A stretch of DNA of 64,000 nt, taken from Myxococcota bacterium (GTDB taxonomy: Bacteria; Myxococcota_A; JAVEVO01). Below the pieces are notes generated by a model. It was not told the DNA's origin. It saw only the letters and a list, made by a program, of their open reading frames with translations, and did no database searches. The stretch covers positions 25,493 to 89,492 of the forward strand of contig JAVEVO010000003.1 in the NCBI GenBank assembly GCA_034005005.1. The letters run 5' to 3'. A program made the translations under genes and the position numbers. How positions within the stretch are numbered: position 1 is the stretch's first letter; every line of letters starts with the position of its first letter. Below, in pieces: positions 1 through 64,000 of the stretch.

Positions 1-3000
1 CGTCTCTTCCGTCAGGCCCGTCGCTGGCCCGAGCTGGTCGCGGTGCTGCAGCTACGCGTCGAGGCCGAAGAGGACGCGGACCTGCTCGCGGTCCACTACA
101 ACACCATGGGCGAGATCCTCGAGGAGCAGCTACGGAGCACCGACAAGGCGGTCGAGGCCTATCGCCAGGTGCTCAAGCAGCGGGAGGACGACGAGACCGC
201 CCTGGGGGCCCTGGAGCGCATCTTCACCCGGGAGGGGCGGTGGCGCGAGCTCATCGACATCCTCTCCCGGCGAGCCACGGCGACCCTCGAGGCCGATCGG
301 GTGATCGCCTTCAAGACCCGGATCGGCGAGATCTGGGAGAACCAGCTCCAGGTCGCGGACCGCGCCATCGAGGCCTACCGCGAGATCCTCCGCCTCGACC
401 CGTTCAACGTCGACTCCTGCCGGGCCCTCGAGCGGCTGTACACGGCCCAGGACAAGTGGCGGGACCTGGTGGAGGTCTACGGGATCTGGCTCGCGGCCAC
501 GGACGACCCGCGCCAGCAGGCCGACCTGCTCACCAAGACCGCGGCGATCCACGAGGAGGAGTTCCACGACGCGCCGGCGGCGATCGAGGCCTTCGAGCAG
601 ATCCTGCAGGTCCAGCCCGACAGCGAGACCGCGATCCGCTCCCTGGAGCGGCTGTACCGGGACCAGAAGCGCTGGCCCGAGCTGATCGAGGTCTACCGGC
701 GACACCTCGACGTGGCCGGTGGCGACCGGGAGGTCAGCGTCTTCCTGCTCCTCGCCACGGGGGCGATCTTCGCGGACATGCTGGGCGACCGGGATCAGGC
801 CATCGACGCCTACCGGCGGATCCTCGACTTCGACCCGGCCCACCAGGAGGCCTTGCAGCGGCTCGCCGGGCTCTTCGAGCAGGCCGAGGAGTGGGACGCC
901 ACCGTCGGCATGCTGCAGCAACTGCGGGCGGTGATCGAGGACAAGACCCAGCGGGTCGCGCTCGGCTACCGCATCGGTCAGCTCCAGCTCCAGCAGATCC
1001 AGGACGCGGCCAAGGCCGAGGACTGGTTCTACCAGGTGCTCGAGGAGGACCCCCTCCATCTGCCGTCCATCGAGGCCTTGCGTGACATGGCCTACGGTCG
1101 GGAAGACTGGCGGGGCGCGGTCCTGCTCCTCAAGCGGCAGGAGGAGGCCACCCGTGACCTGACCGAGAAGGCGAAGACCCTGCTGGCCATCGGCAACATC
1201 TACCAGCAGCGCGAGAACGATCCCCTCGCGGCCAGCACCTACTTCGAGCGCTGCGTCGAGCTCGACCCCGAGAACGTCGAGGCGGCCTCGCCCCTGGTCG
1301 AGATGTACCTGCAGGAGCGCCGCTGGGAGCGGGCCGAGCCCTTGCTGGAGCTGCTCGTCCGCCGGCTGGGCAAGTCGCGCCACACCGACGGCATCCACCT
1401 GATCCACTACCAGGCGGGCCTCGTCTCGGAGAACCTCTTCAAGGACGAGAAGGCGCTGCGTCACTACCGCAACGCCTACGAGCTGGACGCGACCCATCTG
1501 CCCACCCTCGAGGGCCTGGGCCGGCTGCTCTACAAGCGGGAGGACTGGGACCGGGCCTTCAAGATCTACCAGACGATCCTGGTGCACCACCGGGAGCGGC
1601 AGACCGTGGCCCAGCAGGTCGAGATCTTCTACCGCCTGGGCGTGATCAAGCTGAAGGTGGGGGAGCGGGCGCGGGGCCGCCAGCTCTTCGAGAAGGCGCT
1701 GGAGCTCGATGCCCACCACCGGCCGAGCCTCGAGGCCTTGATCGACCTGCACGAGAAGCAGGGCGACTGGGAGCGGGTGATCGAGTGCAAGCGGGCCACC
1801 CTCGCGACCCTCGAGGGCGAGGACCTGAAGCGCTTCGACTTGCTCGTCGACATCGCCAACACCTGGCGCGAGAAGCTGCGCAACATCCCCAAGTCCATCG
1901 AGGCCTACAACGAGGCCCTGCGCATCGACCCGCAATCCCGTCAGGTGATGCACCACCTACTAAACCTCTACACGCAGGAGAAGCAGTGGCCGTACGCGGT
2001 GGAGATCCTGCTGCGCACGATCCAGCTCGAGGATCGTCCAGACAAGATCGCCCGCTACTGCTACACGGCCGGCGTCATCTACCGGGACGAGCTCAAGGAC
2101 GACGAGCACGCGGTGGAGCTCTTCAACCAGGCCCTCGATGCGGATCCGGGCCTGCTGCGGGCCTTCGAGGCCATCGATCGGATCCAGACCCGCAACAAGG
2201 CCTGGCCGCAGCTCGAGCGCAACTACCGCAAGATGATCAAGCGCGTCGGGGACACCGGCGTCGGCGGCGACGACCTCCAGGTGCTGCTCTGGCGCAACCT
2301 CGGCGAGATCTACCGCACCCGGATGGGCAAGCTCGACGAGGCCGCCACCGCCTTCACCATGGCGAGTCGCATCAAGCCCGCGGACATGCAGCTCCACGAG
2401 ATCATCGCCGAGCTCTACGGCCGGATGCCCGAGGCCAAGGAGAAGGCCCTGGCCGAGCACCGGCGGATGCTCGAGCTCGAGAAGTTCCGCTACTCCTCCT
2501 ACAAGGCCCTGCACCGGCTGTTCCTCGAGATCGGCCAGTACGACAAGGCCTGGTGCGTCAGCGCCGCGCTGAGCTTGGCCCGTCAGGCGAGCTCCGAGGA
2601 GGAGGAGTTCTATCAAAAGTACCGAAGTCCGACCATCAAGTATGCGAATCGTCCCATCGATCGGGAGATGTGGACCAACGCCCTCTATCACCCGATGGAG
2701 AACCTGCATCTCGGCGGGATCTTCGCGATCCTCGCCTCGTACAATCCGTTCCCCACGTCTCAGCTCAAGGACTGGGACCTGAAGAAGCGGGATCTGCACG
2801 ACCAGACCAAGCCCTTGCTCTTCAACAAGGTCTTCAAGTCGACGGTGCAGGCCCTGAACATGGCCACCGCGATCCCCAACCTGTACCTCAAGCGTGAGAA
2901 CCACGTCGGCCTGAAGAACGGCTACACGGAGCCCTGGTCGATGATCCTCGGGCCCGACATGCTCCAGGGGCGGCCGGATCGGGAGCTGGCCTTTTTGCTC

Positions 3001-3459
3001 GGCAAGTACCTGACCTACTACCGGCCGGAGCACTACCTGGCGACCGTGCTGCCGGTGACGCACCTCAAGGTGCTCTTCTTCGCGGCCTGGAAGCTGACCC
3101 ACCCCGAGGCCAACGTGCCGGCTCCGGCGGAGCAGGAGTCCTTCAACGAGATCCTGCGGTTGCTGCAGAAGTCGATCCCGCCGCCGATCCTCGTGGACCT
3201 GCACAAGCGGGTCAGCACCGTGATCCGCTTCCACCCGGAGCTGAACCTCTCCGAGTGGGTCGATGGCGTGGACGCCACCTCCAACCGGGTCGGGCTGCTG
3301 CTCTGTGGTGACCTCGAGACGGCCACCCGGCTGATCCAGTCGGAGCAGGGGGCGATCGGCAAGCTCGGAGCCCAGGAGCGGTCGGAGGACCTCTACCTCT
3401 GGTCGATCTCCGAGGACTACTTCGGCCTGCGCAAGGCGTTGGGCCTCACCATCGGGTGA
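1..3459 (+). CDS. TPR repeat protein, 5' partial; C-terminal ~330 aa is a non-TPR domain of unknown function
   Basis: Frame 1 is open from base 1 with no upstream stop, so the gene continues beyond the window. There are repeated TPR-like 34-residue units such as RWPELIEVYRRHL and AIEAYREILRLDP. The distal part (YSSYKALHRLF...EPWSMILGPDM...) is not TPR-like. Confidence 0.8.
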   Translation, partial: RLFRQARRWPELVAVLQLRVEAEEDADLLAVHYNTMGEILEEQLRSTDKAVEAYRQVLKQREDDETALGALERIFTREGRWRELIDILSRRATATLEADRVIAFKTRIGEIWENQLQVADRAIEAYREILRLDPFNVDSCRALERLYTAQDKWRDLVEVYGIWLAATDDPRQQADLLTKTAAIHEEEFHDAPAAIEAFEQILQVQPDSETAIRSLERLYRDQKRWPELIEVYRRHLDVAGGDREVSVFLLLATGAIFADMLGDRDQAIDAYRRILDFDPAHQEALQRLAGLFEQAEEWDATVGMLQQLRAVIEDKTQRVALGYRIGQLQLQQIQDAAKAEDWFYQVLEEDPLHLPSIEALRDMAYGREDWRGAVLLLKRQEEATRDLTEKAKTLLAIGNIYQQRENDPLAASTYFERCVELDPENVEAASPLVEMYLQERRWERAEPLLELLVRRLGKSRHTDGIHLIHYQAGLVSENLFKDEKALRHYRNAYELDATHLPTLEGLGRLLYKREDWDRAFKIYQTILVHHRERQTVAQQVEIFYRLGVIKLKVGERARGRQLFEKALELDAHHRPSLEALIDLHEKQGDWERVIECKRATLATLEGEDLKRFDLLVDIANTWREKLRNIPKSIEAYNEALRIDPQSRQVMHHLLNLYTQEKQWPYAVEILLRTIQLEDRPDKIARYCYTAGVIYRDELKDDEHAVELFNQALDADPGLLRAFEAIDRIQTRNKAWPQLERNYRKMIKRVGDTGVGGDDLQVLLWRNLGEIYRTRMGKLDEAATAFTMASRIKPADMQLHEIIAELYGRMPEAKEKALAEHRRMLELEKFRYSSYKALHRLFLEIGQYDKAWCVSAALSLARQASSEEEEFYQKYRSPTIKYANRPIDREMWTNALYHPMENLHLGGIFAILASYNPFPTSQLKDWDLKKRDLHDQTKPLLFNKVFKSTVQALNMATAIPNLYLKRENHVGLKNGYTEPWSMILGPDMLQGRPDRELAFLLGKYLTYYRPEHYLATVLPVTHLKVLFFAAWKLTHPEANVPAPAEQESFNEILRLLQKSIPPPILVDLHKRVSTVIRFHPELNLSEWVDGVDATSNRVGLLLCGDLETATRLIQSEQGAIGKLGAQERSEDLYLWSISEDYFGLRKALGLTIG

Positions 3460-3481
3460 GCGAGGAGTCCAGGAGCAGGCC

Positions 3482-4558
3482 ATGGGCAGGTCGCCTGAGG
3501 TGCGGGGGGAGCCAGACCCGGAGTCGGAGCCAGACCCGGAGTCGGAGCCAGACCCGGAATCGGAGCCAGACCCGGAATCGGAGCCAGACCCGGAGCTGGA
3601 CCCGGAGTCCGAGGAGGAGTCCGATCTGGCTGGCGACCAGGCCGGCGCGGGCACCTTGTACGTCGTCGCGACGCCCATCGGCAACCTCGAGGACATCACC
3701 CGGCGCGCGGTGCGGATCCTCGGGGAGGTCGACTGGGTCGCGTGCGAGGACACCCGGCGCTCCAGGCAGCTCCTGACCCACCTCGGCCTGCGGCAGCGGC
3801 TGATCTCCCTCTGGCAGGGGAACGAGGCCTCCCGCACGGGCGAGCTGGTGGAGCGCTTGCAGCGGGGGGAGCGTGGCGCCCTCATCAGCGACGGGGGCAC
3901 GCCCTTGGTCTCCGACCCGGGGTTCTTGCTCGTGCGGGCGGCCCGCCAGGCGGGAGTGGCGGTGGTGGCGGTGCCCGGCCCCTGCGCCGCGCTCGCCGCG
4001 CTCGCCAGCGCCGGGTTGCCCGCGGATCCCTTCCTCTTCGTGGGCTTCTTGCCGCGCAGCCCCGGCCGACTCCGCAAGCGCTTGCTCCTCTTCCGGGAGC
4101 TGCCGGCCACCCTGGTGATCTACGAGTCGCCCGAGCGGATCGCCGCGACCCTCCAGGCCACCGCCTCGATCCTCGGCGACCGACCCGCGGCCATCGCCCG
4201 GGAGCTCACGAAGCTCCACGAGGAGGTGCGCACCGGGACCCTCACGGAGCTGGCGGCCCACTACCACGGCCGGCGCGTCCGGGGAGAGGTGGTCCTGCTG
4301 GTCACCGGCGCGCCCGCGGCCGGGTCGGCCGAGGAGGAGGACGCCCGGCCGGCCGCTGCCGCATCCCTGGCCCGGCAGTTGCTCGGGGACGGGCACTCTC
4401 CCCGGGAGGCCACGCGGCGCGTCGCCGCGCAGCTCGGGCTGCCCCGCAAGGCCGCGTACGCCCTGGTCTTGCAGGTGGCGGCCGCGGCGGCGGACGAGCC
4501 GGCGGCGCCCGCGCCGCGCGCTCACGGGCCCGCCGGGCCACGAGAGGAGACCGAGTGA
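3482..4558 (+). CDS. rsmI: 16S rRNA (cytidine1402-2'-O)-methyltransferase RsmI with an unusual acidic repeat N-terminal extension
   Basis: Carries the TLYVVATPIGNLEDIT, VACEDTR, ALISDGGTPLVSDPG and FLFVGFLP motifs typical of RsmI (tetrapyrrole-methylase fold). A Shine-Dalgarno-like sequence lies upstream of the ATG at 3482. Confidence 0.85.
   Translation: MGRSPEVRGEPDPESEPDPESEPDPESEPDPESEPDPELDPESEEESDLAGDQAGAGTLYVVATPIGNLEDITRRAVRILGEVDWVACEDTRRSRQLLTHLGLRQRLISLWQGNEASRTGELVERLQRGERGALISDGGTPLVSDPGFLLVRAARQAGVAVVAVPGPCAALAALASAGLPADPFLFVGFLPRSPGRLRKRLLLFRELPATLVIYESPERIAATLQATASILGDRPAAIARELTKLHEEVRTGTLTELAAHYHGRRVRGEVVLLVTGAPAAGSAEEEDARPAAAASLARQLLGDGHSPREATRRVAAQLGLPRKAAYALVLQVAAAAADEPAAPAPRAHGPAGPREETE
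3508..3615 (+). repeat. 18-bp tandem repeat (gagccagacccggagtcg) x ~5-6, encoding (EPDPES)n at the RsmI N-terminus
   Basis: Directly visible perfect and near-perfect 18-bp tandem units. They lie in frame inside the rsmI ORF. Confidence 0.85.
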
Positions 4559-4893
4559 TGGATCCGCTGACGCTCGCGCACGGCAACATCTACCTCTTCA
4601 AGCTGCTCTTCTGTCTCGCCATGGTGGGCTGCTTCCTCCTCGCCGCGGTCCTCGGCTTCTTGCGCAGCAAGCACCTGCGTGGCCTGTCGCTGGTCGCGAC
4701 GGGGTTGCTCTTCCTCGCGTGCGGCTGGGGGTTCGATGCGGTCGCCTACTCGCCCCTGTACTCGCCCGAGACGCCCTTCGAGGGGAGCATCCCCCACATC
4801 GCGGGGGCCTGGGGCTGCGCGAGCCTCGGTGGCGGGCTCGTCCTGCTCGGGCTCTTCCTGGCCCGGCCACGTCCGGCCGCTTCCCGGCGCTAG
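4558..4893 (+). CDS. small integral membrane protein (3 predicted TM helices), hypothetical
   Basis: Hydrophobic ORF whose ATG overlaps the rsmI stop (TGATG). Its TAG stop falls inside the CTAG terminus of the 184-bp repeat. Confidence 0.55.
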   Translation: MDPLTLAHGNIYLFKLLFCLAMVGCFLLAAVLGFLRSKHLRGLSLVATGLLFLACGWGFDAVAYSPLYSPETPFEGSIPHIAGAWGCASLGGGLVLLGLFLARPRPAASRR

Positions 4894-5073
4894 GAGCGTG
4901 TTGCGCAAAGCGTTCTGCTGCGGCGGCCGATGCATCGGCGCATGGTGCGTCAGCACCGGCCGATCCGTCCTCGACGTACCTCGAGTACGCCTGCGGCGTC
5001 TCGGCTCGGTGCTTCCTTCCCTGCGCCGCGCCTCGACCGCCTCGCGACGGACTTTTCCGCAATACGCTCCTAG
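4890..5073 (+). repeat. 184-bp MITE-like element copy A with ~22-bp terminal inverted repeats (ctaggagcgtgttgcg...cgcaatacgctcctag)
   Basis: Near-identical to the reverse complement of 6288..6471. Each copy begins and ends with CTAG and contains the internal palindrome gccgatgcatcggc. Confidence 0.7.
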
Positions 5074-5208
5074 GCTGGCCCGGTCCCCTCGCCCCGGCGC
5101 CGCGGGGAGCACCGCGGGTTGCCCCGGTCCCTGCCCATGGTATAGTGGCCGGGTTCGGGCCGGGCGTGCTCCGGGGGGAGCGGCTCGGCCACACGGAGGG
5201 CAGCCACG

Positions 5209-5343
5209 ATGGATATGTCGTTCCTCTACTCGCTATTCGACTCCTTCTGGAACTTCTTCCGGGACCTGTTCAAGCCCGCGGGCAAGAAGAAGAAGAAGGA
5301 GACCAAGAAGGGCACCCGCAAGGGAGTCAAGAAGAAGGCTTGA
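5209..5343 (+). CDS. small (44 aa) amphipathic, Lys-rich peptide MDMSFLYSLFDSFWNFFRDLFKPAGKKKKKETKKGTRKGVKKKA
   Basis: GGAGGG lies 8 nt upstream of the ATG. The ORF is below the size cut-off of the six-frame track. An aromatic, hydrophobic N-terminal half is followed by a poly-Lys tail. It lies inside the IR-bounded cassette. Confidence 0.35.
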   Translation: MDMSFLYSLFDSFWNFFRDLFKPAGKKKKKETKKGTRKGVKKKA

Positions 5344-5420
5344 GCCGGCAGCAGGCTGTCCTCTCTCGCCGGGACGCTCTCCCCTCGTGCCCCCGGCAGC
5401 CTCCCGAGTCGCCGTGGTCC

Positions 5421-6209
5421 TTGTCGGTCCGGGCGTGGCTGGCGCTGTTGCTGGGGTTCGTGGTCCCTGCTTGCGGTGTCTCCGAGACGACCCACAACGC
5501 GGCCCTGCGTGACGTGGAGCGCCTGAAGGCGAGCCTCGCGGCGCAGCAGCAGGCCGTGGCCGGTCAGGCGGCCCAGCGCTCGGACAGCCTCGCGGCGCAG
5601 GCCCAGGAGCTCGAGCAGTGCCGCCAGGCGGCCGAGCAGGCTCGGGTCCGGCAGGAGGAGCTGCTCGCGGAGCGGACTCGCCTCGCCGCCCAGCTCGCGC
5701 AGAGCGAGGCGAGCTTCGCCAGCGTGCGGGAGCGCCTCGAAGGACTGGAAGTCACCCAGGACCGGTTCCACCGCAACCTCCAGCTCGAGCTGTTCCGGCT
5801 GCTGGAAGAGGACCGGCTGCAGCTCGAGCGGGTCGCGGGGCGGTCCGTGATCCGGCTGCCGGCCACGGCCTTCGTCCCCAAGAAGGTCGGGCTGAGCGCG
5901 GCCGGAGAGGGGCTGCTCATGGAGCTGGCCCGGGTGCTCGCGCCCCTGCCCGAGGCCCTCGTCCTGGTCGTCGGGCAGGCCCCCGGGCTCTCCCTGGCGA
6001 GCGGTCCCTGGCCCCGCTCCTGGCGTCTCGCCTGCTCCCGGGCCGGACGGGTCGCCCGGCGGCTCGGGACCAACGGGGTGCCGGCCGCGCACCTCGCGAC
6101 CTCGTGCCGGGCGCCGCTCGCCAGCGATCCGACCCCGGCCAAGGCCGGCCGGTCCTCCCCGGGTGAGCCCCGCGTGGAGCTGCACCTCACCTCGCAACCG
6201 GTCCCCTGA
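5421..6209 (+). CDS. lipoprotein with coiled-coil region and degenerate OmpA/MotB-like C-terminal domain
   Basis: Signal peptide with lipobox LLGFVVPAC. A long Gln/Ala-rich heptad region follows (LAAQQQAVAGQAAQ...). The C-terminal segment resembles an OmpA-like peptidoglycan-binding domain. The start is inferred as TTG at 5421, with no ATG or GTG in frame, so it is uncertain. Confidence 0.55.
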   Translation: MSVRAWLALLLGFVVPACGVSETTHNAALRDVERLKASLAAQQQAVAGQAAQRSDSLAAQAQELEQCRQAAEQARVRQEELLAERTRLAAQLAQSEASFASVRERLEGLEVTQDRFHRNLQLELFRLLEEDRLQLERVAGRSVIRLPATAFVPKKVGLSAAGEGLLMELARVLAPLPEALVLVVGQAPGLSLASGPWPRSWRLACSRAGRVARRLGTNGVPAAHLATSCRAPLASDPTPAKAGRSSPGEPRVELHLTSQPVP

Positions 6210-6287
6210 GCGATCACCCAGCACCTCACCGTCCGGGTTCGCTGGCGGCGAGCGGGCCGGGCCCAAACAGGACGAGCACTCCGTCGT

Positions 6288-6471
6288 CTAGGAGCGTGTT
6301 GCGGAAAAGTCCGTCGCGAGGCGGTCGAGGCGCGGCGCAGGGAAGGAAGCACCGAGCCGAGACGCCGCAGGCGTACTCGAGGTACGTCGAGGACGGATCG
6401 GCCGGTGCTGACGCACCATGCGCCGATGCATCGGCCGCCGCAGCAGAACGCTTTTCGCAACACGCTCCTAG
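6288..6471 (-). repeat. 184-bp MITE-like element copy B, inverted relative to copy A
   Basis: About 98% identical to the reverse complement of 4890..5073, with 3 mismatches by eye. Its terminal CTAG supplies the TAG stop of pcnB on the minus strand. Confidence 0.7.
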
Positions 6472-7844
6472 CGGTTCCGGGGGCCGTACCAGCGGCTGCG
6501 GCGGGGGCGCCGGCGGGGCCGAGCCGGGTCGTCTGGCTCCCCGGCGGGAGGGAGGGGGGCCGCGGGAGGAGGGGTGACCGGCTCCCCCTCACGGGGAGCG
6601 GGATGCTCGCCGCGTTGCTGGAGGTCTCGCCGCAACTGGAGGATCCGATCGAGGGGGTCGCCCTCCAGCCGGCGGCCGAGCTCGTGGAGGAAGAGCGCCT
6701 CGCCGAGGCCGGGGCGCCGGAGGAGCGCATCGCGGTGCCCCCCCGAGCGTCGGCGGCGGGCCGCGAGCCGGCGTTCGGTGATGAACACCTGCTTGAGCCG
6801 CTCCGTCTCCCGTCGCGGGAGCCTCATCCGGGTGGCGAACTCACCCACGATCTGGTCCACGGCCGCGCCGAGGTTCGTCGGGTTCTCGCGGGCCAGCCGG
6901 TGCAGGATCGGCAGATAGCCCACGACGGCGAGGAGGAGGGCGTCCTCGGGGACCCCCTGGCGGGCGGTGGTCTCGTCGAGCAGCTCGAGCAAGCGCCAGA
7001 AGCGGCCGGCCGTGGGCGGGACGGGGGCCTCGGGAGGCGGGGCCTCCGTCTCGCCGGTGGCGACGAGGTACTCCTGGACCTCCGGGAGCAGGATCGCGAG
7101 CTGTCCGGAGCGGAGCAGCAAGGTCAAGGTGGTGCGGGCGTGGGGGCCACGCAGCAGGCGGAAGATCTCCTCGAGCAAGCGTGGCGGGGCGGCGCGCCGG
7201 ATCTCCTCGCCATGGTGGAGCATCGCCGCCCAGAGCAGGGGATCGATGGTCAGGTCGAGGCGGCTGGCGAACTTGATCGCCCGGAGGATGCGGACCGGGT
7301 CCTCCTGGATGCGGATCTCGGGGTCACCGATGGCCCGGACGGTGCGGGCCGTGATATCGGGCAGCCCGTGGACGTGATCGAGGATCTCGCGGGTGTGCAG
7401 ATCGTAGAACAGCCCGTTGATCGTGAAGTCCCGACGGCGGGCATCCTCGGCGGGCGTGCCGAAGAGGTTGTCGTCCGTGATCAGCAGGTCCTCGTCCTCG
7501 GCGAGCTCCACCCCGTTGTCCAACCGCTCGGCCCAGGGGGCGCGGCGGAACGTGGCGACCTCGATGACCTTGCCGGCCCGGAAGAAGATGTGCGCCAGGC
7601 GGAAGCGCCGCCCGATGATCTTGGAGTTGCGGAAAATGCGACGAATTTCGCGTGGTTGCGCTGCGGTGGCGACGTCGAAATCCTTGGGGGTGACGCCGAG
7701 CAGCAGGTCCCGGACGCAGCCCCCGACGAGATAGGCCTCGAAGTGGTAGCGGCGGAGCCGTCGGACGACCGTGACCACGTCTTCGTCCAGCAGGCCGGGC
7801 GGGAGGGGATGATAGACACGGTGCGGAGGGCTGTCCCAGTCCAT
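6468..7844 (-). CDS. pcnB: poly(A) polymerase I / tRNA nucleotidyltransferase family protein
   Basis: Carries YLVGGCVRDLLLG, PKDFDVAT, IGRRFRLAHI and IEVATFR motifs, with an Arg-rich C-terminus. The start is assigned to the ATG encoding MDWDSPP (7844). The upstream part of the longer track ORF is Pro/Arg-rich, low-complexity and non-homologous. Confidence 0.85.
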   Translation of the reverse strand: MDWDSPPHRVYHPLPPGLLDEDVVTVVRRLRRYHFEAYLVGGCVRDLLLGVTPKDFDVATAAQPREIRRIFRNSKIIGRRFRLAHIFFRAGKVIEVATFRRAPWAERLDNGVELAEDEDLLITDDNLFGTPAEDARRRDFTINGLFYDLHTREILDHVHGLPDITARTVRAIGDPEIRIQEDPVRILRAIKFASRLDLTIDPLLWAAMLHHGEEIRRAAPPRLLEEIFRLLRGPHARTTLTLLLRSGQLAILLPEVQEYLVATGETEAPPPEAPVPPTAGRFWRLLELLDETTARQGVPEDALLLAVVGYLPILHRLARENPTNLGAAVDQIVGEFATRMRLPRRETERLKQVFITERRLAARRRRSGGHRDALLRRPGLGEALFLHELGRRLEGDPLDRILQLRRDLQQRGEHPAPREGEPVTPPPAAPLPPAGEPDDPARPRRRPRRSRWYGPRNR

Positions 7845-8019
7845 ACTTCCGCCATGCTCAGCAGGCCGACCCGCCGGTGGGGGGGGAGGTGCCCCCGATC
7901 GCGGTCCTGGGCCGAGCCAGGTGGCCGACTTATAGGCAGTCGCCACCCATCGCGCAACGGATTTCGCCACGGGAGGCCGTCGCGGCGGGCAGCGAAATCC
8001 TCGCTCCGCCGGGCCGGAT

Positions 8020-9378
8020 GTGCTAGGTGAGGAGGAGGAGCAGCAGGTGAATGGCCGAGGAGGAGCAGTGACTCCCAGGAAGGCGGAAGAGCGGTTGCCG
8101 GTCGCATCCCTCCTGGGCCGCCTGGTGGCTCTGGGAGCTGCGCTCGGCGTCGCGGACGGGCTGCTGCTGGGCCTGATCGGCCCCGTCGGGGAGGCCTCCA
8201 CCTGGGCCGCGGCGATCCACCTCGGCGTCCTCGCGGGGCTCGCCTCTCTGCTCCTGGCCATGGTCCTCGCGCCGCTCATGCTGGCCTTGCGACGCTTCAC
8301 CTTTTTGGTCCGGCACCTCTCGGATGCTCTCTTCTCCCTGCTCGGCCTGGCGGGGGTGGCGACGGCCGGCTACGTCCTGATCCGGCAGCCGAGCTGGTTC
8401 TCCTTCGACCTGCGCCTGCTCGTCCTCGCCGCGCTGCTGTTGCTCGGTCTGCTGCTGGTCCGCAGCTCCCTCGGCCAGCCGCGGCCGGCCCGGATCTTCG
8501 CCGGCCCGACGCTGCTCGCGGGCCTGGCGGTGGCCTTGCTCACGGGTGGGCTGTTGATGCTCCAGCAGCCCCTGGCCATCTCGACTCACGACGGCCTCGC
8601 CCGCAGCGTCAGCGGCTCCACCCTGCTGCGGCCTCTGCGGCATCTGGCCGACGAGGACCGGGATGGTGCCCCCCGCTGGCTCTGCAGCCTGGACTGCGAC
8701 TGCGACGATCACGACCCGACCCGGGCGCCGTGGGCGCTCGACCTCGCCGGGGATGGTCACGACGCCGACTGCGACGACCGGGACGGTCCGGCCACCCGCC
8801 TGCTCCCCGAGCCCGTGGACCTGCCGGAGCGGGTGCTGGTCTTCGAGCCCGACGAGCTCTCGGAGGCCCCGTCCGCGGCGCCTTCCCCGGCCCCGGCCGC
8901 GGCGCCTCCCCCGGCCCCGGCCGCGGCGCCTCCCCCGGCCCCGGTCGCAGCGCCTCCCCCGGCCCCGGTCGCGGCGCCTCCCCCGGCCCCGGCCGCGGCG
9001 CCTCCCCCGGCCGCCTCCCCGGCCCCGGCCCCCGCACCCCCGGGAGCCGGGAGCTCCCTGGGGGCCGCGGGGCCGAGCGATCAGCTCCTCGCAGCCTGCC
9101 GGCGGGGGCTCGGGCGGGAGTTCGGGGGCGCTCGCCCAGCCCGCGCGCTCGCCGGGGCGGTCGGCCGTTGGGCTCCGCAGCCCGGCGCGGCGCTGGTTCT
9201 TCCTGAAAGACATCCACTTTCGAGTGGTTGCGGACCTCTTCGGGGATGTCCGCTCCGGGATGAGCCGCGCCCGAGCGCTTTCCTGGGCTCCGGCGCTGGT
9301 TCCTCCTCCTCCCTCCCGGGCTCGCGCCCGGGCTCCGGCACGCTTCTTGCCGTTCACCGTCCCGAGGTGCTAGCATGA
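8020..9378 (+). CDS. polytopic membrane protein with MopE-like half motif (CDCDDHDP...DCDDRDG) and Pro/Ala-rich repeat tail; 3' end uncertain
   Basis: Several hydrophobic helices, then a Cys/Asp-rich motif, then an (APPPAPAAA)x5 repeat. GTG at 8020 or 8047 follows a GAGGAGGAGGAG stretch. The region after 9150 is low-complexity and may not be translated. Confidence 0.5.
   Translation: MLGEEEEQQVNGRGGAVTPRKAEERLPVASLLGRLVALGAALGVADGLLLGLIGPVGEASTWAAAIHLGVLAGLASLLLAMVLAPLMLALRRFTFLVRHLSDALFSLLGLAGVATAGYVLIRQPSWFSFDLRLLVLAALLLLGLLLVRSSLGQPRPARIFAGPTLLAGLAVALLTGGLLMLQQPLAISTHDGLARSVSGSTLLRPLRHLADEDRDGAPRWLCSLDCDCDDHDPTRAPWALDLAGDGHDADCDDRDGPATRLLPEPVDLPERVLVFEPDELSEAPSAAPSPAPAAAPPPAPAAAPPPAPVAAPPPAPVAAPPPAPAAAPPPAASPAPAPAPPGAGSSLGAAGPSDQLLAACRRGLGREFGGARPARALAGAVGRWAPQPGAALVLPERHPLSSGCGPLRGCPLRDEPRPSAFLGSGAGSSSSLPGSRPGSGTLLAVHRPEVLA
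8876..9012 (+). repeat. 27-bp tandem repeat x5 (gcgcctcccccggccccggccgcg...), encoding APPPAPAAA repeats
   Basis: Directly visible tandem units with single-base variants (gcc/gtc). Confidence 0.85.
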
Positions 9379-9406
9379 AGGGCTCGGGCCGGCGCGGCGG
9401 AGCGAG

Positions 9407-11050
9407 GTGACCGGGATGGCCAGGGGCAAAGGCATCTCCATCGGCCTCAAGCTGGCCGCGGTCAGCACGGGGGTGATCACGCTCCTGGTGGCGATGGTCG
9501 GCTACCTCAACTACTCGGAGGTCCGCCGCGCCTACGAGGACGCGGCCAGCCGGGACCAGCAGCGTCGCCTGCGCGCCCTGCGGGACAACGCCGTGGTCAC
9601 CGGGCGGCGGCTGGCGCACTCCGTCGGTCTCGCGCTCTCGGGCAACGACTACGCCGCCCTCGCCGAGCTGGTCTCCTCGGCGCAGCAAGACGATCCCCAG
9701 TGCCGCTACGGCCGGATCCTCGACCTCGACGGGCTGGTGATGGCCGACACCGATCCCGAGGTCCAGCGGAGCATCCACGAGGGCAAGCACCAGCGCCTGG
9801 AGGAGAAGCCCCCCGAGCAGGTGGCCATCCGGATCCGCTGTCCGGTGCAGGTCCCCGACTGCCCTACCGAGAAGCTGACCCCGGCCGCGGTCCTCGCGGA
9901 CGTGCGCGACGAGCTGACCTTCGAGGTCTCGGTGCCGGTGGCGCGAGGGGAGCAACGCTTCGGGACCATCGTCTTCGGTTACACCCTGAGCCAGCTCCGG
10001 CAGGAGCTCGGCGCCGCCCAGGAGCGGATGCAGCAGATGCTGGCCGCCAGTCTGCGGCGGGCCTTGCTCTTCGGCGCCCTGGCGATCCTCCTCGGCACCC
10101 TGGTGGCGGTCCTCCAGGGGATGGGCATGACCCGCACCCTGCAGAAGCTGGCCCATGCCGCGACCCGCATCGCCCACGGCGACTTCTCCAGCCGGGCCCC
10201 CATCGTGTCGCGCGACGAGATCGGCCAGCTCGCCGGCGCCTTCAACGACATGGCCGGCCGGCTGGAGGGGCTGATGGAGGAGCGGACCCGTCAGGCGACC
10301 CTCGAGAAGGAGATGGAGGTCGCCCGGGTGATCCAGGAGACGCTGATCCCGCCCCGGGACCTCGTCCGCCGCGGCTCGTTGCAGTTCGTCGGCGCGTTCG
10401 CCTCGGCGAGCATCTGCGGCGGCGACTGGTGGACCTACTCCGACCTGGCGGGGGGGCGGGTGCTCGTGGCTATCGGCGACGTCACCGGCCACGGGGTGCC
10501 CAGCGCGATGATCACCGCCGCGGCCAAGTCGGCCCTCGACACCCTGCGCCACACCACGGGCTCCGATCTCTCGGTCACCTACCTGCTCGAGGAGATGAAC
10601 AAGACGATCTACGCCGCCGCGCAGCGCAAGCTCGTCATGACCTTCTTCGCGTCGATCTACGACGAGTCGACGCGCACCTTGACCTTCTCCAACGCGGGCC
10701 ACAACTTCCCCTACCTGATCCATCCGGGGGGAGACGGCCGGCCACCACGCGTCGGTGTGCTCATGACCCGCGGCAATCGCCTGGGAGACGACTGGGAGTC
10801 CCACTTCATCGCGCGCACCGCCACACTCTCTCCCGGCGACGTCGTGGTCTGGTACACCGACGGCCTCATCGAGGGCACCAACCCCCAGGGCGAGGCGTTC
10901 GGCGACCGCCGCCTGCGCCGGGTGCTGACGGAGCTCTGCGAGCGCTCGCCCGAGGAGATCCTCGAGGCGACGCTGCGCGCCTTCCGGGAGCATCAGCAGG
11001 AGGCAGCCCTGCAGGACGACATCACCCTGGTCGTGGCCAGGGTCGGCTAG
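9407..11050 (+). CDS. membrane sensor with HAMP domain and PP2C-type (RsbU/SpoIIE-like) serine phosphatase domain
   Basis: N-terminal TM helix and periplasmic region, a second TM helix, then HAMP (IAHGDFSSRAPIVSRDEIGQLAGAFNDMAGRL). PPM motifs follow (GGDWWTY, IGDVTGHGVPSAM, NAGH, VVWYTDGLIE). Confidence 0.8.
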   Translation: MTGMARGKGISIGLKLAAVSTGVITLLVAMVGYLNYSEVRRAYEDAASRDQQRRLRALRDNAVVTGRRLAHSVGLALSGNDYAALAELVSSAQQDDPQCRYGRILDLDGLVMADTDPEVQRSIHEGKHQRLEEKPPEQVAIRIRCPVQVPDCPTEKLTPAAVLADVRDELTFEVSVPVARGEQRFGTIVFGYTLSQLRQELGAAQERMQQMLAASLRRALLFGALAILLGTLVAVLQGMGMTRTLQKLAHAATRIAHGDFSSRAPIVSRDEIGQLAGAFNDMAGRLEGLMEERTRQATLEKEMEVARVIQETLIPPRDLVRRGSLQFVGAFASASICGGDWWTYSDLAGGRVLVAIGDVTGHGVPSAMITAAAKSALDTLRHTTGSDLSVTYLLEEMNKTIYAAAQRKLVMTFFASIYDESTRTLTFSNAGHNFPYLIHPGGDGRPPRVGVLMTRGNRLGDDWESHFIARTATLSPGDVVVWYTDGLIEGTNPQGEAFGDRRLRRVLTELCERSPEEILEATLRAFREHQQEAALQDDITLVVARVG

Positions 11051-11058
11051 GCGAGACC

Positions 11059-13551
11059 ATGCGCAGGATCCTCGAGCAGCTCTGCCCCCCCGTCGCGGTC
11101 CCGCCCGGCGCCCGGCGCGGGGGAGCGATCCTGACCGCCCTGCTGACGGCGCTGCTGCTCGTCGGCCTCCCGCTCTCCCTGCCTGCACAGGGCCGCTTCG
11201 AGGAGTCGACGGAGGCCGAGAAGGCGTTTCTGGCCGGTCTCCGCTTCGAGGAAGAGGCCGTGGCGCTCCAGCGGCGCGAAGGGCTGGCGTCGGCCCGGAG
11301 CCTCTATCAGAAGGCCGAGGTGGAGTACCGCCGGGCCCTCACGCTGGATCCCCGCCTCGTCAAGGCCGCGGCGAAGGCCGGGTACGTCCTCTATATCCTG
11401 GACGAGCCCGATAAAGCCATCGGGATCCTCGAGAAGGCGCGCGCCGTCGACGCAAATGACCCTGATGTGAAGCATATTCTGGCCGTCAATTTGTTCAAAA
11501 AGCGTGACTACGCTCGCTCAATCCCGCTGCTCGAAGAAGTGGTCGCGAAAAATGCTGATCTGTACTATGGTGCCGCCTTCTTGTTAGGAAAGTACTATTA
11601 TGACTCCGCTAATCTTCAGAGAGCCGAGATCTACTTCCAAAAGTACCTATCTGTAAAGCCAGACGATCATAAAGTCCATGGTGTCGTGGGAAATATCTAC
11701 CTGAAGCAGCAGAAGTTCGATGAAGCCCTGCGCGAGTTCAAGAAAGTGATCGAACTCGACCCAGAAGACCTCAGAGCTCAAGTGAATGTCGGAAACATCG
11801 AATATCAAAAAGAGAATTTTGCTGAGGCTGCACGCCTCTTCGAAAAAATCCTCCAGAAAGATCCGACGAAGGCATCGATTCATTACAACCTGGCCAGCTC
11901 GTACTTCCAGATCCGCCGCTATCCAGAGGCCATCCGCTTCTATCGCTCCTTCTTGCGTCTCCGCCCGGGGAGCAGCAGCGGTCACTTCTACCTCGGTCAC
12001 GCGCACGCGGCCCTGGGCGAGCTGGTGCCAGCCGTGGAGCAGTACCAGCTCGCACGCCAGGTCCAGCCCGACCATCCGGGCATCGCCTACCGGCTGGGCC
12101 TGGTGCTCGCGCGGCTCGGGCGGGACGAGGAGGCCGCGCGGGAGCTGCGCCAGGCCGCCCGGCTCGCGCCCCAGGACCCCTGGCCCGTCGCCCAGCAGGC
12201 CAACCTGCTCCGCCGCACCGGTCGGCTCGACGAGGCCCTCGCGCTCCACCTGCGCCTCGTCCGCGAGCAGCCGGCGGAGCCTTTGTTCCGCGTCTTCGCG
12301 GCGGAGAGCTTGCTCGCCAAGGGGATGCTCGCCGAGGCGCGCGCCGAGGTGGCGGAGGGTCGCCGCCTGCTGCCCGATCACCCCGCGCTCGTCGAGGTGC
12401 AGGCGCGGCTGCTCGGCCAGGAAGCGCAGCACTTTCTCCGGGACGGCAAGCCGGAGCAGGCCGCCGCGCAGCTCACCGCCGCGCTCCGGCTCGCCCCCGA
12501 GGAGCCGACGCTCCTCTTCGGCCAGGCCCTGCTGCAGATCCGCCAGGGCCAGCTCGCGCAGGGCCAGCAACTCCTCGAGAAGATCGCCACGCGGATGAAG
12601 CCCGTCGACCCGGCGGTCGTCCTAGCTCATGGGGAGGCGCTCGCCTTGCTCGGGCGACCGGCCGAGGCCTCGCCCCTCCTCGATCGGGCCGCGTCCGCCC
12701 TCGGCGAAGGAGACTACCGGGTGGTCCACACCCGGGCCTTGCTGGCGGCCAGCCGCGGCGACGAGGAGGCGGCCCTCGACCTGCTGGCCACGCTCGACGG
12801 GCCGGCGGCCGAGGTGGCGGTGCGCAACCAGGCCCGGCTGCAGGTCCGCCTCGCGGGCGAGCAGCTCGCGGAGGGGCGGGGGAAGCAGGCCCGGCAGCTC
12901 CTCGCGCAGGCGGAGCGCACCGCCGATCGCCTGCCGGCGCCCCAGGCCCGGCAGCTCCGTCGCGTGCTCGTTACCGCCTTGCTCGAGGGCAAGGAGTACG
13001 GCCGGGCGCAGGAGGTGCTCAAGACCTTGCGCAAGGACCTCCCCGCCGACGAAGACCTGCTGTACCTGGAGGCCTACGCCGACTACCGGCGCTCCCAGCT
13101 CGACCGCGCCTGGGCCGAGATCAAGGACCGGCCCGGCCTGCGGCAGGCCGGGCGGCTGGCCGAGCTCGGGCGGCAGATCCTGCACCGGCAGGCCGCCGCG
13201 CAGCTCCGGCGGGGCAACGCGGGGGCGGCCGAGCGCCTGTTGCACCAGCTCCAGGGCCTCCCCGGGGGTGAGCTCGACGCGGTCCGGCACGACCTCGCCC
13301 TCGTCGACTGGCTGCGTGGCCGGGGCCCCGCGGCGACGGCCAAGCTCACCGCCCTGGCCGCCCGGGGCACCGTGCCCGAGGCCGAGCTGAACCTCGGCCT
13401 GCTCGCGGACCAGCGGGGCGAGAAGCGGCGTGCGTACGACCTGTATCGTCTCTACCTCGCCCGTGGCGGCGGCGAGCTGGCCGCGACCGTCCGGGAGCTG
13501 GTCGAGGCCAAGGAGCGGGTGTTCGGCTTCGGCCGGGAGGTGACACCATGA
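11059..13551 (+). CDS. secreted TPR repeat protein (~830 aa)
   Basis: ATG at 11059 followed by a signal-peptide-like segment (ILTALLTALLLVGLPLSLPAQG), then many TPR units. The 9700..13551 track ORF is a read-through artefact. The gene contains a ~460-bp low-GC segment (11440-11900). Confidence 0.8.
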   Translation: MRRILEQLCPPVAVPPGARRGGAILTALLTALLLVGLPLSLPAQGRFEESTEAEKAFLAGLRFEEEAVALQRREGLASARSLYQKAEVEYRRALTLDPRLVKAAAKAGYVLYILDEPDKAIGILEKARAVDANDPDVKHILAVNLFKKRDYARSIPLLEEVVAKNADLYYGAAFLLGKYYYDSANLQRAEIYFQKYLSVKPDDHKVHGVVGNIYLKQQKFDEALREFKKVIELDPEDLRAQVNVGNIEYQKENFAEAARLFEKILQKDPTKASIHYNLASSYFQIRRYPEAIRFYRSFLRLRPGSSSGHFYLGHAHAALGELVPAVEQYQLARQVQPDHPGIAYRLGLVLARLGRDEEAARELRQAARLAPQDPWPVAQQANLLRRTGRLDEALALHLRLVREQPAEPLFRVFAAESLLAKGMLAEARAEVAEGRRLLPDHPALVEVQARLLGQEAQHFLRDGKPEQAAAQLTAALRLAPEEPTLLFGQALLQIRQGQLAQGQQLLEKIATRMKPVDPAVVLAHGEALALLGRPAEASPLLDRAASALGEGDYRVVHTRALLAASRGDEEAALDLLATLDGPAAEVAVRNQARLQVRLAGEQLAEGRGKQARQLLAQAERTADRLPAPQARQLRRVLVTALLEGKEYGRAQEVLKTLRKDLPADEDLLYLEAYADYRRSQLDRAWAEIKDRPGLRQAGRLAELGRQILHRQAAAQLRRGNAGAAERLLHQLQGLPGGELDAVRHDLALVDWLRGRGPAATAKLTALAARGTVPEAELNLGLLADQRGEKRRAYDLYRLYLARGGGELAATVRELVEAKERVFGFGREVTP

Positions 13552-14648
13552 GGCCCCGCCGCACCAGCGTCGGGTGCGTGCTCCTCGCTCTCGGGCTGCT
13601 CGCGCTGCCGGCTCCCCTCGCGGCGCAGGCCGGGGCCGGGCCACAACCCGCGCCCCTCACCCTCGCCTTCTTCACCCCCCAGCTCGCCTTCCCCGGCGCG
13701 CTGGAGCGCAGCGGCTGGCAGAGCGCGGTGGCGGCCCACCTCTCGGCCGCGACCGGGCTCACCATCGAGGCCAAGGGCTTCGCCCGGGCCGGGGACTTCC
13801 GGACCTTCCTGCACCGGTCCCCCGGGGCGCTAGCGATCGCCGACGCCCAGCTCGCCCTCGCCGCCGGCTGGACGCCCCTGCTGCAGGCCGTCTCCGGTGA
13901 CGGGGTCGCGGTCCTGCCCATGGCCGTGGCCTCCCTGCAGCCAGGCACGCTCCCGGCCTTGCAGGGGCGCACGCTGATCCTCGCCGACAGTGGCGGTGGC
14001 GAGAAGGCCCTGGTGGGGGGGCTGGTGCTCGCGGGTGAGGTCCCGCCGGCGAAGTTCTTCGCCAAGCTGGCGGTCGCCCCCGACGCGCCCAGCGCGGCCG
14101 CCGCGGTCTCCCTGGGCAAGGCCGACGCCGCCCTGATCTACTCCTTCATCGCCCGGGAGCGGGGGCTGGCCCTGGTGCTGGAGACCGAGGGCGCCCCCCT
14201 GCCCCTGCTGGTCGCGGCGGGCAAGGAGCCGAGCCTCGAGGTGCGCAGCCGCGTCGCCGCCGCGCTCGCCGCGGCCCCCGCGGGCGGCGGCATCGGCGGC
14301 TGGCGGGCCGTGGATGGCGTCCTGCTGGCCCGCTTCCGCGGCCGCCTCGCACCCTCCACCACGCGCCCCCTGGTCCCCGCGTCCGTGCCCTGGCTGCCCT
14401 TGCGCGAGGTCGCGGGAGCGGCGACGGCCGCGGGGGAGCTGCCCCTCGAGCCCTTGCCCGCCCGGCAGCTCTTCGAGCTGCCGCCGCTCTCCGGGGTGGC
14501 CGATTTCCTGCCGCGCGGTCAACTCCAGGAGGGGAGCGACGAGCGTGCGACCGACACGGCGAACCCTGGACGCCCCGACCTCCCCGCCCCCGAGGGTGAG
14601 CCGGGGGAGCCGGCCCCGGGCGCCCTCCCGGAGGGAGCCGGCCCATGA
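13548..14648 (+). CDS. secreted hypothetical protein, weak resemblance to type-2 periplasmic binding protein fold
   Basis: ATGA overlap with the TPR gene stop. Signal peptide LLALGLLALPAPLAAQA. Ala/Leu-rich, with an acidic Pro-rich tail. Confidence 0.55.
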   Translation: MRPRRTSVGCVLLALGLLALPAPLAAQAGAGPQPAPLTLAFFTPQLAFPGALERSGWQSAVAAHLSAATGLTIEAKGFARAGDFRTFLHRSPGALAIADAQLALAAGWTPLLQAVSGDGVAVLPMAVASLQPGTLPALQGRTLILADSGGGEKALVGGLVLAGEVPPAKFFAKLAVAPDAPSAAAAVSLGKADAALIYSFIARERGLALVLETEGAPLPLLVAAGKEPSLEVRSRVAAALAAAPAGGGIGGWRAVDGVLLARFRGRLAPSTTRPLVPASVPWLPLREVAGAATAAGELPLEPLPARQLFELPPLSGVADFLPRGQLQEGSDERATDTANPGRPDLPAPEGEPGEPAPGALPEGAGP

Positions 14649-15616
14649 ACGGCCGGATCCTCGCGCTGGTCACCGACCCCCGCATCCGCCGGGGAGTGCT
14701 GCGCACCCTGGCCGCCACCCGCTCCACGGTAGTCGAGGCTCCCGATCTCGCCACCGCGGCGGCCTACCTGGGCCAGGCCTCCTACGACCTGTTGATCCTC
14801 GATCACGACGCCTGCCCGGGCGAGCACGTCGCGGCGTTCCTCGCGGAGGCCTACGCGCGGCTCTCGCCCCTGACGCCCGTGTTCCTGCTCGCCGACCGGC
14901 TGGCCGACGAGGAGCTGGCCCGGCTCTTCTCCAGCGGCATGCTGACCCACCTGCTGGCCAAGTCGGAGCCGTTCGATCCGCACGAGCTCCTCGTCTCGTG
15001 TGAGCGGGTGCTGCGGGGTGACATCTTCGGGCTCGAGAAGTACCTCGCCTGGGGGATCGAGCCGGAGACGTTGCTGGTGCGTGGCTCGGCCGACCGGGAG
15101 CACATCCTCGAGCGGCTGAATCGCTACCTCGACGAGCTCGCCATCCCCTCCCGGCTGGCAGGCTTCGCGCAGGGCGTGGCCGACGAGCTGCTGATGAACG
15201 CGGTCTACAACGCGCCGGTCGATGCGCAGGGGCGACGGCTCTTCGCCGGCCGCAGCCGGACCGAGAAGCTCGTGCTGCCGCCTGGTCAGGAGGCGCTCTT
15301 CCGCTACGCGTGCGATGGTCGCTGGCTCGCGCTCTCGGTGCGGGACTCGTTCGGCTCCCTCGAGCGCGACGTGCTCTTCGCCAACCTCGGCCGCTGCCTG
15401 CTGCACGGCCAGGACCAGATCTCCGACAAGCCGGGCGGGGCGGGGATGGGGCTGTTCGTGGTCCTGTCCTCCGTCAACAGCTTCGTGGTCAGCCTCGCTC
15501 CCGGTCGGGCCACCGAGATGATCGGCCTGCTCGACGTCACCGGCTCGTACAAGACCTTCGCGGCTCGGCCCAAGTCCTTCCACCTCTTCTTCGGCGAGAT
15601 GCGCCCGGGAGGTTGA
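14645..15616 (+). CDS. receiver (REC)-like domain protein with C-terminal GHKL/HATPase-like region (RsbW/anti-sigma-kinase-like)
   Basis: ATGA overlap with the previous gene. The N-terminus has a CheY-like pattern (ILALVTD...DLLILDHD). The C-terminus has ELLMNAVYNAP and GAGMGLFVV, resembling N and G boxes of HATPase_c. Confidence 0.55.
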   Translation: MNGRILALVTDPRIRRGVLRTLAATRSTVVEAPDLATAAAYLGQASYDLLILDHDACPGEHVAAFLAEAYARLSPLTPVFLLADRLADEELARLFSSGMLTHLLAKSEPFDPHELLVSCERVLRGDIFGLEKYLAWGIEPETLLVRGSADREHILERLNRYLDELAIPSRLAGFAQGVADELLMNAVYNAPVDAQGRRLFAGRSRTEKLVLPPGQEALFRYACDGRWLALSVRDSFGSLERDVLFANLGRCLLHGQDQISDKPGGAGMGLFVVLSSVNSFVVSLAPGRATEMIGLLDVTGSYKTFAARPKSFHLFFGEMRPGG

Positions 15617-15620
15617 AGCC

Positions 15621-17861
15621 GTGCCGTTGGTCTGTGCCACCTGCGAGCGGACGTTCGAGGAGGGGACCTACTGTCCCTTCGACGGCACCCGGCTGCACGA
15701 CCCGACGCTCGAGCAGAGCCTCCCGGATCCGCTGATCGGGCGGATCCTCGACGGGCGCTACCTGCTCGAGCAGCGGGTGGGTGCCGGGGGCATGGGCACC
15801 GTCTACCGGGCCCGCCACGTGCTGATGGAGAAGGCGGTAGCGGTCAAGGTGCTGCGGCCCGAGCTGGCCAACGACGCCTACGCCGCGGGACGCTTCCGGC
15901 GGGAAGCGCGCAGCGCCAGCCGGATCATGCACGAGAACTGCGTGGCGGTGACCGATTTCGGCCAGGAGCCGGACGGGACGCACTTCCTCGTGATGGAGTA
16001 CGTCGAGGGCGAGACGCTCTGGCACCTGCTGCGGGAAGGTGGGCCGCTGCCGGTCGGCCGCCTGCTCGACACCGCGATCCAGGTGGCCCGGGCCCTGAGC
16101 GCCGCCCACGAGCAGGGGGTGATCCACCGGGACCTCAAGCCCGAGAACGTCATGCTCGTCCTGCGGGACGAGCGTCGTAACCTTGTGAAAGTGCTCGATT
16201 TTGGCCTGGCCAAGGTGATCCAGGCTTCGGACGAGAACGCCTTCACCGCGATCACCCGGCACGGGATGATCTTCGGCACGCCGCGCTATATGGCCCCGGA
16301 GCAGATCGAGGGCCGCGACATCGATCCGCGGGCGGATCTGTACAGCTTCGGGGTCATGCTCTACGAGATGGCCTCCGGCAAGCTGCCCTTCGAGGACCGC
16401 TCGGTCGTGGCCTTGCTCAACAAGCACGTCCACGAGGAGCCGGTGCCGCCTTCCCTCCGGGTGCCCGAGCTCGAGATCCCGGTCGGTCTCGAGCAGCTCA
16501 TCCTCCTGCTGATGGCGAAGCAGCCGACCGATCGGCCAGCGAGCTCCCGCGAGGTGCTGCGGCGGCTGGAAGACCTCGATCAGGAGCTCCGGCAGCCCGT
16601 GGCCGCGGCCTCGCCCCTGCCCACGACCCCGGAGGCGGTCTCTCTCCTCCCGGCCCCGCGGCGCGGGAGCTGGCTGCTCCCCGCCTTGCTCGGCGCCGCG
16701 GTCGCCGCGGTGGCCATCTTCTTGCTCCTCTGGTTCACGGGCGGCCCGCCCCCCCGGCCGCCGCGCGCCGGCGCGGGGACCGCGGCCCCGGTCGACGGCT
16801 CGCTCCCGGGTACGGCCCCGCCGGCGGCCGGCTCGGCCCTGGCCACGCCGCCTCCCGTGGAGGTGGCGGCTGTCGCGGTCCCGGCACCCCGGTCGCCCGG
16901 TCCGGGGCCGGCCGCGGCCGGGACGGGATCTCCCCACGAGCCCCCGGCAACCGCCTCGCCCCGCGCGCTCGTGGCGGTCGTCCCCGGCGCGGCGGTCGTC
17001 CCCGGCGCGGCGCCTCCCGTGCTCTCGCCCACGCCGCCCGCGGCCGTCCCGGGCCGGGCCACGGTCACGGCTCCCCCGGCCTCGCCGGCCCCGCACGCGG
17101 CTCCCCTGGCCCCCAGCCCGACCCCGCGGCCCGGCCCGGCCGCGCGTCCGGCCGCGGGCCGTTCCCGCCCACTCCTCCCGGCCCCGGCGGCCTCCCCGGT
17201 CCCCGGTGCCGCCAGCCCTCGGGCCGCTCCGGATGTGCCGGTCGCCTCCCGGCCAGCCAGCCCCAGGCCGACCCCCGCGCCAGCCCCCGCGCCGGCCCCC
17301 GCGCCGGCCCCCGCGCCGGTCCCCGCGCCGGCCCCCGCGCCGGCCCCCGCGCCGGCCCCCGTGGCCGCGACCGTGGTCTCGCCGCCAGCCATCCCCTCGC
17401 CCTCGCTCCCGGTCCTGCCCGGCCCCTCCCGCTCGCCCGGCAGCGCCGGTGCCCCCGTCCTCCCCGTCACGGCCAGCCCTGCGGCGCCGGCCCCCGCGGC
17501 CGGCTCCTCGGAGGTGGCGGGGTTGCTCGGCCAGGCGCGCCAGGCGCTGGCTCGCCGGGACGAGGTCGCCGCGGCCAGTATCCTCCAGCGCGCCCTCTCC
17601 CTGGCCCCCAACGATCCCCGGGTCCACCTCGGCTTCGCCAACTTCCACTTCGAGCGCGGCAGCCTCGAGGCGGCCCAGCGGTCTGCGCAGCGGGCCGTGG
17701 CCCTCCGGCCGGGGGGCATCGCCGAGCTGTTGCTGCTCGGCCAGATCCACTACAAGCAGGGCGACCGCGACCTCGCCTGCACCACCTTCCTCGAGGTGCT
17801 CCGGCTGCAGCCCAATCAACAGAAGGCGCAGCACTACGTCAGCCTGGCCCGCTGCCGCTGA
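15621..17861 (+). CDS. Ser/Thr protein kinase with N-terminal zinc-ribbon-like CxxC...C motif, Pro/Ala-rich linker and C-terminal TPR
   Basis: GTG start 5 bp after the previous stop. Hanks motifs present (GAGGMGTVY, VAVK, HRDLKPENVML, DFGLA, APE). A (PAPAPA)n stretch is encoded by 12-bp tandem repeats near 17270-17370. TPR units at the C-terminus. Confidence 0.85.
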   Translation: MPLVCATCERTFEEGTYCPFDGTRLHDPTLEQSLPDPLIGRILDGRYLLEQRVGAGGMGTVYRARHVLMEKAVAVKVLRPELANDAYAAGRFRREARSASRIMHENCVAVTDFGQEPDGTHFLVMEYVEGETLWHLLREGGPLPVGRLLDTAIQVARALSAAHEQGVIHRDLKPENVMLVLRDERRNLVKVLDFGLAKVIQASDENAFTAITRHGMIFGTPRYMAPEQIEGRDIDPRADLYSFGVMLYEMASGKLPFEDRSVVALLNKHVHEEPVPPSLRVPELEIPVGLEQLILLLMAKQPTDRPASSREVLRRLEDLDQELRQPVAAASPLPTTPEAVSLLPAPRRGSWLLPALLGAAVAAVAIFLLLWFTGGPPPRPPRAGAGTAAPVDGSLPGTAPPAAGSALATPPPVEVAAVAVPAPRSPGPGPAAAGTGSPHEPPATASPRALVAVVPGAAVVPGAAPPVLSPTPPAAVPGRATVTAPPASPAPHAAPLAPSPTPRPGPAARPAAGRSRPLLPAPAASPVPGAASPRAAPDVPVASRPASPRPTPAPAPAPAPAPAPAPVPAPAPAPAPAPAPVAATVVSPPAIPSPSLPVLPGPSRSPGSAGAPVLPVTASPAAPAPAAGSSEVAGLLGQARQALARRDEVAAASILQRALSLAPNDPRVHLGFANFHFERGSLEAAQRSAQRAVALRPGGIAELLLLGQIHYKQGDRDLACTTFLEVLRLQPNQQKAQHYVSLARCR
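17270..17375 (+). repeat. 12-bp tandem repeat (gcgccggccccc)n encoding (PAPA)n linker of the kinase
   Basis: Directly visible tandem units. Confidence 0.8.
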
Positions 17862-17977
17862 GCCCCGCTTCCTGACCTGGGGCCCCCTCTCCCCGACCCT
17901 TGGAAGCGTTCCCCGGATCGGCTATACAGCCTCGACGGCGGGGGAGCTGCCCGGGAGCGACCCGGCCGAGGAGCAGC

Positions 17978-18841
17978 ATGTTCGACCCAGCAGCGACTTT
18001 CCCGCGGATCGCCCGCACCCTCCCCTGGAACGGCCGGGGCCACGCTCCGTGTCAGGAGATCCGGATCGGCACGGTAGGCCTCGGCGGCCCCGATCCGGTC
18101 ATCATCGGCGGCCCCTGCGCGGTGGAGAGCCGCGAGCAGCTCCTCGCCCTCGCCCGGGAGGTGAAGCAAGCCGGCGGCCAGATGCTGCGCGGCGGCGCGT
18201 TCAAGCCGCGCACCAGCCCCTACTCGTTCCAGGGGCTCGGCCTGCAGGGGCTGGACTTCCTGGCCGAGGCCCGGGCCGAGACGGGTCTGCCCATCGTCAC
18301 CGAGGTGATGGATCCCCGGCTCATCGAACGCGTCGGGGAGGTCGCGGACCTCCTCCAGGTGGGCTGTCGTTCCATGCAGAATTTTCCGCTGCTCATGGAA
18401 CTTGGCCGACAGCCGCGCCCCGTGCTGCTGAAGCGGGGGTTCTGCTCCACCCTCGAGGAGTGGCTCGGCGCGGCCGAGTACATCGCCAAGGGCGGCAACG
18501 ACCGGATCGTGCTCTGCGAGCGGGGGATCCGCAGCTTCACCGCGGGGGAGTATGCCCGGAATACGTCGGATATCAACGTCGTGCAGCCGGTCCTGGCGAG
18601 CACCCGGCTCCCCCTGATCTTCGACCCCAGCCACTCCACGGGGGACGCGGCGCTCGTGCCCTCGGTGGCCCGTGCGGCCCTGGCGGCCGGCGTGCACGGC
18701 CTGCTCGTCGAGGTGCGGACCCCGGCCACCCCGCCCGAGTCCTTGCTCTCGGATGGCCTCCAGGCCGTGACCCCCGGAACGCTCGCGGAGATCGTCCGCT
18801 TCGCCCGCTGGATCCGGGACTGGCGGGAGTCCGAGCAGTGA
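17978..18841 (+). CDS. 3-deoxy-D-arabino-heptulosonate 7-phosphate (DAHP) synthase, class I-beta (KDO8P-synthase-like)
   Basis: Motifs GPCAVES, GGAFKPRTSPYSFQGLG, PIVTEVMD, QVGCRSMQNF, PVLLKRG and LCERGIR are present. ATG at 17978 (MFDPAATFP) is preferred over the TTG at 17900. Confidence 0.85.
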   Translation: MFDPAATFPRIARTLPWNGRGHAPCQEIRIGTVGLGGPDPVIIGGPCAVESREQLLALAREVKQAGGQMLRGGAFKPRTSPYSFQGLGLQGLDFLAEARAETGLPIVTEVMDPRLIERVGEVADLLQVGCRSMQNFPLLMELGRQPRPVLLKRGFCSTLEEWLGAAEYIAKGGNDRIVLCERGIRSFTAGEYARNTSDINVVQPVLASTRLPLIFDPSHSTGDAALVPSVARAALAAGVHGLLVEVRTPATPPESLLSDGLQAVTPGTLAEIVRFARWIRDWRESEQ

Positions 18842-18858
18842 GCCGCGGCCGGGTCGAC

Positions 18859-20484
18859 ATGGCCCGGGCCGGCCGGGCCCGCCTGCTGCTGCTCGGCCTT
18901 CTGCTCCCGGCCTGCGCCTCCCCGGCCGCGACCCCGGCCGTCCCCCCGCTCGTCCTGGTCCAGGTGCCCGTCGGCTCGCCGGCGGCCGCCTGGTCCACCA
19001 CGGTCGAGCCCGCGTACCCCGCGGGGACCCGCCTGCTCCTCCTCGACCCCGCGGGCGGCCCGCCGCGCGTGCTCTCGCCGGGCCTGGACGTCGCCGCCTG
19101 GCCGGCGCCCAGCCCCGACGGCCGGCAGGTCCTCTTCGCCGGCCGGCGAGGGCCGGCGGATCCCTTCACCCTCTGGATCAGCGATCTCACCGGCGCGCCG
19201 CCGCAACCCTTCCCCGCGGGGCCCGGATCCTGCACGAACCCTCGCTGGATCGCCGCGGATCACGTCGTCATGCGCTGCGCGGCCAGCTTGCCGGCCCTCA
19301 CCGTGAGCAATCCCGGCGCCTTGTGGGTCGTCGGCCCGGGGAAACTCCCTCCCCGCCGCATCACCTTCGGCGTCCACCCGCAGTTCTCGCCCGAGGTGCT
19401 CCCCGACGGCCGGCTGGTCTATGGCGAGCGCGTCCTCGACCGGCCGCCACCGGAGGTCGATCCGGGCACGCTCCCCGGGGAGCGGATCGCCTTGCGGGCG
19501 GTCGACCCCGACGGGGCCGGGGCCGAGCGCTACCATGACCGCCTGCTCGAGCCGACCTACAAGCTGCGGGTGAAGCGCGGCGGCGAGGGCCGGTTGCTGA
19601 TCGTCGGTGGCCTCCCGGGCGAGACCCGGCCTGGCCCCGGGCGGCTGTTTCAGCTCGCGACCGGCTGGCCCGCGGTCCACGCCGAGCCGCTCCGCCCCGA
19701 CCTCGGCGGGCCGGTGGTCGGGGCCGCGGCCCTGCCCGGCGGCGGCCTGCTCCTCTGTCGGCAGGTCCCCGACGACCCGGTGTTCTCCCTGCAGTGGCTC
19801 CCGTCCGCGCTCGGCGGCGAGCCGCAGACCTGGCACCGCGACCCCGCCTTCCACGTGGCCGACGTCGAGCCGGTGCTCCCCTGGTCCCCCCCGTCGCTGC
19901 CGCTGTCCACCCTCGACGGGAGCGGCCGGGGCTGGCTCCTCCTCCTCGACCCCAGCGTCACCGAGCCGGGCTCCCTCGTCAGCGTGAGCCGCTATGGCCT
20001 CCACTCGGCGGTGCTGCTCGCCCCGGAGCCCGCCCCCGCCCCTCCCGAGGAAGGGCTCCCCGATCCCGATGACTTCCTGACCACGCGCCGGCTCCCGCCG
20101 CCGGCTGACCCCTACGCCGAGGCCGGGGGCTACACGCCCGAGACGCGGCGACGCCCCCTCGGTGAGTTCGCGGTGCAGCCCGACGGCTCGTTCCTGGTCG
20201 CGCTGCCGGCCGACACGCCCCTCACCCTGCGACTGCTCGGCGCCGGCGGCACCTACGCGGGTGACGTCCCGGGCTGGTTCTGGCTGCGGCCCGGCGAGAT
20301 CCGGAGCTGCCTGGGCTGCCACGAGGATCCCGGGCGGCTGCCGCCCAACGAGGTCTTCCTCGCCACGACCCGCCCGCCCTCCGTGCTGGGGCCGGTGATC
20401 CACGAGCCGCCCCCGCCGCCGGCCGTCGAGCTCCCCGTCGGCGCGCCCGGCGACGTCCCCCCGGACGCGGAGCTGCCGCGATGA
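18859..20484 (+). CDS. lipoprotein, hypothetical, with single CxxCH motif (CLGCH) near C-terminus
   Basis: ATG 18859 (an alternative GTG at 18838 overlaps the DAHP synthase stop). Lipobox LLLPAC. Pro/Gly-rich. The 17206..20484 track ORF is a read-through. Confidence 0.6.
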   Translation: MARAGRARLLLLGLLLPACASPAATPAVPPLVLVQVPVGSPAAAWSTTVEPAYPAGTRLLLLDPAGGPPRVLSPGLDVAAWPAPSPDGRQVLFAGRRGPADPFTLWISDLTGAPPQPFPAGPGSCTNPRWIAADHVVMRCAASLPALTVSNPGALWVVGPGKLPPRRITFGVHPQFSPEVLPDGRLVYGERVLDRPPPEVDPGTLPGERIALRAVDPDGAGAERYHDRLLEPTYKLRVKRGGEGRLLIVGGLPGETRPGPGRLFQLATGWPAVHAEPLRPDLGGPVVGAAALPGGGLLLCRQVPDDPVFSLQWLPSALGGEPQTWHRDPAFHVADVEPVLPWSPPSLPLSTLDGSGRGWLLLLDPSVTEPGSLVSVSRYGLHSAVLLAPEPAPAPPEEGLPDPDDFLTTRRLPPPADPYAEAGGYTPETRRRPLGEFAVQPDGSFLVALPADTPLTLRLLGAGGTYAGDVPGWFWLRPGEIRSCLGCHEDPGRLPPNEVFLATTRPPSVLGPVIHEPPPPPAVELPVGAPGDVPPDAELPR

Positions 20485-22475
20485 CCACCTCCTCCTCGTC
20501 CGGGCCGGCTCCCGCCCCGCCCCGCCCCGCCCCGCGGCGCCGGCGAGCGCTGTTGCTGCTGCTTTTCGGCGGCCTGCTGGTCGGCGGGCTGGTGCTCTGG
20601 TTGCGCCAGCAGGCGCAAGACCACCTCGCGATGACCCTGCGGGACCCGGCGGCCGGGTTCGGGGCCTGCTGGGACTGCCACGGCACCGGCCAGCCGCCGC
20701 GTCCCCTGCCGCGCCAGCCGCCCGCCCCCCTCGGGCTCGCGCTCCTCCCCGGGGGCGACCTGCTCGTCGGCGCCACCGGGGACGACAGCCTCTACCGCCT
20801 CGACCCCGCGCGGGCGCGCATCCGCTGGCGTCTGGACGTCGGCCCTCGTCCTCACGGGGTCGCGGTCGTCGACGGGGGAGCCCGCGCGCTCGTCGCGCTC
20901 CGGGACGCCGACGCCCTGGTCCCGGTGGATTTGGCGGCGCCGCGTCGCGAGGAGCCGATCCCCGTCGGGCGTGAGCCGACCGCGGTCGCGGTGGCCGCGC
21001 GCTGGGGGATCGCCCTGGTGACCAACAGCGGCTCCGACGACGTCTCGGTGGTCGATCTCCCGACGCGGCGCGAGCGCTACCGGCTGCCCGCGGGCCGTGA
21101 GCCCTACGCGGTCGCGATCGACCCGCAGGAGCGGCTGGCCGTGGTGGCCAACCGCCTGGTCTCCCCCCACGCCCCGCGCACCCCCCCCAGCAGCGAGGTG
21201 ACCGTCATCCTCCTCGGGAAGCGGCCCCGGGTCCTGGAGCGGCGGCAGTTGCCGTCGATCCACCTCGCCGAGAGCGTGGCGATCACCCCGGACGGCCAGC
21301 TCGCCCTGATCCCGGCCATGGTGACCCGCAACCTGCTCCCGACGACCCAGACCCGCCGCGGCTGGGTGGCGGCCAGCGTGCTCGTCGTCCTCGAGCTGGC
21401 CGAGCGCGGCCGGATCGTGCCGATCCTCCTCGACGGGCTCGATGACTACCACGCCGACCCCACGGCCGTCGCGCTCGAACCGGCGGGGCGGTTCGCGTAC
21501 CTGGCCAGCGGCGGGCGAGATCGGGTCCTCGAGCTCGACCTGGCGAAGCTCCGCCGTCTGCTCGAGGGGGAGGCGGCCGACGTCCTCCAGTCCCTCGGCA
21601 CCCGCCTCGGCCCGGGGACCTTGCTGCTCGCCCGTCGCTTCCCCACGGCGGCCAACCCCCGGGGGCTGGCCGTCGCCGAGGGGCGGCTGTACGTCAGCGA
21701 GCGACTCGCCGACGGCGTGGCGGTCTTCGACCTCGCCGCCGGCACGCTCCAGCACCGGTTCGCGCTCGGGCTGCTCGGGGGGCCCTCCCTGCAACAGCAG
21801 GGTGAGCAGCTCTTCTACCGCGCCTCGGCCTACCAGGGGCAGTTCTCCTGCCGCACGTGTCACCCCGACGGTCACCTCGACGGCCTGACCTACGACTTCG
21901 AGATCGACGGCCTCGGGGAGAACTTCGTCGACAACCGCAGCCTGCGCGGGCTCGTCGGCACGGCCCCCTTCAAGTGGACGGGGCTCAACCCGACCCTCGA
22001 CGTCCAGTGCGGTCCCCGCTTCTCCCGCATCCTCGGTCGCAGCCGTCCGTTCTCCGACGCCCAGAGCGCGGCCCTGCACGTCTTCGTCAACGCCCTGCCC
22101 ACGGCCAACGGTCGGCGTCCGCCCGTCGACACCCCGGAGGTCCGCCTCGGGCGGGAGGTGTTCTACCGGACCCGCACCCGCACCGGCGAGCTGATCCCGG
22201 TGCGTGACCGCTGTCCCTCCTGCCATCCGGCCCCGACCTTCACCAGCCAGACGCGCAGTCGCGTCGGCACGGGCGCACAGTCCGACTTCACCGACGTGTT
22301 CGACGCGCCCCACCTCCTCGACCTGCGCGACGGCCTCCCCTACCTGCACGACGGGCGCGCCGGGAGCCTGATGGAGCTGTTCGTGCGCGAGGACCCCGCG
22401 GAGCATCACGGCCGCACCCGCGACCTGGATCGGGTCGAGCTCAACGCGCTCGTCGAGTACCTGAGGACGCTGTGA
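20481..22475 (+). CDS. beta-propeller (YVTN/lactonase-like) repeat protein with three CxxCH haem-binding motifs (c-type cytochrome-like)
   Basis: ATGA overlap with the upstream gene. N-terminal TM/signal anchor. CWDCH, CRTCH and CPSCH motifs. The repeated DxxxxxxYVxxxxxxxVxVxD pattern is typical of YVTN propeller blades. Confidence 0.65.
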   Translation: MTTSSSSGPAPAPPRPAPRRRRALLLLLFGGLLVGGLVLWLRQQAQDHLAMTLRDPAAGFGACWDCHGTGQPPRPLPRQPPAPLGLALLPGGDLLVGATGDDSLYRLDPARARIRWRLDVGPRPHGVAVVDGGARALVALRDADALVPVDLAAPRREEPIPVGREPTAVAVAARWGIALVTNSGSDDVSVVDLPTRRERYRLPAGREPYAVAIDPQERLAVVANRLVSPHAPRTPPSSEVTVILLGKRPRVLERRQLPSIHLAESVAITPDGQLALIPAMVTRNLLPTTQTRRGWVAASVLVVLELAERGRIVPILLDGLDDYHADPTAVALEPAGRFAYLASGGRDRVLELDLAKLRRLLEGEAADVLQSLGTRLGPGTLLLARRFPTAANPRGLAVAEGRLYVSERLADGVAVFDLAAGTLQHRFALGLLGGPSLQQQGEQLFYRASAYQGQFSCRTCHPDGHLDGLTYDFEIDGLGENFVDNRSLRGLVGTAPFKWTGLNPTLDVQCGPRFSRILGRSRPFSDAQSAALHVFVNALPTANGRRPPVDTPEVRLGREVFYRTRTRTGELIPVRDRCPSCHPAPTFTSQTRSRVGTGAQSDFTDVFDAPHLLDLRDGLPYLHDGRAGSLMELFVREDPAEHHGRTRDLDRVELNALVEYLRTL

Positions 22476-24724
22476 ATCTTTTCACACGAATCGCCTTGCC
22501 GCTCGGCCTCTCCTTGCTCCTGGCCACTCCGGCCGTGGCTGCGCCCCCCGCGCTCTGCTCCCGCTGGACGATCCACGACCCCTCGCGCGGCTTCCCCTCT
22601 GGCCGGGTCTACGAGGTGGTGCTGGACGAGGGGCAGCCCTGGGTGGCCACGGACAACGGCCTGGCCACCCTCGAGGCGGACGCCTGGCGCGTGATCGGCC
22701 CGGACCAGGGGTTGCCCCATCCCGAGGTCTGGGGGGTCGCGGTCGCGCCGAACCGCGACGTCTGGGCGGCCACGGCCGGCGGCCTGGCTCGGCTCAGCGG
22801 CGGGCGCGTCGATGTCTTCCACACCCGCAACAGCGGCCTCCCGGCCGACCTCGTCTACGACGTCACCTTGCGGGACCGGGAGGTCTGGGTCGCCACGGCC
22901 GGCGGGTTGGCCCGGCTGGACACCGACACGGGGGCGTGGCAGGTCTGGACCCCCGCCAACTCCCCGCTCCCCGTCGGCACCCTCCAGCAGGTCCAGTGCC
23001 GGGGCCCGGAGGTCTGGGTCGCCACCTTCGGCGCGGGCCTCTGGCGGCTCGACGAGCAGGGCCGCTGGCAGGGGTTCGCGGACCCCGACGGGGACGCGCG
23101 CCTCGACCGGAAGCCGGCCGACGGCCTGCAGCACGACGCCCCCACCACCCTGCTCGTCCGGCCCGACGAGGTCCTCGTCGGCCAGGAGATCGGCCTGTCG
23201 GCCTTGCAGGGAGACCAGTTCTCCGAGCTGCTCCCCCTCTCTGCGGATCCGACCCCGGGGGGCGCCACCCTCCCGGCCCACGTGCTCTCCCTGGCCGCGG
23301 CCGGCCCCCGACTGTACGTCGGCACCGCGTCGGGCCTGCTGGTCCGGGAAGCCGGCGGCTGGCTCGTCTACCGGGAGCGACCGGGAGGCCTGCGCCAGGC
23401 CGTGGAGTACCCGGCCGCGGTCCCCGGTCGGGCCCCGCGCGCCCACGCCGTGGAGAGCCCGGCCCCCTGTGGGGCGATCCGCAGCCTCGCGGTGGGCCCG
23501 GACGAGCTCTGGCTCGCCTTCCCCGGCGGGCTGGCCCACTGCCGGGAGGAGGCGGAAGCCCCGGGCTGGCCGCCCGCGGCCCCGCCCGCAACCGTCACGG
23601 CCCCGGGGCTCCTCTTCCCCCGGGATCACGACAAGCTCTTCGCCGCGTCCGCCTCCCGGGACGACTCCCCGGCCTCCCCCGGGCTGGTCGCCGCGGCCCG
23701 GATCGGCCTCCTGCTGCCCCCGGACGGCCGCACGGTCGCGGCCACGAGCTTCGCCCGGGGCGCCCAGCGCTCGCTGGACGGCTATCCGGGCGGGGCGCGC
23801 TGGGGTCGGGAGCGGCTACCGATCCAGCTCGTCACGGGCCACGTCCCGGACCTCCCCTGGGAGGGGCTCGCCGCGCAGGCCGCGCTCGACCTCGCCCGAC
23901 GGCAGAAGATCCAGCTCCTGGTGGTCGTCGGGGGCGGGACCCCGGTGGCCCAGCTCGAGGTCGCCCAGCTCGCCCGGCAGATCGGGCTCCCCGTGCTGCT
24001 GCTCGGGAGCGACGAGCCCTTGCTGCCGCACGCCGGGAGCGGCTGGGTGACGACCCTCGGCTGGAGCGTCCGGGCGCAGCTCCGGGGTCTGATCCAGCGC
24101 CTGCGCACCGTCGGCCCCCGGCGGCTGGTCCTGCTGGTCGACGACTCCCGCTACGCGGCAGCGGGAGAGCAGGTGCTGGCCGCGGAGCTCGCGGCCCGCG
24201 GCCTGTCCCTGGCCGGGGTCGTCCGCCACCGCCGCGGTCAGCCCCTCCTCGCCACGGTCCAGGAGCTGAGCCTGCTCTCCCCCGACGCCCTGCTCTTGTG
24301 GGCCCCCGGCCCCGCGGCCGGGGAGCTGCTGCGGGCCTTGCGGGCGGCGGGGGTCGGCTGCCCCTGCTTCGGCCCCTCGGCCCTCGCCAGCGCCGAGTTC
24401 TTGGGGCCGGCCGCGGAGCTGGCCGGAGGCTGCACCGTCGGGCTGACCGTGCGCCGCCGGCCGGAGTTCGTCACGGTGGCCCCGGAGCCCTGGTCCGCTG
24501 CGTCGGGCGATCCCGCGGGGGTGTGGGAGCAGCTCGGTGAAGAGCTGCTCTACTGGCTCGTCGGCGCGCTCGTGGCCTCGCCCACCCTGAGCCGGAGCGA
24601 GGTGGCCGCGACCTTGCGGACGGTCTTGCCCGGCTGGTCGTTCGAGCGGTTGCTGCCAGCCGGCAACGGCATCGGCGGGGCGCCCTTCGGGGTCGTGCGG
24701 GGTGGGGTGGTGGTGCCGGAGTAG
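22472..24724 (+). CDS. secreted fusion: N-terminal two-component-regulator-propeller-like repeats plus C-terminal type-1 periplasmic binding protein (LivK-like) domain
   Basis: GTG overlaps the TGA of the upstream gene. Signal peptide. Repeated WVATxxGLARL units, then a C-terminal region resembling branched-chain amino-acid binding proteins. Confidence 0.6.
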   Translation: MNLFTRIALPLGLSLLLATPAVAAPPALCSRWTIHDPSRGFPSGRVYEVVLDEGQPWVATDNGLATLEADAWRVIGPDQGLPHPEVWGVAVAPNRDVWAATAGGLARLSGGRVDVFHTRNSGLPADLVYDVTLRDREVWVATAGGLARLDTDTGAWQVWTPANSPLPVGTLQQVQCRGPEVWVATFGAGLWRLDEQGRWQGFADPDGDARLDRKPADGLQHDAPTTLLVRPDEVLVGQEIGLSALQGDQFSELLPLSADPTPGGATLPAHVLSLAAAGPRLYVGTASGLLVREAGGWLVYRERPGGLRQAVEYPAAVPGRAPRAHAVESPAPCGAIRSLAVGPDELWLAFPGGLAHCREEAEAPGWPPAAPPATVTAPGLLFPRDHDKLFAASASRDDSPASPGLVAAARIGLLLPPDGRTVAATSFARGAQRSLDGYPGGARWGRERLPIQLVTGHVPDLPWEGLAAQAALDLARRQKIQLLVVVGGGTPVAQLEVAQLARQIGLPVLLLGSDEPLLPHAGSGWVTTLGWSVRAQLRGLIQRLRTVGPRRLVLLVDDSRYAAAGEQVLAAELAARGLSLAGVVRHRRGQPLLATVQELSLLSPDALLLWAPGPAAGELLRALRAAGVGCPCFGPSALASAEFLGPAAELAGGCTVGLTVRRRPEFVTVAPEPWSAASGDPAGVWEQLGEELLYWLVGALVASPTLSRSEVAATLRTVLPGWSFERLLPAGNGIGGAPFGVVRGGVVVPE

Positions 24725-24734
24725 CCTCCGGTGC

Positions 24735-26048
24735 TCAGGGCATCCGGTAGCGGTTCCCGCGCTGCTGCTCGGCCTTCGCCTCCTCCGCGATGGCCGCGTC
24801 GAGGTACTCGACCTGGGCCTCTCCGTACCAGCGCTGCTCCAGCTCCAGGAGCCGCTGCTGGTACGTTCGTCCCTGGAGCAGCTTGCGGATCTCGGCCTTC
24901 AGGCCCTCGTCGAGGGGCCGCTGGTGCCCGGCCCGCTCTTCCACCACCTGGATCAGGTGGAACCCCAGCTCGGTCTGCACCACGTCCGAGATCCCCCCGA
25001 CGGGCAGGCTGAAGGCCACCTGGTCGAAGGCGGCGGGCATCTGGCCCTTCTTCAGCAGGCCGAGGTCGCCCCCGCGCTCCCGGGTCGCGCCCTCGCTGCG
25101 GGTCCGGGCGACCTCCACGAAGTCCTTGCCGCTGCGCACCAGGCGCAGGGCGTCCTCGGCCTGGGAGCGGGCGACCTGCGCGGCCAGGGGGCCGGCGCCC
25201 TCGGGGATCTGGAAGAAGATCTGGCGCAGCCGGCGCTGCCGGGGCTTGTAGTAGTCGGCCTGCCGGGTCTGATAGTGCTCCGCGATCGCGGCGTCGGTGA
25301 TCGTCAGGTCGCCGAGGCCCTTGGCGATGAGGGCATCGTGGAGCACCTTGGCCGCCAGGTCGCCCTTCACGTCCTCCTCGGTGACGTGCATGTGGCCGAG
25401 GAAGCGGGGCCAGTTCGCCTGGCCGCCCCGGTCCTCGACGAACTTCTGGAAGTCCTTCTCCAGGGTCTCGGGGGAGATCACGACGCCGAGCTCGGCCGCC
25501 TTCTGCCGGTCGATGGTTCGGCGCACGAGCTGGTTCAAGGTGCCGCCGACGACCTGCTTCCAGACGCTCTGGGGCATGCTGCGGGTCAGGCCGAAGAAGG
25601 CATCCAGGGAGCGCTGCACGCGTTCGTTGTAGATCGCCCGGGGGATCTCCTCGCCGTTGACCCGGGCCACCGGGCCGGTGCCCTCGGGCGGGCGGCGGGG
25701 CACCTCGGGGTTGGTGGCGCTGGCGCGGGGGAGCCGGTTGACGTGCGCGCCCGGCGGGAGCTTCAGCCCCAGGTCGGGCTCGTCGGGGACGCCGCCGTCC
25801 GCGGTCGCGGCAGGAGGTGGCGTGTCGACCGGCGGGGTGGCGGTCGGGGTCTCGGGGGTGGGGGAGGGCTCGGCGCGGGGCCGCTGATCGGGGAAGGGGC
25901 TGGGCGCGTCGAGCCAGGGCGCGGCGTTCGGCGTGGTCCCCGGCGCGGCCGGGCCAGGGGCCTCCGGCGCGGGCGGACAGCCCGCGAGCAACGTCCCGAG
26001 AAGCAGCGTGGCGGCGGGCAGCAGTCGCCTGGTCGTTTCTGGCAGCAA
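24735..26048 (-). CDS. lipoprotein peptidyl-prolyl cis-trans isomerase, parvulin (PpiC/SurA-PrsA-like) family
   Basis: Parvulin signature GGDLGLLKKGQMPAAFDQVAFSL..GGISDVVQTELGFHLIQV. Lipobox LLAGC. The start is proposed as TTG at 26048 preceded by AGGAGGG. The track ORF extends to 26129 (ATG), which would put about 27 residues ahead of the signal peptide. Confidence 0.65.
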   Translation of the reverse strand: MLPETTRRLLPAATLLLGTLLAGCPPAPEAPGPAAPGTTPNAAPWLDAPSPFPDQRPRAEPSPTPETPTATPPVDTPPPAATADGGVPDEPDLGLKLPPGAHVNRLPRASATNPEVPRRPPEGTGPVARVNGEEIPRAIYNERVQRSLDAFFGLTRSMPQSVWKQVVGGTLNQLVRRTIDRQKAAELGVVISPETLEKDFQKFVEDRGGQANWPRFLGHMHVTEEDVKGDLAAKVLHDALIAKGLGDLTITDAAIAEHYQTRQADYYKPRQRRLRQIFFQIPEGAGPLAAQVARSQAEDALRLVRSGKDFVEVARTRSEGATRERGGDLGLLKKGQMPAAFDQVAFSLPVGGISDVVQTELGFHLIQVVEERAGHQRPLDEGLKAEIRKLLQGRTYQQRLLELEQRWYGEAQVEYLDAAIAEEAKAEQQRGNRYRMP

Positions 26049-26191
26049 GGGCTCCCTCCTGCCGGCGGTGCGCCGGCTGTCCAGATCCCCGGAGATCCCG
26101 GAGAGCAGGTTATACACCAACCCGTGCAATCCGGGAGGGGGGCAGCCCGTCGCGCGTCATCGCCTGCCGGGAGGCGTGTCCGGGCCGCTGG

Positions 26192-26219
26192 TTGACGGGT
26201 CGCGGCGGCCCGATATACT
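26192..26219 (+). promoter_or_regulatory. candidate sigma70-type promoter (TTGACG - 16 nt - TATACT) upstream of the 26343 gene
   Basis: Sequence match only. It lies ~124 bp upstream of the ATG, in a divergent intergenic region. Confidence 0.3.
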
Positions 26220-26342
26220 GCCCTGGCCCGCTCGGCCGGGCCCGCGACCGGGCGCGCCCCCGGTCCTGTCGTCGCGAGGTGCGCCAGCGGCGTCAGTCTC
26301 CCAGCACTCGCGCAAGGCTCGAGCCTCCAGGAGCGCCTCACC

Positions 26343-27518
26343 ATGGACCAGCAGCGACGTGGCGAGAACACTACCCAGCACGGTAGCCGTAGTGGTGGTC
26401 GGGCGTGGCCCTGGCTGTCGCTGCTGCTGCTCGGCGGGGTCGCGGCCTGCGACCGGCAGGCCGCGCCCGTCTTCGCGGTCGATCGCGTCGTCGAGCAGAG
26501 CGGCCTGCTCGATCCCCTGCTCCGGCAAGCCGGGGTCGCGGCGACGGTGGTGCCGGGCAGCACGGGTGATGCCTTGCTCCTGGCCGGGCAGGCGCGGGCC
26601 GACCTGATCCTGGTCGCCGCCCCCCAGGAGGTGGCGCGGCTGGTCGGCGAGGGGCGGGTCGCGCAGTCCGCCATCCTGATGCACAACGAGTACGTCCTCG
26701 TCGGTCGCGAGACCGATCCGGCCAACGTGCGGGCGGCGCGCGACGGCGCCCAGGCCTTGCGGACGATCAACCGCAGCGGCAGCAGCTTCATCGTCCCGGC
26801 GCGCGGCAGCGCGGCCCGCTTCAAGCTGGAGCAGGTCTGGAGCCTGCAGACCGACCAGCGCGCCTCGCCCGGCTTCACCGGGGCCGAGGGCGACGTGCGG
26901 GAGGCGGTGCTCGCGGCCCACGCCCAGGGCTCCTACACCCTCGTCGACCGCGCCACCCGGCTCACCTACCTCGAGGCCCGGGGGCTCAAGCCCCGGCTGC
27001 TGCTCACGGGCGGGCCGGAGATGGCCAACCCGTACCACCTCGTGCTGCTCAACCCCCTGCCCGGCGAGGAGAAGCGGGCCGCGGCCGCCCGCCAGCTCTT
27101 CACCGCGCTCACGAGCGAGGCTGCCCGGCGGGTCATCGCCGGCTTCGGCCTCACTCGTTACGGCGAGCGCCTGTTCGAGCCGGGGGAGCCGCCCCCGGGC
27201 GAGCCCGTCCAGTATCGCCAGCTCTCGTCGCCCCTGCTGCCCAGCGTCGCCCCGCTGCGACCGGGCGCCGAGGCGTTGCCCAACCCCCATGGAGCGGGAG
27301 GGCTGCCCATGCGCTCGCCCCACGGGGCGATGGGGGTCATGCCCGGGGCCGGGCCCTCCCCTCACGGGGAGCTGCCGGGCGGCCACTTCCCGGGCGAGCC
27401 CCCGCCGGGCGGCCCTCACCCGGGCGGCCCCCATCATCCGGGCGGCCCCCTGCCGGGGGAGGCGCCGGCCCTCCCGCCCGCTCCCGTCGCGCCCGGGCCG
27501 GCCGGGAGCGCTCCGTGA
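26343..27518 (+). CDS. lipoprotein, PBP-like (tungstate/phosphate-type) substrate-binding domain with His/Pro/Gly-rich C-terminal tail
   Basis: Lipobox GGVAAC. The body resembles the PBP_like_2 / TupA-type solute-binding fold. The tail contains repeated PHG/HPGG units (PNPHGAGG..SPHGAMG..SPHGELPGGHFPGEPPPGGPHPGGPHHPGGP). Confidence 0.6.
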   Translation: MDQQRRGENTTQHGSRSGGRAWPWLSLLLLGGVAACDRQAAPVFAVDRVVEQSGLLDPLLRQAGVAATVVPGSTGDALLLAGQARADLILVAAPQEVARLVGEGRVAQSAILMHNEYVLVGRETDPANVRAARDGAQALRTINRSGSSFIVPARGSAARFKLEQVWSLQTDQRASPGFTGAEGDVREAVLAAHAQGSYTLVDRATRLTYLEARGLKPRLLLTGGPEMANPYHLVLLNPLPGEEKRAAAARQLFTALTSEAARRVIAGFGLTRYGERLFEPGEPPPGEPVQYRQLSSPLLPSVAPLRPGAEALPNPHGAGGLPMRSPHGAMGVMPGAGPSPHGELPGGHFPGEPPPGGPHPGGPHHPGGPLPGEAPALPPAPVAPGPAGSAP

Positions 27519-29371
27519 TGACCCGGACCTGGCCTGCCGTCCTCGGCCTCTGCCTCCTCGGCGGGTGCGCCGAGTCCGCCCCCGGACTGGATCCCGGTCT
27601 CGATGCCGCGGTGTCCGAGGCGACTTGCGAGCTCCCCGAGGATTGCTCCCCGGGCGAGCTGTGCGTCGCGGGGGAGTGCGTGCTCCAGCCTCGCCCGGAG
27701 GGCGAGGGGGCCGAGGGCGAGGGCGAGGGCGCCGAGGGCGAGGGCGAGGGGGCCGAGGGCGAGGGCGAGGGCGCCGAGGGCGAGGGCGAGGGCGCCGAGG
27801 GCGAGGGCGAGGGGGCGTCCCCCGCGTGCGAGCCCGATGGGCTCGAGCCGGACGACCTCCCGTCGTCCGCGATCCTCCTGGACCGCGAGCTCCTGCGCGG
27901 CCTGAGCCTCTGCGAGGGGGACGAGGACTGGTTCCTGATCACCTTGCCGCAGGGCGCCGGGCTGCGGGCCACCGTCAGCGGTGGTCGCCCCCGGGTGGAG
28001 CTGCGCACCGCCGACGGCCGCACCCTGCTCGGCACCGGCGCAGCCCGGGAGGACGGCGTCGAGCTCCTGCTGGACGAGGCGCCCACGGACGGGCGCTACG
28101 CGCTCCGCATCTGGGGCCTCGTGCTGCTCTCCTATGATCTGCGGCTCGAGGTGCGGCCTCCTGCGCCGGTGTCCTGCGATCCCGACCGCCTGGAGCCCAA
28201 CGACTCGCCCGCGACCGCGCGCCCCTTCGGGGGCTTCGCCGCGGCGGGGCTGAGCCTGTGCGATGCGGACGAGGACTGGCTGCAGGTCGAGCTGCAGCGG
28301 GGCGAAGGCCTGATCGCCGCGGTCACCGGCGAGGGGCTGCAGGTCGAGCTCTGGGACGGACGCGGCGCCGCGCTGCAGGCCGGGTCCGTGGCGACCGGCC
28401 CGGGCGCCGCGGCGACCCTCGTGGCCGCCCCCGCGGACGGGCCGTACCTGGTGCGGGTCTTCGGGGCCGTGACCCCGCACTACGATCTGCAGCTCACCCT
28501 GTCGCCGCCGGCCAGCGAGGGCGAGGGGGAGGGCGAGGGGCTCGGCGAGGGGGAAGGGGAGGGCGAGGGCCTCGGCGAGGGCGAGGGCCTCGGCGAGGGC
28601 GAGGGGGAGGGCGAGGGCCTCGGCGAGGGGGAGGGCGAGGGGGCAGACCCGGACCCGGGCTGCGTCAATGATCGGTTCGAGCGCAACGACACGCCGGCCA
28701 CGGCGACCCCCCTGGCCGGCGACTTCGCTGGCGATCTGATGATCTGCGCGGCAGACGCGGACTACTTCCGCATCCCGCTGCTGGCCGGCGCCGAGCTGAC
28801 CGCGGACATCGACTTCGACCTCTTCCGCGACCTCGACCTGTACCTCGAGGACGCCCGCGGCAACCTGCTGGCCAGCAGCGACTCCATCGTCTGGCCCTGG
28901 GAGTCCCTCTCCTACACCGCGTCCCGCGCCGAGGAGGTCTTCCTCCTCGTGACCGGGGCCTGGGCCAACACCCGGTCCGGCTACCTCCTCACGGTGGGCG
29001 TGTTCGGGGGCACCCCGGTGGAGGACGCCTGCCGCGATCCCCTCGAGCCCAACGACGACCAGGACCACGCCTCCCCGCTGGAGGCGGGCCAGCACGACCT
29101 CGGGATCTGCGCCGGGGACGAGGACTGGTTCTCCGTGCCCCTCGCCGCCAGTGGATCGTTGGCGGTCACCTTGGTCCCGGCGGGCAGCGGCTACGACCTG
29201 GACCTGGCGCTGCTCGACGCGTCCGGCCGGGAGCTCGCCTCCTCCCGGCGGGCCGCGGGCGCCAGCGAGCAGATCGACTTCGTCGCCACGGACGCGCAGT
29301 CGCTGTCCCTGCGGGTCTTCGGCTACCGGCCGGACGATGAGGGGAGGTACACCCTGGAGGTCCAGTACTGA
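27515..29371 (+). CDS. lipoprotein with four pre-peptidase C-terminal (PPC)-like domains separated by (EGEG)n acidic linkers
   Basis: ATG overlaps the upstream stop (GTGATGA). Lipobox LLGGC. Four repeats of the pattern C.PD.LEPND....A..L......L..C.GDEDWF...L..G, ending YDL.L. Linkers are encoded by 24-bp tandem repeats. Confidence 0.7.
   Translation: MMTRTWPAVLGLCLLGGCAESAPGLDPGLDAAVSEATCELPEDCSPGELCVAGECVLQPRPEGEGAEGEGEGAEGEGEGAEGEGEGAEGEGEGAEGEGEGASPACEPDGLEPDDLPSSAILLDRELLRGLSLCEGDEDWFLITLPQGAGLRATVSGGRPRVELRTADGRTLLGTGAAREDGVELLLDEAPTDGRYALRIWGLVLLSYDLRLEVRPPAPVSCDPDRLEPNDSPATARPFGGFAAAGLSLCDADEDWLQVELQRGEGLIAAVTGEGLQVELWDGRGAALQAGSVATGPGAAATLVAAPADGPYLVRVFGAVTPHYDLQLTLSPPASEGEGEGEGLGEGEGEGEGLGEGEGLGEGEGEGEGLGEGEGEGADPDPGCVNDRFERNDTPATATPLAGDFAGDLMICAADADYFRIPLLAGAELTADIDFDLFRDLDLYLEDARGNLLASSDSIVWPWESLSYTASRAEEVFLLVTGAWANTRSGYLLTVGVFGGTPVEDACRDPLEPNDDQDHASPLEAGQHDLGICAGDEDWFSVPLAASGSLAVTLVPAGSGYDLDLALLDASGRELASSRRAAGASEQIDFVATDAQSLSLRVFGYRPDDEGRYTLEVQY
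27697..27822 (+). repeat. 24-bp tandem repeat x5 (ggcgagggcgagggcgccgagggc) encoding (EGEGEGAEG)n
   Basis: Directly visible. A second related array lies at ~28520-28650 and encodes (EGEGLG)n. Confidence 0.85.
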
Positions 29372-29396
29372 GGTACTGGGATTCCTGTCGTCTTTG

Positions 29397-30044
29397 CTAC
29401 TTCTTTCCTGGGGCGGCGCCACCTGCGGGGGCCATCGGACCTAGCTTCGCCTTGTACGGGGTCGGGTCGAACGAGATGAGCTGGTCCGTGTCGGTCCCGT
29501 AGTCGCCGGCGAGGCTCTGGTGGACGATGATCGCGGTCGCCTTGCCGTTGGCCGACCAGCGGATCTCCTTGATCTTCGCCTCGGCCACCAGGGAGCCGTC
29601 GGGGCTGGTGCCCAGCGGGATGCCGAACATCTGCTTCATCGTCTCGCCCCGGGCGATGAACAGCACGAGCTGCGCGCCCATCTTGTTGGACATGATCATC
29701 CCGGAGCCGTCGGGCGCGGCCTCGCCGACGACGCCGCCATCCATGAAGCCGTAGGCGTTGAAGGGCGGGTACGCGAGGTAGGCCGGGAGCTGCTCCGGCG
29801 TGACCTCCGGCGGCAGGTCGAGCTCGTAGACCGACTGCCCGTAGGTGCCGACCGCCTTGATCGCCAGGGTGCTCAGCCCCCGGGCCACGTCCTTGATCAC
29901 CACGAGCATCGCCCGGGCGTCACGGGAGAAGGCCCAGAACTGGATCTCCACCGCCGAGTCGTGGCCGGCCTGAGCCGGCCGGGCGGAGCAGAGCAGCAAG
30001 GCCGCCACCATGGGGACGAACAGCTTCGCGATCGATCTGCGCAT
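29397..30044 (-). CDS. secreted hypothetical protein
   Basis: ATG at 30044 followed by signal peptide MVAALLLCSARPAQA. GC is slightly lower than in flanking sequence. Confidence 0.55.
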   Translation of the reverse strand: MRRSIAKLFVPMVAALLLCSARPAQAGHDSAVEIQFWAFSRDARAMLVVIKDVARGLSTLAIKAVGTYGQSVYELDLPPEVTPEQLPAYLAYPPFNAYGFMDGGVVGEAAPDGSGMIMSNKMGAQLVLFIARGETMKQMFGIPLGTSPDGSLVAEAKIKEIRWSANGKATAIIVHQSLAGDYGTDTDQLISFDPTPYKAKLGPMAPAGGAAPGKK

Positions 30045-30136
30045 TCCTCACCTCCCTCCGGAGCGCCCGGAGACCCGGCATACCCACAGTTGGACCCGCG
30101 GCGCCCCCGTCCGATTCACCCGGACCGCAAGGCGGC

Positions 30137-30514
30137 TCACGGCCAGTTCAGCCAGACCTGGCCGGCGATGTGCACCGCCGCGGCGGTCACCGTCCAGGCG
30201 AGCAGCAGCCTGGCCGTGCGCCCCGTCAACCCGCGGCGGGCGAGCCCGCCGGCCGGCGCGCCCAGCAGCAGCCCGGCCAGCAGCGCCTCGGCGGTCTGTC
30301 CATAATAGCGCATCGGCTCCGCGCCGGCCGGCCCCACCCACTGGAATTCTTGCTCCCGGGGGAAGTAGGTCCACACCGGGAGCTGCAGCAAGGAGATCGC
30401 CGTGTAGCACAAGGAGAAGCCCACCAGCCCGAGGCAGACCGCGGCGAAGACGCCCGCCACGGGCGGGGGGAGCCGGTCGTCGGCCGGCGCGGGCGGGCGG
30501 GGCTCGCCGCTCAC
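30137..30514 (-). CDS. small membrane protein, hypothetical
   Basis: GTG overlaps the TGA of the upstream gene (GTGA). Three hydrophobic segments. Confidence 0.45.
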   Translation of the reverse strand: MSGEPRPPAPADDRLPPPVAGVFAAVCLGLVGFSLCYTAISLLQLPVWTYFPREQEFQWVGPAGAEPMRYYGQTAEALLAGLLLGAPAGGLARRGLTGRTARLLLAWTVTAAAVHIAGQVWLNWP

Positions 30515-30972
30515 AGGGGGAGGCCTTCGAAGGTGGCGGTGAGCAGGCCGATGGCCACGGCGACGATCACGAGGACGGCGCTGCCCGTGGACAGGCCGCA
30601 GTACAGGCCGATGAGCAGCCGCTGGCGGTGGCGGGCCGGGGGTGCGAAGCGGTCCAGCAGCAGCAGGGCGATGACGGTCGCCAGCACCCAGGCGAGCAGG
30701 TGCTCCTTGATGTCGAACAGCCGCGCGATGTCCGGCCGGTGGAGGTCGAGGTACGCGCCGCGCACGTAAACCTTGTAGGTCGGATACACGAGGCAGCCGA
30801 CGAGGAAGTTGACGAAGAACAGCCCGCCGCCCAGCCGCAGGAACCACCGCTCCCGCCGGGCGCTCGCGAAGCCTCCCCGCAGGTAGCGGCTGCTCCAGAC
30901 GGCCTCGTGGACGAGCACGCCCGCGAGCAGGGCCGCGACCAGGCCATGGGTGACGAGCAGGAAGCGATCCAC
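30511..30972 (-). CDS. small 4-TM membrane protein, hypothetical
   Basis: GTG at 30972 preceded by GGAGAGG. The longer track ORF (to 31236) would overlap the divergent kinase start. Confidence 0.5.
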   Translation of the reverse strand: MDRFLLVTHGLVAALLAGVLVHEAVWSSRYLRGGFASARRERWFLRLGGGLFFVNFLVGCLVYPTYKVYVRGAYLDLHRPDIARLFDIKEHLLAWVLATVIALLLLDRFAPPARHRQRLLIGLYCGLSTGSAVLVIVAVAIGLLTATFEGLPL

Positions 30973-31186
30973 GCGAGCCTCTCCACGGAGCGACGGTCTC
31001 CGCCCGACCCAGTGTTCCACGGTCGGGTGGTCGGCTGCAAGAGGTTGCCGGCGGCTGGCCCCCCGGTGTGAGGCGGATCGTGCCTCGGCCTTGAAAGGGA
31101 GGTCGGGCGCGTGGTATCTCGGGGGAGGAGGCCGGTGTGGCGCTCCCCGGCAAAGAGGATCCGTGAGCCCAGCTCCTGCCCGCACC

Positions 31187-32914
<1,728 letters not shown>

Positions 32915-32973
32915 GGGGGACGGCGGGCGGCGCCGGGGTCCTGGGGCTGCCGGGGGGCGGGGGCCCGCGGCGC

Positions 32974-33345
32974 TCAGCCCTGCACGAGCGCCAGGGGCAG
33001 CCAGAGGAGGTAGCTGACCGCGACCGCACCCCCGCCGGCGATGGCCAGCAGGGCGAGCAGGCCGACCTGTCGCTGCCCGGCCCAGCTCCGGGAGTAGCCG
33101 ATCGCCATCCCTCCCAGACAGACCGTCACCAGCGCGAGGGCGAAGGGGAGGATGAAGAGGAGGCGGTCGGCCGTGCCGGCGGCGGGAGCGAGCAGCAGCG
33201 CGTGGGTCGCGGCCAGCAGGCCGCCGAAGCGCTGCTGCAGCAGCAGCAGGGCGGCGGCGTCGAGGATCATCAGGCCGAGCCCGAGCCAGCGCAGCCAGGC
33301 CAGCCGCCCGGCGTGTTCGCCGGCGGCCGCGGTCGTCTCCGCCAT
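32974..33345 (-). CDS. small membrane protein (3-4 TM), hypothetical
   Basis: ATG 33345 preceded by GGAGGG. Hydrophobic Leu/Ala-rich ORF at the C-terminal end of a long track ORF. Confidence 0.45.
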   Translation of the reverse strand: MAETTAAAGEHAGRLAWLRWLGLGLMILDAAALLLLQQRFGGLLAATHALLLAPAAGTADRLLFILPFALALVTVCLGGMAIGYSRSWAGQRQVGLLALLAIAGGGAVAVSYLLWLPLALVQG

Positions 33346-33534
33346 GGTCGTCCCTCCGGGCCCCGGGCGGGGCCACCGGAGGCGCAGTATGGCGGGCTCG
33401 CCACCTCCCGGCAAGGGCCTTGTGGTGTTCTCTCCGCTTGACAACGGGCGGCGTCTATCCCAACTTGAGCCGATCCCATCCCCCGGTCTCCCGGTCCGCC
33501 GCTGGATGGTGTCCGGGACGACGGGGCCGGTGGG

Positions 33535-34797
33535 GTGTGGGCACCCATGTCGCTGCTGCTGTCGCTGCTGGTGCTGCTGGCCTTGCTGGTCGGGGCCGGC
33601 GCGTGGGAATACCTCGCCCACCGGCGCAACCTCCGCTCGATCCGCATCCGCATCCACGTCAACGGCACCCGGGGCAAGTCCTCCGTGACCCGCCTGGTGG
33701 CCGCGGGCCTGCGCGCCGGCGGCTTGCGGACCTTCGCCAAGACCACGGGGACCCTCCCGCGGATGATCATGCACGACGGGCGGGAGTACCCGGTGTTCCG
33801 GCCGGCCAAGGCGAACATCATCGAGCAGCTCCGCATCGTCTCCCTCGCCGCGTCGGAGCGGGCCGACGCCCTGATCATCGAGTGCATGGCCCTGCAGCCG
33901 GCCCTGCAGAGCCTGACCGAGCTGAAGATGGTGCGGGCGACCATCGGCGTGATCACCAACGCCCGCCCCGATCACCTCGACGTCATGGGCCCGAGCGAGG
34001 AGAATGTCGCCCTGGCCCTGCTCGGCTCGACGCCCGTCGGCGGCGTGCTCTGCACTGCGGAGCGTGACTACCTGCCCTTGTTCGCCCACGCCTGCGCGGA
34101 TCGGGGCAGCCGGCTCGCGGCGATCTCGGCCGCGCAGGCCGACGCGATCCCCGACGAGACCATGGCGCGCTTCTCCTACAAGGAGCACAAGGAGAACGTC
34201 GCCCTGGCCCTGCAGGTGTGCGCGGAGGCCGGCGTCCCGCGGGAGGTCGCGCTCGCGGGGATGATCCGCACGCCGCCCGACCCGGGGGCGATGCAGGCGT
34301 ACCCGGTCGAGTTCTTCGGCCGGGACATCGTCTTCTACAACGGCTTCGCGGCCAACGACCCGGAGTCCTCGGAGCGGATCTGGCAGATGGCCGTGGACCG
34401 GCACCCCGAGCACGCCACCCGGATCATGCTGCTCAACTGCCGCGCCGATCGCCCCGATCGGTCGCGCCAGCTCGGGGAGGCCGTGCCCTCCTGGACCCGG
34501 GCCGATCACTACGTCGTCATGGGGAGCGGGACCTACGTCTTCGTCAAGTACGCCGCCCTCGCCGGGCTCGATCCCACGAAGGCGGTCTACGCCGAGGGCT
34601 TCTCCACCGAGCGGATCTTCGAGACGATCGTCGGCCTGTGTCGTCACAAGACCCTGGTGATGGGCATCGGCAACATCGGCGGCGGAGGCCTCGAGCTCGT
34701 CGCCTACTTCCAGAACCGGACCTTGCTGCCGGAGATGTCCGCGCCGGAGGAGGAGCAGTTCGCCCTCCCGGCGTCGGCTCGGGTCGGAGGCCACTGA
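33535..34797 (+). CDS. pgsB: poly-gamma-glutamate synthase PgsB/CapB (Mur-ligase-like amide ligase)
   Basis: Close motif-level match to B. subtilis PgsB: IRIHVNGTRGKSSVTRL, KTTGT, IIECMALQP, ITNARPDHLDVMGP, PPDPGAM, NGFAANDPESS, LNCRADRPDRS, GIGNIGGGG. The likely start is ATG 33547; GTG 33535 is also possible. Confidence 0.85.
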   Translation: MWAPMSLLLSLLVLLALLVGAGAWEYLAHRRNLRSIRIRIHVNGTRGKSSVTRLVAAGLRAGGLRTFAKTTGTLPRMIMHDGREYPVFRPAKANIIEQLRIVSLAASERADALIIECMALQPALQSLTELKMVRATIGVITNARPDHLDVMGPSEENVALALLGSTPVGGVLCTAERDYLPLFAHACADRGSRLAAISAAQADAIPDETMARFSYKEHKENVALALQVCAEAGVPREVALAGMIRTPPDPGAMQAYPVEFFGRDIVFYNGFAANDPESSERIWQMAVDRHPEHATRIMLLNCRADRPDRSRQLGEAVPSWTRADHYVVMGSGTYVFVKYAALAGLDPTKAVYAEGFSTERIFETIVGLCRHKTLVMGIGNIGGGGLELVAYFQNRTLLPEMSAPEEEQFALPASARVGGH

Positions 34798-35252
34798 TGG
34801 AACTGATAACCCTGTCGGTGGGATTGGGGCTGGTGGTCAGCCTGGTCTTCTCCGAGCTGCTCGGCGCGGCCGCCGGCGGGATGGTCGTTCCGGGCTACAT
34901 CGCCCTCAGCCTCGACCGCCCCCTGACCGTGCTGCTGACGATCTTCGCTGCGGTGCTGACCTTTCTGCTGGTCCACGCCCTCGGGACGATCATGATCCTC
35001 TATGGTCGTCGGCGCACCGTGCTGATGATCCTCGTGGGCTTCATCATGGGTGCCTTGCTCCGGCAGGTCGGAAGCCTGCCCCTCAGCTACGGCTCCCTCG
35101 ACCTGAGCGTCGTCGGCTACATCATTCCGGGGCTCATCGCCATCTGGATCGATCGACAGGGGATGTGGGAAACCCTGGCCACCCTGGTCACGGCGAGCGT
35201 CGTGGTGAGGCTGGGATTGATCCTGATCACGGGCGGGGAGATGGCGCTGTGA
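34797..35252 (+). CDS. pgsC: poly-gamma-glutamate biosynthesis membrane protein PgsC/CapC
   Basis: ATG overlaps the pgsB stop (TGATG). Motifs GMVVPGYIAL, ILYGRRR and IIPGLIA match PgsC closely. Confidence 0.8.
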   Translation: MELITLSVGLGLVVSLVFSELLGAAAGGMVVPGYIALSLDRPLTVLLTIFAAVLTFLLVHALGTIMILYGRRRTVLMILVGFIMGALLRQVGSLPLSYGSLDLSVVGYIIPGLIAIWIDRQGMWETLATLVTASVVVRLGLILITGGEMAL

Positions 35253-36394
35253 AGAAGATCTACTGGCGACCGGGGAAGGTATCCCGGCGTATTCATCTAT
35301 TCGTTGCATTGATGGCGGCCTTGGGTCTTTTGACGGTCGAGACCGTCAAGACCCGGACCAAGCAGCCCCACTATGCCGAGAAGATGAAGGCTGCCCGGTT
35401 GATGCGCGACTCGATGACCGCGATCCGTGACTACCGGTTGAAGCGCCTCGGCCCCATCGATCGCGAGGCCGATCCCGCGGGCTCCGGGATGATCGGTACC
35501 CTGATGTCGCCGATCACCAGCAACACCGGCAACCTCGAGGCGAAGCAGACCACGGTCAACCCCAACTGGGCCGCGGTGCTGGTCGATCTGCTGAAGCGGG
35601 CCGGGGTCAAGAAGGGCGACTACATCGCGATCGGCTTCTCCGGCTCCTTCCCCGCGATGAACCTGGCGACCTACTGCGCGGCCGCGGCCCTCGAGCTGAA
35701 CCCGGTCGCGATCTCCGGGGCCTCGGCTTCCATGTGGGGGGCCAACGAGCCAGATCTCACCTGGCTAAAGATGGAAAAGCTGCTCTATGACCAAAAGATC
35801 CTTCCATTCCGTTCATCTGCGGCAACTCTTGGTGGACAAGGCGATAAAGCGCTCGGAATGAGCAAGAAGGGTCTCGAGCTTCTCCAGAAAGCGATCACGG
35901 AAAGCGGACTTCCGATGATCTATACCAGTGTTCCCAAAGAAAACATCGATATTCGCATGGAAACGTACAAGTCCATCGCAAAAGACAGCCCGATCGTTGT
36001 CTATGTCAACGTGGGTGGTGGGACGGTCTCCGTGGGCACGGCCGTCGGCAAGAAGCTGTTCAAGCCCGGCCTCAACCGGCGCCCTCCCGCCCGGGCCCTC
36101 TCCCTCGACTCGGTGATGACCCGCTTCGCGAAGGACGGCGTGCCCATCATCCACCTCAGCAACATCGTCGAGCTGGCCCGCCGCTACCAGTTGCCCCAGA
36201 CCCCGCAGAGCGTGCCGTCGCCGGGTGACGGGGTGATCTTCTGGCGGGAGGAGTACAACCTCTGGGCCGCCTCCGCGATCCTCGCCCTGCTCTGCGGCCT
36301 CCTCTTCGTGCTGATCCGCATGGACCTCGGGGCCCGGCTGTTCAGCGGTCCGAGCAAGAGCGCGGGCCCCCAGCAGCCGCAGCAGATGGTCTGA
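35249..36394 (+). CDS. membrane-anchored poly-gamma-glutamate system-associated protein (not CapA/PgsA metallophosphatase-like); possibly the PGA-system protein family seen next to pgsBC in Gram-negatives
   Basis: GTG overlaps the pgsC stop (GTGA). N-terminal TM helix (IHLFVALMAALGLLTV) and C-terminal TM helix (ILALLCGLLFVLI). It has no similarity to CapA motifs. It contains two low-GC stretches. Confidence 0.5.
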   Translation: MKKIYWRPGKVSRRIHLFVALMAALGLLTVETVKTRTKQPHYAEKMKAARLMRDSMTAIRDYRLKRLGPIDREADPAGSGMIGTLMSPITSNTGNLEAKQTTVNPNWAAVLVDLLKRAGVKKGDYIAIGFSGSFPAMNLATYCAAAALELNPVAISGASASMWGANEPDLTWLKMEKLLYDQKILPFRSSAATLGGQGDKALGMSKKGLELLQKAITESGLPMIYTSVPKENIDIRMETYKSIAKDSPIVVYVNVGGGTVSVGTAVGKKLFKPGLNRRPPARALSLDSVMTRFAKDGVPIIHLSNIVELARRYQLPQTPQSVPSPGDGVIFWREEYNLWAASAILALLCGLLFVLIRMDLGARLFSGPSKSAGPQQPQQMV

Positions 36395-36398
36395 GCCG

Positions 36399-36989
36399 GT
36401 GGCCCCCCCGCTCGTCCTCGCCAGCACCAGCGTTAGCCGCCAGCGCCTCCTCGCCCGGCTCGGGCTGCCCTTCGTCAGCGAGCGGCCCGCGGTCGACGAG
36501 ACCCGGCTGCCGGGGGAGTCGCCCGCGCAGCTCGTCCAGCGGCTCGCCCGGGCCAAGGCCGAGGCGGTGAGCCAGCGGCATCCCGCGGCCCTGGTGCTCG
36601 GCGGCGACCAGGTCGCGGTCCTCGATGACGAGATCCTCACCAAGCCCGGTACGCCCGCGCAGGCGGTCCGCCAGCTCTCCCTGCTCCAGGGTCGCACCCA
36701 CCAGCTCTTGACCGCGATCGCCCTGGTCCGGCGGGACGCCGGCTTTCTCCGGGAGGCGCTGGACGTCACGGAGCTCACCATGCGCCCCTGGCGCGAGGCG
36801 GAGCTGGCGGCCTACGTCCAGCACGATGCGCCCCTGGACTGCGCCGGCTCCTACCGGCTGGAAGGTCTCGGGATCGCTCTGTTCTCTCGGTGGCAGGGCG
36901 TGGACCCCAGCGCGGTGGAGGGGCTGCCGCTGACGATCCTGGCCGCCTGGTTCGCCGAGGGAGGCCTGCCGCTCTTCGGTCCGGGCTGA
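36399..36989 (+). CDS. maf: Maf-like nucleoside triphosphate pyrophosphatase (septum formation protein Maf)
   Basis: Motifs LVLASTSVSRQRLL, LVLGGDQV and KP match the Maf/YhdE family. Confidence 0.8.
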   Translation: MAPPLVLASTSVSRQRLLARLGLPFVSERPAVDETRLPGESPAQLVQRLARAKAEAVSQRHPAALVLGGDQVAVLDDEILTKPGTPAQAVRQLSLLQGRTHQLLTAIALVRRDAGFLREALDVTELTMRPWREAELAAYVQHDAPLDCAGSYRLEGLGIALFSRWQGVDPSAVEGLPLTILAAWFAEGGLPLFGPG

Positions 36990-36998
36990 GGAGCGACC

Positions 36999-38273
36999 AT
37001 GCGCCCGAAGGTCTTCCGGGATCCCGTGCACAACGCCATCGCCCTGGAGCGTGACGACCCGGGCGACCGGCTGCTGCTCGCCCTGATCGACACCCCCGAG
37101 CTGCAGCGGCTGCGCCGGATCCGGCAGCTCGGCCTGGCGGGGCTGGTCTTCCACGGTGCGGAGCACAGCCGCTTCACCCACTCCCTCGGGGCGATGCACC
37201 TCGCCCGACGGATCCTCGAGGCCGTGCGGGGGCAGCTCGAGCTCGGCCCGGACGAGCGGACCGCAGTGCTCGCGGCGGCCTTGCTGCACGACCTCGGCCA
37301 TGGCCCGCTCTCCCACAACGGCGAGGGGCTCTGGGGTGGGCGGCACGAGGAATGGAGCAGCCGCCTGGTGCTCGACCCGGGGACCGCGGTGCACCAGTTG
37401 CTCGCCGCGCACGAGCCGACCCTCCCCCGGCGGGTCGACGAGCTCGTGCGAGGGGTCGCCCGCCCGCGCACCCTGGGCAAGATCGTCTCCGGCCAGCTCG
37501 ACTGCGACCGTCTGGACTACATCCTGCGCGACGGCTGGGCCCTCGGCGTCTCTGTGACTTTCGACCTGACCAGGCTGCTCGGGATGGTCCTCATTGACCA
37601 GATCGAGGACCGGCTGGTGATCGATCGGCGGGGCCACGACGCGGTCGAGGCCTACCTGATCGCCCGCTACCATCTGTTCCGCAGCGTCTATCACCACAAG
37701 ACGGTGCGGGCCGCGGGCGCGATGCTCGGGGCCGCGGTCCGGCGCGCGTCCCTCCTCGTCGCCTCGGGGCGCCTCTCCCCGGGCGGGGTGGCCCCGGGCC
37801 TCGCCCGGGTCCTGGGCGGGGGCTCCCCCACCCTCGGCGAGTACCTCGCGCTCGACGACGGCGACCTCTGGAGCGCCCTGAAGGTCTGGGCCGGCGCGAC
37901 CGATCCCCTGCTCGCCCGGCTCGCGGGCGGGCTGCTGCACCGCCGGCTGTACAAGGGGCTGCAGGTGGTCCGGCAGGACCCGGCGGCGCAGGCCGCGCAG
38001 CTCGCCCGGGCGCGGGACCTGCTGCGGTGCGCAGGCCACGACCCGGATTTCGAGCTGCTCGTCGACACCGCCCGCGACCAGCCCTACCGTCCGTACTCGC
38101 CCGCGGAGCTCGGCCCGGAGGGCATCTTCGTCCGCTGGCCCGACGGCAACCGGGAGATCTCCGAGACCTCGGGGGTGGTCCGCAGCCTGCTCCAGGAGAC
38201 CACCGATACCCGCTGGTTCGTCCCGGAGGAGCTGCGGCCCGAGCTGCGTCGGCTGCTCGGCGCGACGGCCTGA
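36999..38273 (+). CDS. HD-domain metal-dependent phosphohydrolase (dGTPase-related family)
   Basis: VHNAIALE..LIDTPELQRLRRIRQLG..FHGAEHSRFTHSLGAMHLA, HD motif (LLHDLGHGPLSH), DCDRLDYILRD. Confidence 0.75.
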   Translation: MRPKVFRDPVHNAIALERDDPGDRLLLALIDTPELQRLRRIRQLGLAGLVFHGAEHSRFTHSLGAMHLARRILEAVRGQLELGPDERTAVLAAALLHDLGHGPLSHNGEGLWGGRHEEWSSRLVLDPGTAVHQLLAAHEPTLPRRVDELVRGVARPRTLGKIVSGQLDCDRLDYILRDGWALGVSVTFDLTRLLGMVLIDQIEDRLVIDRRGHDAVEAYLIARYHLFRSVYHHKTVRAAGAMLGAAVRRASLLVASGRLSPGGVAPGLARVLGGGSPTLGEYLALDDGDLWSALKVWAGATDPLLARLAGGLLHRRLYKGLQVVRQDPAAQAAQLARARDLLRCAGHDPDFELLVDTARDQPYRPYSPAELGPEGIFVRWPDGNREISETSGVVRSLLQETTDTRWFVPEELRPELRRLLGATA

Positions 38274-38321
38274 CCCCCGCCCCGGTGGCGGTCGTCGGTC
38301 CCGGGGGGGGGCGGCCGGAGG

Positions 38322-39221
38322 CTAGACCTGCAGCATCGCCAGCAGTTGCTGCTCTCGCTGCTCGAGCTGGGCTGCGGTCGGGCGCAGCAGCCCGCCGAGG
38401 GAGAAGTCCTCCACCGCGCAGGAGGCGAGCACCGTGCCGTGGATCATCGCCCGGCGCAGGCTCGCGGGCGAGAAGTCGCCCTCCCGGGCGAGGTACCCCA
38501 TGAAGCCGCCGGCGAAGCTGTCTCCCGCACCGGTCGGATCCTGGACGTCGGGGAGCAGCAACGCGGGCACCGCCAGCACGCCCTCCTCCCAGAAGAGCAG
38601 GGCGCCGTACTCGCCCCGCTTGATGACCAGGTAGCGCGGCCCGAGCTGCCGGATCTTCGCCGCGGCCTCGGCGAGGGGGCAGACCCCGGCGAGGGAGCGG
38701 GCCTCCTCCTCGTTGACGAGCGCGACGTCGACCCGGGCGAGCACCTGGGCGAGGAGCTCGGGGGTCCCCTCGATCCAGTAGTTCATGGTGTCGAGCCCGG
38801 CGAAGCGGACCCCCTGCGCCTCCGCGAGCACCTGCAACTGCAGGGCCGGGTGGATGTTGCCGAGGAAGAGGACCTCGCTCTGCCGGGCCGCGGCGTCGAG
38901 CTCGGGGCGGAAGCTCTCGAAGACGCCGAGCTCCGTGCTCAGGGTGTCCCGGCAGTTCATGTTCTGATGGTACCGGCCGCTCCAGCGAAAGGTCCGGCCC
39001 GGGACGACCTGCAGCCCGCTGATGTCGATGCCCTGCGCCGCCAGGAGCTCCCGGTGGGCGGGGGGAAAATCGTCGCCGACGACGGCGACGAGCCGGACGG
39101 GCGCGAAGCGCCGGGCCGCGGTGGAGATGAAGGAGGCCGAGCCTCCGAGGACCTCGGTGCGCTGCGCGCACGCAGTCTCGACGGTGTCCAGGGCGACGGA
39201 ACCGACGACCAGAAGCTCCAT
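38322..39221 (-). CDS. PfkB-family carbohydrate/nucleoside kinase (ribokinase-like)
   Basis: GG..N motif near the N-terminus and DPTGAGDSFAGGF near the C-terminus. Confidence 0.75.
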   Translation of the reverse strand: MELLVVGSVALDTVETACAQRTEVLGGSASFISTAARRFAPVRLVAVVGDDFPPAHRELLAAQGIDISGLQVVPGRTFRWSGRYHQNMNCRDTLSTELGVFESFRPELDAAARQSEVLFLGNIHPALQLQVLAEAQGVRFAGLDTMNYWIEGTPELLAQVLARVDVALVNEEEARSLAGVCPLAEAAAKIRQLGPRYLVIKRGEYGALLFWEEGVLAVPALLLPDVQDPTGAGDSFAGGFMGYLAREGDFSPASLRRAMIHGTVLASCAVEDFSLGGLLRPTAAQLEQREQQLLAMLQV

Positions 39222-39264
39222 GACGGTGTTCCTCCCGAGGGCCGGGTGGCCCTCGTCGCTGAGA

Positions 39265-40146
39265 TCAGGGGTGAGCCGGGAGCCGGTGCGCCACGAGCAG
39301 GCCCAGCTTGTCCCGCATGCCGGGATCGATGGCCGCCGGCTGCGTGAGGATCGCGTTGGCCAGGGCCTCTCCGCAGCCGCAATCCCGCTCGTCGCCGAGG
39401 GAGATCGCCAGCTCCCGGACGATCTGCTTGGCGGTGAGGCTGTTCTGGCGCAGGATCGCGACCACCGAGTCGACGGAGACGTCGGCCTCCGTCTCGTGCC
39501 AGCAGTCGTAGTCGGTGGCCAGCGCGAGGGTGGCGAAGCAGAGCTCCGCCTCCCGGGCGAGCTTGGCCTCGGGCAGGTTGGTCATGCCGATGACGTCCAT
39601 GCCCCAGGAGCGGTAGACGCGGGACTCGGCGCGGGTGGAGAAGGCTGGCCCCTCCATGCACAGGTAGGTGCCGCCGTCGTGCACCGTCGCACCGACCCGC
39701 CGGGCCGCGGCGGTGAGCTGCCCGCGCAGTCGTCCGCACACCGGGTCGGCGAAGCCGACGTGGGCCACCAGCCCGGTGCCGAAGAAGCTCCAGGGGCCCC
39801 GCTTCGTCCGGTCGAAGAAGCTGTCCACGGTGACCAGGTCGCCCGGCCGGATCTCCTCCCGCAGGGACCCGACGGCCGAGATGCTGAGCACCTGCTGGAC
39901 GCCGACCTGCTTGAGCGCCCAGATGTTGGCCAGAAACGGCACGTCGCTCGGGCTGAGCCGGTGGCCCCGGCCGTGGCGGGGGAGGAAGAACAGCTCGGTG
40001 GCGCCCCGCGGGCCGGGCAAGAACCCGTGGATCAAGGTGTCGGAGGGGCGGCCGAAGGGCGTGTCGACCCAGACCTCCTCCACCGACTCGATCCCCTCCA
40101 GCTCGTACAGGCCGCTCCCACCGATCACGCCGATGACTGGTCGCAT
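39265..40146 (-). CDS. mtnP: S-methyl-5'-thioadenosine phosphorylase
   Basis: IGVIGGSGLY, PRHGRGHRLSPSDVPFLANIWALK, GMTNLPEAKLAREAELCFATLALATDYDCWH. The start is assigned to ATG 40146. The track ORF upstream is Arg/Pro low-complexity. Confidence 0.85.
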   Translation of the reverse strand: MRPVIGVIGGSGLYELEGIESVEEVWVDTPFGRPSDTLIHGFLPGPRGATELFFLPRHGRGHRLSPSDVPFLANIWALKQVGVQQVLSISAVGSLREEIRPGDLVTVDSFFDRTKRGPWSFFGTGLVAHVGFADPVCGRLRGQLTAAARRVGATVHDGGTYLCMEGPAFSTRAESRVYRSWGMDVIGMTNLPEAKLAREAELCFATLALATDYDCWHETEADVSVDSVVAILRQNSLTAKQIVRELAISLGDERDCGCGEALANAILTQPAAIDPGMRDKLGLLVAHRLPAHP

Positions 40147-40238
40147 GGCACTCCTCGCGCTCGTCGAGCCGGGCCCGGATGCCGGGCCGCGCCCGCCGTC
40201 GCGCTGCGGGGGTTCCCCGGGCGTGGCCGGCCGCCCGC

Positions 40239-41933
40239 TCACTCCATGGGGATCGGCTTGAGCGTCACCCGGCCGTCCTTCTTCTGGATGCGGAAGCGGA
40301 CCATCCGGCAGCCGAGCTGCTCCTTGATGCCCGCCTCGGTGCTCCGGAGCTTGGCGACGAACTTGTCCAGGGTGACGCCCTGCACGCCCTCGCCCGTCTC
40401 CTGGCGGGCCGCGAGGTACTCGTCGAACAGGCGACGGAAGTAGCTCTCCTCCGTCTCGATGGCGAGCTCCTGGGTGAGCGCCCCGGCCTCGATGCGCTCG
40501 ACCCGCACGTCGCCGGAGCTGCCGAGGTTGTTGCTGTCGGCCTCGGCGAGGCCGCCGCTGGGCCGCCGCATCCCGCCCGCGCCCAGGGGGAGGCCGACCA
40601 GGTCGGGCCGCTTGCGGACCTGGCTCACCTCGTCGATGAACAGGGGATCCTTCCAGCTCCCGTCCCCGCGCGTCCGGCTCTCGCACTCCTCCTGGGTGGA
40701 GTCCTCGTCTTCGGGCAAGGGTTTGCCCAACAGCGTGCAGATCATCAGGTTGAGGCTGTTGCCGAGGTTGCCGACGAGGCTGTCCCGGCGGGAGCAGGGG
40801 AAGTTGTACTCGAAGTTGCCGTTGATGACCTCGTGGATGCCCTGGTCCAGCAGCTCGAGGGAGCGGATGAAGTGGCGGACGATGACCGCGCTGACGATGA
40901 GCAGGAAGAGGAAGACGCCCGCCCCCGCCAGGGGGATGTAGACGTTGAGCTCGTGGATCGGCTGGAGGCGCTTGCCCTGGTCCACGAGGACCAAGAACCC
41001 CCCGGTGGAGGCCGGCAGCAGGGAGCCGCTGGCGCGGAACTTGCGATCCCGCAGGAGGTAGACGGTGTCGACGCTCACCCGCCCGGTGGTGCTGGCCTCG
41101 GTCTGCTCGAGGATCTGCTTCTGGGCCTGCTCGATGATCTCCAGGGGCAGGGAGCCGGAGGCCGCCTCCTTGCCATAGTAGAAGATCACCTCGGCGCCGA
41201 AGCGCTTCTGGAGCCGGATCGCCTCGGCGTCGCTGCGGCGGAAGCCGAGGATCACCGCGCCTGCGAAGACCTCGGCGGGCGCGGCCGGCTGGACCGCGGG
41301 CTCGCCGGCCGGGAGCGCGGCCGGCGGGGCGGGGGGCTCCTCGGGCGGGGAGCCGAAGATCGGGGCGATCGCGACCTCCAGGGGTCCGCTGTTGGCCGGC
41401 CGCCAGCTCGTGTGGTCCGGCTGGCGGGTGCGGCCGACCTCGAGGACCTGCGGCAGCTCGGCCGCGACCGAGTTGCCCCAGGCCGCGTAGTCGGTGAAGC
41501 GGGCGACGACGGTGCCCGCGGCATCGACGACGTACATCTCGTCGGGGACGATCTGGCGGCGGTCCTCGAGCGCGTGCGCGGGGGACTCCTTGCCCTTGTC
41601 GGCCTCCCGGGCGGCCACCAGCTTGGCGTGCCAGACGTTCAGCTCCTCCCAGACCTGCTGGTGCCGCTCGTCGAGCCCCTCGATCCCCTCGGCGTAGGTC
41701 GTCAGCAGCTTCTCGCCGAGCATCGGCCAGGCCGCGACCTGGCTCGCCAGGGCCTCGTGCCCGTGGGCGTCGAGCGCGCCGGCGCGCAGCACTCCTTCGC
41801 GCGCGACGGTCAGGTCACCGACCGAGTCCTGCTCGAGGATGCCGACGAAGTACTCGTTGGTGACGACCAGGCTCCCGGCCGTGATCAAGGCGACTGCGGT
41901 AAGGAGGACCAGCGATATCTTGAGGTTGAACAT
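40239..41933 (-). CDS. membrane sensor protein with periplasmic domain, HAMP domain and conserved C-terminal domain of a myxobacterial family
   Basis: N-terminal signal anchor (LVLLTAVALITAGSLVV), periplasmic region, second TM (VFLFLLIVSAVIV) and a HAMP-like helix (RHFIRSLELLDQGIHEVINGNFEYNF). The conserved tail is ESYFRRLFDEYLAARQETGEGVQGVTLDKFVAKLR...RFRIQKKDGRVTLKP. Confidence 0.6.
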   Translation of the reverse strand: MFNLKISLVLLTAVALITAGSLVVTNEYFVGILEQDSVGDLTVAREGVLRAGALDAHGHEALASQVAAWPMLGEKLLTTYAEGIEGLDERHQQVWEELNVWHAKLVAAREADKGKESPAHALEDRRQIVPDEMYVVDAAGTVVARFTDYAAWGNSVAAELPQVLEVGRTRQPDHTSWRPANSGPLEVAIAPIFGSPPEEPPAPPAALPAGEPAVQPAAPAEVFAGAVILGFRRSDAEAIRLQKRFGAEVIFYYGKEAASGSLPLEIIEQAQKQILEQTEASTTGRVSVDTVYLLRDRKFRASGSLLPASTGGFLVLVDQGKRLQPIHELNVYIPLAGAGVFLFLLIVSAVIVRHFIRSLELLDQGIHEVINGNFEYNFPCSRRDSLVGNLGNSLNLMICTLLGKPLPEDEDSTQEECESRTRGDGSWKDPLFIDEVSQVRKRPDLVGLPLGAGGMRRPSGGLAEADSNNLGSSGDVRVERIEAGALTQELAIETEESYFRRLFDEYLAARQETGEGVQGVTLDKFVAKLRSTEAGIKEQLGCRMVRFRIQKKDGRVTLKPIPME

Positions 41934-42047
41934 CCCAGCCGTCTCCTCGATGATGCGGGGCGATTCTAAGAGAAGCCGGCGACGAGGTCAATTCGCTGGG
42001 CGCCGCTCGAGCTGGCTCGCGCGCCGCTTCTTCCCTACAATACACCC

Positions 42048-44114
42048 ATGATTGACCCCCGGCGATCACCTGCTCGGCTGCTCTGCTCCCTCCTGCTCGG
42101 GATCGGTGGGTGCACGGACGGCTGCGAGGGCCAGGGCGCCGGGGCGGGTGACCTCGCGGCCGCGGAGTGCCTCCGGGACGGAGACTGCCCCGAGGGCGCC
42201 GCGTGCGTGGACGGCCGCTGCACCTTGCTCTTCCTCCCCGACGGCGGGGAGGCCCTCCCCGACGGCGGTCTGGTGGACGCGGCCGGCGCGGCCGGCGACG
42301 GCGCCCGCCCCCTCGACGGGCCGGAACGGGATGGGGCGGCCACCGCCCCGCCCCTCGACCAGGACGGCGACGAGGTGCCCGACGTCCTGGACCTCTGCCC
42401 CACGGTGGCCGATCCCGCGCAGCGTGACGAGGACCAGGACGGCGTCGGGGACCTCTGCGACCTCTGCCCCGCGGTCCCCGATCACCTCCAGCGGGACCTG
42501 GACGGCGATCGGGTGGGCGACGGCTGCGACCGTTGCCCCCGCAGCCCGGGCCCGGGCACGGCCGACGGCTGCCCGCCCGATGCCGGCCCCTGGCTGGACG
42601 GCGACGGCGACGGGATCCCCGACGTCGACGACAACTGCCCGGTGAGCGACAACCCCGACCAGCGGGACACCGACGGGGACGGAGTCGGCAACCGCTGCGA
42701 CAACTGCCCGGCCCTCGCCAACTGGGACCAGGAGGACCGGGAGGGGGATGGCAAGGGCGACCGCTGCCAGACCTTCACGGGCTGGGACCGGGACGGCGAT
42801 CGGCTCCCCGACGACCGGGATCGCTGCCCCGAGGTCTGGGACCCGCAGCAGGGGGACGGCGACGCCGACGGGGTCGGCGACGCCTGCGACGTCTGCCCCA
42901 CGGTGGCCGACGCCGCGCAGGCCGACGCGGACGGGGACCGGATCGGGGACCGCTGCGATCCCGCGCGGCGCGACACGGACGGCGACGGGGTGCGGGATCG
43001 GGACGACCTCTGCCCGACCCTGGCCGCCTCCGGGCTGGAGAGCGACCTCGACGGGGACCGGATCGGGGATCGCTGCGATCCCCAGCGGTTCTTCGGGGAC
43101 ACGGACGGGGACGGCTTCGTCGACCTCGTCGATCCCTGCCCCACGGTCCCCGATCCCCCGGGGACCGCGCTGGCCGTGCGCATCTCGCCGAAGTGCCCGG
43201 GGGGGCCGGGGATCGATCGGGACCGCGACGGGCTCCCCGATGCCGTCGACACGTGTCCCCACCTCGCCAACCCCACCAACCACGACGGGGACGGGGATGG
43301 GTGGGGCGACCTGTGCGATCCCTGCCCCCTGCTGGGCCCGCGCTCGGCCGCGGACCCGCCCTGGGGGAGCTGCGCCGGCGACCTCGACGGCGACCTCCTG
43401 CCCGATGGGGCGGATCCTTGCCCCCTGGTGCCCGGCACCTTCGGCTGCGTCGACGATCGGGATGGGGACGGCTTGCCCGATGCGGTCGACCCTTGCCCCT
43501 TCTTGCCCTCGGCCGCGGACGTCGATCCCTGCCTCTCCGACGGGGACGGGGATGGGGTGGGCTTGTTCCAGGACAACTGCCCCGCCCTCGCCAATCCCGA
43601 TCAGCAGGATACGGACGGGGACGGGATCGGTGATCTCTGTGACCTCTGTCCCTTCGTCGCCCAGCATCCTGGTACGATCGTCTCTCCGTGCCTCGACGAC
43701 CAGGACGGCGACGGCCGCCCCGACGGGCTGGACCGCTGTCCGGCCGTGCCCGATCCGCTGCAGGGCGACCTCGACCACGATGGGGTGGGTGACCTCTGCG
43801 ACAACTGCCTGCTCGTCGCCAACGCCACCCAGGAGGACGTCGCGGGGGACGGGGTCGGCGACCGCTGCCAGGACGATTTCGACGGGGACGAGGTCGACGA
43901 TGGGCGCGACAACTGCATCCAGGTCGCCAACCCGGGCCAGGAGGACCGGGACGGGGACGGGACCGGCGACCGCTGCCAGGAGGATGCGGACGGCGACGGC
44001 ATCGGGGACTTCTGGGACCTCTGTCCTGGTCTCCCGGACCCCCTGCAGCTCGACCTCGACGGGGACGGGGTCGGCGACGCCTGCGCGCCTCCCCCGTTTC
44101 GCCGATCGCCCTGA
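42048..44114 (+). CDS. secreted thrombospondin type-3 repeat (calcium-binding) protein
   Basis: Signal peptide. About 25 repeats of DxDxDGxxDxxDxCP (for example DQDGDEVPDVLDLCP, DEDQDGVGDLCDLCP). Confidence 0.8.
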   Translation: MIDPRRSPARLLCSLLLGIGGCTDGCEGQGAGAGDLAAAECLRDGDCPEGAACVDGRCTLLFLPDGGEALPDGGLVDAAGAAGDGARPLDGPERDGAATAPPLDQDGDEVPDVLDLCPTVADPAQRDEDQDGVGDLCDLCPAVPDHLQRDLDGDRVGDGCDRCPRSPGPGTADGCPPDAGPWLDGDGDGIPDVDDNCPVSDNPDQRDTDGDGVGNRCDNCPALANWDQEDREGDGKGDRCQTFTGWDRDGDRLPDDRDRCPEVWDPQQGDGDADGVGDACDVCPTVADAAQADADGDRIGDRCDPARRDTDGDGVRDRDDLCPTLAASGLESDLDGDRIGDRCDPQRFFGDTDGDGFVDLVDPCPTVPDPPGTALAVRISPKCPGGPGIDRDRDGLPDAVDTCPHLANPTNHDGDGDGWGDLCDPCPLLGPRSAADPPWGSCAGDLDGDLLPDGADPCPLVPGTFGCVDDRDGDGLPDAVDPCPFLPSAADVDPCLSDGDGDGVGLFQDNCPALANPDQQDTDGDGIGDLCDLCPFVAQHPGTIVSPCLDDQDGDGRPDGLDRCPAVPDPLQGDLDHDGVGDLCDNCLLVANATQEDVAGDGVGDRCQDDFDGDEVDDGRDNCIQVANPGQEDRDGDGTGDRCQEDADGDGIGDFWDLCPGLPDPLQLDLDGDGVGDACAPPPFRRSP

Positions 44115-44141
44115 GCAGGGGCCGCCGAGCTGGAGCAAACA

Positions 44142-44170
44142 TTGACTCGTCGCCTGGCGGCTGGTAGAAC
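44142..44170 (+). promoter_or_regulatory. candidate sigma70-type promoter (TTGACT - 17 nt - TAGAAC) upstream of flp pilin
   Basis: Sequence match only. It lies ~75 bp upstream of the flp ATG. Confidence 0.3.
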
Positions 44171-44245
44171 CAGACCAGGCTCGAGGCGATTGCCCATGGC
44201 CCGAGCCCTGGCGTGAGGCCAATTGTGGGCGTGAGGAGCAGGCTG

Positions 44246-44413
44246 ATGGATACTCTCAAGCGACTATGGCAGGACGAAGAGGCAGCGACGGCCGTCGAGT
44301 ACGCCATCATCGCCGCCGTCGTCGGCGTTGCGCTCATTGGTACCCTCGTCCTCTTCCGGGAGAGCATCAAGGGGATGCTGACCAAGGCGGCCCAGACCAT
44401 CTCCAATCAGTGA
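44246..44413 (+). CDS. flp: Flp/Fap family type IVb pilin
   Basis: Classic Flp prepilin motif EEAATAVEYAIIAAVVGVALIG. ATG 44246 preceded by GAGGAG. 55 aa. Confidence 0.75.
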   Translation: MDTLKRLWQDEEAATAVEYAIIAAVVGVALIGTLVLFRESIKGMLTKAAQTISNQ

Positions 44414-44464
44414 GCCGCGGCCGGCCGGCCTCGCGCCGGCCCCTCCCTTGACGGTCGCCTCGGG

Positions 44465-44989
44465 ATGGGCTCGCTCGGAAACCAGTGGGGGTGGCAGCAG
44501 TGGCTGCTCTACGGTGGGCTGCTCGCGGCCGCCCTGCAGGATCTGTCCTGGCGACGGATCCCCAACTGGTTCTCCCTCCCTTTCCTCGCCGTCGGCCTCG
44601 TGGTCCAGGGGCTCACGGGCGGCGGCCGGGGTCTCCTCGTCGGCTTGCTCGGGGCCGCGGTCGGTCTGCTGCTGCTCTTGTTGCCCTTTTCCCTCCGGCT
44701 GCTCCGGGGAGGTGACGTGAAGCTGCTGGCCGCGATGGGGGCCTGGCTCGGCCCGCTGCCCGTCCTGGTGGCCACCCTGGTCGGGGCCGTCCTCGCCGGA
44801 GTGCTCGTCGCCGGGCTGCTGGTGGGCCGGCCGGCCTTGCGCCGGGAGGTCGTCGCCAACCTCCGGGGGCTCGTGCTGGGGCTCGGTCTGCCCCGGCCAC
44901 CCGTGCGCCCACCCCACCTCGCGGTCCCCCTGGGGACGGCCCTGGCTGCCGGTGGGGTGCTGACCCACCTCTTCGGCTGGGGGAGCTGA
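44465..44989 (+). CDS. cpaA: prepilin peptidase CpaA/TadV (A24 family)
   Basis: Polytopic membrane protein with DLSWRRIPN and GGDVKLLAAMGAWLG motifs. Lies directly downstream of flp. Confidence 0.75.
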   Translation: MGSLGNQWGWQQWLLYGGLLAAALQDLSWRRIPNWFSLPFLAVGLVVQGLTGGGRGLLVGLLGAAVGLLLLLLPFSLRLLRGGDVKLLAAMGAWLGPLPVLVATLVGAVLAGVLVAGLLVGRPALRREVVANLRGLVLGLGLPRPPVRPPHLAVPLGTALAAGGVLTHLFGWGS

Positions 44990-45447
44990 TGCCTCTGCCC
45001 GACACCCAAGGAGTCCCGCCGGTCCGGCGCTGGCGCTGGCCGTTGCGTGCCCGGACGCGGGGCGGGGCCGCGCTCGAGTTCATGCTCGTCTTGCCCATCG
45101 TCCTGCTGGTGCTGGTGGGGATGCTCGCCCTGAGCAACTTCCTCTCCACCCGCTACTTCCTCACCGCCAGCGCGATCCACGCCGCCCGGGTCTGCACCGT
45201 CGCCCGGATGACCAACCGGCCCTGCGCCGAGGCGGCCGTCAACCAGTACCTGCAGGGCCCGATCCGCAACCGCTGCGCGGCCCTGACGACGACCGCCGCG
45301 GTCACCCGCCTGCCCGGTACTTCGGTTGACGTCTTCGCGGTGAACGTGCAATGTACCTACAGCGTGGACATGGGCGGCACGCTCCTGACGAACCAGGGCA
45401 TCCAGCTCACGACCCTGCAGGGCAAGGGGAGTATGCCCGTCCAGTAG
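44989..45447 (+). CDS. tadE: TadE-like pilus assembly protein
   Basis: ATG overlaps the cpaA stop (TGATG). TadE-like N-terminal motif GGAALEFMLVLPIVLLVLVGM. Confidence 0.65.
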   Translation: MPLPDTQGVPPVRRWRWPLRARTRGGAALEFMLVLPIVLLVLVGMLALSNFLSTRYFLTASAIHAARVCTVARMTNRPCAEAAVNQYLQGPIRNRCAALTTTAAVTRLPGTSVDVFAVNVQCTYSVDMGGTLLTNQGIQLTTLQGKGSMPVQ

Positions 45448-45541
45448 GCCCCCGGCACGGTGATCCTCTGCGAGCTGTTCGGGCGCGATCCCCGTTCGTG
45501 TCGGTGATGAATGACGATATCCGTGGTGAGGTGAGATCGTC

Positions 45542-46426
45542 GTGGCGCAAGAAAAGGGTTCTTCCGGCATCGGAGTCCTCGTCTTCACGATCCTGGCTCT
45601 GCTGTTCACCGGTATTACCGCATGGCTGCTCGCCATGATGCTATCCGGGACCCAATACACCAAAGAACCGGTCAAGAATGTGGTCGTCGCCAAGGTGAAC
45701 ATCAGTCCGCTCACGCCGATCACCGAAGAAAACCTCAAGATCGTCAAGATGCCCGAGTCCTCCGTCCCGGCCAATCACTTCACCGACATCAAGGAGCTGG
45801 CGGTGGATCCCCCCTTCCTGCCGGCGGTCCAGCTCTACCCGGGCGAGGTGATCCTCCGGGAGAAGCTCGCGGATCCGAAGAGCGGGCGCGGGCTCTCCGT
45901 GCTGATCCCGCCGGGGATGCGGGCGATGGTCGTCCGGCTGGAGGACGCCGCGGTGCAGGCGCGGCTGTTCTACCCCGAGGCGACGGTGGACGTCATCGCC
46001 ACCGTCCGGCTGATCAAGGAGAGCACCGTGGTCAGCAAGATCATCGTCCAGAACGTGAGGGTGCTCGCCGTGGGGACCACGGTCGATCCCTCGCGCATGG
46101 CCGAGCCCGCGGGCGCCTCCGGTGGGCTCGGGAACAAGACCGAGGAGAAGGACTCCGTGGTCACCCTGCTGGTCACGCCCTTGCAGGCCGAGCAGTTGAT
46201 GCTCGCCCAGCGCGAGGGCAAGCTGGACCTGGTGCTGCGCAACCAGCAGGACGTCGAGGCGACCTCCTCCATGGGCGCCGAGCCCGAGGACCTCTTCCCC
46301 GAGCTCACCACCGGGGAGACCGAGGACAAGGACCGCGAGCGTCGGGAATCGGTCCAGCGCATCCTCAGCTCGCCGCGCTTCAAGAGAGACGGTGCGCCCG
46401 CGGGCGGCGGGATCCAGATCCAATGA
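45542..46426 (+). CDS. cpaB: Flp pilus assembly protein CpaB/RcpC
   Basis: GTG start. N-terminal TM helix, then a SAF/BON-like region (VVVAKVNISPLTPITEENLKIVKMP). The C-terminus (VTLLVTPLQAEQLMLAQREGKLDLVLR) is typical of CpaB. Confidence 0.75.
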   Translation: MAQEKGSSGIGVLVFTILALLFTGITAWLLAMMLSGTQYTKEPVKNVVVAKVNISPLTPITEENLKIVKMPESSVPANHFTDIKELAVDPPFLPAVQLYPGEVILREKLADPKSGRGLSVLIPPGMRAMVVRLEDAAVQARLFYPEATVDVIATVRLIKESTVVSKIIVQNVRVLAVGTTVDPSRMAEPAGASGGLGNKTEEKDSVVTLLVTPLQAEQLMLAQREGKLDLVLRNQQDVEATSSMGAEPEDLFPELTTGETEDKDRERRESVQRILSSPRFKRDGAPAGGGIQIQ

Positions 46427-46521
46427 CCGCCCCTGGCCTCCGGAGCCCCGAGGCGCCTCGGGTGCCTCGCTCCGTCCACGGCTCGCCGGCGCGGGCGAGC
46501 AGACCGTCGAGAGAGGGAGTC

Positions 46522-47934
46522 ATGAAGAAGCTGGGCTGTCGGGCGGTGCTGGCGCTGGTCCTCCTGCTGGGGCTCGCTGGCTCCCCGCCGGGCTGGGCGG
46601 CCGAGGGGGTCGTCCAGGTGCCCCTCGGCGGCGTCAAGCAGATCGCCTACCAGGCGCCGATCCTCCGGCTGTCCGTGGGCAACCCCGAGCTGGTCGAGGT
46701 CTCCTCCGTGTCCGGGAGTAGTACTGAAGTCCTGCTCAAGGGGCGGCAGATCGGCTCGACCAGCCTCGCGGTCTGGGGACGCGACGGCGGGCAGGCCTCC
46801 TTCGTCGTGCAGGTGGTCGCGGACGTCGACGCGCTCGGCAGCGCGATCAAGGACCTCTTCCCGGGGGAGCAGGTCGCGGTCCAGGTCGCGGGCGAGACGC
46901 TCCTGTTGAAGGGCACCGTCTCGGGGCCCGAGGCCTTGCAGGCCGTCTCCGACTGGGCCGAGGGCTACCGCTCCGGCCTGGGCAAGGAGGGGACCCGCCT
47001 GCGGGTGCTCAACCGCTTGCAGCTCGCGACCCCCCAGCAGGTGCAGCTCGAGGTGCGCTTCGCCGAGGTCTCCCGCACCTCCCTGCGGCGGCTCGGCCTC
47101 TCCCTGCTCGGCCACAAGGACGGCAACACCATGGGCGTCTTCTCCAGCACGGAGGAGTTCGGCATCCGCCCGAGCGGCGCGTTCAACGACACCCTGCCCC
47201 TGCCCGTGCCCTTCACCGAGGCGGCGAAGCTGGTCTTCATCACCAAGCCCGACGCCAGCTTCCCCTTCAGCGCGGTGCTCTCGGCCCTGTCCGCCAACGG
47301 CGTGGCCAAGACCCTGTCCGAGCCGACGCTGGTCGCGCTCTCCGGTCAGCAGGCGAGCCTGCTGGTGGGCGGGGAGCAGCCGTACCTCGTGCCCCTCGGC
47401 TCCCAGGGGCAGTACACGATGGAGTGGAAGACGTACGGCATCCAGCTCGACTTCCTGCCCATGGTGCTCGCGGACCAGACCATCCAGCTCAAGGTCAACA
47501 GCGTCGTCTCGGACCTCGACAAGTCCAACGCGATCAACCTGGCCGGGGTCGCGGTCGCGCCCCTGACCACCCGCTCCAGCAGCACCACGGTGCGGCTGCG
47601 CTCGGGGCAGGGCTTCGCGATCGCCGGCATGCTCTCCGACCGCCTGCGCAGCACCGTCGCCAAGGTGCCCCTGCTCGGCGACATCCCGATCATCGGGATG
47701 CTCTTCCGCACCACCCAGTCCCAGCGCGAGGAGACCGAGCTGGTGGTCGTCGTCACCGCCCGCCTGGTCCAGCCCGTGGACGGTGGCGAGCTCGGTCCCT
47801 TGCCCGGCGAGAGCGACCTGGCCGACCCCAACGGGGTGCAGCTCTTCCTCATGGGCTGGGGCGAGGTCGAGCCGAAGAAGGCGACCAGCGGGACCGGGCG
47901 TGGCCGGCCGGCTGGCCGGGGCGGCTATCGGTAA
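46522..47934 (+). CDS. cpaC: Flp pilus secretin CpaC/RcpA
   Basis: ATG 46522 after GAGAGGGAG. Signal peptide. The secretin C-terminal domain (LSEPTLVALSGQQASLLVGGEQPY, VPLLGDIPIIGMLFR) matches. The 45622.. track ORF is a read-through. Confidence 0.85.
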   Translation: MKKLGCRAVLALVLLLGLAGSPPGWAAEGVVQVPLGGVKQIAYQAPILRLSVGNPELVEVSSVSGSSTEVLLKGRQIGSTSLAVWGRDGGQASFVVQVVADVDALGSAIKDLFPGEQVAVQVAGETLLLKGTVSGPEALQAVSDWAEGYRSGLGKEGTRLRVLNRLQLATPQQVQLEVRFAEVSRTSLRRLGLSLLGHKDGNTMGVFSSTEEFGIRPSGAFNDTLPLPVPFTEAAKLVFITKPDASFPFSAVLSALSANGVAKTLSEPTLVALSGQQASLLVGGEQPYLVPLGSQGQYTMEWKTYGIQLDFLPMVLADQTIQLKVNSVVSDLDKSNAINLAGVAVAPLTTRSSSTTVRLRSGQGFAIAGMLSDRLRSTVAKVPLLGDIPIIGMLFRTTQSQREETELVVVVTARLVQPVDGGELGPLPGESDLADPNGVQLFLMGWGEVEPKKATSGTGRGRPAGRGGYR

Positions 47935-47940
47935 GACGGG

Positions 47941-49194
47941 GTGACGCTCGCCGGGGCTGCCCCGGGAGCCAGGGAGGTCGAGACGGTGACCGGAAGGGGA
48001 CCGCAACGAGACGGAGGGCCGGTCTTCACGGGCAGCCCTCTCGCCCCGCCGCCGGACAGCTACCAGGACCCGCGAGATCACTCGCAGTTCCACACCATCA
48101 TCCGCCGGATCACCGGCGAGGAGAGCTACGAGGGCCCCAAGCCACCCTTGCCGCCCGGACCCCGTCCGCCCTCGCCGAAGGTCCACGTCGGCGGGGGGCC
48201 CGCGCCCCCGGCGCCGCCCTCCTTCCCGGCCCCGGGCTTCGCGCCACCGCCGCCGCCGGTGAACGTCCCGGCGCCGCCGGGGTTCTCTAGTCCTTTCGTC
48301 TCGGCGCCGGCCATGGGCGTCCCAGCCGCCGGCGTCTCCCCCTTCATCGAGCAGCCGGCCGAGCCGGCCGCCCCCGCCGCGGCCGCCCCCGAGGCGGCAC
48401 GCCACGGTCGCCTGGTGGCCCTGTTCGGCTGCAAGGGCGGCGTCGGCAACACCTTCGTCGCGATCAACCTCGCGGCCGCGCTCGCCCGCACCGCCAACGT
48501 CTGCCTGGTCGACATGGACCTGCAGATGGGCGACATCCTCACGAGCCTGAACCTCGAGGGGCGCTGCGCGGTCTCCCACCTGATCCGGGAGGTGCGCACC
48601 GGCGGCGAGACCTTCAATCCCCGCACCGTGCTCGACCGTCACGAGGGGAGCGGCGTCTACGTCCTGTCCCAGGTGCACTGCCTCGAGGAGCTCGACCTGC
48701 TCAAGCCGAGCGAGCTGGTCAACCTGTTCGGCTTCCTCAAGACCCGCTTCCCCTACACGATCATCGACGGGCTGCGCGGCTTCGACGACAACTCCATGGT
48801 CCTGCTCGACGCGGCGGACATCATCTTGCTGGTCGTCAGCCAGGACGTGCCCTCCGTGCGGGCCGCGAGCCGGAGCATGGAGATCTTCCGGCGCATCGGC
48901 TACGACCCGGACAAGGTGCGCATCGTCGTCAATCGATACTACAAAAAGGCTCTGGTCACGCCGAGTTACATCGGTATGTCCCTGAAGACGCCCCACGTCG
49001 AGCTGGTCCGGCGCGACTTCCCCCTCGCGCTCAAGTCGCTCAACGAGGGGATCCCCCTGCACCTGATGGCGCCGCAGAGCAAGATCGCCCTCGATATCGA
49101 CAAGCTCGCCGACGCCTTGCGGGATCGGGACGGCCGGGCCGCGGCAGCCGAGCAGCCGGGCGGCCTGCTGCAGAAGCTCAGGTTCTGGAAGTAG
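47941..49194 (+). CDS. cpaE: CpaE/TadZ-like pilus assembly ATPase (MinD/ParA family) with Pro-rich N-terminus
   Basis: Deviant Walker A (LFGCKGGVGNTFVAINLAAAL) and MinD-like body. GTG start. Confidence 0.75.
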   Translation: MTLAGAAPGAREVETVTGRGPQRDGGPVFTGSPLAPPPDSYQDPRDHSQFHTIIRRITGEESYEGPKPPLPPGPRPPSPKVHVGGGPAPPAPPSFPAPGFAPPPPPVNVPAPPGFSSPFVSAPAMGVPAAGVSPFIEQPAEPAAPAAAAPEAARHGRLVALFGCKGGVGNTFVAINLAAALARTANVCLVDMDLQMGDILTSLNLEGRCAVSHLIREVRTGGETFNPRTVLDRHEGSGVYVLSQVHCLEELDLLKPSELVNLFGFLKTRFPYTIIDGLRGFDDNSMVLLDAADIILLVVSQDVPSVRAASRSMEIFRRIGYDPDKVRIVVNRYYKKALVTPSYIGMSLKTPHVELVRRDFPLALKSLNEGIPLHLMAPQSKIALDIDKLADALRDRDGRAAAAEQPGGLLQKLRFWK

Positions 49195-49196
49195 CC

Positions 49197-50504
49197 ATGA
49201 AGTTCACCGAGCGATACCAGCAAGGGGTCGAGAGCGGCGCTGGCGTCAAGGGCGGGCGCTCCCTCGAGGACATCAAGCGCGACCTGCACGGCAAGGTCAT
49301 CGACCGGATCGACGTCTCGGCGATCCAGAACATGAGCCGCGAGCAGCTCCGCACCCAGTTGCGCGGCGTCGTCGAGCAGCTCGTGGCCATGGAGCAGCTC
49401 CCGCTGAACCAGGCCGAGAAAGAGAAGATCGTCGTCTCCCTGCTCGACGACATCCTCGGGCTGGGGCCCCTGGAGATCCTGCTCGCCGATCCCGACGTCA
49501 GCGACGTGCTGGTCAACAACCACAAGTCGGTCTACGTCGAGAAGAAGGGGCGGCTGCAGCTCACCAGCGTGCGGTTCCGCGACGACCGCCAGCTCCTCAA
49601 CGTCATCAACCGCATCGTCAGCCGGATCGGCCGCCGCATCGACGAGTCCTCGCCCATGGTCGACGCACGGCTGCCCGACGGCTCCCGGGTCAACGCGATC
49701 ATCCCGCCCCTGGCCATCGACGGCCCGGTCCTCTCCATCCGCCGGTTCGGCTCCAACCCCTTGCGCCACGACGACCTCGTCCGCAACGGCAGCATCTCGC
49801 CGGCCATGATCAGCTACCTCCACGCCGCGGTGGCGGCGAAGAGCAACGTGCTGATCTCGGGGGGGACCGGGTCGGGCAAGACGACCCTGCTGAACATCCT
49901 CGCGAGCTTCATCCCGGTCGAGGAGCGGATCGTCACCATCGAGGACTCCGCCGAGCTGAAGCTGCAGCAGGAGCACGTCGTCCGGCTCGAGTCGCGGCCG
50001 CCCAACATCGAGGGGCGGGGCGCGGTGACGATCCACGACCTGGTGAAGAACTCCCTGCGGATGCGGCCCGACCGCATCGTCGTCGGCGAGATCCGGAGCG
50101 TCGAGGTGCTCGACATGCTCCAGGCCATGAACACCGGCCACGAGGGGTCCATGGCGACGATCCACGCCAACTCCTCGGCCGATGCCATGTCCCGGCTGAT
50201 GACGATGATCGCCATGGCCGGCACCAAGCTCTCCGAGGAGAGCATGGTCCAGATCATCGGCCGGGCCATCCACCTGGTGGTCCAGCTCAACCGGATGACC
50301 GACGGCGGCCGGCGGGTGGTCAGCATCTCCGAGGTCCTCGGCTTCGAGGGAGCCACGGTCCACACCCAGGACGTCTTCCTCTTCGAGCAGACCGGCTTCG
50401 ATCCCCAGGGGCGGATCCTCGGGGCGTACGTCAACCGGATCCCGTCGGCCATGGGGGCCCGGTTCCGCAAGTTCGGCGTCAACCCCGGGATCCCGGTGAG
50501 GTAG
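49197..50504 (+). CDS. cpaF: CpaF/TadA type IV pilus assembly ATPase
   Basis: Walker A ([14 protein letters not shown]), [10 protein letters not shown] and His box ([13 protein letters not shown]). Confidence 0.9.
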
Positions 50505-50508
50505 CGCC

Positions 50509-51468
50509 ATGGCTCCCTGGTTCATCCTCGCGGCGAGCCTCACCTGCTTCTTCGTCCTGATGACGGGGTATCTGCTCTGGCGACGGCGCAAGCTGAGGCT
50601 GGAGCACCTCGTCCGGGAGCGGCTGGCCATCGAGCGCTCCCACCCCGGGGCGGGAGCCGGCACTCTGATGCAGGAGGACCGTCGGCGCATCGCGGTCATC
50701 GACCGCCTGCTCCAGGAGACGGGCACCCAGCAGCGGCTGCAGGACCTCCTCGACCAGGCGGGCGAGCCGACCTCCCCGGGCAGCTTCGTGCTGCGCTCCT
50801 TGCTCTGGGGCCTGGGACCGGCCCTGGTCCTCGGCACCTTGACCCTCAGCCCGGGGGTCGCCCTGCTCTGCTGCCTCGGCGGGCTGCTCCCCCTCGTCCT
50901 GCTCCTGCAGCGGCGCGGCAAGCGGATGCAGAAGATCGACGCGCAGCTCCCCGTGGCCCTCGAGATCATGACCATCTCCCTGCGGGCCGGCCACTCCCTG
51001 GCGCAGACCATCGAGCTGTCGGCCAACGAGCTGCAGGCTCCCCTCGGCGACGAGCTGCGTCGCGCCGCGGAGGAGCACCGCCTGGGCCGCTCCCTGGAAG
51101 AGGTCCTGGTGAGCATGAGCCGCCGGCTCCCCGGCTGTCGGGCCCTGCGGACCTTCGTCGTCGCGGTGCTGGTGCTGCAGCAGACGGGCGGCAACCTCAT
51201 CGAGATCATCGAGAAGATCATCGAGACCTTGCGGATGCAGACCCAGTACGAGCGCAAGCTCGGCGCGATGACCGCCGAGGGCAAGAGCTCGGCGCGCATG
51301 CTCTCCGGGCTGCCCCTGGCCTTCATCGCCCTGGCGTATCTGGCCGATCCGGGCTACATCGGGATGCTCTTCACCGACCCCATCGGCCAGAAGCTGCTCA
51401 TCGTCAGCGTCACCCTCTGGTGCGTCGGGATCCTCTGGACCCGCAAGCTGATCAGCCCGGCCTCGTAG
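50509..51468 (+). CDS. tadB: TadB (T2SS-F-like inner membrane platform protein)
   Basis: GspF-like domain with TM segments. Sits in the tadB position after cpaF. Confidence 0.75.
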
Positions 51469-51483
51469 CAGGAGGAGGACTCG

Positions 51484-52398
51484 GTGCTCGCGACCTTGCT
51501 GCCCGTGCTGTTGCTCTTCTCCGGGCTCCTGACCGCCGCCGCGGTGGTCTTCGCGGTCCGGGGCTTCTTCCGCCTCCGCGCGCAGCGTCGGCCCGCCCCC
51601 GCCCCCCTGCCGGCCGACCTCGGCGGCTTCGAGGGTGCGGGCGCCCCGTCCTCCGCGCTCGCCCGGCGGCTGTTGCCCCTGGCCCGGCGCCTGCGCCCCC
51701 AGAACGAGGCCGAGCTGGCCGGGCTCCGGTTGAAGCTCGCCCAGGCCGGCCTGGCCGCGCAGGGCGCGGTCGATCAGTTCGTGCTCATCCAGTTGCTCTC
51801 CCTGTTCGCCGCCGGCCTGCTCGCCGTGCCCTGGTTCCTGATCGGCGAGCCGGGCCTGCTGCTCATCGGGCTGGCCGCCTGCGCCGCGGTTGGCTTCCTG
51901 CTGCCCCGGTTCTGGCTGTCCTTGCGCATCTCCAGCCGCCGGGAGCAGATCGGCGGCTCCCTCGCCTCGACCCTCGACCTGCTGGTGACCTGCATGGAGG
52001 CCGGGCTCGGGCTGGAGCAGGCCCTCGACCGGGTGGCCACGGAGCTGCAGCTCTCCGAGCGGGCGATGGCCGAGGAGCTCTTGCTGACCATCAACGAGAT
52101 GCGGGCCGGCATCCCCACGGCCGAGGCGTTCCGCAAGCTCTCCGCCCGGGTCGGGCTGGAAGAGATGCACATGCTCTGCTCGGTGATCATCCAGTCCTCG
52201 ACCCTCGGCGCGAGCATCGGCCAGATGCTGCGGCAGTACGCGGCGTCCTGGCGCCAGCAGCGGATGATGGACCTCGAGGAGAAGGCCGGGAAGATGACCG
52301 CCGCGCTCACCCTGCCCCTGACCCTCTGCCTGCTCCCCTCGGCGATCCTGGCGATGCTCGGGCCGGCGGTCATCGTCGTCATGCAGAACCTGGGCTAG
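51484..52398 (+). CDS. tadC: TadC (T2SS-F-like inner membrane platform protein)
   Basis: Second GspF-like paralogue, with a GTG start. Confidence 0.7.
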   Translation: MLATLLPVLLLFSGLLTAAAVVFAVRGFFRLRAQRRPAPAPLPADLGGFEGAGAPSSALARRLLPLARRLRPQNEAELAGLRLKLAQAGLAAQGAVDQFVLIQLLSLFAAGLLAVPWFLIGEPGLLLIGLAACAAVGFLLPRFWLSLRISSRREQIGGSLASTLDLLVTCMEAGLGLEQALDRVATELQLSERAMAEELLLTINEMRAGIPTAEAFRKLSARVGLEEMHMLCSVIIQSSTLGASIGQMLRQYAASWRQQRMMDLEEKAGKMTAALTLPLTLCLLPSAILAMLGPAVIVVMQNLG

Positions 52399-53283
52399 GT
52401 GCAGACCCTGGGGCCGAACCTGCCGCGGTGGCTGCTCGGGCTCGGCCTGCTGGTCGCGAGCTGCGCGCCGCTCGATCCGGCCCAGCGCGCGGACGGCCTG
52501 CCCCCGGAGACGGAGCCCAACAGCGTCCGGCTCGAGCTGGCGCACCACATGATCCAGGCGGGCAGCTACGACAACGCGGTCCCCCTGCTGCAGCGCGTCC
52601 TCCTCGACGAGCCGGGCAGCGCCCTGGCGCACTATTACCTCGGTTGCATCCTCGCGGCCCGGGATCAGCTCGCCGCGGCCGAGCAGGAGCTGACCGTCGC
52701 GCTCGGCCTGCGCGCCGACCTCGCGCCGGCCATGGACCGGCTCGCCACGGTGCTCGGCCGGGCCGGGCGGTACCCCGAGGCCCTGGACTGGCACCACCGG
52801 GCCGTCGCGGCGCAGCCGGGCAGCGCCGCGTTCCAGAACAACCTGGCGTACACGCTGCTGCTCGCCGGACGGGGCGACGAGGCCGTCCTGGCGTTCCAGC
52901 GAGCGGTGATCCTCGATCCGGCCGACAAGTCGACCTACAATAACCTCGGGTTCGCGCTCGGCCGGCTGGGCCGGTACGCGGAGGCCCGGCGGGCGTTCGT
53001 GCAGGCCGGGGGGGAGCCCCTGGCCCTGGTGAACCTGGGCGTCGTCTACGAGCACGCGGGCCGGGACGACGAGGCCCGCCAGAGCTACCAGGAGGCCCTG
53101 CAGCTCGCCCCGGGGCTCTCCCTGGCGCAGCGCAACCTGCGGGCCCTGGACGAGCGGCTCGGGGCCGCGGCACCCGCCAAGGAGCCGCCCCGCGCCCCGG
53201 CCACCACCGCCGAGCCGCCCGCCGTGCCGGCGAGCACGGATGTCGCGGGGGAGAGGCCCGCACCAGCGAAGGAGTCGCCATGA
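52399..53283 (+). CDS. tadD: TPR-repeat lipoprotein, TadD-like
   Basis: Lipobox LLVASC. TPR units. Sits in the tadD position. Confidence 0.6.
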   Translation: MQTLGPNLPRWLLGLGLLVASCAPLDPAQRADGLPPETEPNSVRLELAHHMIQAGSYDNAVPLLQRVLLDEPGSALAHYYLGCILAARDQLAAAEQELTVALGLRADLAPAMDRLATVLGRAGRYPEALDWHHRAVAAQPGSAAFQNNLAYTLLLAGRGDEAVLAFQRAVILDPADKSTYNNLGFALGRLGRYAEARRAFVQAGGEPLALVNLGVVYEHAGRDDEARQSYQEALQLAPGLSLAQRNLRALDERLGAAAPAKEPPRAPATTAEPPAVPASTDVAGERPAPAKESP

Positions 53284-53621
53284 GAGACCTCGGCCTGTTG
53301 ATCCTCGTCCCGCTCCTGCTGCTGCTCGGGGGCTGCACGCCGCGCGCCCACCTCGGCGACTCGGCGGGCAAGTCCCTCAAGGCGATGCAAGAGGTCCAGC
53401 GGGCGTCCCTGGAGCAGGGCAAGGCCCCCGCCCCCCTCGGGAGCCAGGAGGTCCTGCGGATCAACGAGCGTTACCTCACCAGCTTCTCGCCGCCCAGCCA
53501 GGGGGGCGGCAGCACCAGCATCGGCGGGGGCGCGAACCCGGCCTTCGACTTCGCCTCCCTGATGGGCGGCGGCGCGGGCGGGGGCGGGGGCGAGAAGCAG
53601 ATCACCCTGAGCGGCGAGTGA
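53280..53621 (+). CDS. small lipoprotein, hypothetical (Tad-locus associated)
   Basis: ATGA overlap with tadD. Lipobox LLLGGC. Gly-rich C-terminus. Confidence 0.45.
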   Translation: MRDLGLLILVPLLLLLGGCTPRAHLGDSAGKSLKAMQEVQRASLEQGKAPAPLGSQEVLRINERYLTSFSPPSQGGGSTSIGGGANPAFDFASLMGGGAGGGGGEKQITLSGE

Positions 53622-53645
53622 GCGCCGCCTAGGTCGGAGGCGAGC

Positions 53646-54935
53646 ATGGTCGGGACACCGCTCTGGTCCCTTGGTACCAAACGACCGGGCTGGCACCGGC
53701 AGCGAGGCGCGACCTCGATCATCGTCGTCGTCTTCCTCTCCCTGATCATCTCGGCCATGGCGCTGGCCTGGTTCGTGGGCCGGGCCGCGGTGCACAAGCA
53801 CGAGGTGCAGACCGCGGCCGACTCCGTCGCCCAGAGCGCCGCCCTGGTGCTGCAGCGGGACGGCATGGGCTTCGCCAACCGGATCGAGACCTACCGCCCG
53901 GCGTGGGAGGGCAACACCATCAGCCAGCTCCCCACCTTGCCGGCGCTCGACATGCGCTACGACGCGGCCACGAAGCTGCTGAACATCACCGCCACCGTCG
54001 ACCGCCCCCTGCAGGCCCAGGTGCCTGGTCTCGGGCAGCCGCCGGGGCTGCGGGTGCGCGGCGTGTCCCAGGTGCAGGTCCACCAGGAGGAGCTGACCGA
54101 CGTCAACCGCAACATCCCCAAGCTCGTGCTCGTGCTGGACTACTCCGGCTCCATGGACGCCAGCTTCGGGGGCGGGCAGACCCGCCTGCAGGCCCTGCGC
54201 TCGGCGGTCAACACCCTGCTCGACATGAACCTCGAGATCCACTACGGCCTGGTGCTCTACAGCGACGACGTCCTGGGCACGGTGGCGGTCTCCGACAACA
54301 GCGTCGCGGCGATCCGCGGCGCGATCGGTCGCGGCTCCGCCAACATGACCTGCAGCTCCTGCGGCCTGAACCGGGCGGGTGAGCTCTTGCGGGCCACGGA
54401 CGTGAAGGGGCGCCACGTGCTGATCGTCTCCGACGGTCTGCCCAACAACGGCGGCGGCACCGGCGGCATGACCACCGCGGCCGACCGGCTGCGGATGAAC
54501 GACGACACCACCGTGCTCTCCCTGGAGATCAAGTCCACCGGCGCCGGGCTCGAGGCGGTCATGAAGCGGGTCGCCGGTCCCAAGGGCGACCCCGACGGCA
54601 ACGATCCCGGGCACTACTTCGCGGCCAGCAACTCCGCGGCCCTGCGCGACACCTTCCGCGAGATCGTCGCCAACATCCTCTGCACCGCCGGCCCCCTCGC
54701 GCCCGCGCCGGTCCGGCAGCCCGACGGCTCCTATCTCATCTACACCTTCCTGCGGGACGCCGGCGGCGCCGAGTCGCCGGTCCACGACCAGCACGGCGTC
54801 TCCAACCCCCGGGCCGCCTCCTACGACCAGGCGACCCAGATGCTGCGCATCCCCTACGCACCCGACTGCGAGAAGATCCTCGACCGCGCCGCCTCCCTGG
54901 TGGTCCGGTACGATCAGCCCGCCTTCTCCCACTGA
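53646..54935 (+). CDS. tadG: TadG-like pseudopilin/anchor with von Willebrand factor A domain
   Basis: N-terminal TadE/G-like TM motif ([22 protein letters not shown]). vWA MIDAS motif ([12 protein letters not shown] ... SDG). Confidence 0.65.
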
Positions 54936-55060
54936 GCCCGCCCGCGCGGTGGTCGCCCTCCGGGTCGCGGCCGGGCTCGGCGCGCGGTGGGGGCTCGACC
55001 CGCCTCCCCAGACGGCGTAGACTGGAGCCGATCCGGCCACGCGCGCTGCGGGCCGACGAG

Positions 55061-55477
55061 GTGGGCATGGGCTACCGCAACCCCGTCCCGACGGTTGACG
55101 TCATCATCCGCTGTCCCGCAGGGATCGTGCTGATCCGGCGCAAGAACCCCCCGCTGGGCTGGGCCTTGCCCGGTGGCTTCGTCGACTACGGGGAGTCCCT
55201 CGAGGACGCCGCCCGCCGGGAGGCGGCCGAGGAGACCGGGCTGGCGGTGACCCTCCAGGAGCAGCTCCACACCTACTCGGATCCGACCCGTGACCCCCGG
55301 CAGCACACCATCAGCACCGTCTTCCTCGCGATGGCCGCAGGCGAGCCGGTGGGCCAGGACGATGCGGCCGAGGCCCGGGTCTTTCCCCTCGAGGAGCTGC
55401 CGGCCGAGCTCTGCTTCGATCACGGGACGATCCTCGACGACTACCAGCGCTACCTTGCACGCGGAGGGCGACCATGA
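55061..55477 (+). CDS. NUDIX hydrolase
   Basis: Nudix box ([24 protein letters not shown]). Confidence 0.7.
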
Positions 55478-56073
55478 GCGCGGCGATGCTGACCGAGCCG
55501 GAGCAGGAGGTCCTGCTCCGCTGGGCGCGAGAGGTGCTGGAAGGCCTGCTGCACGAGGGCGAGACGCCCGCGCTGGAGGGGCGGCGCTTTCCGCCGGCGC
55601 TGGTGCAGCCTGCTGGTGCTTTCGTCACCCTGCACCTCGGCGGCGAGCTGCGGGGCTGCATCGGCACCTTCTCCGCGGACCGCCCCCTGGTGGAGATCGT
55701 GCGGGAGATGGCCGTCGCCGCGGCGACCCAGGACCCCCGCTTCCGTCCCGTCCCCCGGGGGGAGCTGCCCCTGATCCAGCTCGAGATCTCGGTCCTCTCC
55801 CCCCGCTGGCCGAGCCGGGACCCCCTCGCCGAGCTCGAGATCGGCGTGCACGGGATCTACCTGACCCGGGGGTGGCACCGCGGCGTGCTGCTGCCCCAGG
55901 TCGCGTCCGAGCAGGGCTGGGATGCCGAGACCTTCCTCGCCCACACCTGCCGCAAGGCCGGGCTCGACGACGAGCAGGCCTGGCGCGCGCCCGACACCCG
56001 CATCGAGCTGTTCACCGCCCAGGTCTTCGGCGAGCCCGCGCGGCCGGACCCGGCCGGAGGAGGGGCGGTGTGA
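55474..56073 (+). CDS. AMMECR1 domain protein
   Basis: ATGA overlap with the NUDIX gene. Conserved LRGCIGTF and [12 protein letters not shown] motifs. Confidence 0.75.
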
Positions 56074-59000
56074 CGTCGCCGACGAGCTGCCGGCCCCGTG
56101 GGTTGCGCTGGTCAGGGGGATGGACCGGCGGGCTGCTGCTGCTCGGAGTGCTGGTCGCGTGCTCCCCGGCGGCGCGGGAGCGAGACGCCGGTCCCGAGAC
56201 GCCCCCGGATGCCAGCGTCGACGCCGGGCCGGAGGACGCCGGGCCGGAGGACCTGGGGCTGGGGCCCGATGGCTGCCGGCCGGTCGCCGAGCGCTGCAAC
56301 GGGCTCGACGACGATTGCGACGGCTACACCGACGAGGACTTCCTGCTGGCGCGCGACCCCCAGCACTGTGGCGCGTGCGACCACCGCTGCCAGTACGGCA
56401 ACGGCGCGGGGGGCTGCCGGGACTCCCTCTGCTACCTCGCCCGCTGCACCCCCGGCTACGCGAACCTCGACGGCCGGGAGGACAACGGCTGCGAGAGCCG
56501 CTGCACCCTCTCCAACGGCGGCATCGAGATCTGCGACGGTCAGGACAACGACTGCAACGGCCTCGTCGACGACGGCTACGACCTCGTCGGTGATCCGGCC
56601 AACTGCGGCGAGTGCGGCCACCGCTGCAGCCTGCGTCATGCGGAGGCGGTCTGTCGGGGCGGCGAGTGCCGGATCGGCCGCTGCGATCCGAGCTGGTACG
56701 ACGAGGACGACGACCCCCTGACCGGCTGCGAGGCCACCTGCGCGCAGAGCAACGGGGGCGTGGAGGGCTGCGACGGGGAGGACAACGACTGCGACGGCCG
56801 GACCGACGAGGACTTCGATCTCCGGGACGATCCGGAGCACTGCGGCCGCTGCGGGCGGGTCTGCAGCTTCCCCAACGCCGTCCCCCGCTGCCTCGAGGGG
56901 GAGTGCGTCATCGATCGCTGCCTCGAGGGCTGGTCCGACGACGGCGTGCCCGAGGACGGGTGCGAGACCCCCTGCGTGCTCTCCAACGGCGGCGTCGAGA
57001 TCTGCGACGACCGGGACAACGACTGCGACGGGACCACCGACGACGGCTTCGACCTCGCGACCAACGTCGACCACTGCGGCCAGTGCGGGCGGGAGTGCCG
57101 GATCCCCAACGGGGTCGCGGTCTGCGTCGACTCCGAGTGCCTCGTGGGGACCTGCGAGGCCGGGTACATCGACGGGGACGGGCGCTACGACAACGGCTGC
57201 GAGACCCCCTGCGTGCCGGACGTCGACCCCTACGAGCTCTGCGACGGCCGGGACAACGACTGCGACGGCCAGACCGACGAGCTGTACGACCTGCAGCAGG
57301 ACCCGCTGCACTGCGGGGGGTGCGAGCGACCGTGCCGGTTCGCCAACGCGGTCGCGGGGTGCCGTCTCGGGGGGTGCGTCATCGAGCGCTGCGAGGAGGG
57401 CTTCGCCGACATCGATCGGCGGCGTGACAACGGCTGCGAGGCCCTCTGTCAGGTCACCAACGGGGGCCTCGAAGGCTGCGACGAGGTCGACAACGACTGC
57501 AACGGCATCGTCGACGACGGCTACGACCTCAACCGGGATCCCGACAACTGCGGCCAGTGCGACCGGGTCTGCCCCGCGGTGCCCCGGGCGACGCGCGCCT
57601 GCCTCGGGGGCGAGTGCGCGGTGGGCGAGTGCGCGGCCGGGTGGGTCGATGCGGACCTGCGGGTCGACACCGGCTGCGAGTACCCGTGCCTGCCGACCAA
57701 CGACGGGGTCGAGATCTGCGACGAGCGGGACAACGACTGCGACGGGACCGTCGACGAGGGCTTCGACAAGCAGCACGGCCTCGAGCACTGCGGCGGCTGC
57801 GATCGGCCCTGCGCCCCGGCCAACGCCCTGCCCGTGTGCGACGAGGGCGTCTGCCGGATCGCCCAGTGCGACGACGGCTGGTACGACGCGCAAAACGGCG
57901 TCAGCGACGGCTGCGAGCTGGCGTGCCGGGTCAGCGAGGGCGGCATCGAGCTCTGCGACGACCGCGACAACGACTGCAACGGCGTCGTCGACGACGGCTT
58001 CGACAAGCTCACCGACGAGGCGAACTGCGGCGTCTGCGGCAACTCCTGCCTGCAGCCGCACCGCCGCGTCGCGTGCGTCCAGGGGAACTGCCGGCAGTAC
58101 GATTGCATCACCGGCTGGGTCGACCAGAACCAGGACGCCGCGGACGGCTGCGAGTACGCCTGTGTCCTCACGGGCGAGGAGGTCTGCGACTGGCAGGACA
58201 ACGACTGCGACGGCGAGACCGACGAGGGGTTCGACCTGCTCACGAGCCTCGACCACTGCGGGCAGTGCCAGCGGAGCTGCCGCTATCCGAGCACGGTCAC
58301 CCGGTGCCAGGAGGGCCAGTGCCTCGTGCTCGGCTGCGAGCCCGGCTTCTGGAACGCGGACCGCCGGCTCGCCAACGGGTGCGAGTACTTCTGCGGGGTC
58401 AGCGAGGGGGGCGAGGAGATCTGCGACGGCCGGGACAACGACTGCAACGGCACCATCGACGACGGCTTCGACCTGCAGAACGATCCCCGCAACTGCGGGC
58501 AGTGCGGGCGCCGGTGCGATCTCGCCGGGGCCACCGCGTTCTGCCTGGCCGGGGAGTGCGCGGTCCAGCGCTGCGACGAGGGCCGGCGGGACGTCAACGA
58601 GGACCCGGCCGATGGCTGCGAGTGCACCCTCACCAACGGCGGGGTCGAGATCTGCGACGGTCGGGACAACGACTGCAGCGGCGTCATCGACGACAACCTC
58701 GGCCTGCCGCCCATCGCCTGCCTGCGCCTCGGCGTCTGCGCCGGGGTCCTGCCCCGTTGCGACGGCCTCGCCGGCTGGACCTGCCCCTATCCGGCGAGCT
58801 ACCAGGCGCAGGAGGCGCGCTGCGACGACCTCGACAACGACTGCGACGGGCAGGTCGACGAGGAGTTCCCAGCCAAGGGGGCGCCCTGCGGCGATGGGGT
58901 CGGGGTCTGTCGGGGCGAGGGTCGGCTGCGCTGCGACGAGCTGACCGAGGACGCGCTCCTCTGTCCCGCCACGGCCCACCCGGAGCGCCAGACCGCCGAG

Positions 59001-59657
59001 AGCTGCGACGGCCTCGACAACGACTGCGATGGCGAGACGGACGAAGGGACCGACGAGCTGGTCCAGATCGGCGATCTGCTCGTCTACAAGTACGAGGCTT
59101 CACGCACCGATGGGACCGAAGTCCTGCAGGGCGGCTCCTTCGCCCGGGCCTGCTCCGTCGCGGGTCGGCTCCCCTGGACCGGGGTCGACTGGGACACGGC
59201 CCGGCTGGCCTGCGCGCGCGCCGAGGGCGCGTACCTCTGCCGCGAGGCCGAGTGGCAGGGGGTCTGTGCGGGCGAGGCGGGCTGGCTGTACCCCTACGAC
59301 GCGGACGAGTACCAGGCCGGCGCCTGCAACGGGCTCGACCAGGGTGCGGGCCGCGTCCTGCCCACCGGCAGCCTCCCGGGCTGCGTCACCCCGAGCGGGG
59401 TCGCCGACCTCTCGGGCAACGTCTGGGAGTGGGTCGACGTCGACAAGTCCGCGGCCGGGGACGGCTCCATCCGGGCGTTTCTCGGCGGCGGCTACGGCAA
59501 CGTGGCCCTGGGCCTGAGCTGCACCTTCGACGTGGCCGCGGATCCCGGCACCGCCCGCGACAACATCGGCTTTCGCTGCTGCACCGACATCCAGTGCCAG
59601 GAGGTGCGCTGCGCGGCGGGGCAGTACTGCCGGCGGGGGGTGTGCCACGATCTCTGA
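56070..59657 (+). CDS. giant lipoprotein with ~16 MopE-type putative metal-binding repeats (CDGxDNDCDGxxDE) and C-terminal FGE-sulfatase (formylglycine-generating-enzyme-like) domain
   Basis: GTG overlaps the AMMECR1 stop (GTGA). Lipobox LLGVLVACS. Repeats such as ICDGQDNDCNGLVDDG are visible. The C-terminus (YEASRTDG...GSFARAC..RLPWTGVDWDTARLACA..GAYLCREAEWQGVC...GNVWEWVD...FRCC) is characteristic of the FGE-sulfatase/SUMF1 fold. Confidence 0.75.
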   Translation: MTSPTSCRPRGLRWSGGWTGGLLLLGVLVACSPAARERDAGPETPPDASVDAGPEDAGPEDLGLGPDGCRPVAERCNGLDDDCDGYTDEDFLLARDPQHCGACDHRCQYGNGAGGCRDSLCYLARCTPGYANLDGREDNGCESRCTLSNGGIEICDGQDNDCNGLVDDGYDLVGDPANCGECGHRCSLRHAEAVCRGGECRIGRCDPSWYDEDDDPLTGCEATCAQSNGGVEGCDGEDNDCDGRTDEDFDLRDDPEHCGRCGRVCSFPNAVPRCLEGECVIDRCLEGWSDDGVPEDGCETPCVLSNGGVEICDDRDNDCDGTTDDGFDLATNVDHCGQCGRECRIPNGVAVCVDSECLVGTCEAGYIDGDGRYDNGCETPCVPDVDPYELCDGRDNDCDGQTDELYDLQQDPLHCGGCERPCRFANAVAGCRLGGCVIERCEEGFADIDRRRDNGCEALCQVTNGGLEGCDEVDNDCNGIVDDGYDLNRDPDNCGQCDRVCPAVPRATRACLGGECAVGECAAGWVDADLRVDTGCEYPCLPTNDGVEICDERDNDCDGTVDEGFDKQHGLEHCGGCDRPCAPANALPVCDEGVCRIAQCDDGWYDAQNGVSDGCELACRVSEGGIELCDDRDNDCNGVVDDGFDKLTDEANCGVCGNSCLQPHRRVACVQGNCRQYDCITGWVDQNQDAADGCEYACVLTGEEVCDWQDNDCDGETDEGFDLLTSLDHCGQCQRSCRYPSTVTRCQEGQCLVLGCEPGFWNADRRLANGCEYFCGVSEGGEEICDGRDNDCNGTIDDGFDLQNDPRNCGQCGRRCDLAGATAFCLAGECAVQRCDEGRRDVNEDPADGCECTLTNGGVEICDGRDNDCSGVIDDNLGLPPIACLRLGVCAGVLPRCDGLAGWTCPYPASYQAQEARCDDLDNDCDGQVDEEFPAKGAPCGDGVGVCRGEGRLRCDELTEDALLCPATAHPERQTAESCDGLDNDCDGETDEGTDELVQIGDLLVYKYEASRTDGTEVLQGGSFARACSVAGRLPWTGVDWDTARLACARAEGAYLCREAEWQGVCAGEAGWLYPYDADEYQAGACNGLDQGAGRVLPTGSLPGCVTPSGVADLSGNVWEWVDVDKSAAGDGSIRAFLGGGYGNVALGLSCTFDVAADPGTARDNIGFRCCTDIQCQEVRCAAGQYCRRGVCHDL

Positions 59658-59717
59658 GCGGCCGGCGCGCAGCGCTCCGCCCGCGACCGGCCGCCGCTCG
59701 CCAGCACCCTCGGCGGG

Positions 59718-63668
<3,951 letters not shown>

Positions 63669-63775
63669 CCCGTCGACCGCCGCGTGGGGGGGTCCGAATG
63701 GCCGAGGCGATCGCCAGGATCGCCCACCTCATCCTAGACGGGGAGCCGGTCGCGAGGCAAGGCTGGCCAGGGAGC

Positions 63776-64000
63776 TAGCGCAGGTGCCGCGTCCGGTAGC
63801 GGAGCTTGCCGCCGACCAGGGTGCCGAGCACCCGCAGGCGGTAGAGATCCTCGATGTCGGTGTACAGGATGTCGGTGCTGAGCACCGTCATGTCGGCGAG
63901 CTTGCCGGGCTGCAGCGAGCCCTTGAGCTGTTCCTCGAACGCGGCGTGGGCCGCGTTGAGGGTCAGCGCCGCGAGCGCGTCGGCCGCGGGGAGCCGCTGC
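63776..64000 (-). CDS. amidohydrolase-family protein, C-terminal fragment (gene continues beyond window end)
   Basis: The minus-strand frame ends ...GKLADMTVLSTDILYTDIEDLYRLRVLGTLVGGKLRYRTRHLR*, typical of the Amidohydro_3 C-terminus. Confidence 0.5.

Follow-up and report, generated by a model that had tools for sequence, protein, structure and literature searches.

Gene content of the locus

The window analysed here, a 64-kb stretch of DNA from a Myxococcota bacterium, contains the genes pgsB, pgsC and pgsW of a poly-gamma-glutamate (PGA) synthase system (Table 1). The three genes overlap at their ends. At the pgsB-pgsC junction (...CAC TGATG GAA...) the stop codon TGA at 34795-34797 and the start codon ATG at 34797-34799 have one base in common, and at the pgsC-pgsW junction (...CTG TGA AG...) the GTG at 35249-35251 overlaps the TGA at 35250-35252 (GTGA). 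These overlaps, already pointed out in the first-pass annotation, are real, since they are seen in the junction letters as well as in the ORF coordinates. They suggest translational coupling, which we count in favour of reading the three genes as one cassette. For pgsB an alternative GTG start exists at 33535; the JGI gene call on a 99%-identical contig begins at the ATG at 33547, resulting in a protein of 416 aa, and leaves the starts of pgsC and pgsW unchanged. The GTG start of pgsW at 35249 is supported by the length of its homologues, since most of the 120 best have 380-384 aa.

Table 1. Features of the pgsBCW locus and its surroundings (positions in the window).
Feature	Position	Strand	Description	Basis or remark
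Small membrane-protein gene	32974-33345	-	123 aa, three predicted hydrophobic segments	Divergent from pgsB
pgsB	33547-34797	+	Poly-gamma-glutamate synthase, ATP-dependent amide ligase with N-terminal membrane anchor	TIGR04012 equivalog
pgsC	34797-35252	+	Polytopic membrane subunit of the synthase	TIGR04011; Pfam Caps_synth_CapC
pgsW	35249-36394	+	'Poly-gamma-glutamate system protein', 381 aa	TIGR04332
Tract of AT-ending codons	35726-36020	+	Inside pgsW, codons 161-257, 295 bp	GC3 profile
maf	36399-36989	+		TIGR00172, 154 bits; 4-nt gap after pgsW
HD-domain phosphohydrolase gene	36999-38273	+		Pfam HD and HD_assoc_2; 9-nt gap after maf

Upstream of the cassette lies a Ser/Thr kinase gene, and between this gene and pgsB there is a small divergent gene for a membrane protein. 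The small gene was also called by JGI on the 99%-identical contig, and its GC1/2/3 values of 0.77/0.62/0.90 are of the coding type. Its product has no NCBIfam or PADLOC match; a 42%-identical homologue is encoded, in reversed orientation, upstream of pgsB in a relative with a syntenic locus (L085). Downstream of pgsW, the genes maf, an HD-domain gene, a PfkB kinase gene (pfkB) and an MTA phosphorylase gene (mtaP) follow. Thus the locus indeed sits between a Ser/Thr kinase gene and nucleotide-housekeeping genes, as stated before, with the small divergent gene intervening on the kinase side. No terminator-like site was found in the region 32800-36600, which includes the cassette and the pgsW-maf junction, and in this lineage maf and the HD gene are probably co-transcribed with the cassette. 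They are adjacent to the cassette in none of 80 more distant loci and are outside the conserved cassette.

No further PGA-related genes were found in the 64-kb window: it contains no outer-membrane export component, racemase, gamma-glutamyl transferase (ggt), pgsE/capE, capD or pgdS, and tblastn with a PGA_cap protein was also negative. Defence-system models (PADLOC) gave no matches. The general gene content, as well as a nearby protein of the MXAN_5187 family, is compatible with Myxococcota; the nearest named homologues of the MTA phosphorylase (MTAP) are approximately 60% identical and come from assemblies labelled 'Deltaproteobacteria', 'Myxococcota' and 'Planctomycetota'.

Identity of PgsB and PgsC

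PgsB reached 456.2 bits with the TIGR04012 model (cut-off 222.7), its residues 11-392 corresponding to model positions 3-380 of 380. It has an N-terminal hydrophobic segment (residues 1-25), a P-loop with the sequence NGTRGKSS at residues 43-50, and a Mur_ligase_M domain (Pfam, 7e-09). The models for MurE, MurD and FolC matched weakly, with at most 20 bits at cut-offs above 160, and an identity as Mur ligase or FolC was rejected. The predicted activity of PgsB is the ATP-dependent polymerisation of glutamate by gamma-amide bonds. PgsC is a small protein with several hydrophobic segments; it scored 129.5 bits with TIGR04011 (cut-off 96.45) and contains Caps_synth_CapC (PF14102, 1.9e-33). The original assignment of the first two genes as pgsB and pgsC is therefore confirmed by curated models.

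PgsW: family, topology and predicted fold

The third protein belongs, by a match at the subfamily level, to the NCBIfam family TIGR04332 (339.4 bits, cut-off 100), its residues 17-323 covering model positions 4-307 of 307. For a member of this family the RefSeq gene symbol is pgsW, which we use here. The AlphaFold2 model (pLDDT 90.1, pTM 0.85) shows an alpha/beta domain flanked by two membrane helices, which are predicted at residues ~13-32 and ~338-357. According to the positive-inside rule, basic flanks of membrane helices mark the cytoplasmic side. Since the residues before the first and after the second helix are rich in Lys and Arg, both ends of PgsW are predicted to be cytoplasmic and the alpha/beta domain periplasmic. 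The termini are kept within the 381-aa subfamily, where Y5, W6, P8 and M380 show no variation and V381 hardly any.

P135, A144, G164, G195, G196 and G256 (numbering of the window protein) are conserved family-wide, S133, K99, D199, R236 and N254 in at least 90% of the family, and all of them are found in the window PgsW. In the model, the conserved motifs come straight after predicted beta-strands; Rossmann-like folds usually bind ligands at loops in this position. The motifs SGSFP (131-135), S161..GA (164-165), GG..D (195-196 and 199) and NxGG (254-257) form, together with K99 and R236, a glycine-rich, conserved pocket which is likely to be a binding or catalytic site, as far as can be predicted from the model. 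Pfam and fold matches did not reveal a catalytic motif from any known class of enzymes, and structure comparison of the model found no close solved structural relative. Two natural fusions link PgsW in physical terms with PgsC and with gamma-glutamyl chemistry: P0178 is a PgsC-PgsW fusion, and in P0170 PgsW is fused to a Peptidase_C26 domain (gamma-glutamyl hydrolase family).

The third subunit PgsA/CapA of the classical systems is a PGA_cap protein (PF09587), which is metallophosphatase-like. PgsW has no Pfam match to PGA_cap at E<=10, and its profile aligned to a PGA_cap protein of L085 with a probability of 0.07% (hhalign). No His-containing metallophosphatase motifs are conserved in the PgsW alignments, the model is no metallophosphatase sandwich, and no metallophosphatase (calcineurin-like) fold is among the fold matches listed. 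A diverged CapA was rejected on these grounds. The first-pass annotation, which saw in the third gene a bitopic membrane protein of a family other than CapA/PgsA, was thus right about the family, while the term bitopic is imprecise for a protein with N- and C-terminal membrane helices. The large PGA_cap-domain protein of L085 is also encoded near the cassette, so that PgsW does not strictly exclude the presence of a CapA-like domain.

Distribution and conservation of the cassette

Relatives of PgsW are present in at least 561 species genomes, and TIGR04332 comprises approximately 1,290 clusters at 50% identity. The hosts include Myxococcota, Desulfobacterota, Planctomycetota, Spirochaetota and others; 27 of the best 80 genomes with PgsW relatives are labelled Myxococcota. 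Kolteria novifilia Pan216 and Leptospira fluminis (loci L037 and L059) are examples of carriers in culture. Gene neighbourhoods were counted in the loci of the best 80 of the at least 561 relatives, which cover at least five phyla. A pgsC homologue is located directly upstream of pgsW in all 80; 76 of the loci extend far enough to hold pgsB, and 75 of these have it adjacent. All-against-all ORF clustering revealed no fourth conserved gene (exporter, racemase, ggt) in more than 7 of the 80 loci. The larger ORF clusters in these loci consist of shadow ORFs antisense to the cassette genes.

The cassette proteins are approximately 45-65% identical across Myxococcota, Planctomycetota, Spirochaetota and Desulfobacterota. 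PgsW and PgsB gave NJ trees of broadly similar topology, in keeping with a unit whose parts evolve together. Thus, the locus is an ordinary member of an already catalogued cassette type. Since the third gene belongs to a curated family of this size, the earlier proposal of a candidate novel capsule or biofilm system does not hold, while the description as a Gram-negative-style PGA system is well chosen, the pgsBCW cassette being typical of double-membraned phyla.

Comparison with known systems

In Bacillus subtilis and B. anthracis, the synthase is PgsBCA(E), that is CapBCA(E). The PgsB and PgsC proteins of these systems and of the window match at the equivalog level. PgsA and PgsW are both membrane-anchored proteins with a large extracytoplasmic domain, and both are encoded directly downstream by a translationally coupled gene. 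However, the two third subunits are non-homologous, and the hosts of the pgsW form belong, unlike Bacillus, to double-membraned phyla.

The same gene order with overlapping or abutting genes is found in other TIGR04332 cassettes, for example on plasmid p1 of Cetobacterium somerae (NZ_CP143320.1). The PgsW proteins of Fusobacteriaceae have ~316-346 aa and are ~27-30% identical to the window PgsW, which belongs, unlike them, to the 381-aa subfamily, where a second membrane helix and a conserved tail are found at the C-terminus. In Cetobacterium a ggt gene is located near the RefSeq-annotated pgsB-pgsC-pgsW, whereas the window has none. F. nucleatum, which is said to be a demonstrated Gram-negative PGA producer, was absent among the named pgsW matches listed, where other Fusobacterium and Cetobacterium species were present.

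A further Gram-negative locus with three genes in this order is capB-capC-'capA' (capBCA, FTT0807-0805) of Francisella tularensis. The NCBI name of the 'capA' product, 'poly-gamma-glutamate system protein', is the title of TIGR04332 (PMC5362203, Table 3), and by this annotation 'capA' would be a member of the family. In a passage of PMC4688374 that cites Martin-Garcia 2014, Francisella CapA is presented as a protein of the inner membrane which is believed to act together with CapB and CapC. The capBCA genes are needed for virulence, and their product is unknown (PMC4688374, PMC2897883).

As far as the available text of Rendueles et al. 2017 (PMC5542703) goes, the 'PGA' systems of CapsuleFinder require CapB and CapC, with CapA as an accessory; they occur in most phyla and are abundant in Planctomycetes, Fusobacteria and Synergistetes. 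By this definition the window locus would count as a PGA system, and among the components given in that text, CapA to CapE, none is PgsW-like (PMC5542703). In the literature we found no experimental work on pgsW, TIGR04332 or PgsB in myxobacteria, and no verifiable experiment in which PGA was tied to a cassette of the pgsW type, whatever the organism.

Proposed function of the cassette

Based on our observations, we propose that the locus is a chromosomal, vertically inherited pgsB-pgsC-pgsW cassette, which represents the PGA synthase form of double-membraned bacteria; to this reading as a whole we assign a probability of roughly 0.7. Judging from the equivalog membership and from the work on Bacillus, PgsB, held by a single N-terminal helix anchor, would join glutamate through its gamma-carboxyl group at the expense of ATP, and PgsC as its polytopic partner would form with it the polymerase and conduit. 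PgsW would fill the position that PgsA/CapA has in Bacillus, though it is unrelated. It is predicted to span the inner membrane twice, with short conserved termini in the cytoplasm and a domain of ~300 residues in the periplasm, where it may accept or process the growing chain at the outer surface of the inner membrane.

Alternatively, PgsB and PgsC could make a gamma-glutamyl chain that is short or stays in the periplasm, or could attach such a chain to a component of the envelope, and no long extracellular PGA capsule would be formed. PgsW would then be a trimming or transferring enzyme, such as a Ser/Lys-type transferase or hydrolase. In line with this, no export or anchoring gene is kept beside the cassette in the 80 loci and none is present in the window. 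The near-invariant polar residues S133, S161, K99, D199, R236, N254, T90 and D75 cluster in the glycine-rich loops of PgsW, and the fusion in P0170 to a gamma-glutamyl hydrolase-family domain also points in this direction. Further, capB and capC mutants of Francisella are attenuated (PMC2897883, PMC4688374) and yet retain their O-antigen capsule (PMC2897883). On the other hand, the cut-offs reached by PgsB and PgsC belong to equivalog models trained on true PGA synthases, and PgsW has no recognised catalytic motif that would assign it to a known class of enzymes. In addition, conservation of H302 does not extend to the wider family, which makes a classical Ser-His-Asp triad with this residue unlikely. 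A Gram-negative Fusobacterium reportedly releases or carries PGA (ascribed to Candela et al. 2009), which we count against a short product as well. Altogether, we consider the formation of a short or retained chain in place of PGA unlikely.

Within the pgsBCW reading, we tentatively suggest that PgsW may be a periplasmic enzyme or adaptor of a new structural type, which in double-membraned bacteria would have taken the place of the unrelated PgsA. As the cassette is not accompanied by an outer-membrane partner, its product may be something other than a surface capsule, perhaps a gamma-glutamyl polymer or modification retained in the periplasm or at the membrane.

Base composition and inheritance of the cassette

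Base composition had suggested that the locus, or pgsW at any rate, might be a recent horizontal acquisition, a reading with which the first-pass annotation considered the locus consistent. Indeed, the GC content of pgsW is 62.7% in a window of 72.5% GC, and the atypical composition noted earlier is concentrated in the tract at 35726-36020. Here GC3 is ~0.5-0.6 (about 0.55 over the 295 bp) compared to ~0.95 elsewhere, the lowest value for 97 codons among 22 genes of the window. Moreover, in the NJ trees the window clade groups with Desulfobacterota-, Spirochaetota- and unlabelled sequences, outside the main Myxococcota cluster.

However, GC3 is 0.96 in pgsB and 0.89 in pgsC. Part of the GC deficit of pgsW falls at codon positions 1 and 2, pgsW has a lower GC content than its flanks in most high-GC relatives, and across 78 loci the GC content of the cassette tracks that of the host. 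The low GC content of pgsW is thus due partly to amino-acid composition and for the rest to the tract. Contigs L082-L084, which are 99% identical to the window, carry the tract unchanged; neither the syntenic relatives L085 and L086 nor five further high-GC relatives have it. Segment-wise comparisons (blastp and blastn) with every retrieved protein and locus found no donor, and the closest match of the tract is still the syntenic relative with 68% amino-acid identity, while other lineages reach at most 57%. Rfam showed nothing in the tract; a sub-threshold match to rydB at 34702-34761 was rejected as due to chance.

The synteny itself also speaks against transfer. In L085 and L086, the relatives with PgsW identities of 72% and 63%, the cassette is at the same position and is followed by maf, the HD gene, pfkB and mtaP. 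In these relatives PgsB, PgsC and PgsW (63-81% identity) are about as conserved as Maf, HD, PfkB and MTAP (60-75%) or more so, and searches with MTAP and with PgsW give an identical ranking of contigs. Because of the shared position and the comparable divergence, a recent horizontal acquisition is not supported, and the sequence comparisons argue for vertical inheritance of the cassette. Transfer of the whole locus is largely refuted, and we regard a recent acquisition of pgsW as very unlikely too; at most, a short intragenic tract was imported.

That the third gene is a highly diverged CapA/PgsA, or the first one a Mur ligase or folylpolyglutamate synthase, has a negligible probability, the weak MurE, MurD and FolC matches and the Mur_ligase_M domain of PgsB standing against 456 bits for PgsB, and the profile and fold comparisons of PgsW being negative for PGA_cap.

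Implications

As an annotation, the locus is a routine call of pgsB, pgsC and pgsW, and it adds a high-GC environmental example of the cassette type and no new principle. The cassette is strongly conserved, with PgsW near-constant at 381 residues, yet for the third subunit no solved structural relative was found. Francisella capBCA, known as a virulence locus, is the one studied example among such cassettes. If the product is retained in the periplasm or at the membrane, this would explain how capBCA contributes to virulence without making the known capsule.

Identity and arrangement of the three genes

The three-gene locus was confirmed, and its gene identities were borne out by profile scores. 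In NCBIfam, gene 1 matches TIGR04012 PgsB (456.2 bits; cut-off 222.7), gene 2 TIGR04011 PgsC (129.5 bits; cut-off 96.45) and gene 3 TIGR04332, 'poly-gamma-glutamate system protein' (339.4 bits; cut-off 100), while the Pfam matches are Mur_ligase_M and Caps_synth_CapC. A Mur ligase or FolC as the product of gene 1 was rejected, as the MurD, MurE and FolC models reached at most 20 bits, and gene 3 had no Pfam match even at E<=10. Thus, the basic reading of the first-pass annotation, PgsB and PgsC with a third protein which is not CapA, stands. Its view of gene 3 as a novel partner has to be given up, since TIGR04332 is an already curated family with the RefSeq symbol pgsW. The symbol also appears in Cetobacterium somerae, where one replicon carries a pgsB-pgsC-pgsW operon.

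The proposed start/stop overlaps are real and are seen in the sequence at both junctions. The GTG start of pgsW has GGGGAGA 7 nt upstream and is fixed by the length of the homologues, the majority of the best 120 having 380-384 residues. The ORFs are consistent with the gene calls made by JGI on a contig of 99% identity, which set the pgsB start at ATG 33547 (product of 416 aa). The Rfam match to rydB, at 21.7 bits (E=0.15), is below the gathering score of 50 and was judged to be due to chance.

Features of the locus and its surroundings (window positions)
Feature	Position	Strand	Remarks
123-aa membrane-protein gene	32974-33345	minus	three predicted hydrophobic segments; divergent from pgsB
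pgsB, pgsC, pgsW	33535-36394	plus	three ORFs, ORF calls
rydB-like match	34702-34761		pgsB 3' end
pgsB-pgsC junction	34795-34799		TGATG; TGA 34795-34797, ATG 34797-34799
pgsC-pgsW junction	35249-35252		GTGA; GTG 35249-35251, TGA 35250-35252
Conserved PgsW termini	35249-35272; 36386-36391		residues 1-8, MKKxYWRP; residues 380-381, MV
Lesser GC3 dip in pgsW	35267-35330		codons 7-27
Low-GC3 tract in pgsW	35726-36020		codons 161-257
maf and HD-domain gene	36399-38273		gaps of 4 and 9 nt behind pgsW
Downstream region	40239-54935		MXAN_5187-family gene, thrombospondin-type-3-repeat protein gene (~42048-44114), Flp/Tad pilus cluster

Distribution of the cassette

Scanned in full with HMMER, 1.84 billion cluster representatives yielded 1,291 clusters of PgsW relatives at E<=1e-3, and when each GTDB species was represented by one genome, at least 561 genomes had such a relative. 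Among the best 80 genomes, 27 are labelled Myxococcota, Myxococcales, Polyangia, Haliangium or Anaeromyxobacter, and the rest belong to Desulfobacterota, 'Deltaproteobacteria', Planctomycetota (with the cultured Kolteria novifilia), Spirochaetota (with Leptospira fluminis), Nitrospirota and Lentisphaerota. MAG labels need caution here, since one locus labelled 'Anaeromyxobacter dehalogenans' (L007, DYRY01000075.1) has flanks of only ~28% GC, and its label is almost certainly wrong.

In all of the best 80 loci pgsC lies immediately upstream of pgsW, and pgsB is present in 75; four of the other five are contig ends and one (L033) has masked gaps. When all ORFs of the 80 loci were clustered, no other gene family was common to more than seven loci, and therefore the three genes form a self-contained cassette. 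A previous survey had found systems with CapB and CapC in the majority of phyla, Planctomycetes and Fusobacteria being rich in them (PMC5542703). The locus is a further example of the already catalogued pgsB-pgsC-pgsW kind.

Inheritance of the locus and the low-GC tract

Two uncultured relatives, L085 and L086, have the same gene order as the window, pgsB-pgsC-pgsW-maf-HD-pfkB-mtaP-hypothetical, followed further downstream by the flp/tad pilus genes.

Protein identity (%) to the window in the two syntenic relatives
Protein	L085	L086
PgsB	75	73
PgsC	81	76
PgsW	72	63
Maf	64	60
HD	68	65
PfkB	71	66
MTAP	75	72

The identities of the cassette proteins are close to or exceed those of the housekeeping neighbours, and a database search with MTAP returned the same contigs in the same rank order as PgsW. 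In addition, GC of pgsW minus that of its flanks is on average -0.002 (78 loci), so that in composition the cassette fits its hosts. Together with the shared position this shows that the locus is old and vertically inherited in the window lineage, and the earlier proposal of horizontal acquisition does not hold. In rough NJ trees, PgsW and PgsB show congruent branching that for the most part follows phylum labels, and the window clade falls with Desulfobacterota-, Spirochaetota- and unlabelled sequences outside the main Myxococcota cluster, a position that may reflect a host outside the myxobacteria or a transfer long ago. Among named MTAP homologues the nearest are ~60% identical MAG proteins with the labels Deltaproteobacteria, Myxococcota or Planctomycetota. 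A neighbouring MXAN_5187-family protein, several Ser/Thr kinases with TPR repeats and proteins with MopE motifs and TSP3 repeats are consistent with Myxococcota.

The low GC noted for gene 3 is real, at 62.7% vs 72.5% for the window (pgsB 70.5%, pgsC 64.7%). The deficit lies partly in codon positions 1 and 2 (0.59 and 0.46), and pgsW is below its flanks in most high-GC relatives. What remains is one sharply bounded tract of AT-ending codons with a GC3 of ~0.5-0.6 vs ~0.95 elsewhere; its value of 0.59 is the lowest for 97 codons among 22 window genes, the next lowest being 0.72. The 99%-identical contigs carry an identical tract, which is specific to the window lineage and is missing from L085, L086 and five further relatives of high GC. 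Its protein sequence is closest to a syntenic relative (68%; others <=57%), segment-wise comparison found no donor, and Rfam found no RNA family in it. The simplest idea would be a short, putative recombination tract from an unsampled lower-GC relative.

Neighbouring genes

The array pgsBCW-maf-HD is kept in L085 and L086 and in none of the 80 more distant loci; a search of 32800-36600, a stretch that includes the cassette and its border with maf, found no terminator-like site. The 123-aa membrane protein has no family match, and a 42%-identical homologue is encoded upstream of pgsB in L085 in the opposite orientation. The Flp/Tad cluster, which includes genes for a prepilin peptidase A24, RcpC, a CpaE-like ATPase, two T2SSF proteins, and TPR and VWA proteins, is syntenic in both relatives.

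Two genes upstream of its pgsB, L085 also encodes a PGA_cap (CapA-like) domain protein of 827 aa (L085 positions 1337-3820, minus strand). It has no homologue in the window, where a Ser/Thr kinase gene occupies its position. A CapA-like domain and pgsW can therefore share one locus.

PgsW and the possible mechanism

An AlphaFold2 model of PgsW (56 sequences; pLDDT 90.1, pTM 0.85) predicts an alpha/beta domain containing parallel strands, with a helix on either side (13-32 and 338-357), and hydropathy agrees with the two helices. Basic residues flank them, before the first (K2, K3, R7, K10, R13, R14) and after the second. By the positive-inside rule, both ends would be cytoplasmic and the domain periplasmic. 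In the 381-aa subfamily the termini are conserved across phyla (Y5, W6, P8 and M380 invariant, V381 nearly so), which suggests cytoplasmic contacts with PgsB or PgsC. When conservation was scored down to 23% identity, P135, A144, G164, G195, G196 and G256 were invariant family-wide, and D75, G83, T90, G94, K99, N104, S133, S161, D199, R236, N254 and G257 were at least 90% conserved. Most of these positions lie in loops after beta-strands of the model, a place where ligands are usually bound in Rossmann-like folds.

Natural fusions occur in the family (P0178, P0170, P0209, P0216, P0218, P0232 and P0248). P0178 joins PgsC to PgsW. In P0170, PgsW is fused to a Peptidase_C26 domain, of the gamma-glutamyl hydrolase family, and no second membrane helix separates the two parts. 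Several family members of 670-734 aa have an additional membrane helix and a ~280-aa C-terminal domain with no Pfam match.

In the best-supported model, PgsB-PgsC would be the polymerase in the inner membrane and PgsW a required third subunit, handling the chain on the periplasmic face. Fusobacterium nucleatum reportedly makes PGA (Candela 2009, cited in PMC3815933), and pgsW is found in some Fusobacterium and Cetobacterium species. A live alternative is that the product stays in the periplasm and PgsW acts as an enzyme. It draws on the lack of export, anchoring, racemase or degradation genes, both in the window and as conserved neighbours of the cassette in the 80 loci, and on Francisella, in which capBCA is needed for virulence and capB and capC mutants still produce the known capsule; reviews give the function of this locus as unknown (PMC2897883, PMC4688374). 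NCBI gives the product of the Francisella 'capA' the name that TIGR04332 also bears, 'poly-gamma-glutamate system protein' (PMC5362203).

Since the locus belongs to a known, catalogued kind, its own interest is low, and the remaining interest lies in the PgsW family as a whole.

Follow-up and report, generated by a model that had tools for sequence, protein, structure and literature searches.

Gene content of the locus

The window, i.e., the whole 64-kb stretch of DNA that was analysed, from an uncultured Myxococcota bacterium, carries three consecutive genes on the forward strand, which encode a small cytoplasmic Nudix hydrolase of 136 aa (55067..55477), a stand-alone AMMECR1 protein of 199 aa (55474..56073), and a lipoprotein of 1195 aa (56070..59657). 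A first-pass annotation had proposed these three genes with start/stop overlaps, and the ORFs, the coordinates, and both overlaps were borne out when the sequence was read: the ATG of AMMECR1 overlaps the TGA of the Nudix gene (ATGA at 55474), and the GTG of the lipoprotein gene overlaps the TGA of AMMECR1 (GTGA at 56070). In both coupling junctions (55463..55477 and 56059..56073, forward strand), a GGAGG (55463-55467 and 56059-56063, respectively) is located exactly 6 nt 5' of the start codon. The GTG start of the lipoprotein is credible because the N-termini of its orthologs align with it (MTSPTS vs. MVSPEV/MASPKA); with the GGAGG spacing and the junctions conserved in related loci, the overlapped starts as a whole are credible. 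For the Nudix gene, the ATG at 55067 is the more likely start, giving 136 aa and an exact match to the deposited protein MDY0058418.1; a GTG at 55061 is an alternative start. The three genes form an operon which is lineage-restricted, and the Nudix, AMMECR1, and lipoprotein genes are predicted to be co-transcribed.

Tad-pilus and adhesin genes surround the triad. On the same strand, a Tad/Flp pilus locus (44414..54935) encodes a prepilin peptidase, RcpC, a secretin, CpaE-like and CpaF ATPases, TadB, and TadC, together with a TPR protein, a 113-aa ORF, and a TadG-like VWA protein. The same Tad gene order was found 5' of the triad in the related loci L002, L004, L005, and L007 described below. 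A convergent gene on the reverse strand (59718..63668) encodes a 1316-aa secreted protein (PF11617, E 1.4e-52) with a VWA-like MIDAS motif, 10 MopE cores, Cys-rich repeats, and a MYXO-CTERM-like tail, and its C-terminal part is 57.6% identical to the product of the convergent gene of L007. The neighbourhood also includes an MtsC-like cohesion protein.

Nudix enzymes cleave nucleoside-diphosphate-X compounds. The Nudix protein of the window matches PF00293 (E 2.4e-26, Pfam domain search), and direct reading of the sequence revealed a complete, perfect Nudix box (GX5EX7REUXEEXGU), which places it in the superfamily. Its best solved relative is PDB 2yyh from Aquifex aeolicus, a protein of similar size (139 aa) that is matched over the whole length (E 6e-33); the deposited structure is labelled '8-oxo-dGTPase domain'. 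The AMMECR1 protein matches PF01871 (E 3e-54, Pfam), and its relatives in the PDB are 1zq7, 1vaj, and 1wsc. The RGCIG (Cys62) and DPRF motifs are intact; G61, C62, I63, G64, and D87-F90 are invariant columns, and R60 is kept in at least 90% of the sequences. AMMECR1 is predicted, via its conserved Cys, to act on RNA or nucleotides. The Nudix and AMMECR1 proteins have no signal peptide.

The PGAP name of the window AMMECR1 is 'AmmeMemoRadiSam system protein A', and it does resemble the first component of that system (TIGR04335, with TIGR04336 for Memo and TIGR04337 for the radical SAM protein) in passing TIGR04335 (179.5 bits vs. a cutoff of 99) and in having both motifs. However, its two partners are absent from the window. 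An HMM for Memo, built from Pfam-confirmed AMMECR1 fusions, had no match in the six frames of the 64-kb window or at any Nudix-linked locus, and a radical SAM HMM had none in the window (six frames) or at the triad and pair loci, in keeping with the first reading, in which AMMECR1 was seen coupled to other genes instead. L001 does have a radical SAM gene, but one of another type (Radical_SAM_N2, 493 aa). A further difference is the Nudix gene in the upstream, translationally coupled slot, which Memo, fused or adjacent, takes in 20 of 79 AMMECR1 relatives. Memo and radical SAM turned out not to be the usual companions of AMMECR1 assumed at first reading, as both accompany it in just 15 of the 56 well-flanked relatives, and 36 of the 56 have no Memo, radical SAM, or Nudix gene nearby.

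MopE-type repeats and FGE-like domain of the lipoprotein

The signal peptide of the lipoprotein (56070..56162) ends in LLLLGVLVAC, in which a lipobox of the form [LVI][ASTVI][GAS]C was recognized by eye (L-V-A-C, Cys31); in 4/4 orthologs the lipobox is at the same place. The Cys-rich repeats that follow (56295..59048) are of the MopE type, as first described (PF11617, E 6e-47, Pfam), but their number, given as ~16, was revised, since our repeat map holds 13 MopE cores (CDGxDNDCDG), arranged as ten units with lengths of 77-80 aa, each containing 10 Cys, and then three shorter ones. Identity to the first unit is 35-58%, and no NCBIfam model matches the 77-80-aa unit (MopE core plus 8-Cys module). 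Across nine aligned units, the invariant positions hold only Cys, Asp, Asn, Glu, or Gly and never His or Met. Because Cys, Asp, Asn, and Glu are conserved and His/Met are not, the residue make-up would fit stabilization by calcium and disulfides rather than copper binding. With its 13 PF11617 cores, the lipoprotein resembles the MopE-related 'putative metal-binding motif' proteins of Myxococcota; a second such protein, the convergent one, lies directly downstream, and MopE+FGE and MopE+sulfatase architectures recur in relatives. It would differ from these proteins in that the conserved residues of its repeats do not suggest copper.

The C-terminal region (59049..59654) is a compact domain followed by a short Cys-rich tail. 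Residues 1030-1170 match PF03781, FGE-sulfatase (E 2.3e-11, Pfam), over only profile positions 87-253 of 255, and the domain, about 200 aa including the tail, falls short of a full-length FGE with its N-terminal subdomain. An AlphaFold2 model of the domain (pLDDT 95.8) has the FGE fold, with a Foldseek probability of 1.00 to FGE, pFGE, and EgtB and a TM of about 0.6. By E-value, CalU17 ranked first and pFGE second; the tightest superposition was with pFGE (PDB 1y4j; rmsd 1.9 Å over 157 columns), which was also the best sequence match (profile E 1.7e-23, 30% identity). The domain has a large number of homologs, which are short proteins with an FGE-sulfatase domain, and those named to taxon by a source are all from Myxococcota or Deltaproteobacteria MAGs.

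Human FGE/SUMF1 has two catalytic cysteines that bind Cu(I), C336 and C341. In the alignment to human FGE, this pair is absent from the window domain, with Asn at the position of C336 and a 3-residue deletion over C341, and the Asn is invariant in all five orthologs. The FGE-like domain of the first-pass annotation is therefore upheld in its PF03781 match and fold, but it is a truncated 'mini-FGE' in which both catalytic cysteines are missing. The catalytic pair is likewise missing in pFGE/SUMF2, the inactive paralog of FGE; unlike pFGE, the window domain is shorter, lacks the N-terminal subdomain, has extra disulfide cysteines as well as a CC pair after GFRC, and caps the 990-residue repeat stalk of a bacterial lipoprotein. 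PorK/GldK of type IX secretion (PDB 9mzu, 9p6h), present among both the sequence and the fold matches, are lipoproteins as well, with an FGE-fold domain that is structural and not enzymatic; however, they match the domain only weakly (E about 1e-8, 18% identity), there are no T9SS genes at the window locus, and PorK has no repeat stalk. Because the FGE fold is here without its copper-binding Cys pair, the head is most likely, by analogy with pFGE or PorK/GldK, a ligand binder and not a catalyst. Other chemistry by the FGE-like domain is compatible with the loss of the Cys pair.

Conservation of the triad and of the Nudix-AMMECR1 pair

The triad was found in four further distinct loci of related Myxococcota (L001, L002/L003, L004/L005, and L007), with AMMECR1 identities to the window of 58-65%, which settles in the affirmative the question raised at first reading of whether the arrangement recurs. 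In L001, L002, L004, and L007, the gaps at both junctions are -4 to +5 nt, and the caTGA overlap between Nudix and AMMECR1 is kept in L001, L002, L004, L006, L007, and L010. The flanks of the L001 triad differ: its two tested upstream neighbours find no similarity in the window, and Tad genes are missing from its gene table.

Outside the triad clade, what remains of the arrangement is the Nudix-AMMECR1 pair alone, which is present at 10 more loci and there often overlaps as ATGA. Loci with the pair and without the lipoprotein are L006, L008, L172, L174, L010, L015, L020, L026, and L027. In sister loci, an aminotransferase gene or a convergent TPR gene comes after the pair instead of the lipoprotein gene, and a MopE-sulfatase lies about 2.5 kb from the pair. 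[quoted passage not shown] The lipoprotein accompanies AMMECR1 in one narrow clade only, and the pairing of Nudix with AMMECR1 recurs in several deltaproteobacteria-type lineages.

Conceivably, the three genes could be functionally unlinked, with a gene order that is simply inherited and overlaps that are ordinary compaction in a high-GC genome, although we regard this as unlikely. This Nudix family occurs widely and is highly conserved (65-78% identity), and three sampled orthologs (65-72% identical), from Archangium, Desulfoluna, and a MAG, are not adjacent to AMMECR1 and have unrelated surroundings. AMMECR1 relatives mostly stand alone, and among 79 more distant AMMECR1 loci just 6 have Nudix. 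No locus is linked to both Nudix and Memo (0 observed vs. about 1.5 expected), a difference that is not significant. The three orthologs found elsewhere and the 6/79 also weigh on the explanation preferred below, since on these grounds the pair could be an inherited gene order and not a functional unit. Against mere inheritance, however, the pair-only loci range in G+C from 43% (L015) to the ~73% of the window with AMMECR1 identities of 45-60%, the Nudix-linked AMMECR1 sequences take about 5 places in the neighbour-joining tree, 7 of 13 distinct adjacent Nudix-AMMECR1 loci still have the ATGA overlap (the L172 and L174 junctions left out), and of the 9 nearest AMMECR1 relatives whose context is known, 8 have Nudix. 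The useful lead from this locus is the Nudix partner of AMMECR1.

Two proposed units in one operon

On balance, we lean slightly towards the explanation that, within a single clade, a cytoplasmic Nudix-AMMECR1 module shares its transcript with a surface lipoprotein that is not a catalyst. The operon would then join two units which differ in age and cellular location. The first would be the cytoplasmic Nudix protein and the stand-alone AMMECR1, translationally coupled by the ATGA overlap, and this pair is the sole part of the operon likely to reflect a shared biochemical task. As Nudix enzymes act on nucleoside-diphosphate-X compounds and AMMECR1 is predicted to act on RNA or nucleotides, the pair may handle a nucleotide-linked substrate or by-product; all substrates named here are predictions of this kind. 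The second unit would be the lipoprotein, placed in a compartment other than that of Nudix and AMMECR1 because these two have no signal peptides. Once exported by Sec and acylated at Cys31, it would display, presumably at the cell surface, a long stalk with a compact C-terminal head. The stalk of 13 disulfide-rich, acidic repeats is probably stabilized by calcium in preference to copper. The function of the lipoprotein is probably tied to the surrounding surface genes (Tad pilus, VWA proteins, and the MtsC-like cohesion protein), and it would be co-transcribed with the pair in this clade without sharing the chemistry of the pair.

Two observations stand against this explanation, namely that the triad survives the rearrangement of both flanks in L001 and that the two junctions of the operon, Nudix-AMMECR1 and AMMECR1-lipoprotein, are equally tight. 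Each is also compatible with a true link in function of the lipoprotein with AMMECR1. A pathway split between compartments would provide such a link: Nudix and AMMECR1 would make or process a nucleotide-activated precursor, e.g., of a sulfated or glycosylated surface polymer, and the non-enzymatic lipoprotein would bind or organize the polymer via its pFGE-like head. Four features are in favour of this pathway: the triad stays one block after the change of flanks, the junctions measure just -4 to +5 nt, a MopE-sulfatase is near the pair in sister loci, and pFGE-type domains are related to sulfatase-binding proteins. Nevertheless, we consider it improbable, as the operon has no transporter, glycosyltransferase, or sulfotransferase, unrelated genes replace the third gene in the sister clades, and MopE motifs are found in these loci on many different secreted proteins, so that the nearby sulfatase may be due to chance.

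The single lineage-specific extracytoplasmic modification or redox system put forward in the first-pass annotation, in which the FGE-like domain oxidizes Cys/Ser or makes C-S bonds, MopE holds copper or another metal, and AMMECR1 adds a step, can draw on the co-conservation of the triad with tight junctions in five loci (one with different flanks), on the Pfam repeat name 'Cu-binding_MopE', and on the FGE-sulfatase match of the C-terminus, but it is highly improbable in view of the loss of both FGE catalytic cysteines in 5/5 orthologs, the inactive pFGE as best match, an FGE domain without its N-terminal third, repeats without conserved His or Met, Nudix and AMMECR1 proteins without export signals and hence in a different compartment from the lipoprotein, and a lipoprotein absent from every AMMECR1 locus outside one clade. 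With a 'sulfatase-modifying' domain devoid of its catalytic residues, no new redox system is supported. A further point against the favoured explanation is the MopE-sulfatase of the sister loci, which hints at a possible sulfatase theme.

The three-gene unit and its surroundings

Mechanical ORF lists of the window were full of shadow frames because of its high G+C content (∼72%). After a GC3 filter was applied, three genes remained on the same strand within 55061-59657, all of which are already covered by generic annotations in the public record. The first encodes a Nudix hydrolase (PF00293, E 2.4e-26; + strand) that ends at 55477 and starts at GTG 55061 or, likelier, ATG 55067; its Nudix box (23 residues) is complete, and the 136-aa version starting at the ATG has the same sequence as MDY0058418.1, deposited from a Myxococcota MAG. 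The second (55474-56073, + strand) encodes an AMMECR1 protein (PF01871, E 3e-54) with intact RGCIG and DPRF motifs, which Balaji and Aravind proposed to be the active site (PMC2034487). Among 23 relatives the Arg is conserved in at least 90%, and every other position of the two motifs is invariant. The third (56070-59657, + strand) encodes a 1195-aa lipoprotein that matches PF11617 MopE (E 6e-47) and PF03781 FGE-sulfatase (formylglycine-generating enzyme, FGE; E 2.3e-11), the latter over residues 1030-1170 and profile positions 87-253 of 255.

Both start/stop overlaps reported in the first-pass annotation, ATGA at 55474 and GTGA at 56070, are present in the sequence, and GGAGG with a 6-nt spacer precedes the AMMECR1 and the lipoprotein starts. 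The GTG start of the lipoprotein is supported by the N-termini of its orthologs (MTSPTS, MVSPEV, MASPKA), which align to it, and by a lipobox found in all of them (LVAC with Cys31 in the window). Judging from these junctions, the three genes are probably carried on one mRNA, which might begin in the 131-nt gap after the preceding TadG-like gene or arise by read-through from the Tad operon, and translation would be coupled at both overlaps. An Rfam search and consensus promoter and terminator scans of the region gave no matches, the promoter scan being uninformative at 72% G+C.

Every gene from 44414 to 59657 lies on the + strand. Upstream of the three genes (hereafter the triad) is a complete Tad/Flp pilus locus (44414-54935, +) encoding prepilin peptidase, RcpC, secretin, a CpaE-like ATPase, CpaF, TadB, TadC, a TPR protein, a 113-aa ORF and a TadG-like VWA protein. 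The locus is syntenic with that of three triad-bearing contigs (L002, L004, L005), and its small ORF (53280-53621, +) is conserved at 113-116 aa and has no Pfam match. Directly upstream of the Tad locus lies a gene for a 714-aa thrombospondin type-3 repeat protein (41970-44114, +; PF02412, E 1.6e-81), which scores above the NCBIfam threshold for 'cell-cell cohesion MYXO-CTERM protein MtsC' (384.5 bits vs 350). Downstream, and convergent to the triad, is a gene for a 1316-aa secreted protein (59718-63668, -). This protein combines ten MopE cores with CxxxxC repeats, a MIDAS motif of VWA-like type (FDTSGSM) and, at its C-terminus, a tail that looks like a MYXO-CTERM sorting signal. It matched none of the NCBIfam models, and in its C-terminal part it shares 57.6% identity with the product of the convergent gene at another triad locus (L007). 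With the Tad locus, the MtsC-like gene and the MopE/VWA gene as neighbours, the Nudix and AMMECR1 genes are embedded in a cell-surface gene block. The rest of the window (1-41987) has typical myxobacterial content, including a large TPR protein, a HAMP-SpoIIE phosphatase, two Ser/Thr kinases (15522-17861 and 30887-32914), poly(A) polymerase/CCA-adding family, DAHP synthase, Maf, HD-domain and PfkB genes, and several long ORFs without a Pfam match (20265-22475, 40239-41987). A defence system was dismissed, since PADLOC gave merely a weak generic Nudix match.

The idea that the three genes are kept together in other Myxococcota was borne out. The order Nudix-AMMECR1-MopE/FGE lipoprotein was found at L001, L002/L003, L004/L005 and L007, the loci of the closest AMMECR1 relatives with usable contigs (58-65% identical to the window AMMECR1). 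In these the Nudix-AMMECR1 overlap is retained and the AMMECR1-lipoprotein gap ranges from -4 to +5 nt. The lipoproteins, going by their sequences, are orthologous, with C-terminal domains 56-61% identical, and vary from 7 to 13 MopE cores and from 902 to 1195 aa. Tad genes lie upstream in four of the triad loci and are absent at L001, and on that ground the Tad locus was rejected as part of the unit. As two upstream neighbours at L001 also gave no tblastn match to the window, the triad is the sole block that L001 has in common with it. An HMM of the lipoprotein C-terminal domain matched none of 80 AMMECR1 loci outside this clade. The triad is thus truly conserved as a block, within one clade.

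The MopE/FGE-like lipoprotein

About 16 MopE repeats had been proposed for the lipoprotein; we counted 13 cores, in ten regular units of 77-80 aa and three shorter ones. Nine aligned units are 35-58% identical to the first and share, besides ten conserved Cys, conserved Asp, Asn, Glu and Gly residues, with no conserved His or Met. This pattern suggests that the unit is disulfide-rich and probably stabilised by calcium rather than a copper site. A structure model of one 79-aa unit (pLDDT 67.8, <60 over the MopE half) was too uncertain for use.

The MopE cores are followed by a C-terminal domain of about 200 aa. A profile of this domain and 40 homologs matched best to pFGE/SUMF2, the catalytically inactive paralog of FGE (1.7e-23), and below it to CalU17, human and bacterial FGEs, ToxD, CotH/CarF, EgtB and PorK. 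The AlphaFold2 model of the domain (pLDDT 95.8) recovered the FGE fold in Foldseek and superposed most closely on pFGE (rmsd 1.9 Å, 157 columns, 30% identity); the N-terminal subdomain of canonical FGE is absent. In the alignment, the catalytic loop is three residues shorter than that of human FGE and the position of catalytic C341 falls inside the deletion, while the position of C336 is an Asn, invariant in 5/5 lipoprotein orthologs. The domain thus has the FGE fold but neither the catalytic cysteines nor the active site of the enzyme, and so it should not be called an FGE. The extracytoplasmic modification or redox system suggested by the first-pass annotation is not supported by these results, as the FGE-like domain lacks the catalytic Cys and the repeats lack conserved His or Met. 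Protein searches with the C-terminal domain matched numerous short proteins rather than the giant orthologs; where the taxon was named, the source was a MAG of Myxococcota or Deltaproteobacteria and the protein bore a label such as 'SUMF1/EgtB/PvdO family'. MopE motifs occur in some of the short proteins. The matches listed in a metagenome scan with the C-terminal-domain alignment, which has generic FGE motifs, were generic FGE domains (26-40% identity), none of them near AMMECR1 or Nudix.

The lipoprotein is predicted to be exported, to be acylated on Cys31 and probably to be exposed on the surface. Its repeats would there make up a long stalk, topped by a pFGE-like head that binds a ligand; such a role would accord with the surrounding adhesin and pilus genes. 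The Nudix and AMMECR1 proteins have no export signal and are therefore both expected in the cytoplasm. On balance, we lean towards reading the presence of the lipoprotein in the operon as a clade-specific arrangement and not as evidence of a shared pathway. It is of local interest only, adding to the Myxococcota surface proteins with MopE-type repeats and non-catalytic FGE-fold heads, and it emphasizes caution in that the Pfam labels 'FGE-sulfatase' and 'Cu-binding' are not functions.

Directly after the pair, the triad clade encodes a MopE protein whose fold is that of a sulfatase-modifying factor. Three sister loci encode a MopE protein with a sulfatase domain (PF00884; 728-734 aa) on the other strand, ∼2.5 kb from the Nudix-AMMECR1 pair (L008 3062-5251, L172 86-2290, L174 98-2284; all -), with a PfkB kinase and an unannotated 365-394-aa protein in between. 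This sulfatase theme may be a coincidence, because MopE motifs attach to several different secreted proteins in these loci.

The Nudix-AMMECR1 pair in other genomes

The part worth pursuing is the Nudix-AMMECR1 pairing, not the proposed redox system. One step out from the triad clade (AMMECR1 57-60% identical), the pair persists and the third gene differs, being an aminotransferase gene at L006 and a convergent TPR gene at L008, L172 and L174; L173 is without the Nudix gene. A profile scan of GTDB species genomes then gave a wider sample of at least 79 AMMECR1 loci (44-61% identical), a background sample rather than a triad census, as it listed relatives at ≤61% identity and none from the triad clade. 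Neighbours were detected with HMMs built from Pfam-confirmed seeds, ORF clustering having been swamped by high-GC shadow ORFs. An orthologous Nudix gene (HMM E <1e-57) lies directly upstream of AMMECR1 in 5 of the 79 listed loci (L010, L015, L020, L026, L027) and 7 kb away in a sixth (L013). The AMMECR1 proteins of the five occupy several positions in a rough neighbour-joining tree, and the G+C content of one locus (L015) is 43%. Memo was found in 20 of the 79, mostly fused to AMMECR1 and in 8 cases accompanied by a radical SAM enzyme; 53 had none of Nudix, Memo or radical SAM. Among the 56 listed loci flanked by 2 kb or more in both directions, 36 had none of these, 15 had Memo and 5 had Nudix. 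Nudix and Memo were never observed together (0 vs ∼1.5 expected), which is not significant. The Nudix family itself is widespread and highly conserved (65-78% identity across Myxococcaceae, Desulfobacterales and others), and AMMECR1 is not adjacent to any of the three orthologs sampled, which come from Archangium gephyra, Desulfoluna limicola and a MAG. The pair is a recurrent minority arrangement, and neither partner is dedicated to the other.

By sequence, the window AMMECR1 belongs to TIGR04335, 'AmmeMemoRadiSam system protein A' (179.5 bits vs a cutoff of 99), but the locus lacks the other two defining features of that system: a six-frame search of the 64-kb window found no gene for Memo or for the AmmeMemoRadiSam radical SAM enzyme. 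AMMECR1 has been predicted to act through its Cys in an uncharacterised RNA or nucleotide modification (PMC2034487, PMC4075521), predictions that derive from its association with Memo and a radical SAM enzyme (PMC2034487). The coupled Nudix gene would fit a nucleoside-diphosphate-linked substrate or by-product for the pair. That the pair is a distinct AMMECR1 module of two genes, not described before, which stands beside the Memo/radical-SAM version as an alternative and acts on or produces a nucleoside-diphosphate-linked molecule, and in the triad clade is perhaps tied to the pFGE-like surface lipoprotein, is a speculative reading that we consider rather improbable. If it is true, the coupled Nudix gene would identify the AMMECR1 substrate or product as such a molecule. 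AMMECR1 is conserved from archaea to humans. Our literature search found no paper assigning it a biochemical function and none linking it to a Nudix enzyme. A Nudix partner that recurs and is translationally coupled gives inexpensive experimental access to AMMECR1, since candidate Nudix substrates can be assayed in vitro in its presence and absence.

Other AMMECR1 and Nudix neighbourhoods

At 13 loci (L022, L023, L024, L039, L049, L057, L064, L067, L071, L075, L079, L081, L082) the AMMECR1 and Memo domains share one stop-free frame of ∼460-690 codons, which points to Memo-AMMECR1 fusions. The frames run from stop to stop and are not gene calls; Pfam confirmed the fusion in two of them (L023, L079). 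A dedicated radical SAM gene often lies directly upstream. Stand-alone AMMECR1 genes at L059, L052 and about nine other Desulfuromonadales/Geobacter-type loci are often <4 kb from a MiaB-like methylthiotransferase ORF (cluster 5, 11 loci), the identity of which was judged by eye from sequence, as was that of other recurrent neighbours (RsmD-like, CoaD-like and peptide-deformylase-like). The conserved Nudix gene was also seen near a MopE/FG-GAP protein gene on a contig labelled 'Alphaproteobacteria' (L171, 1-137), a label that may reflect a binning or classification error.
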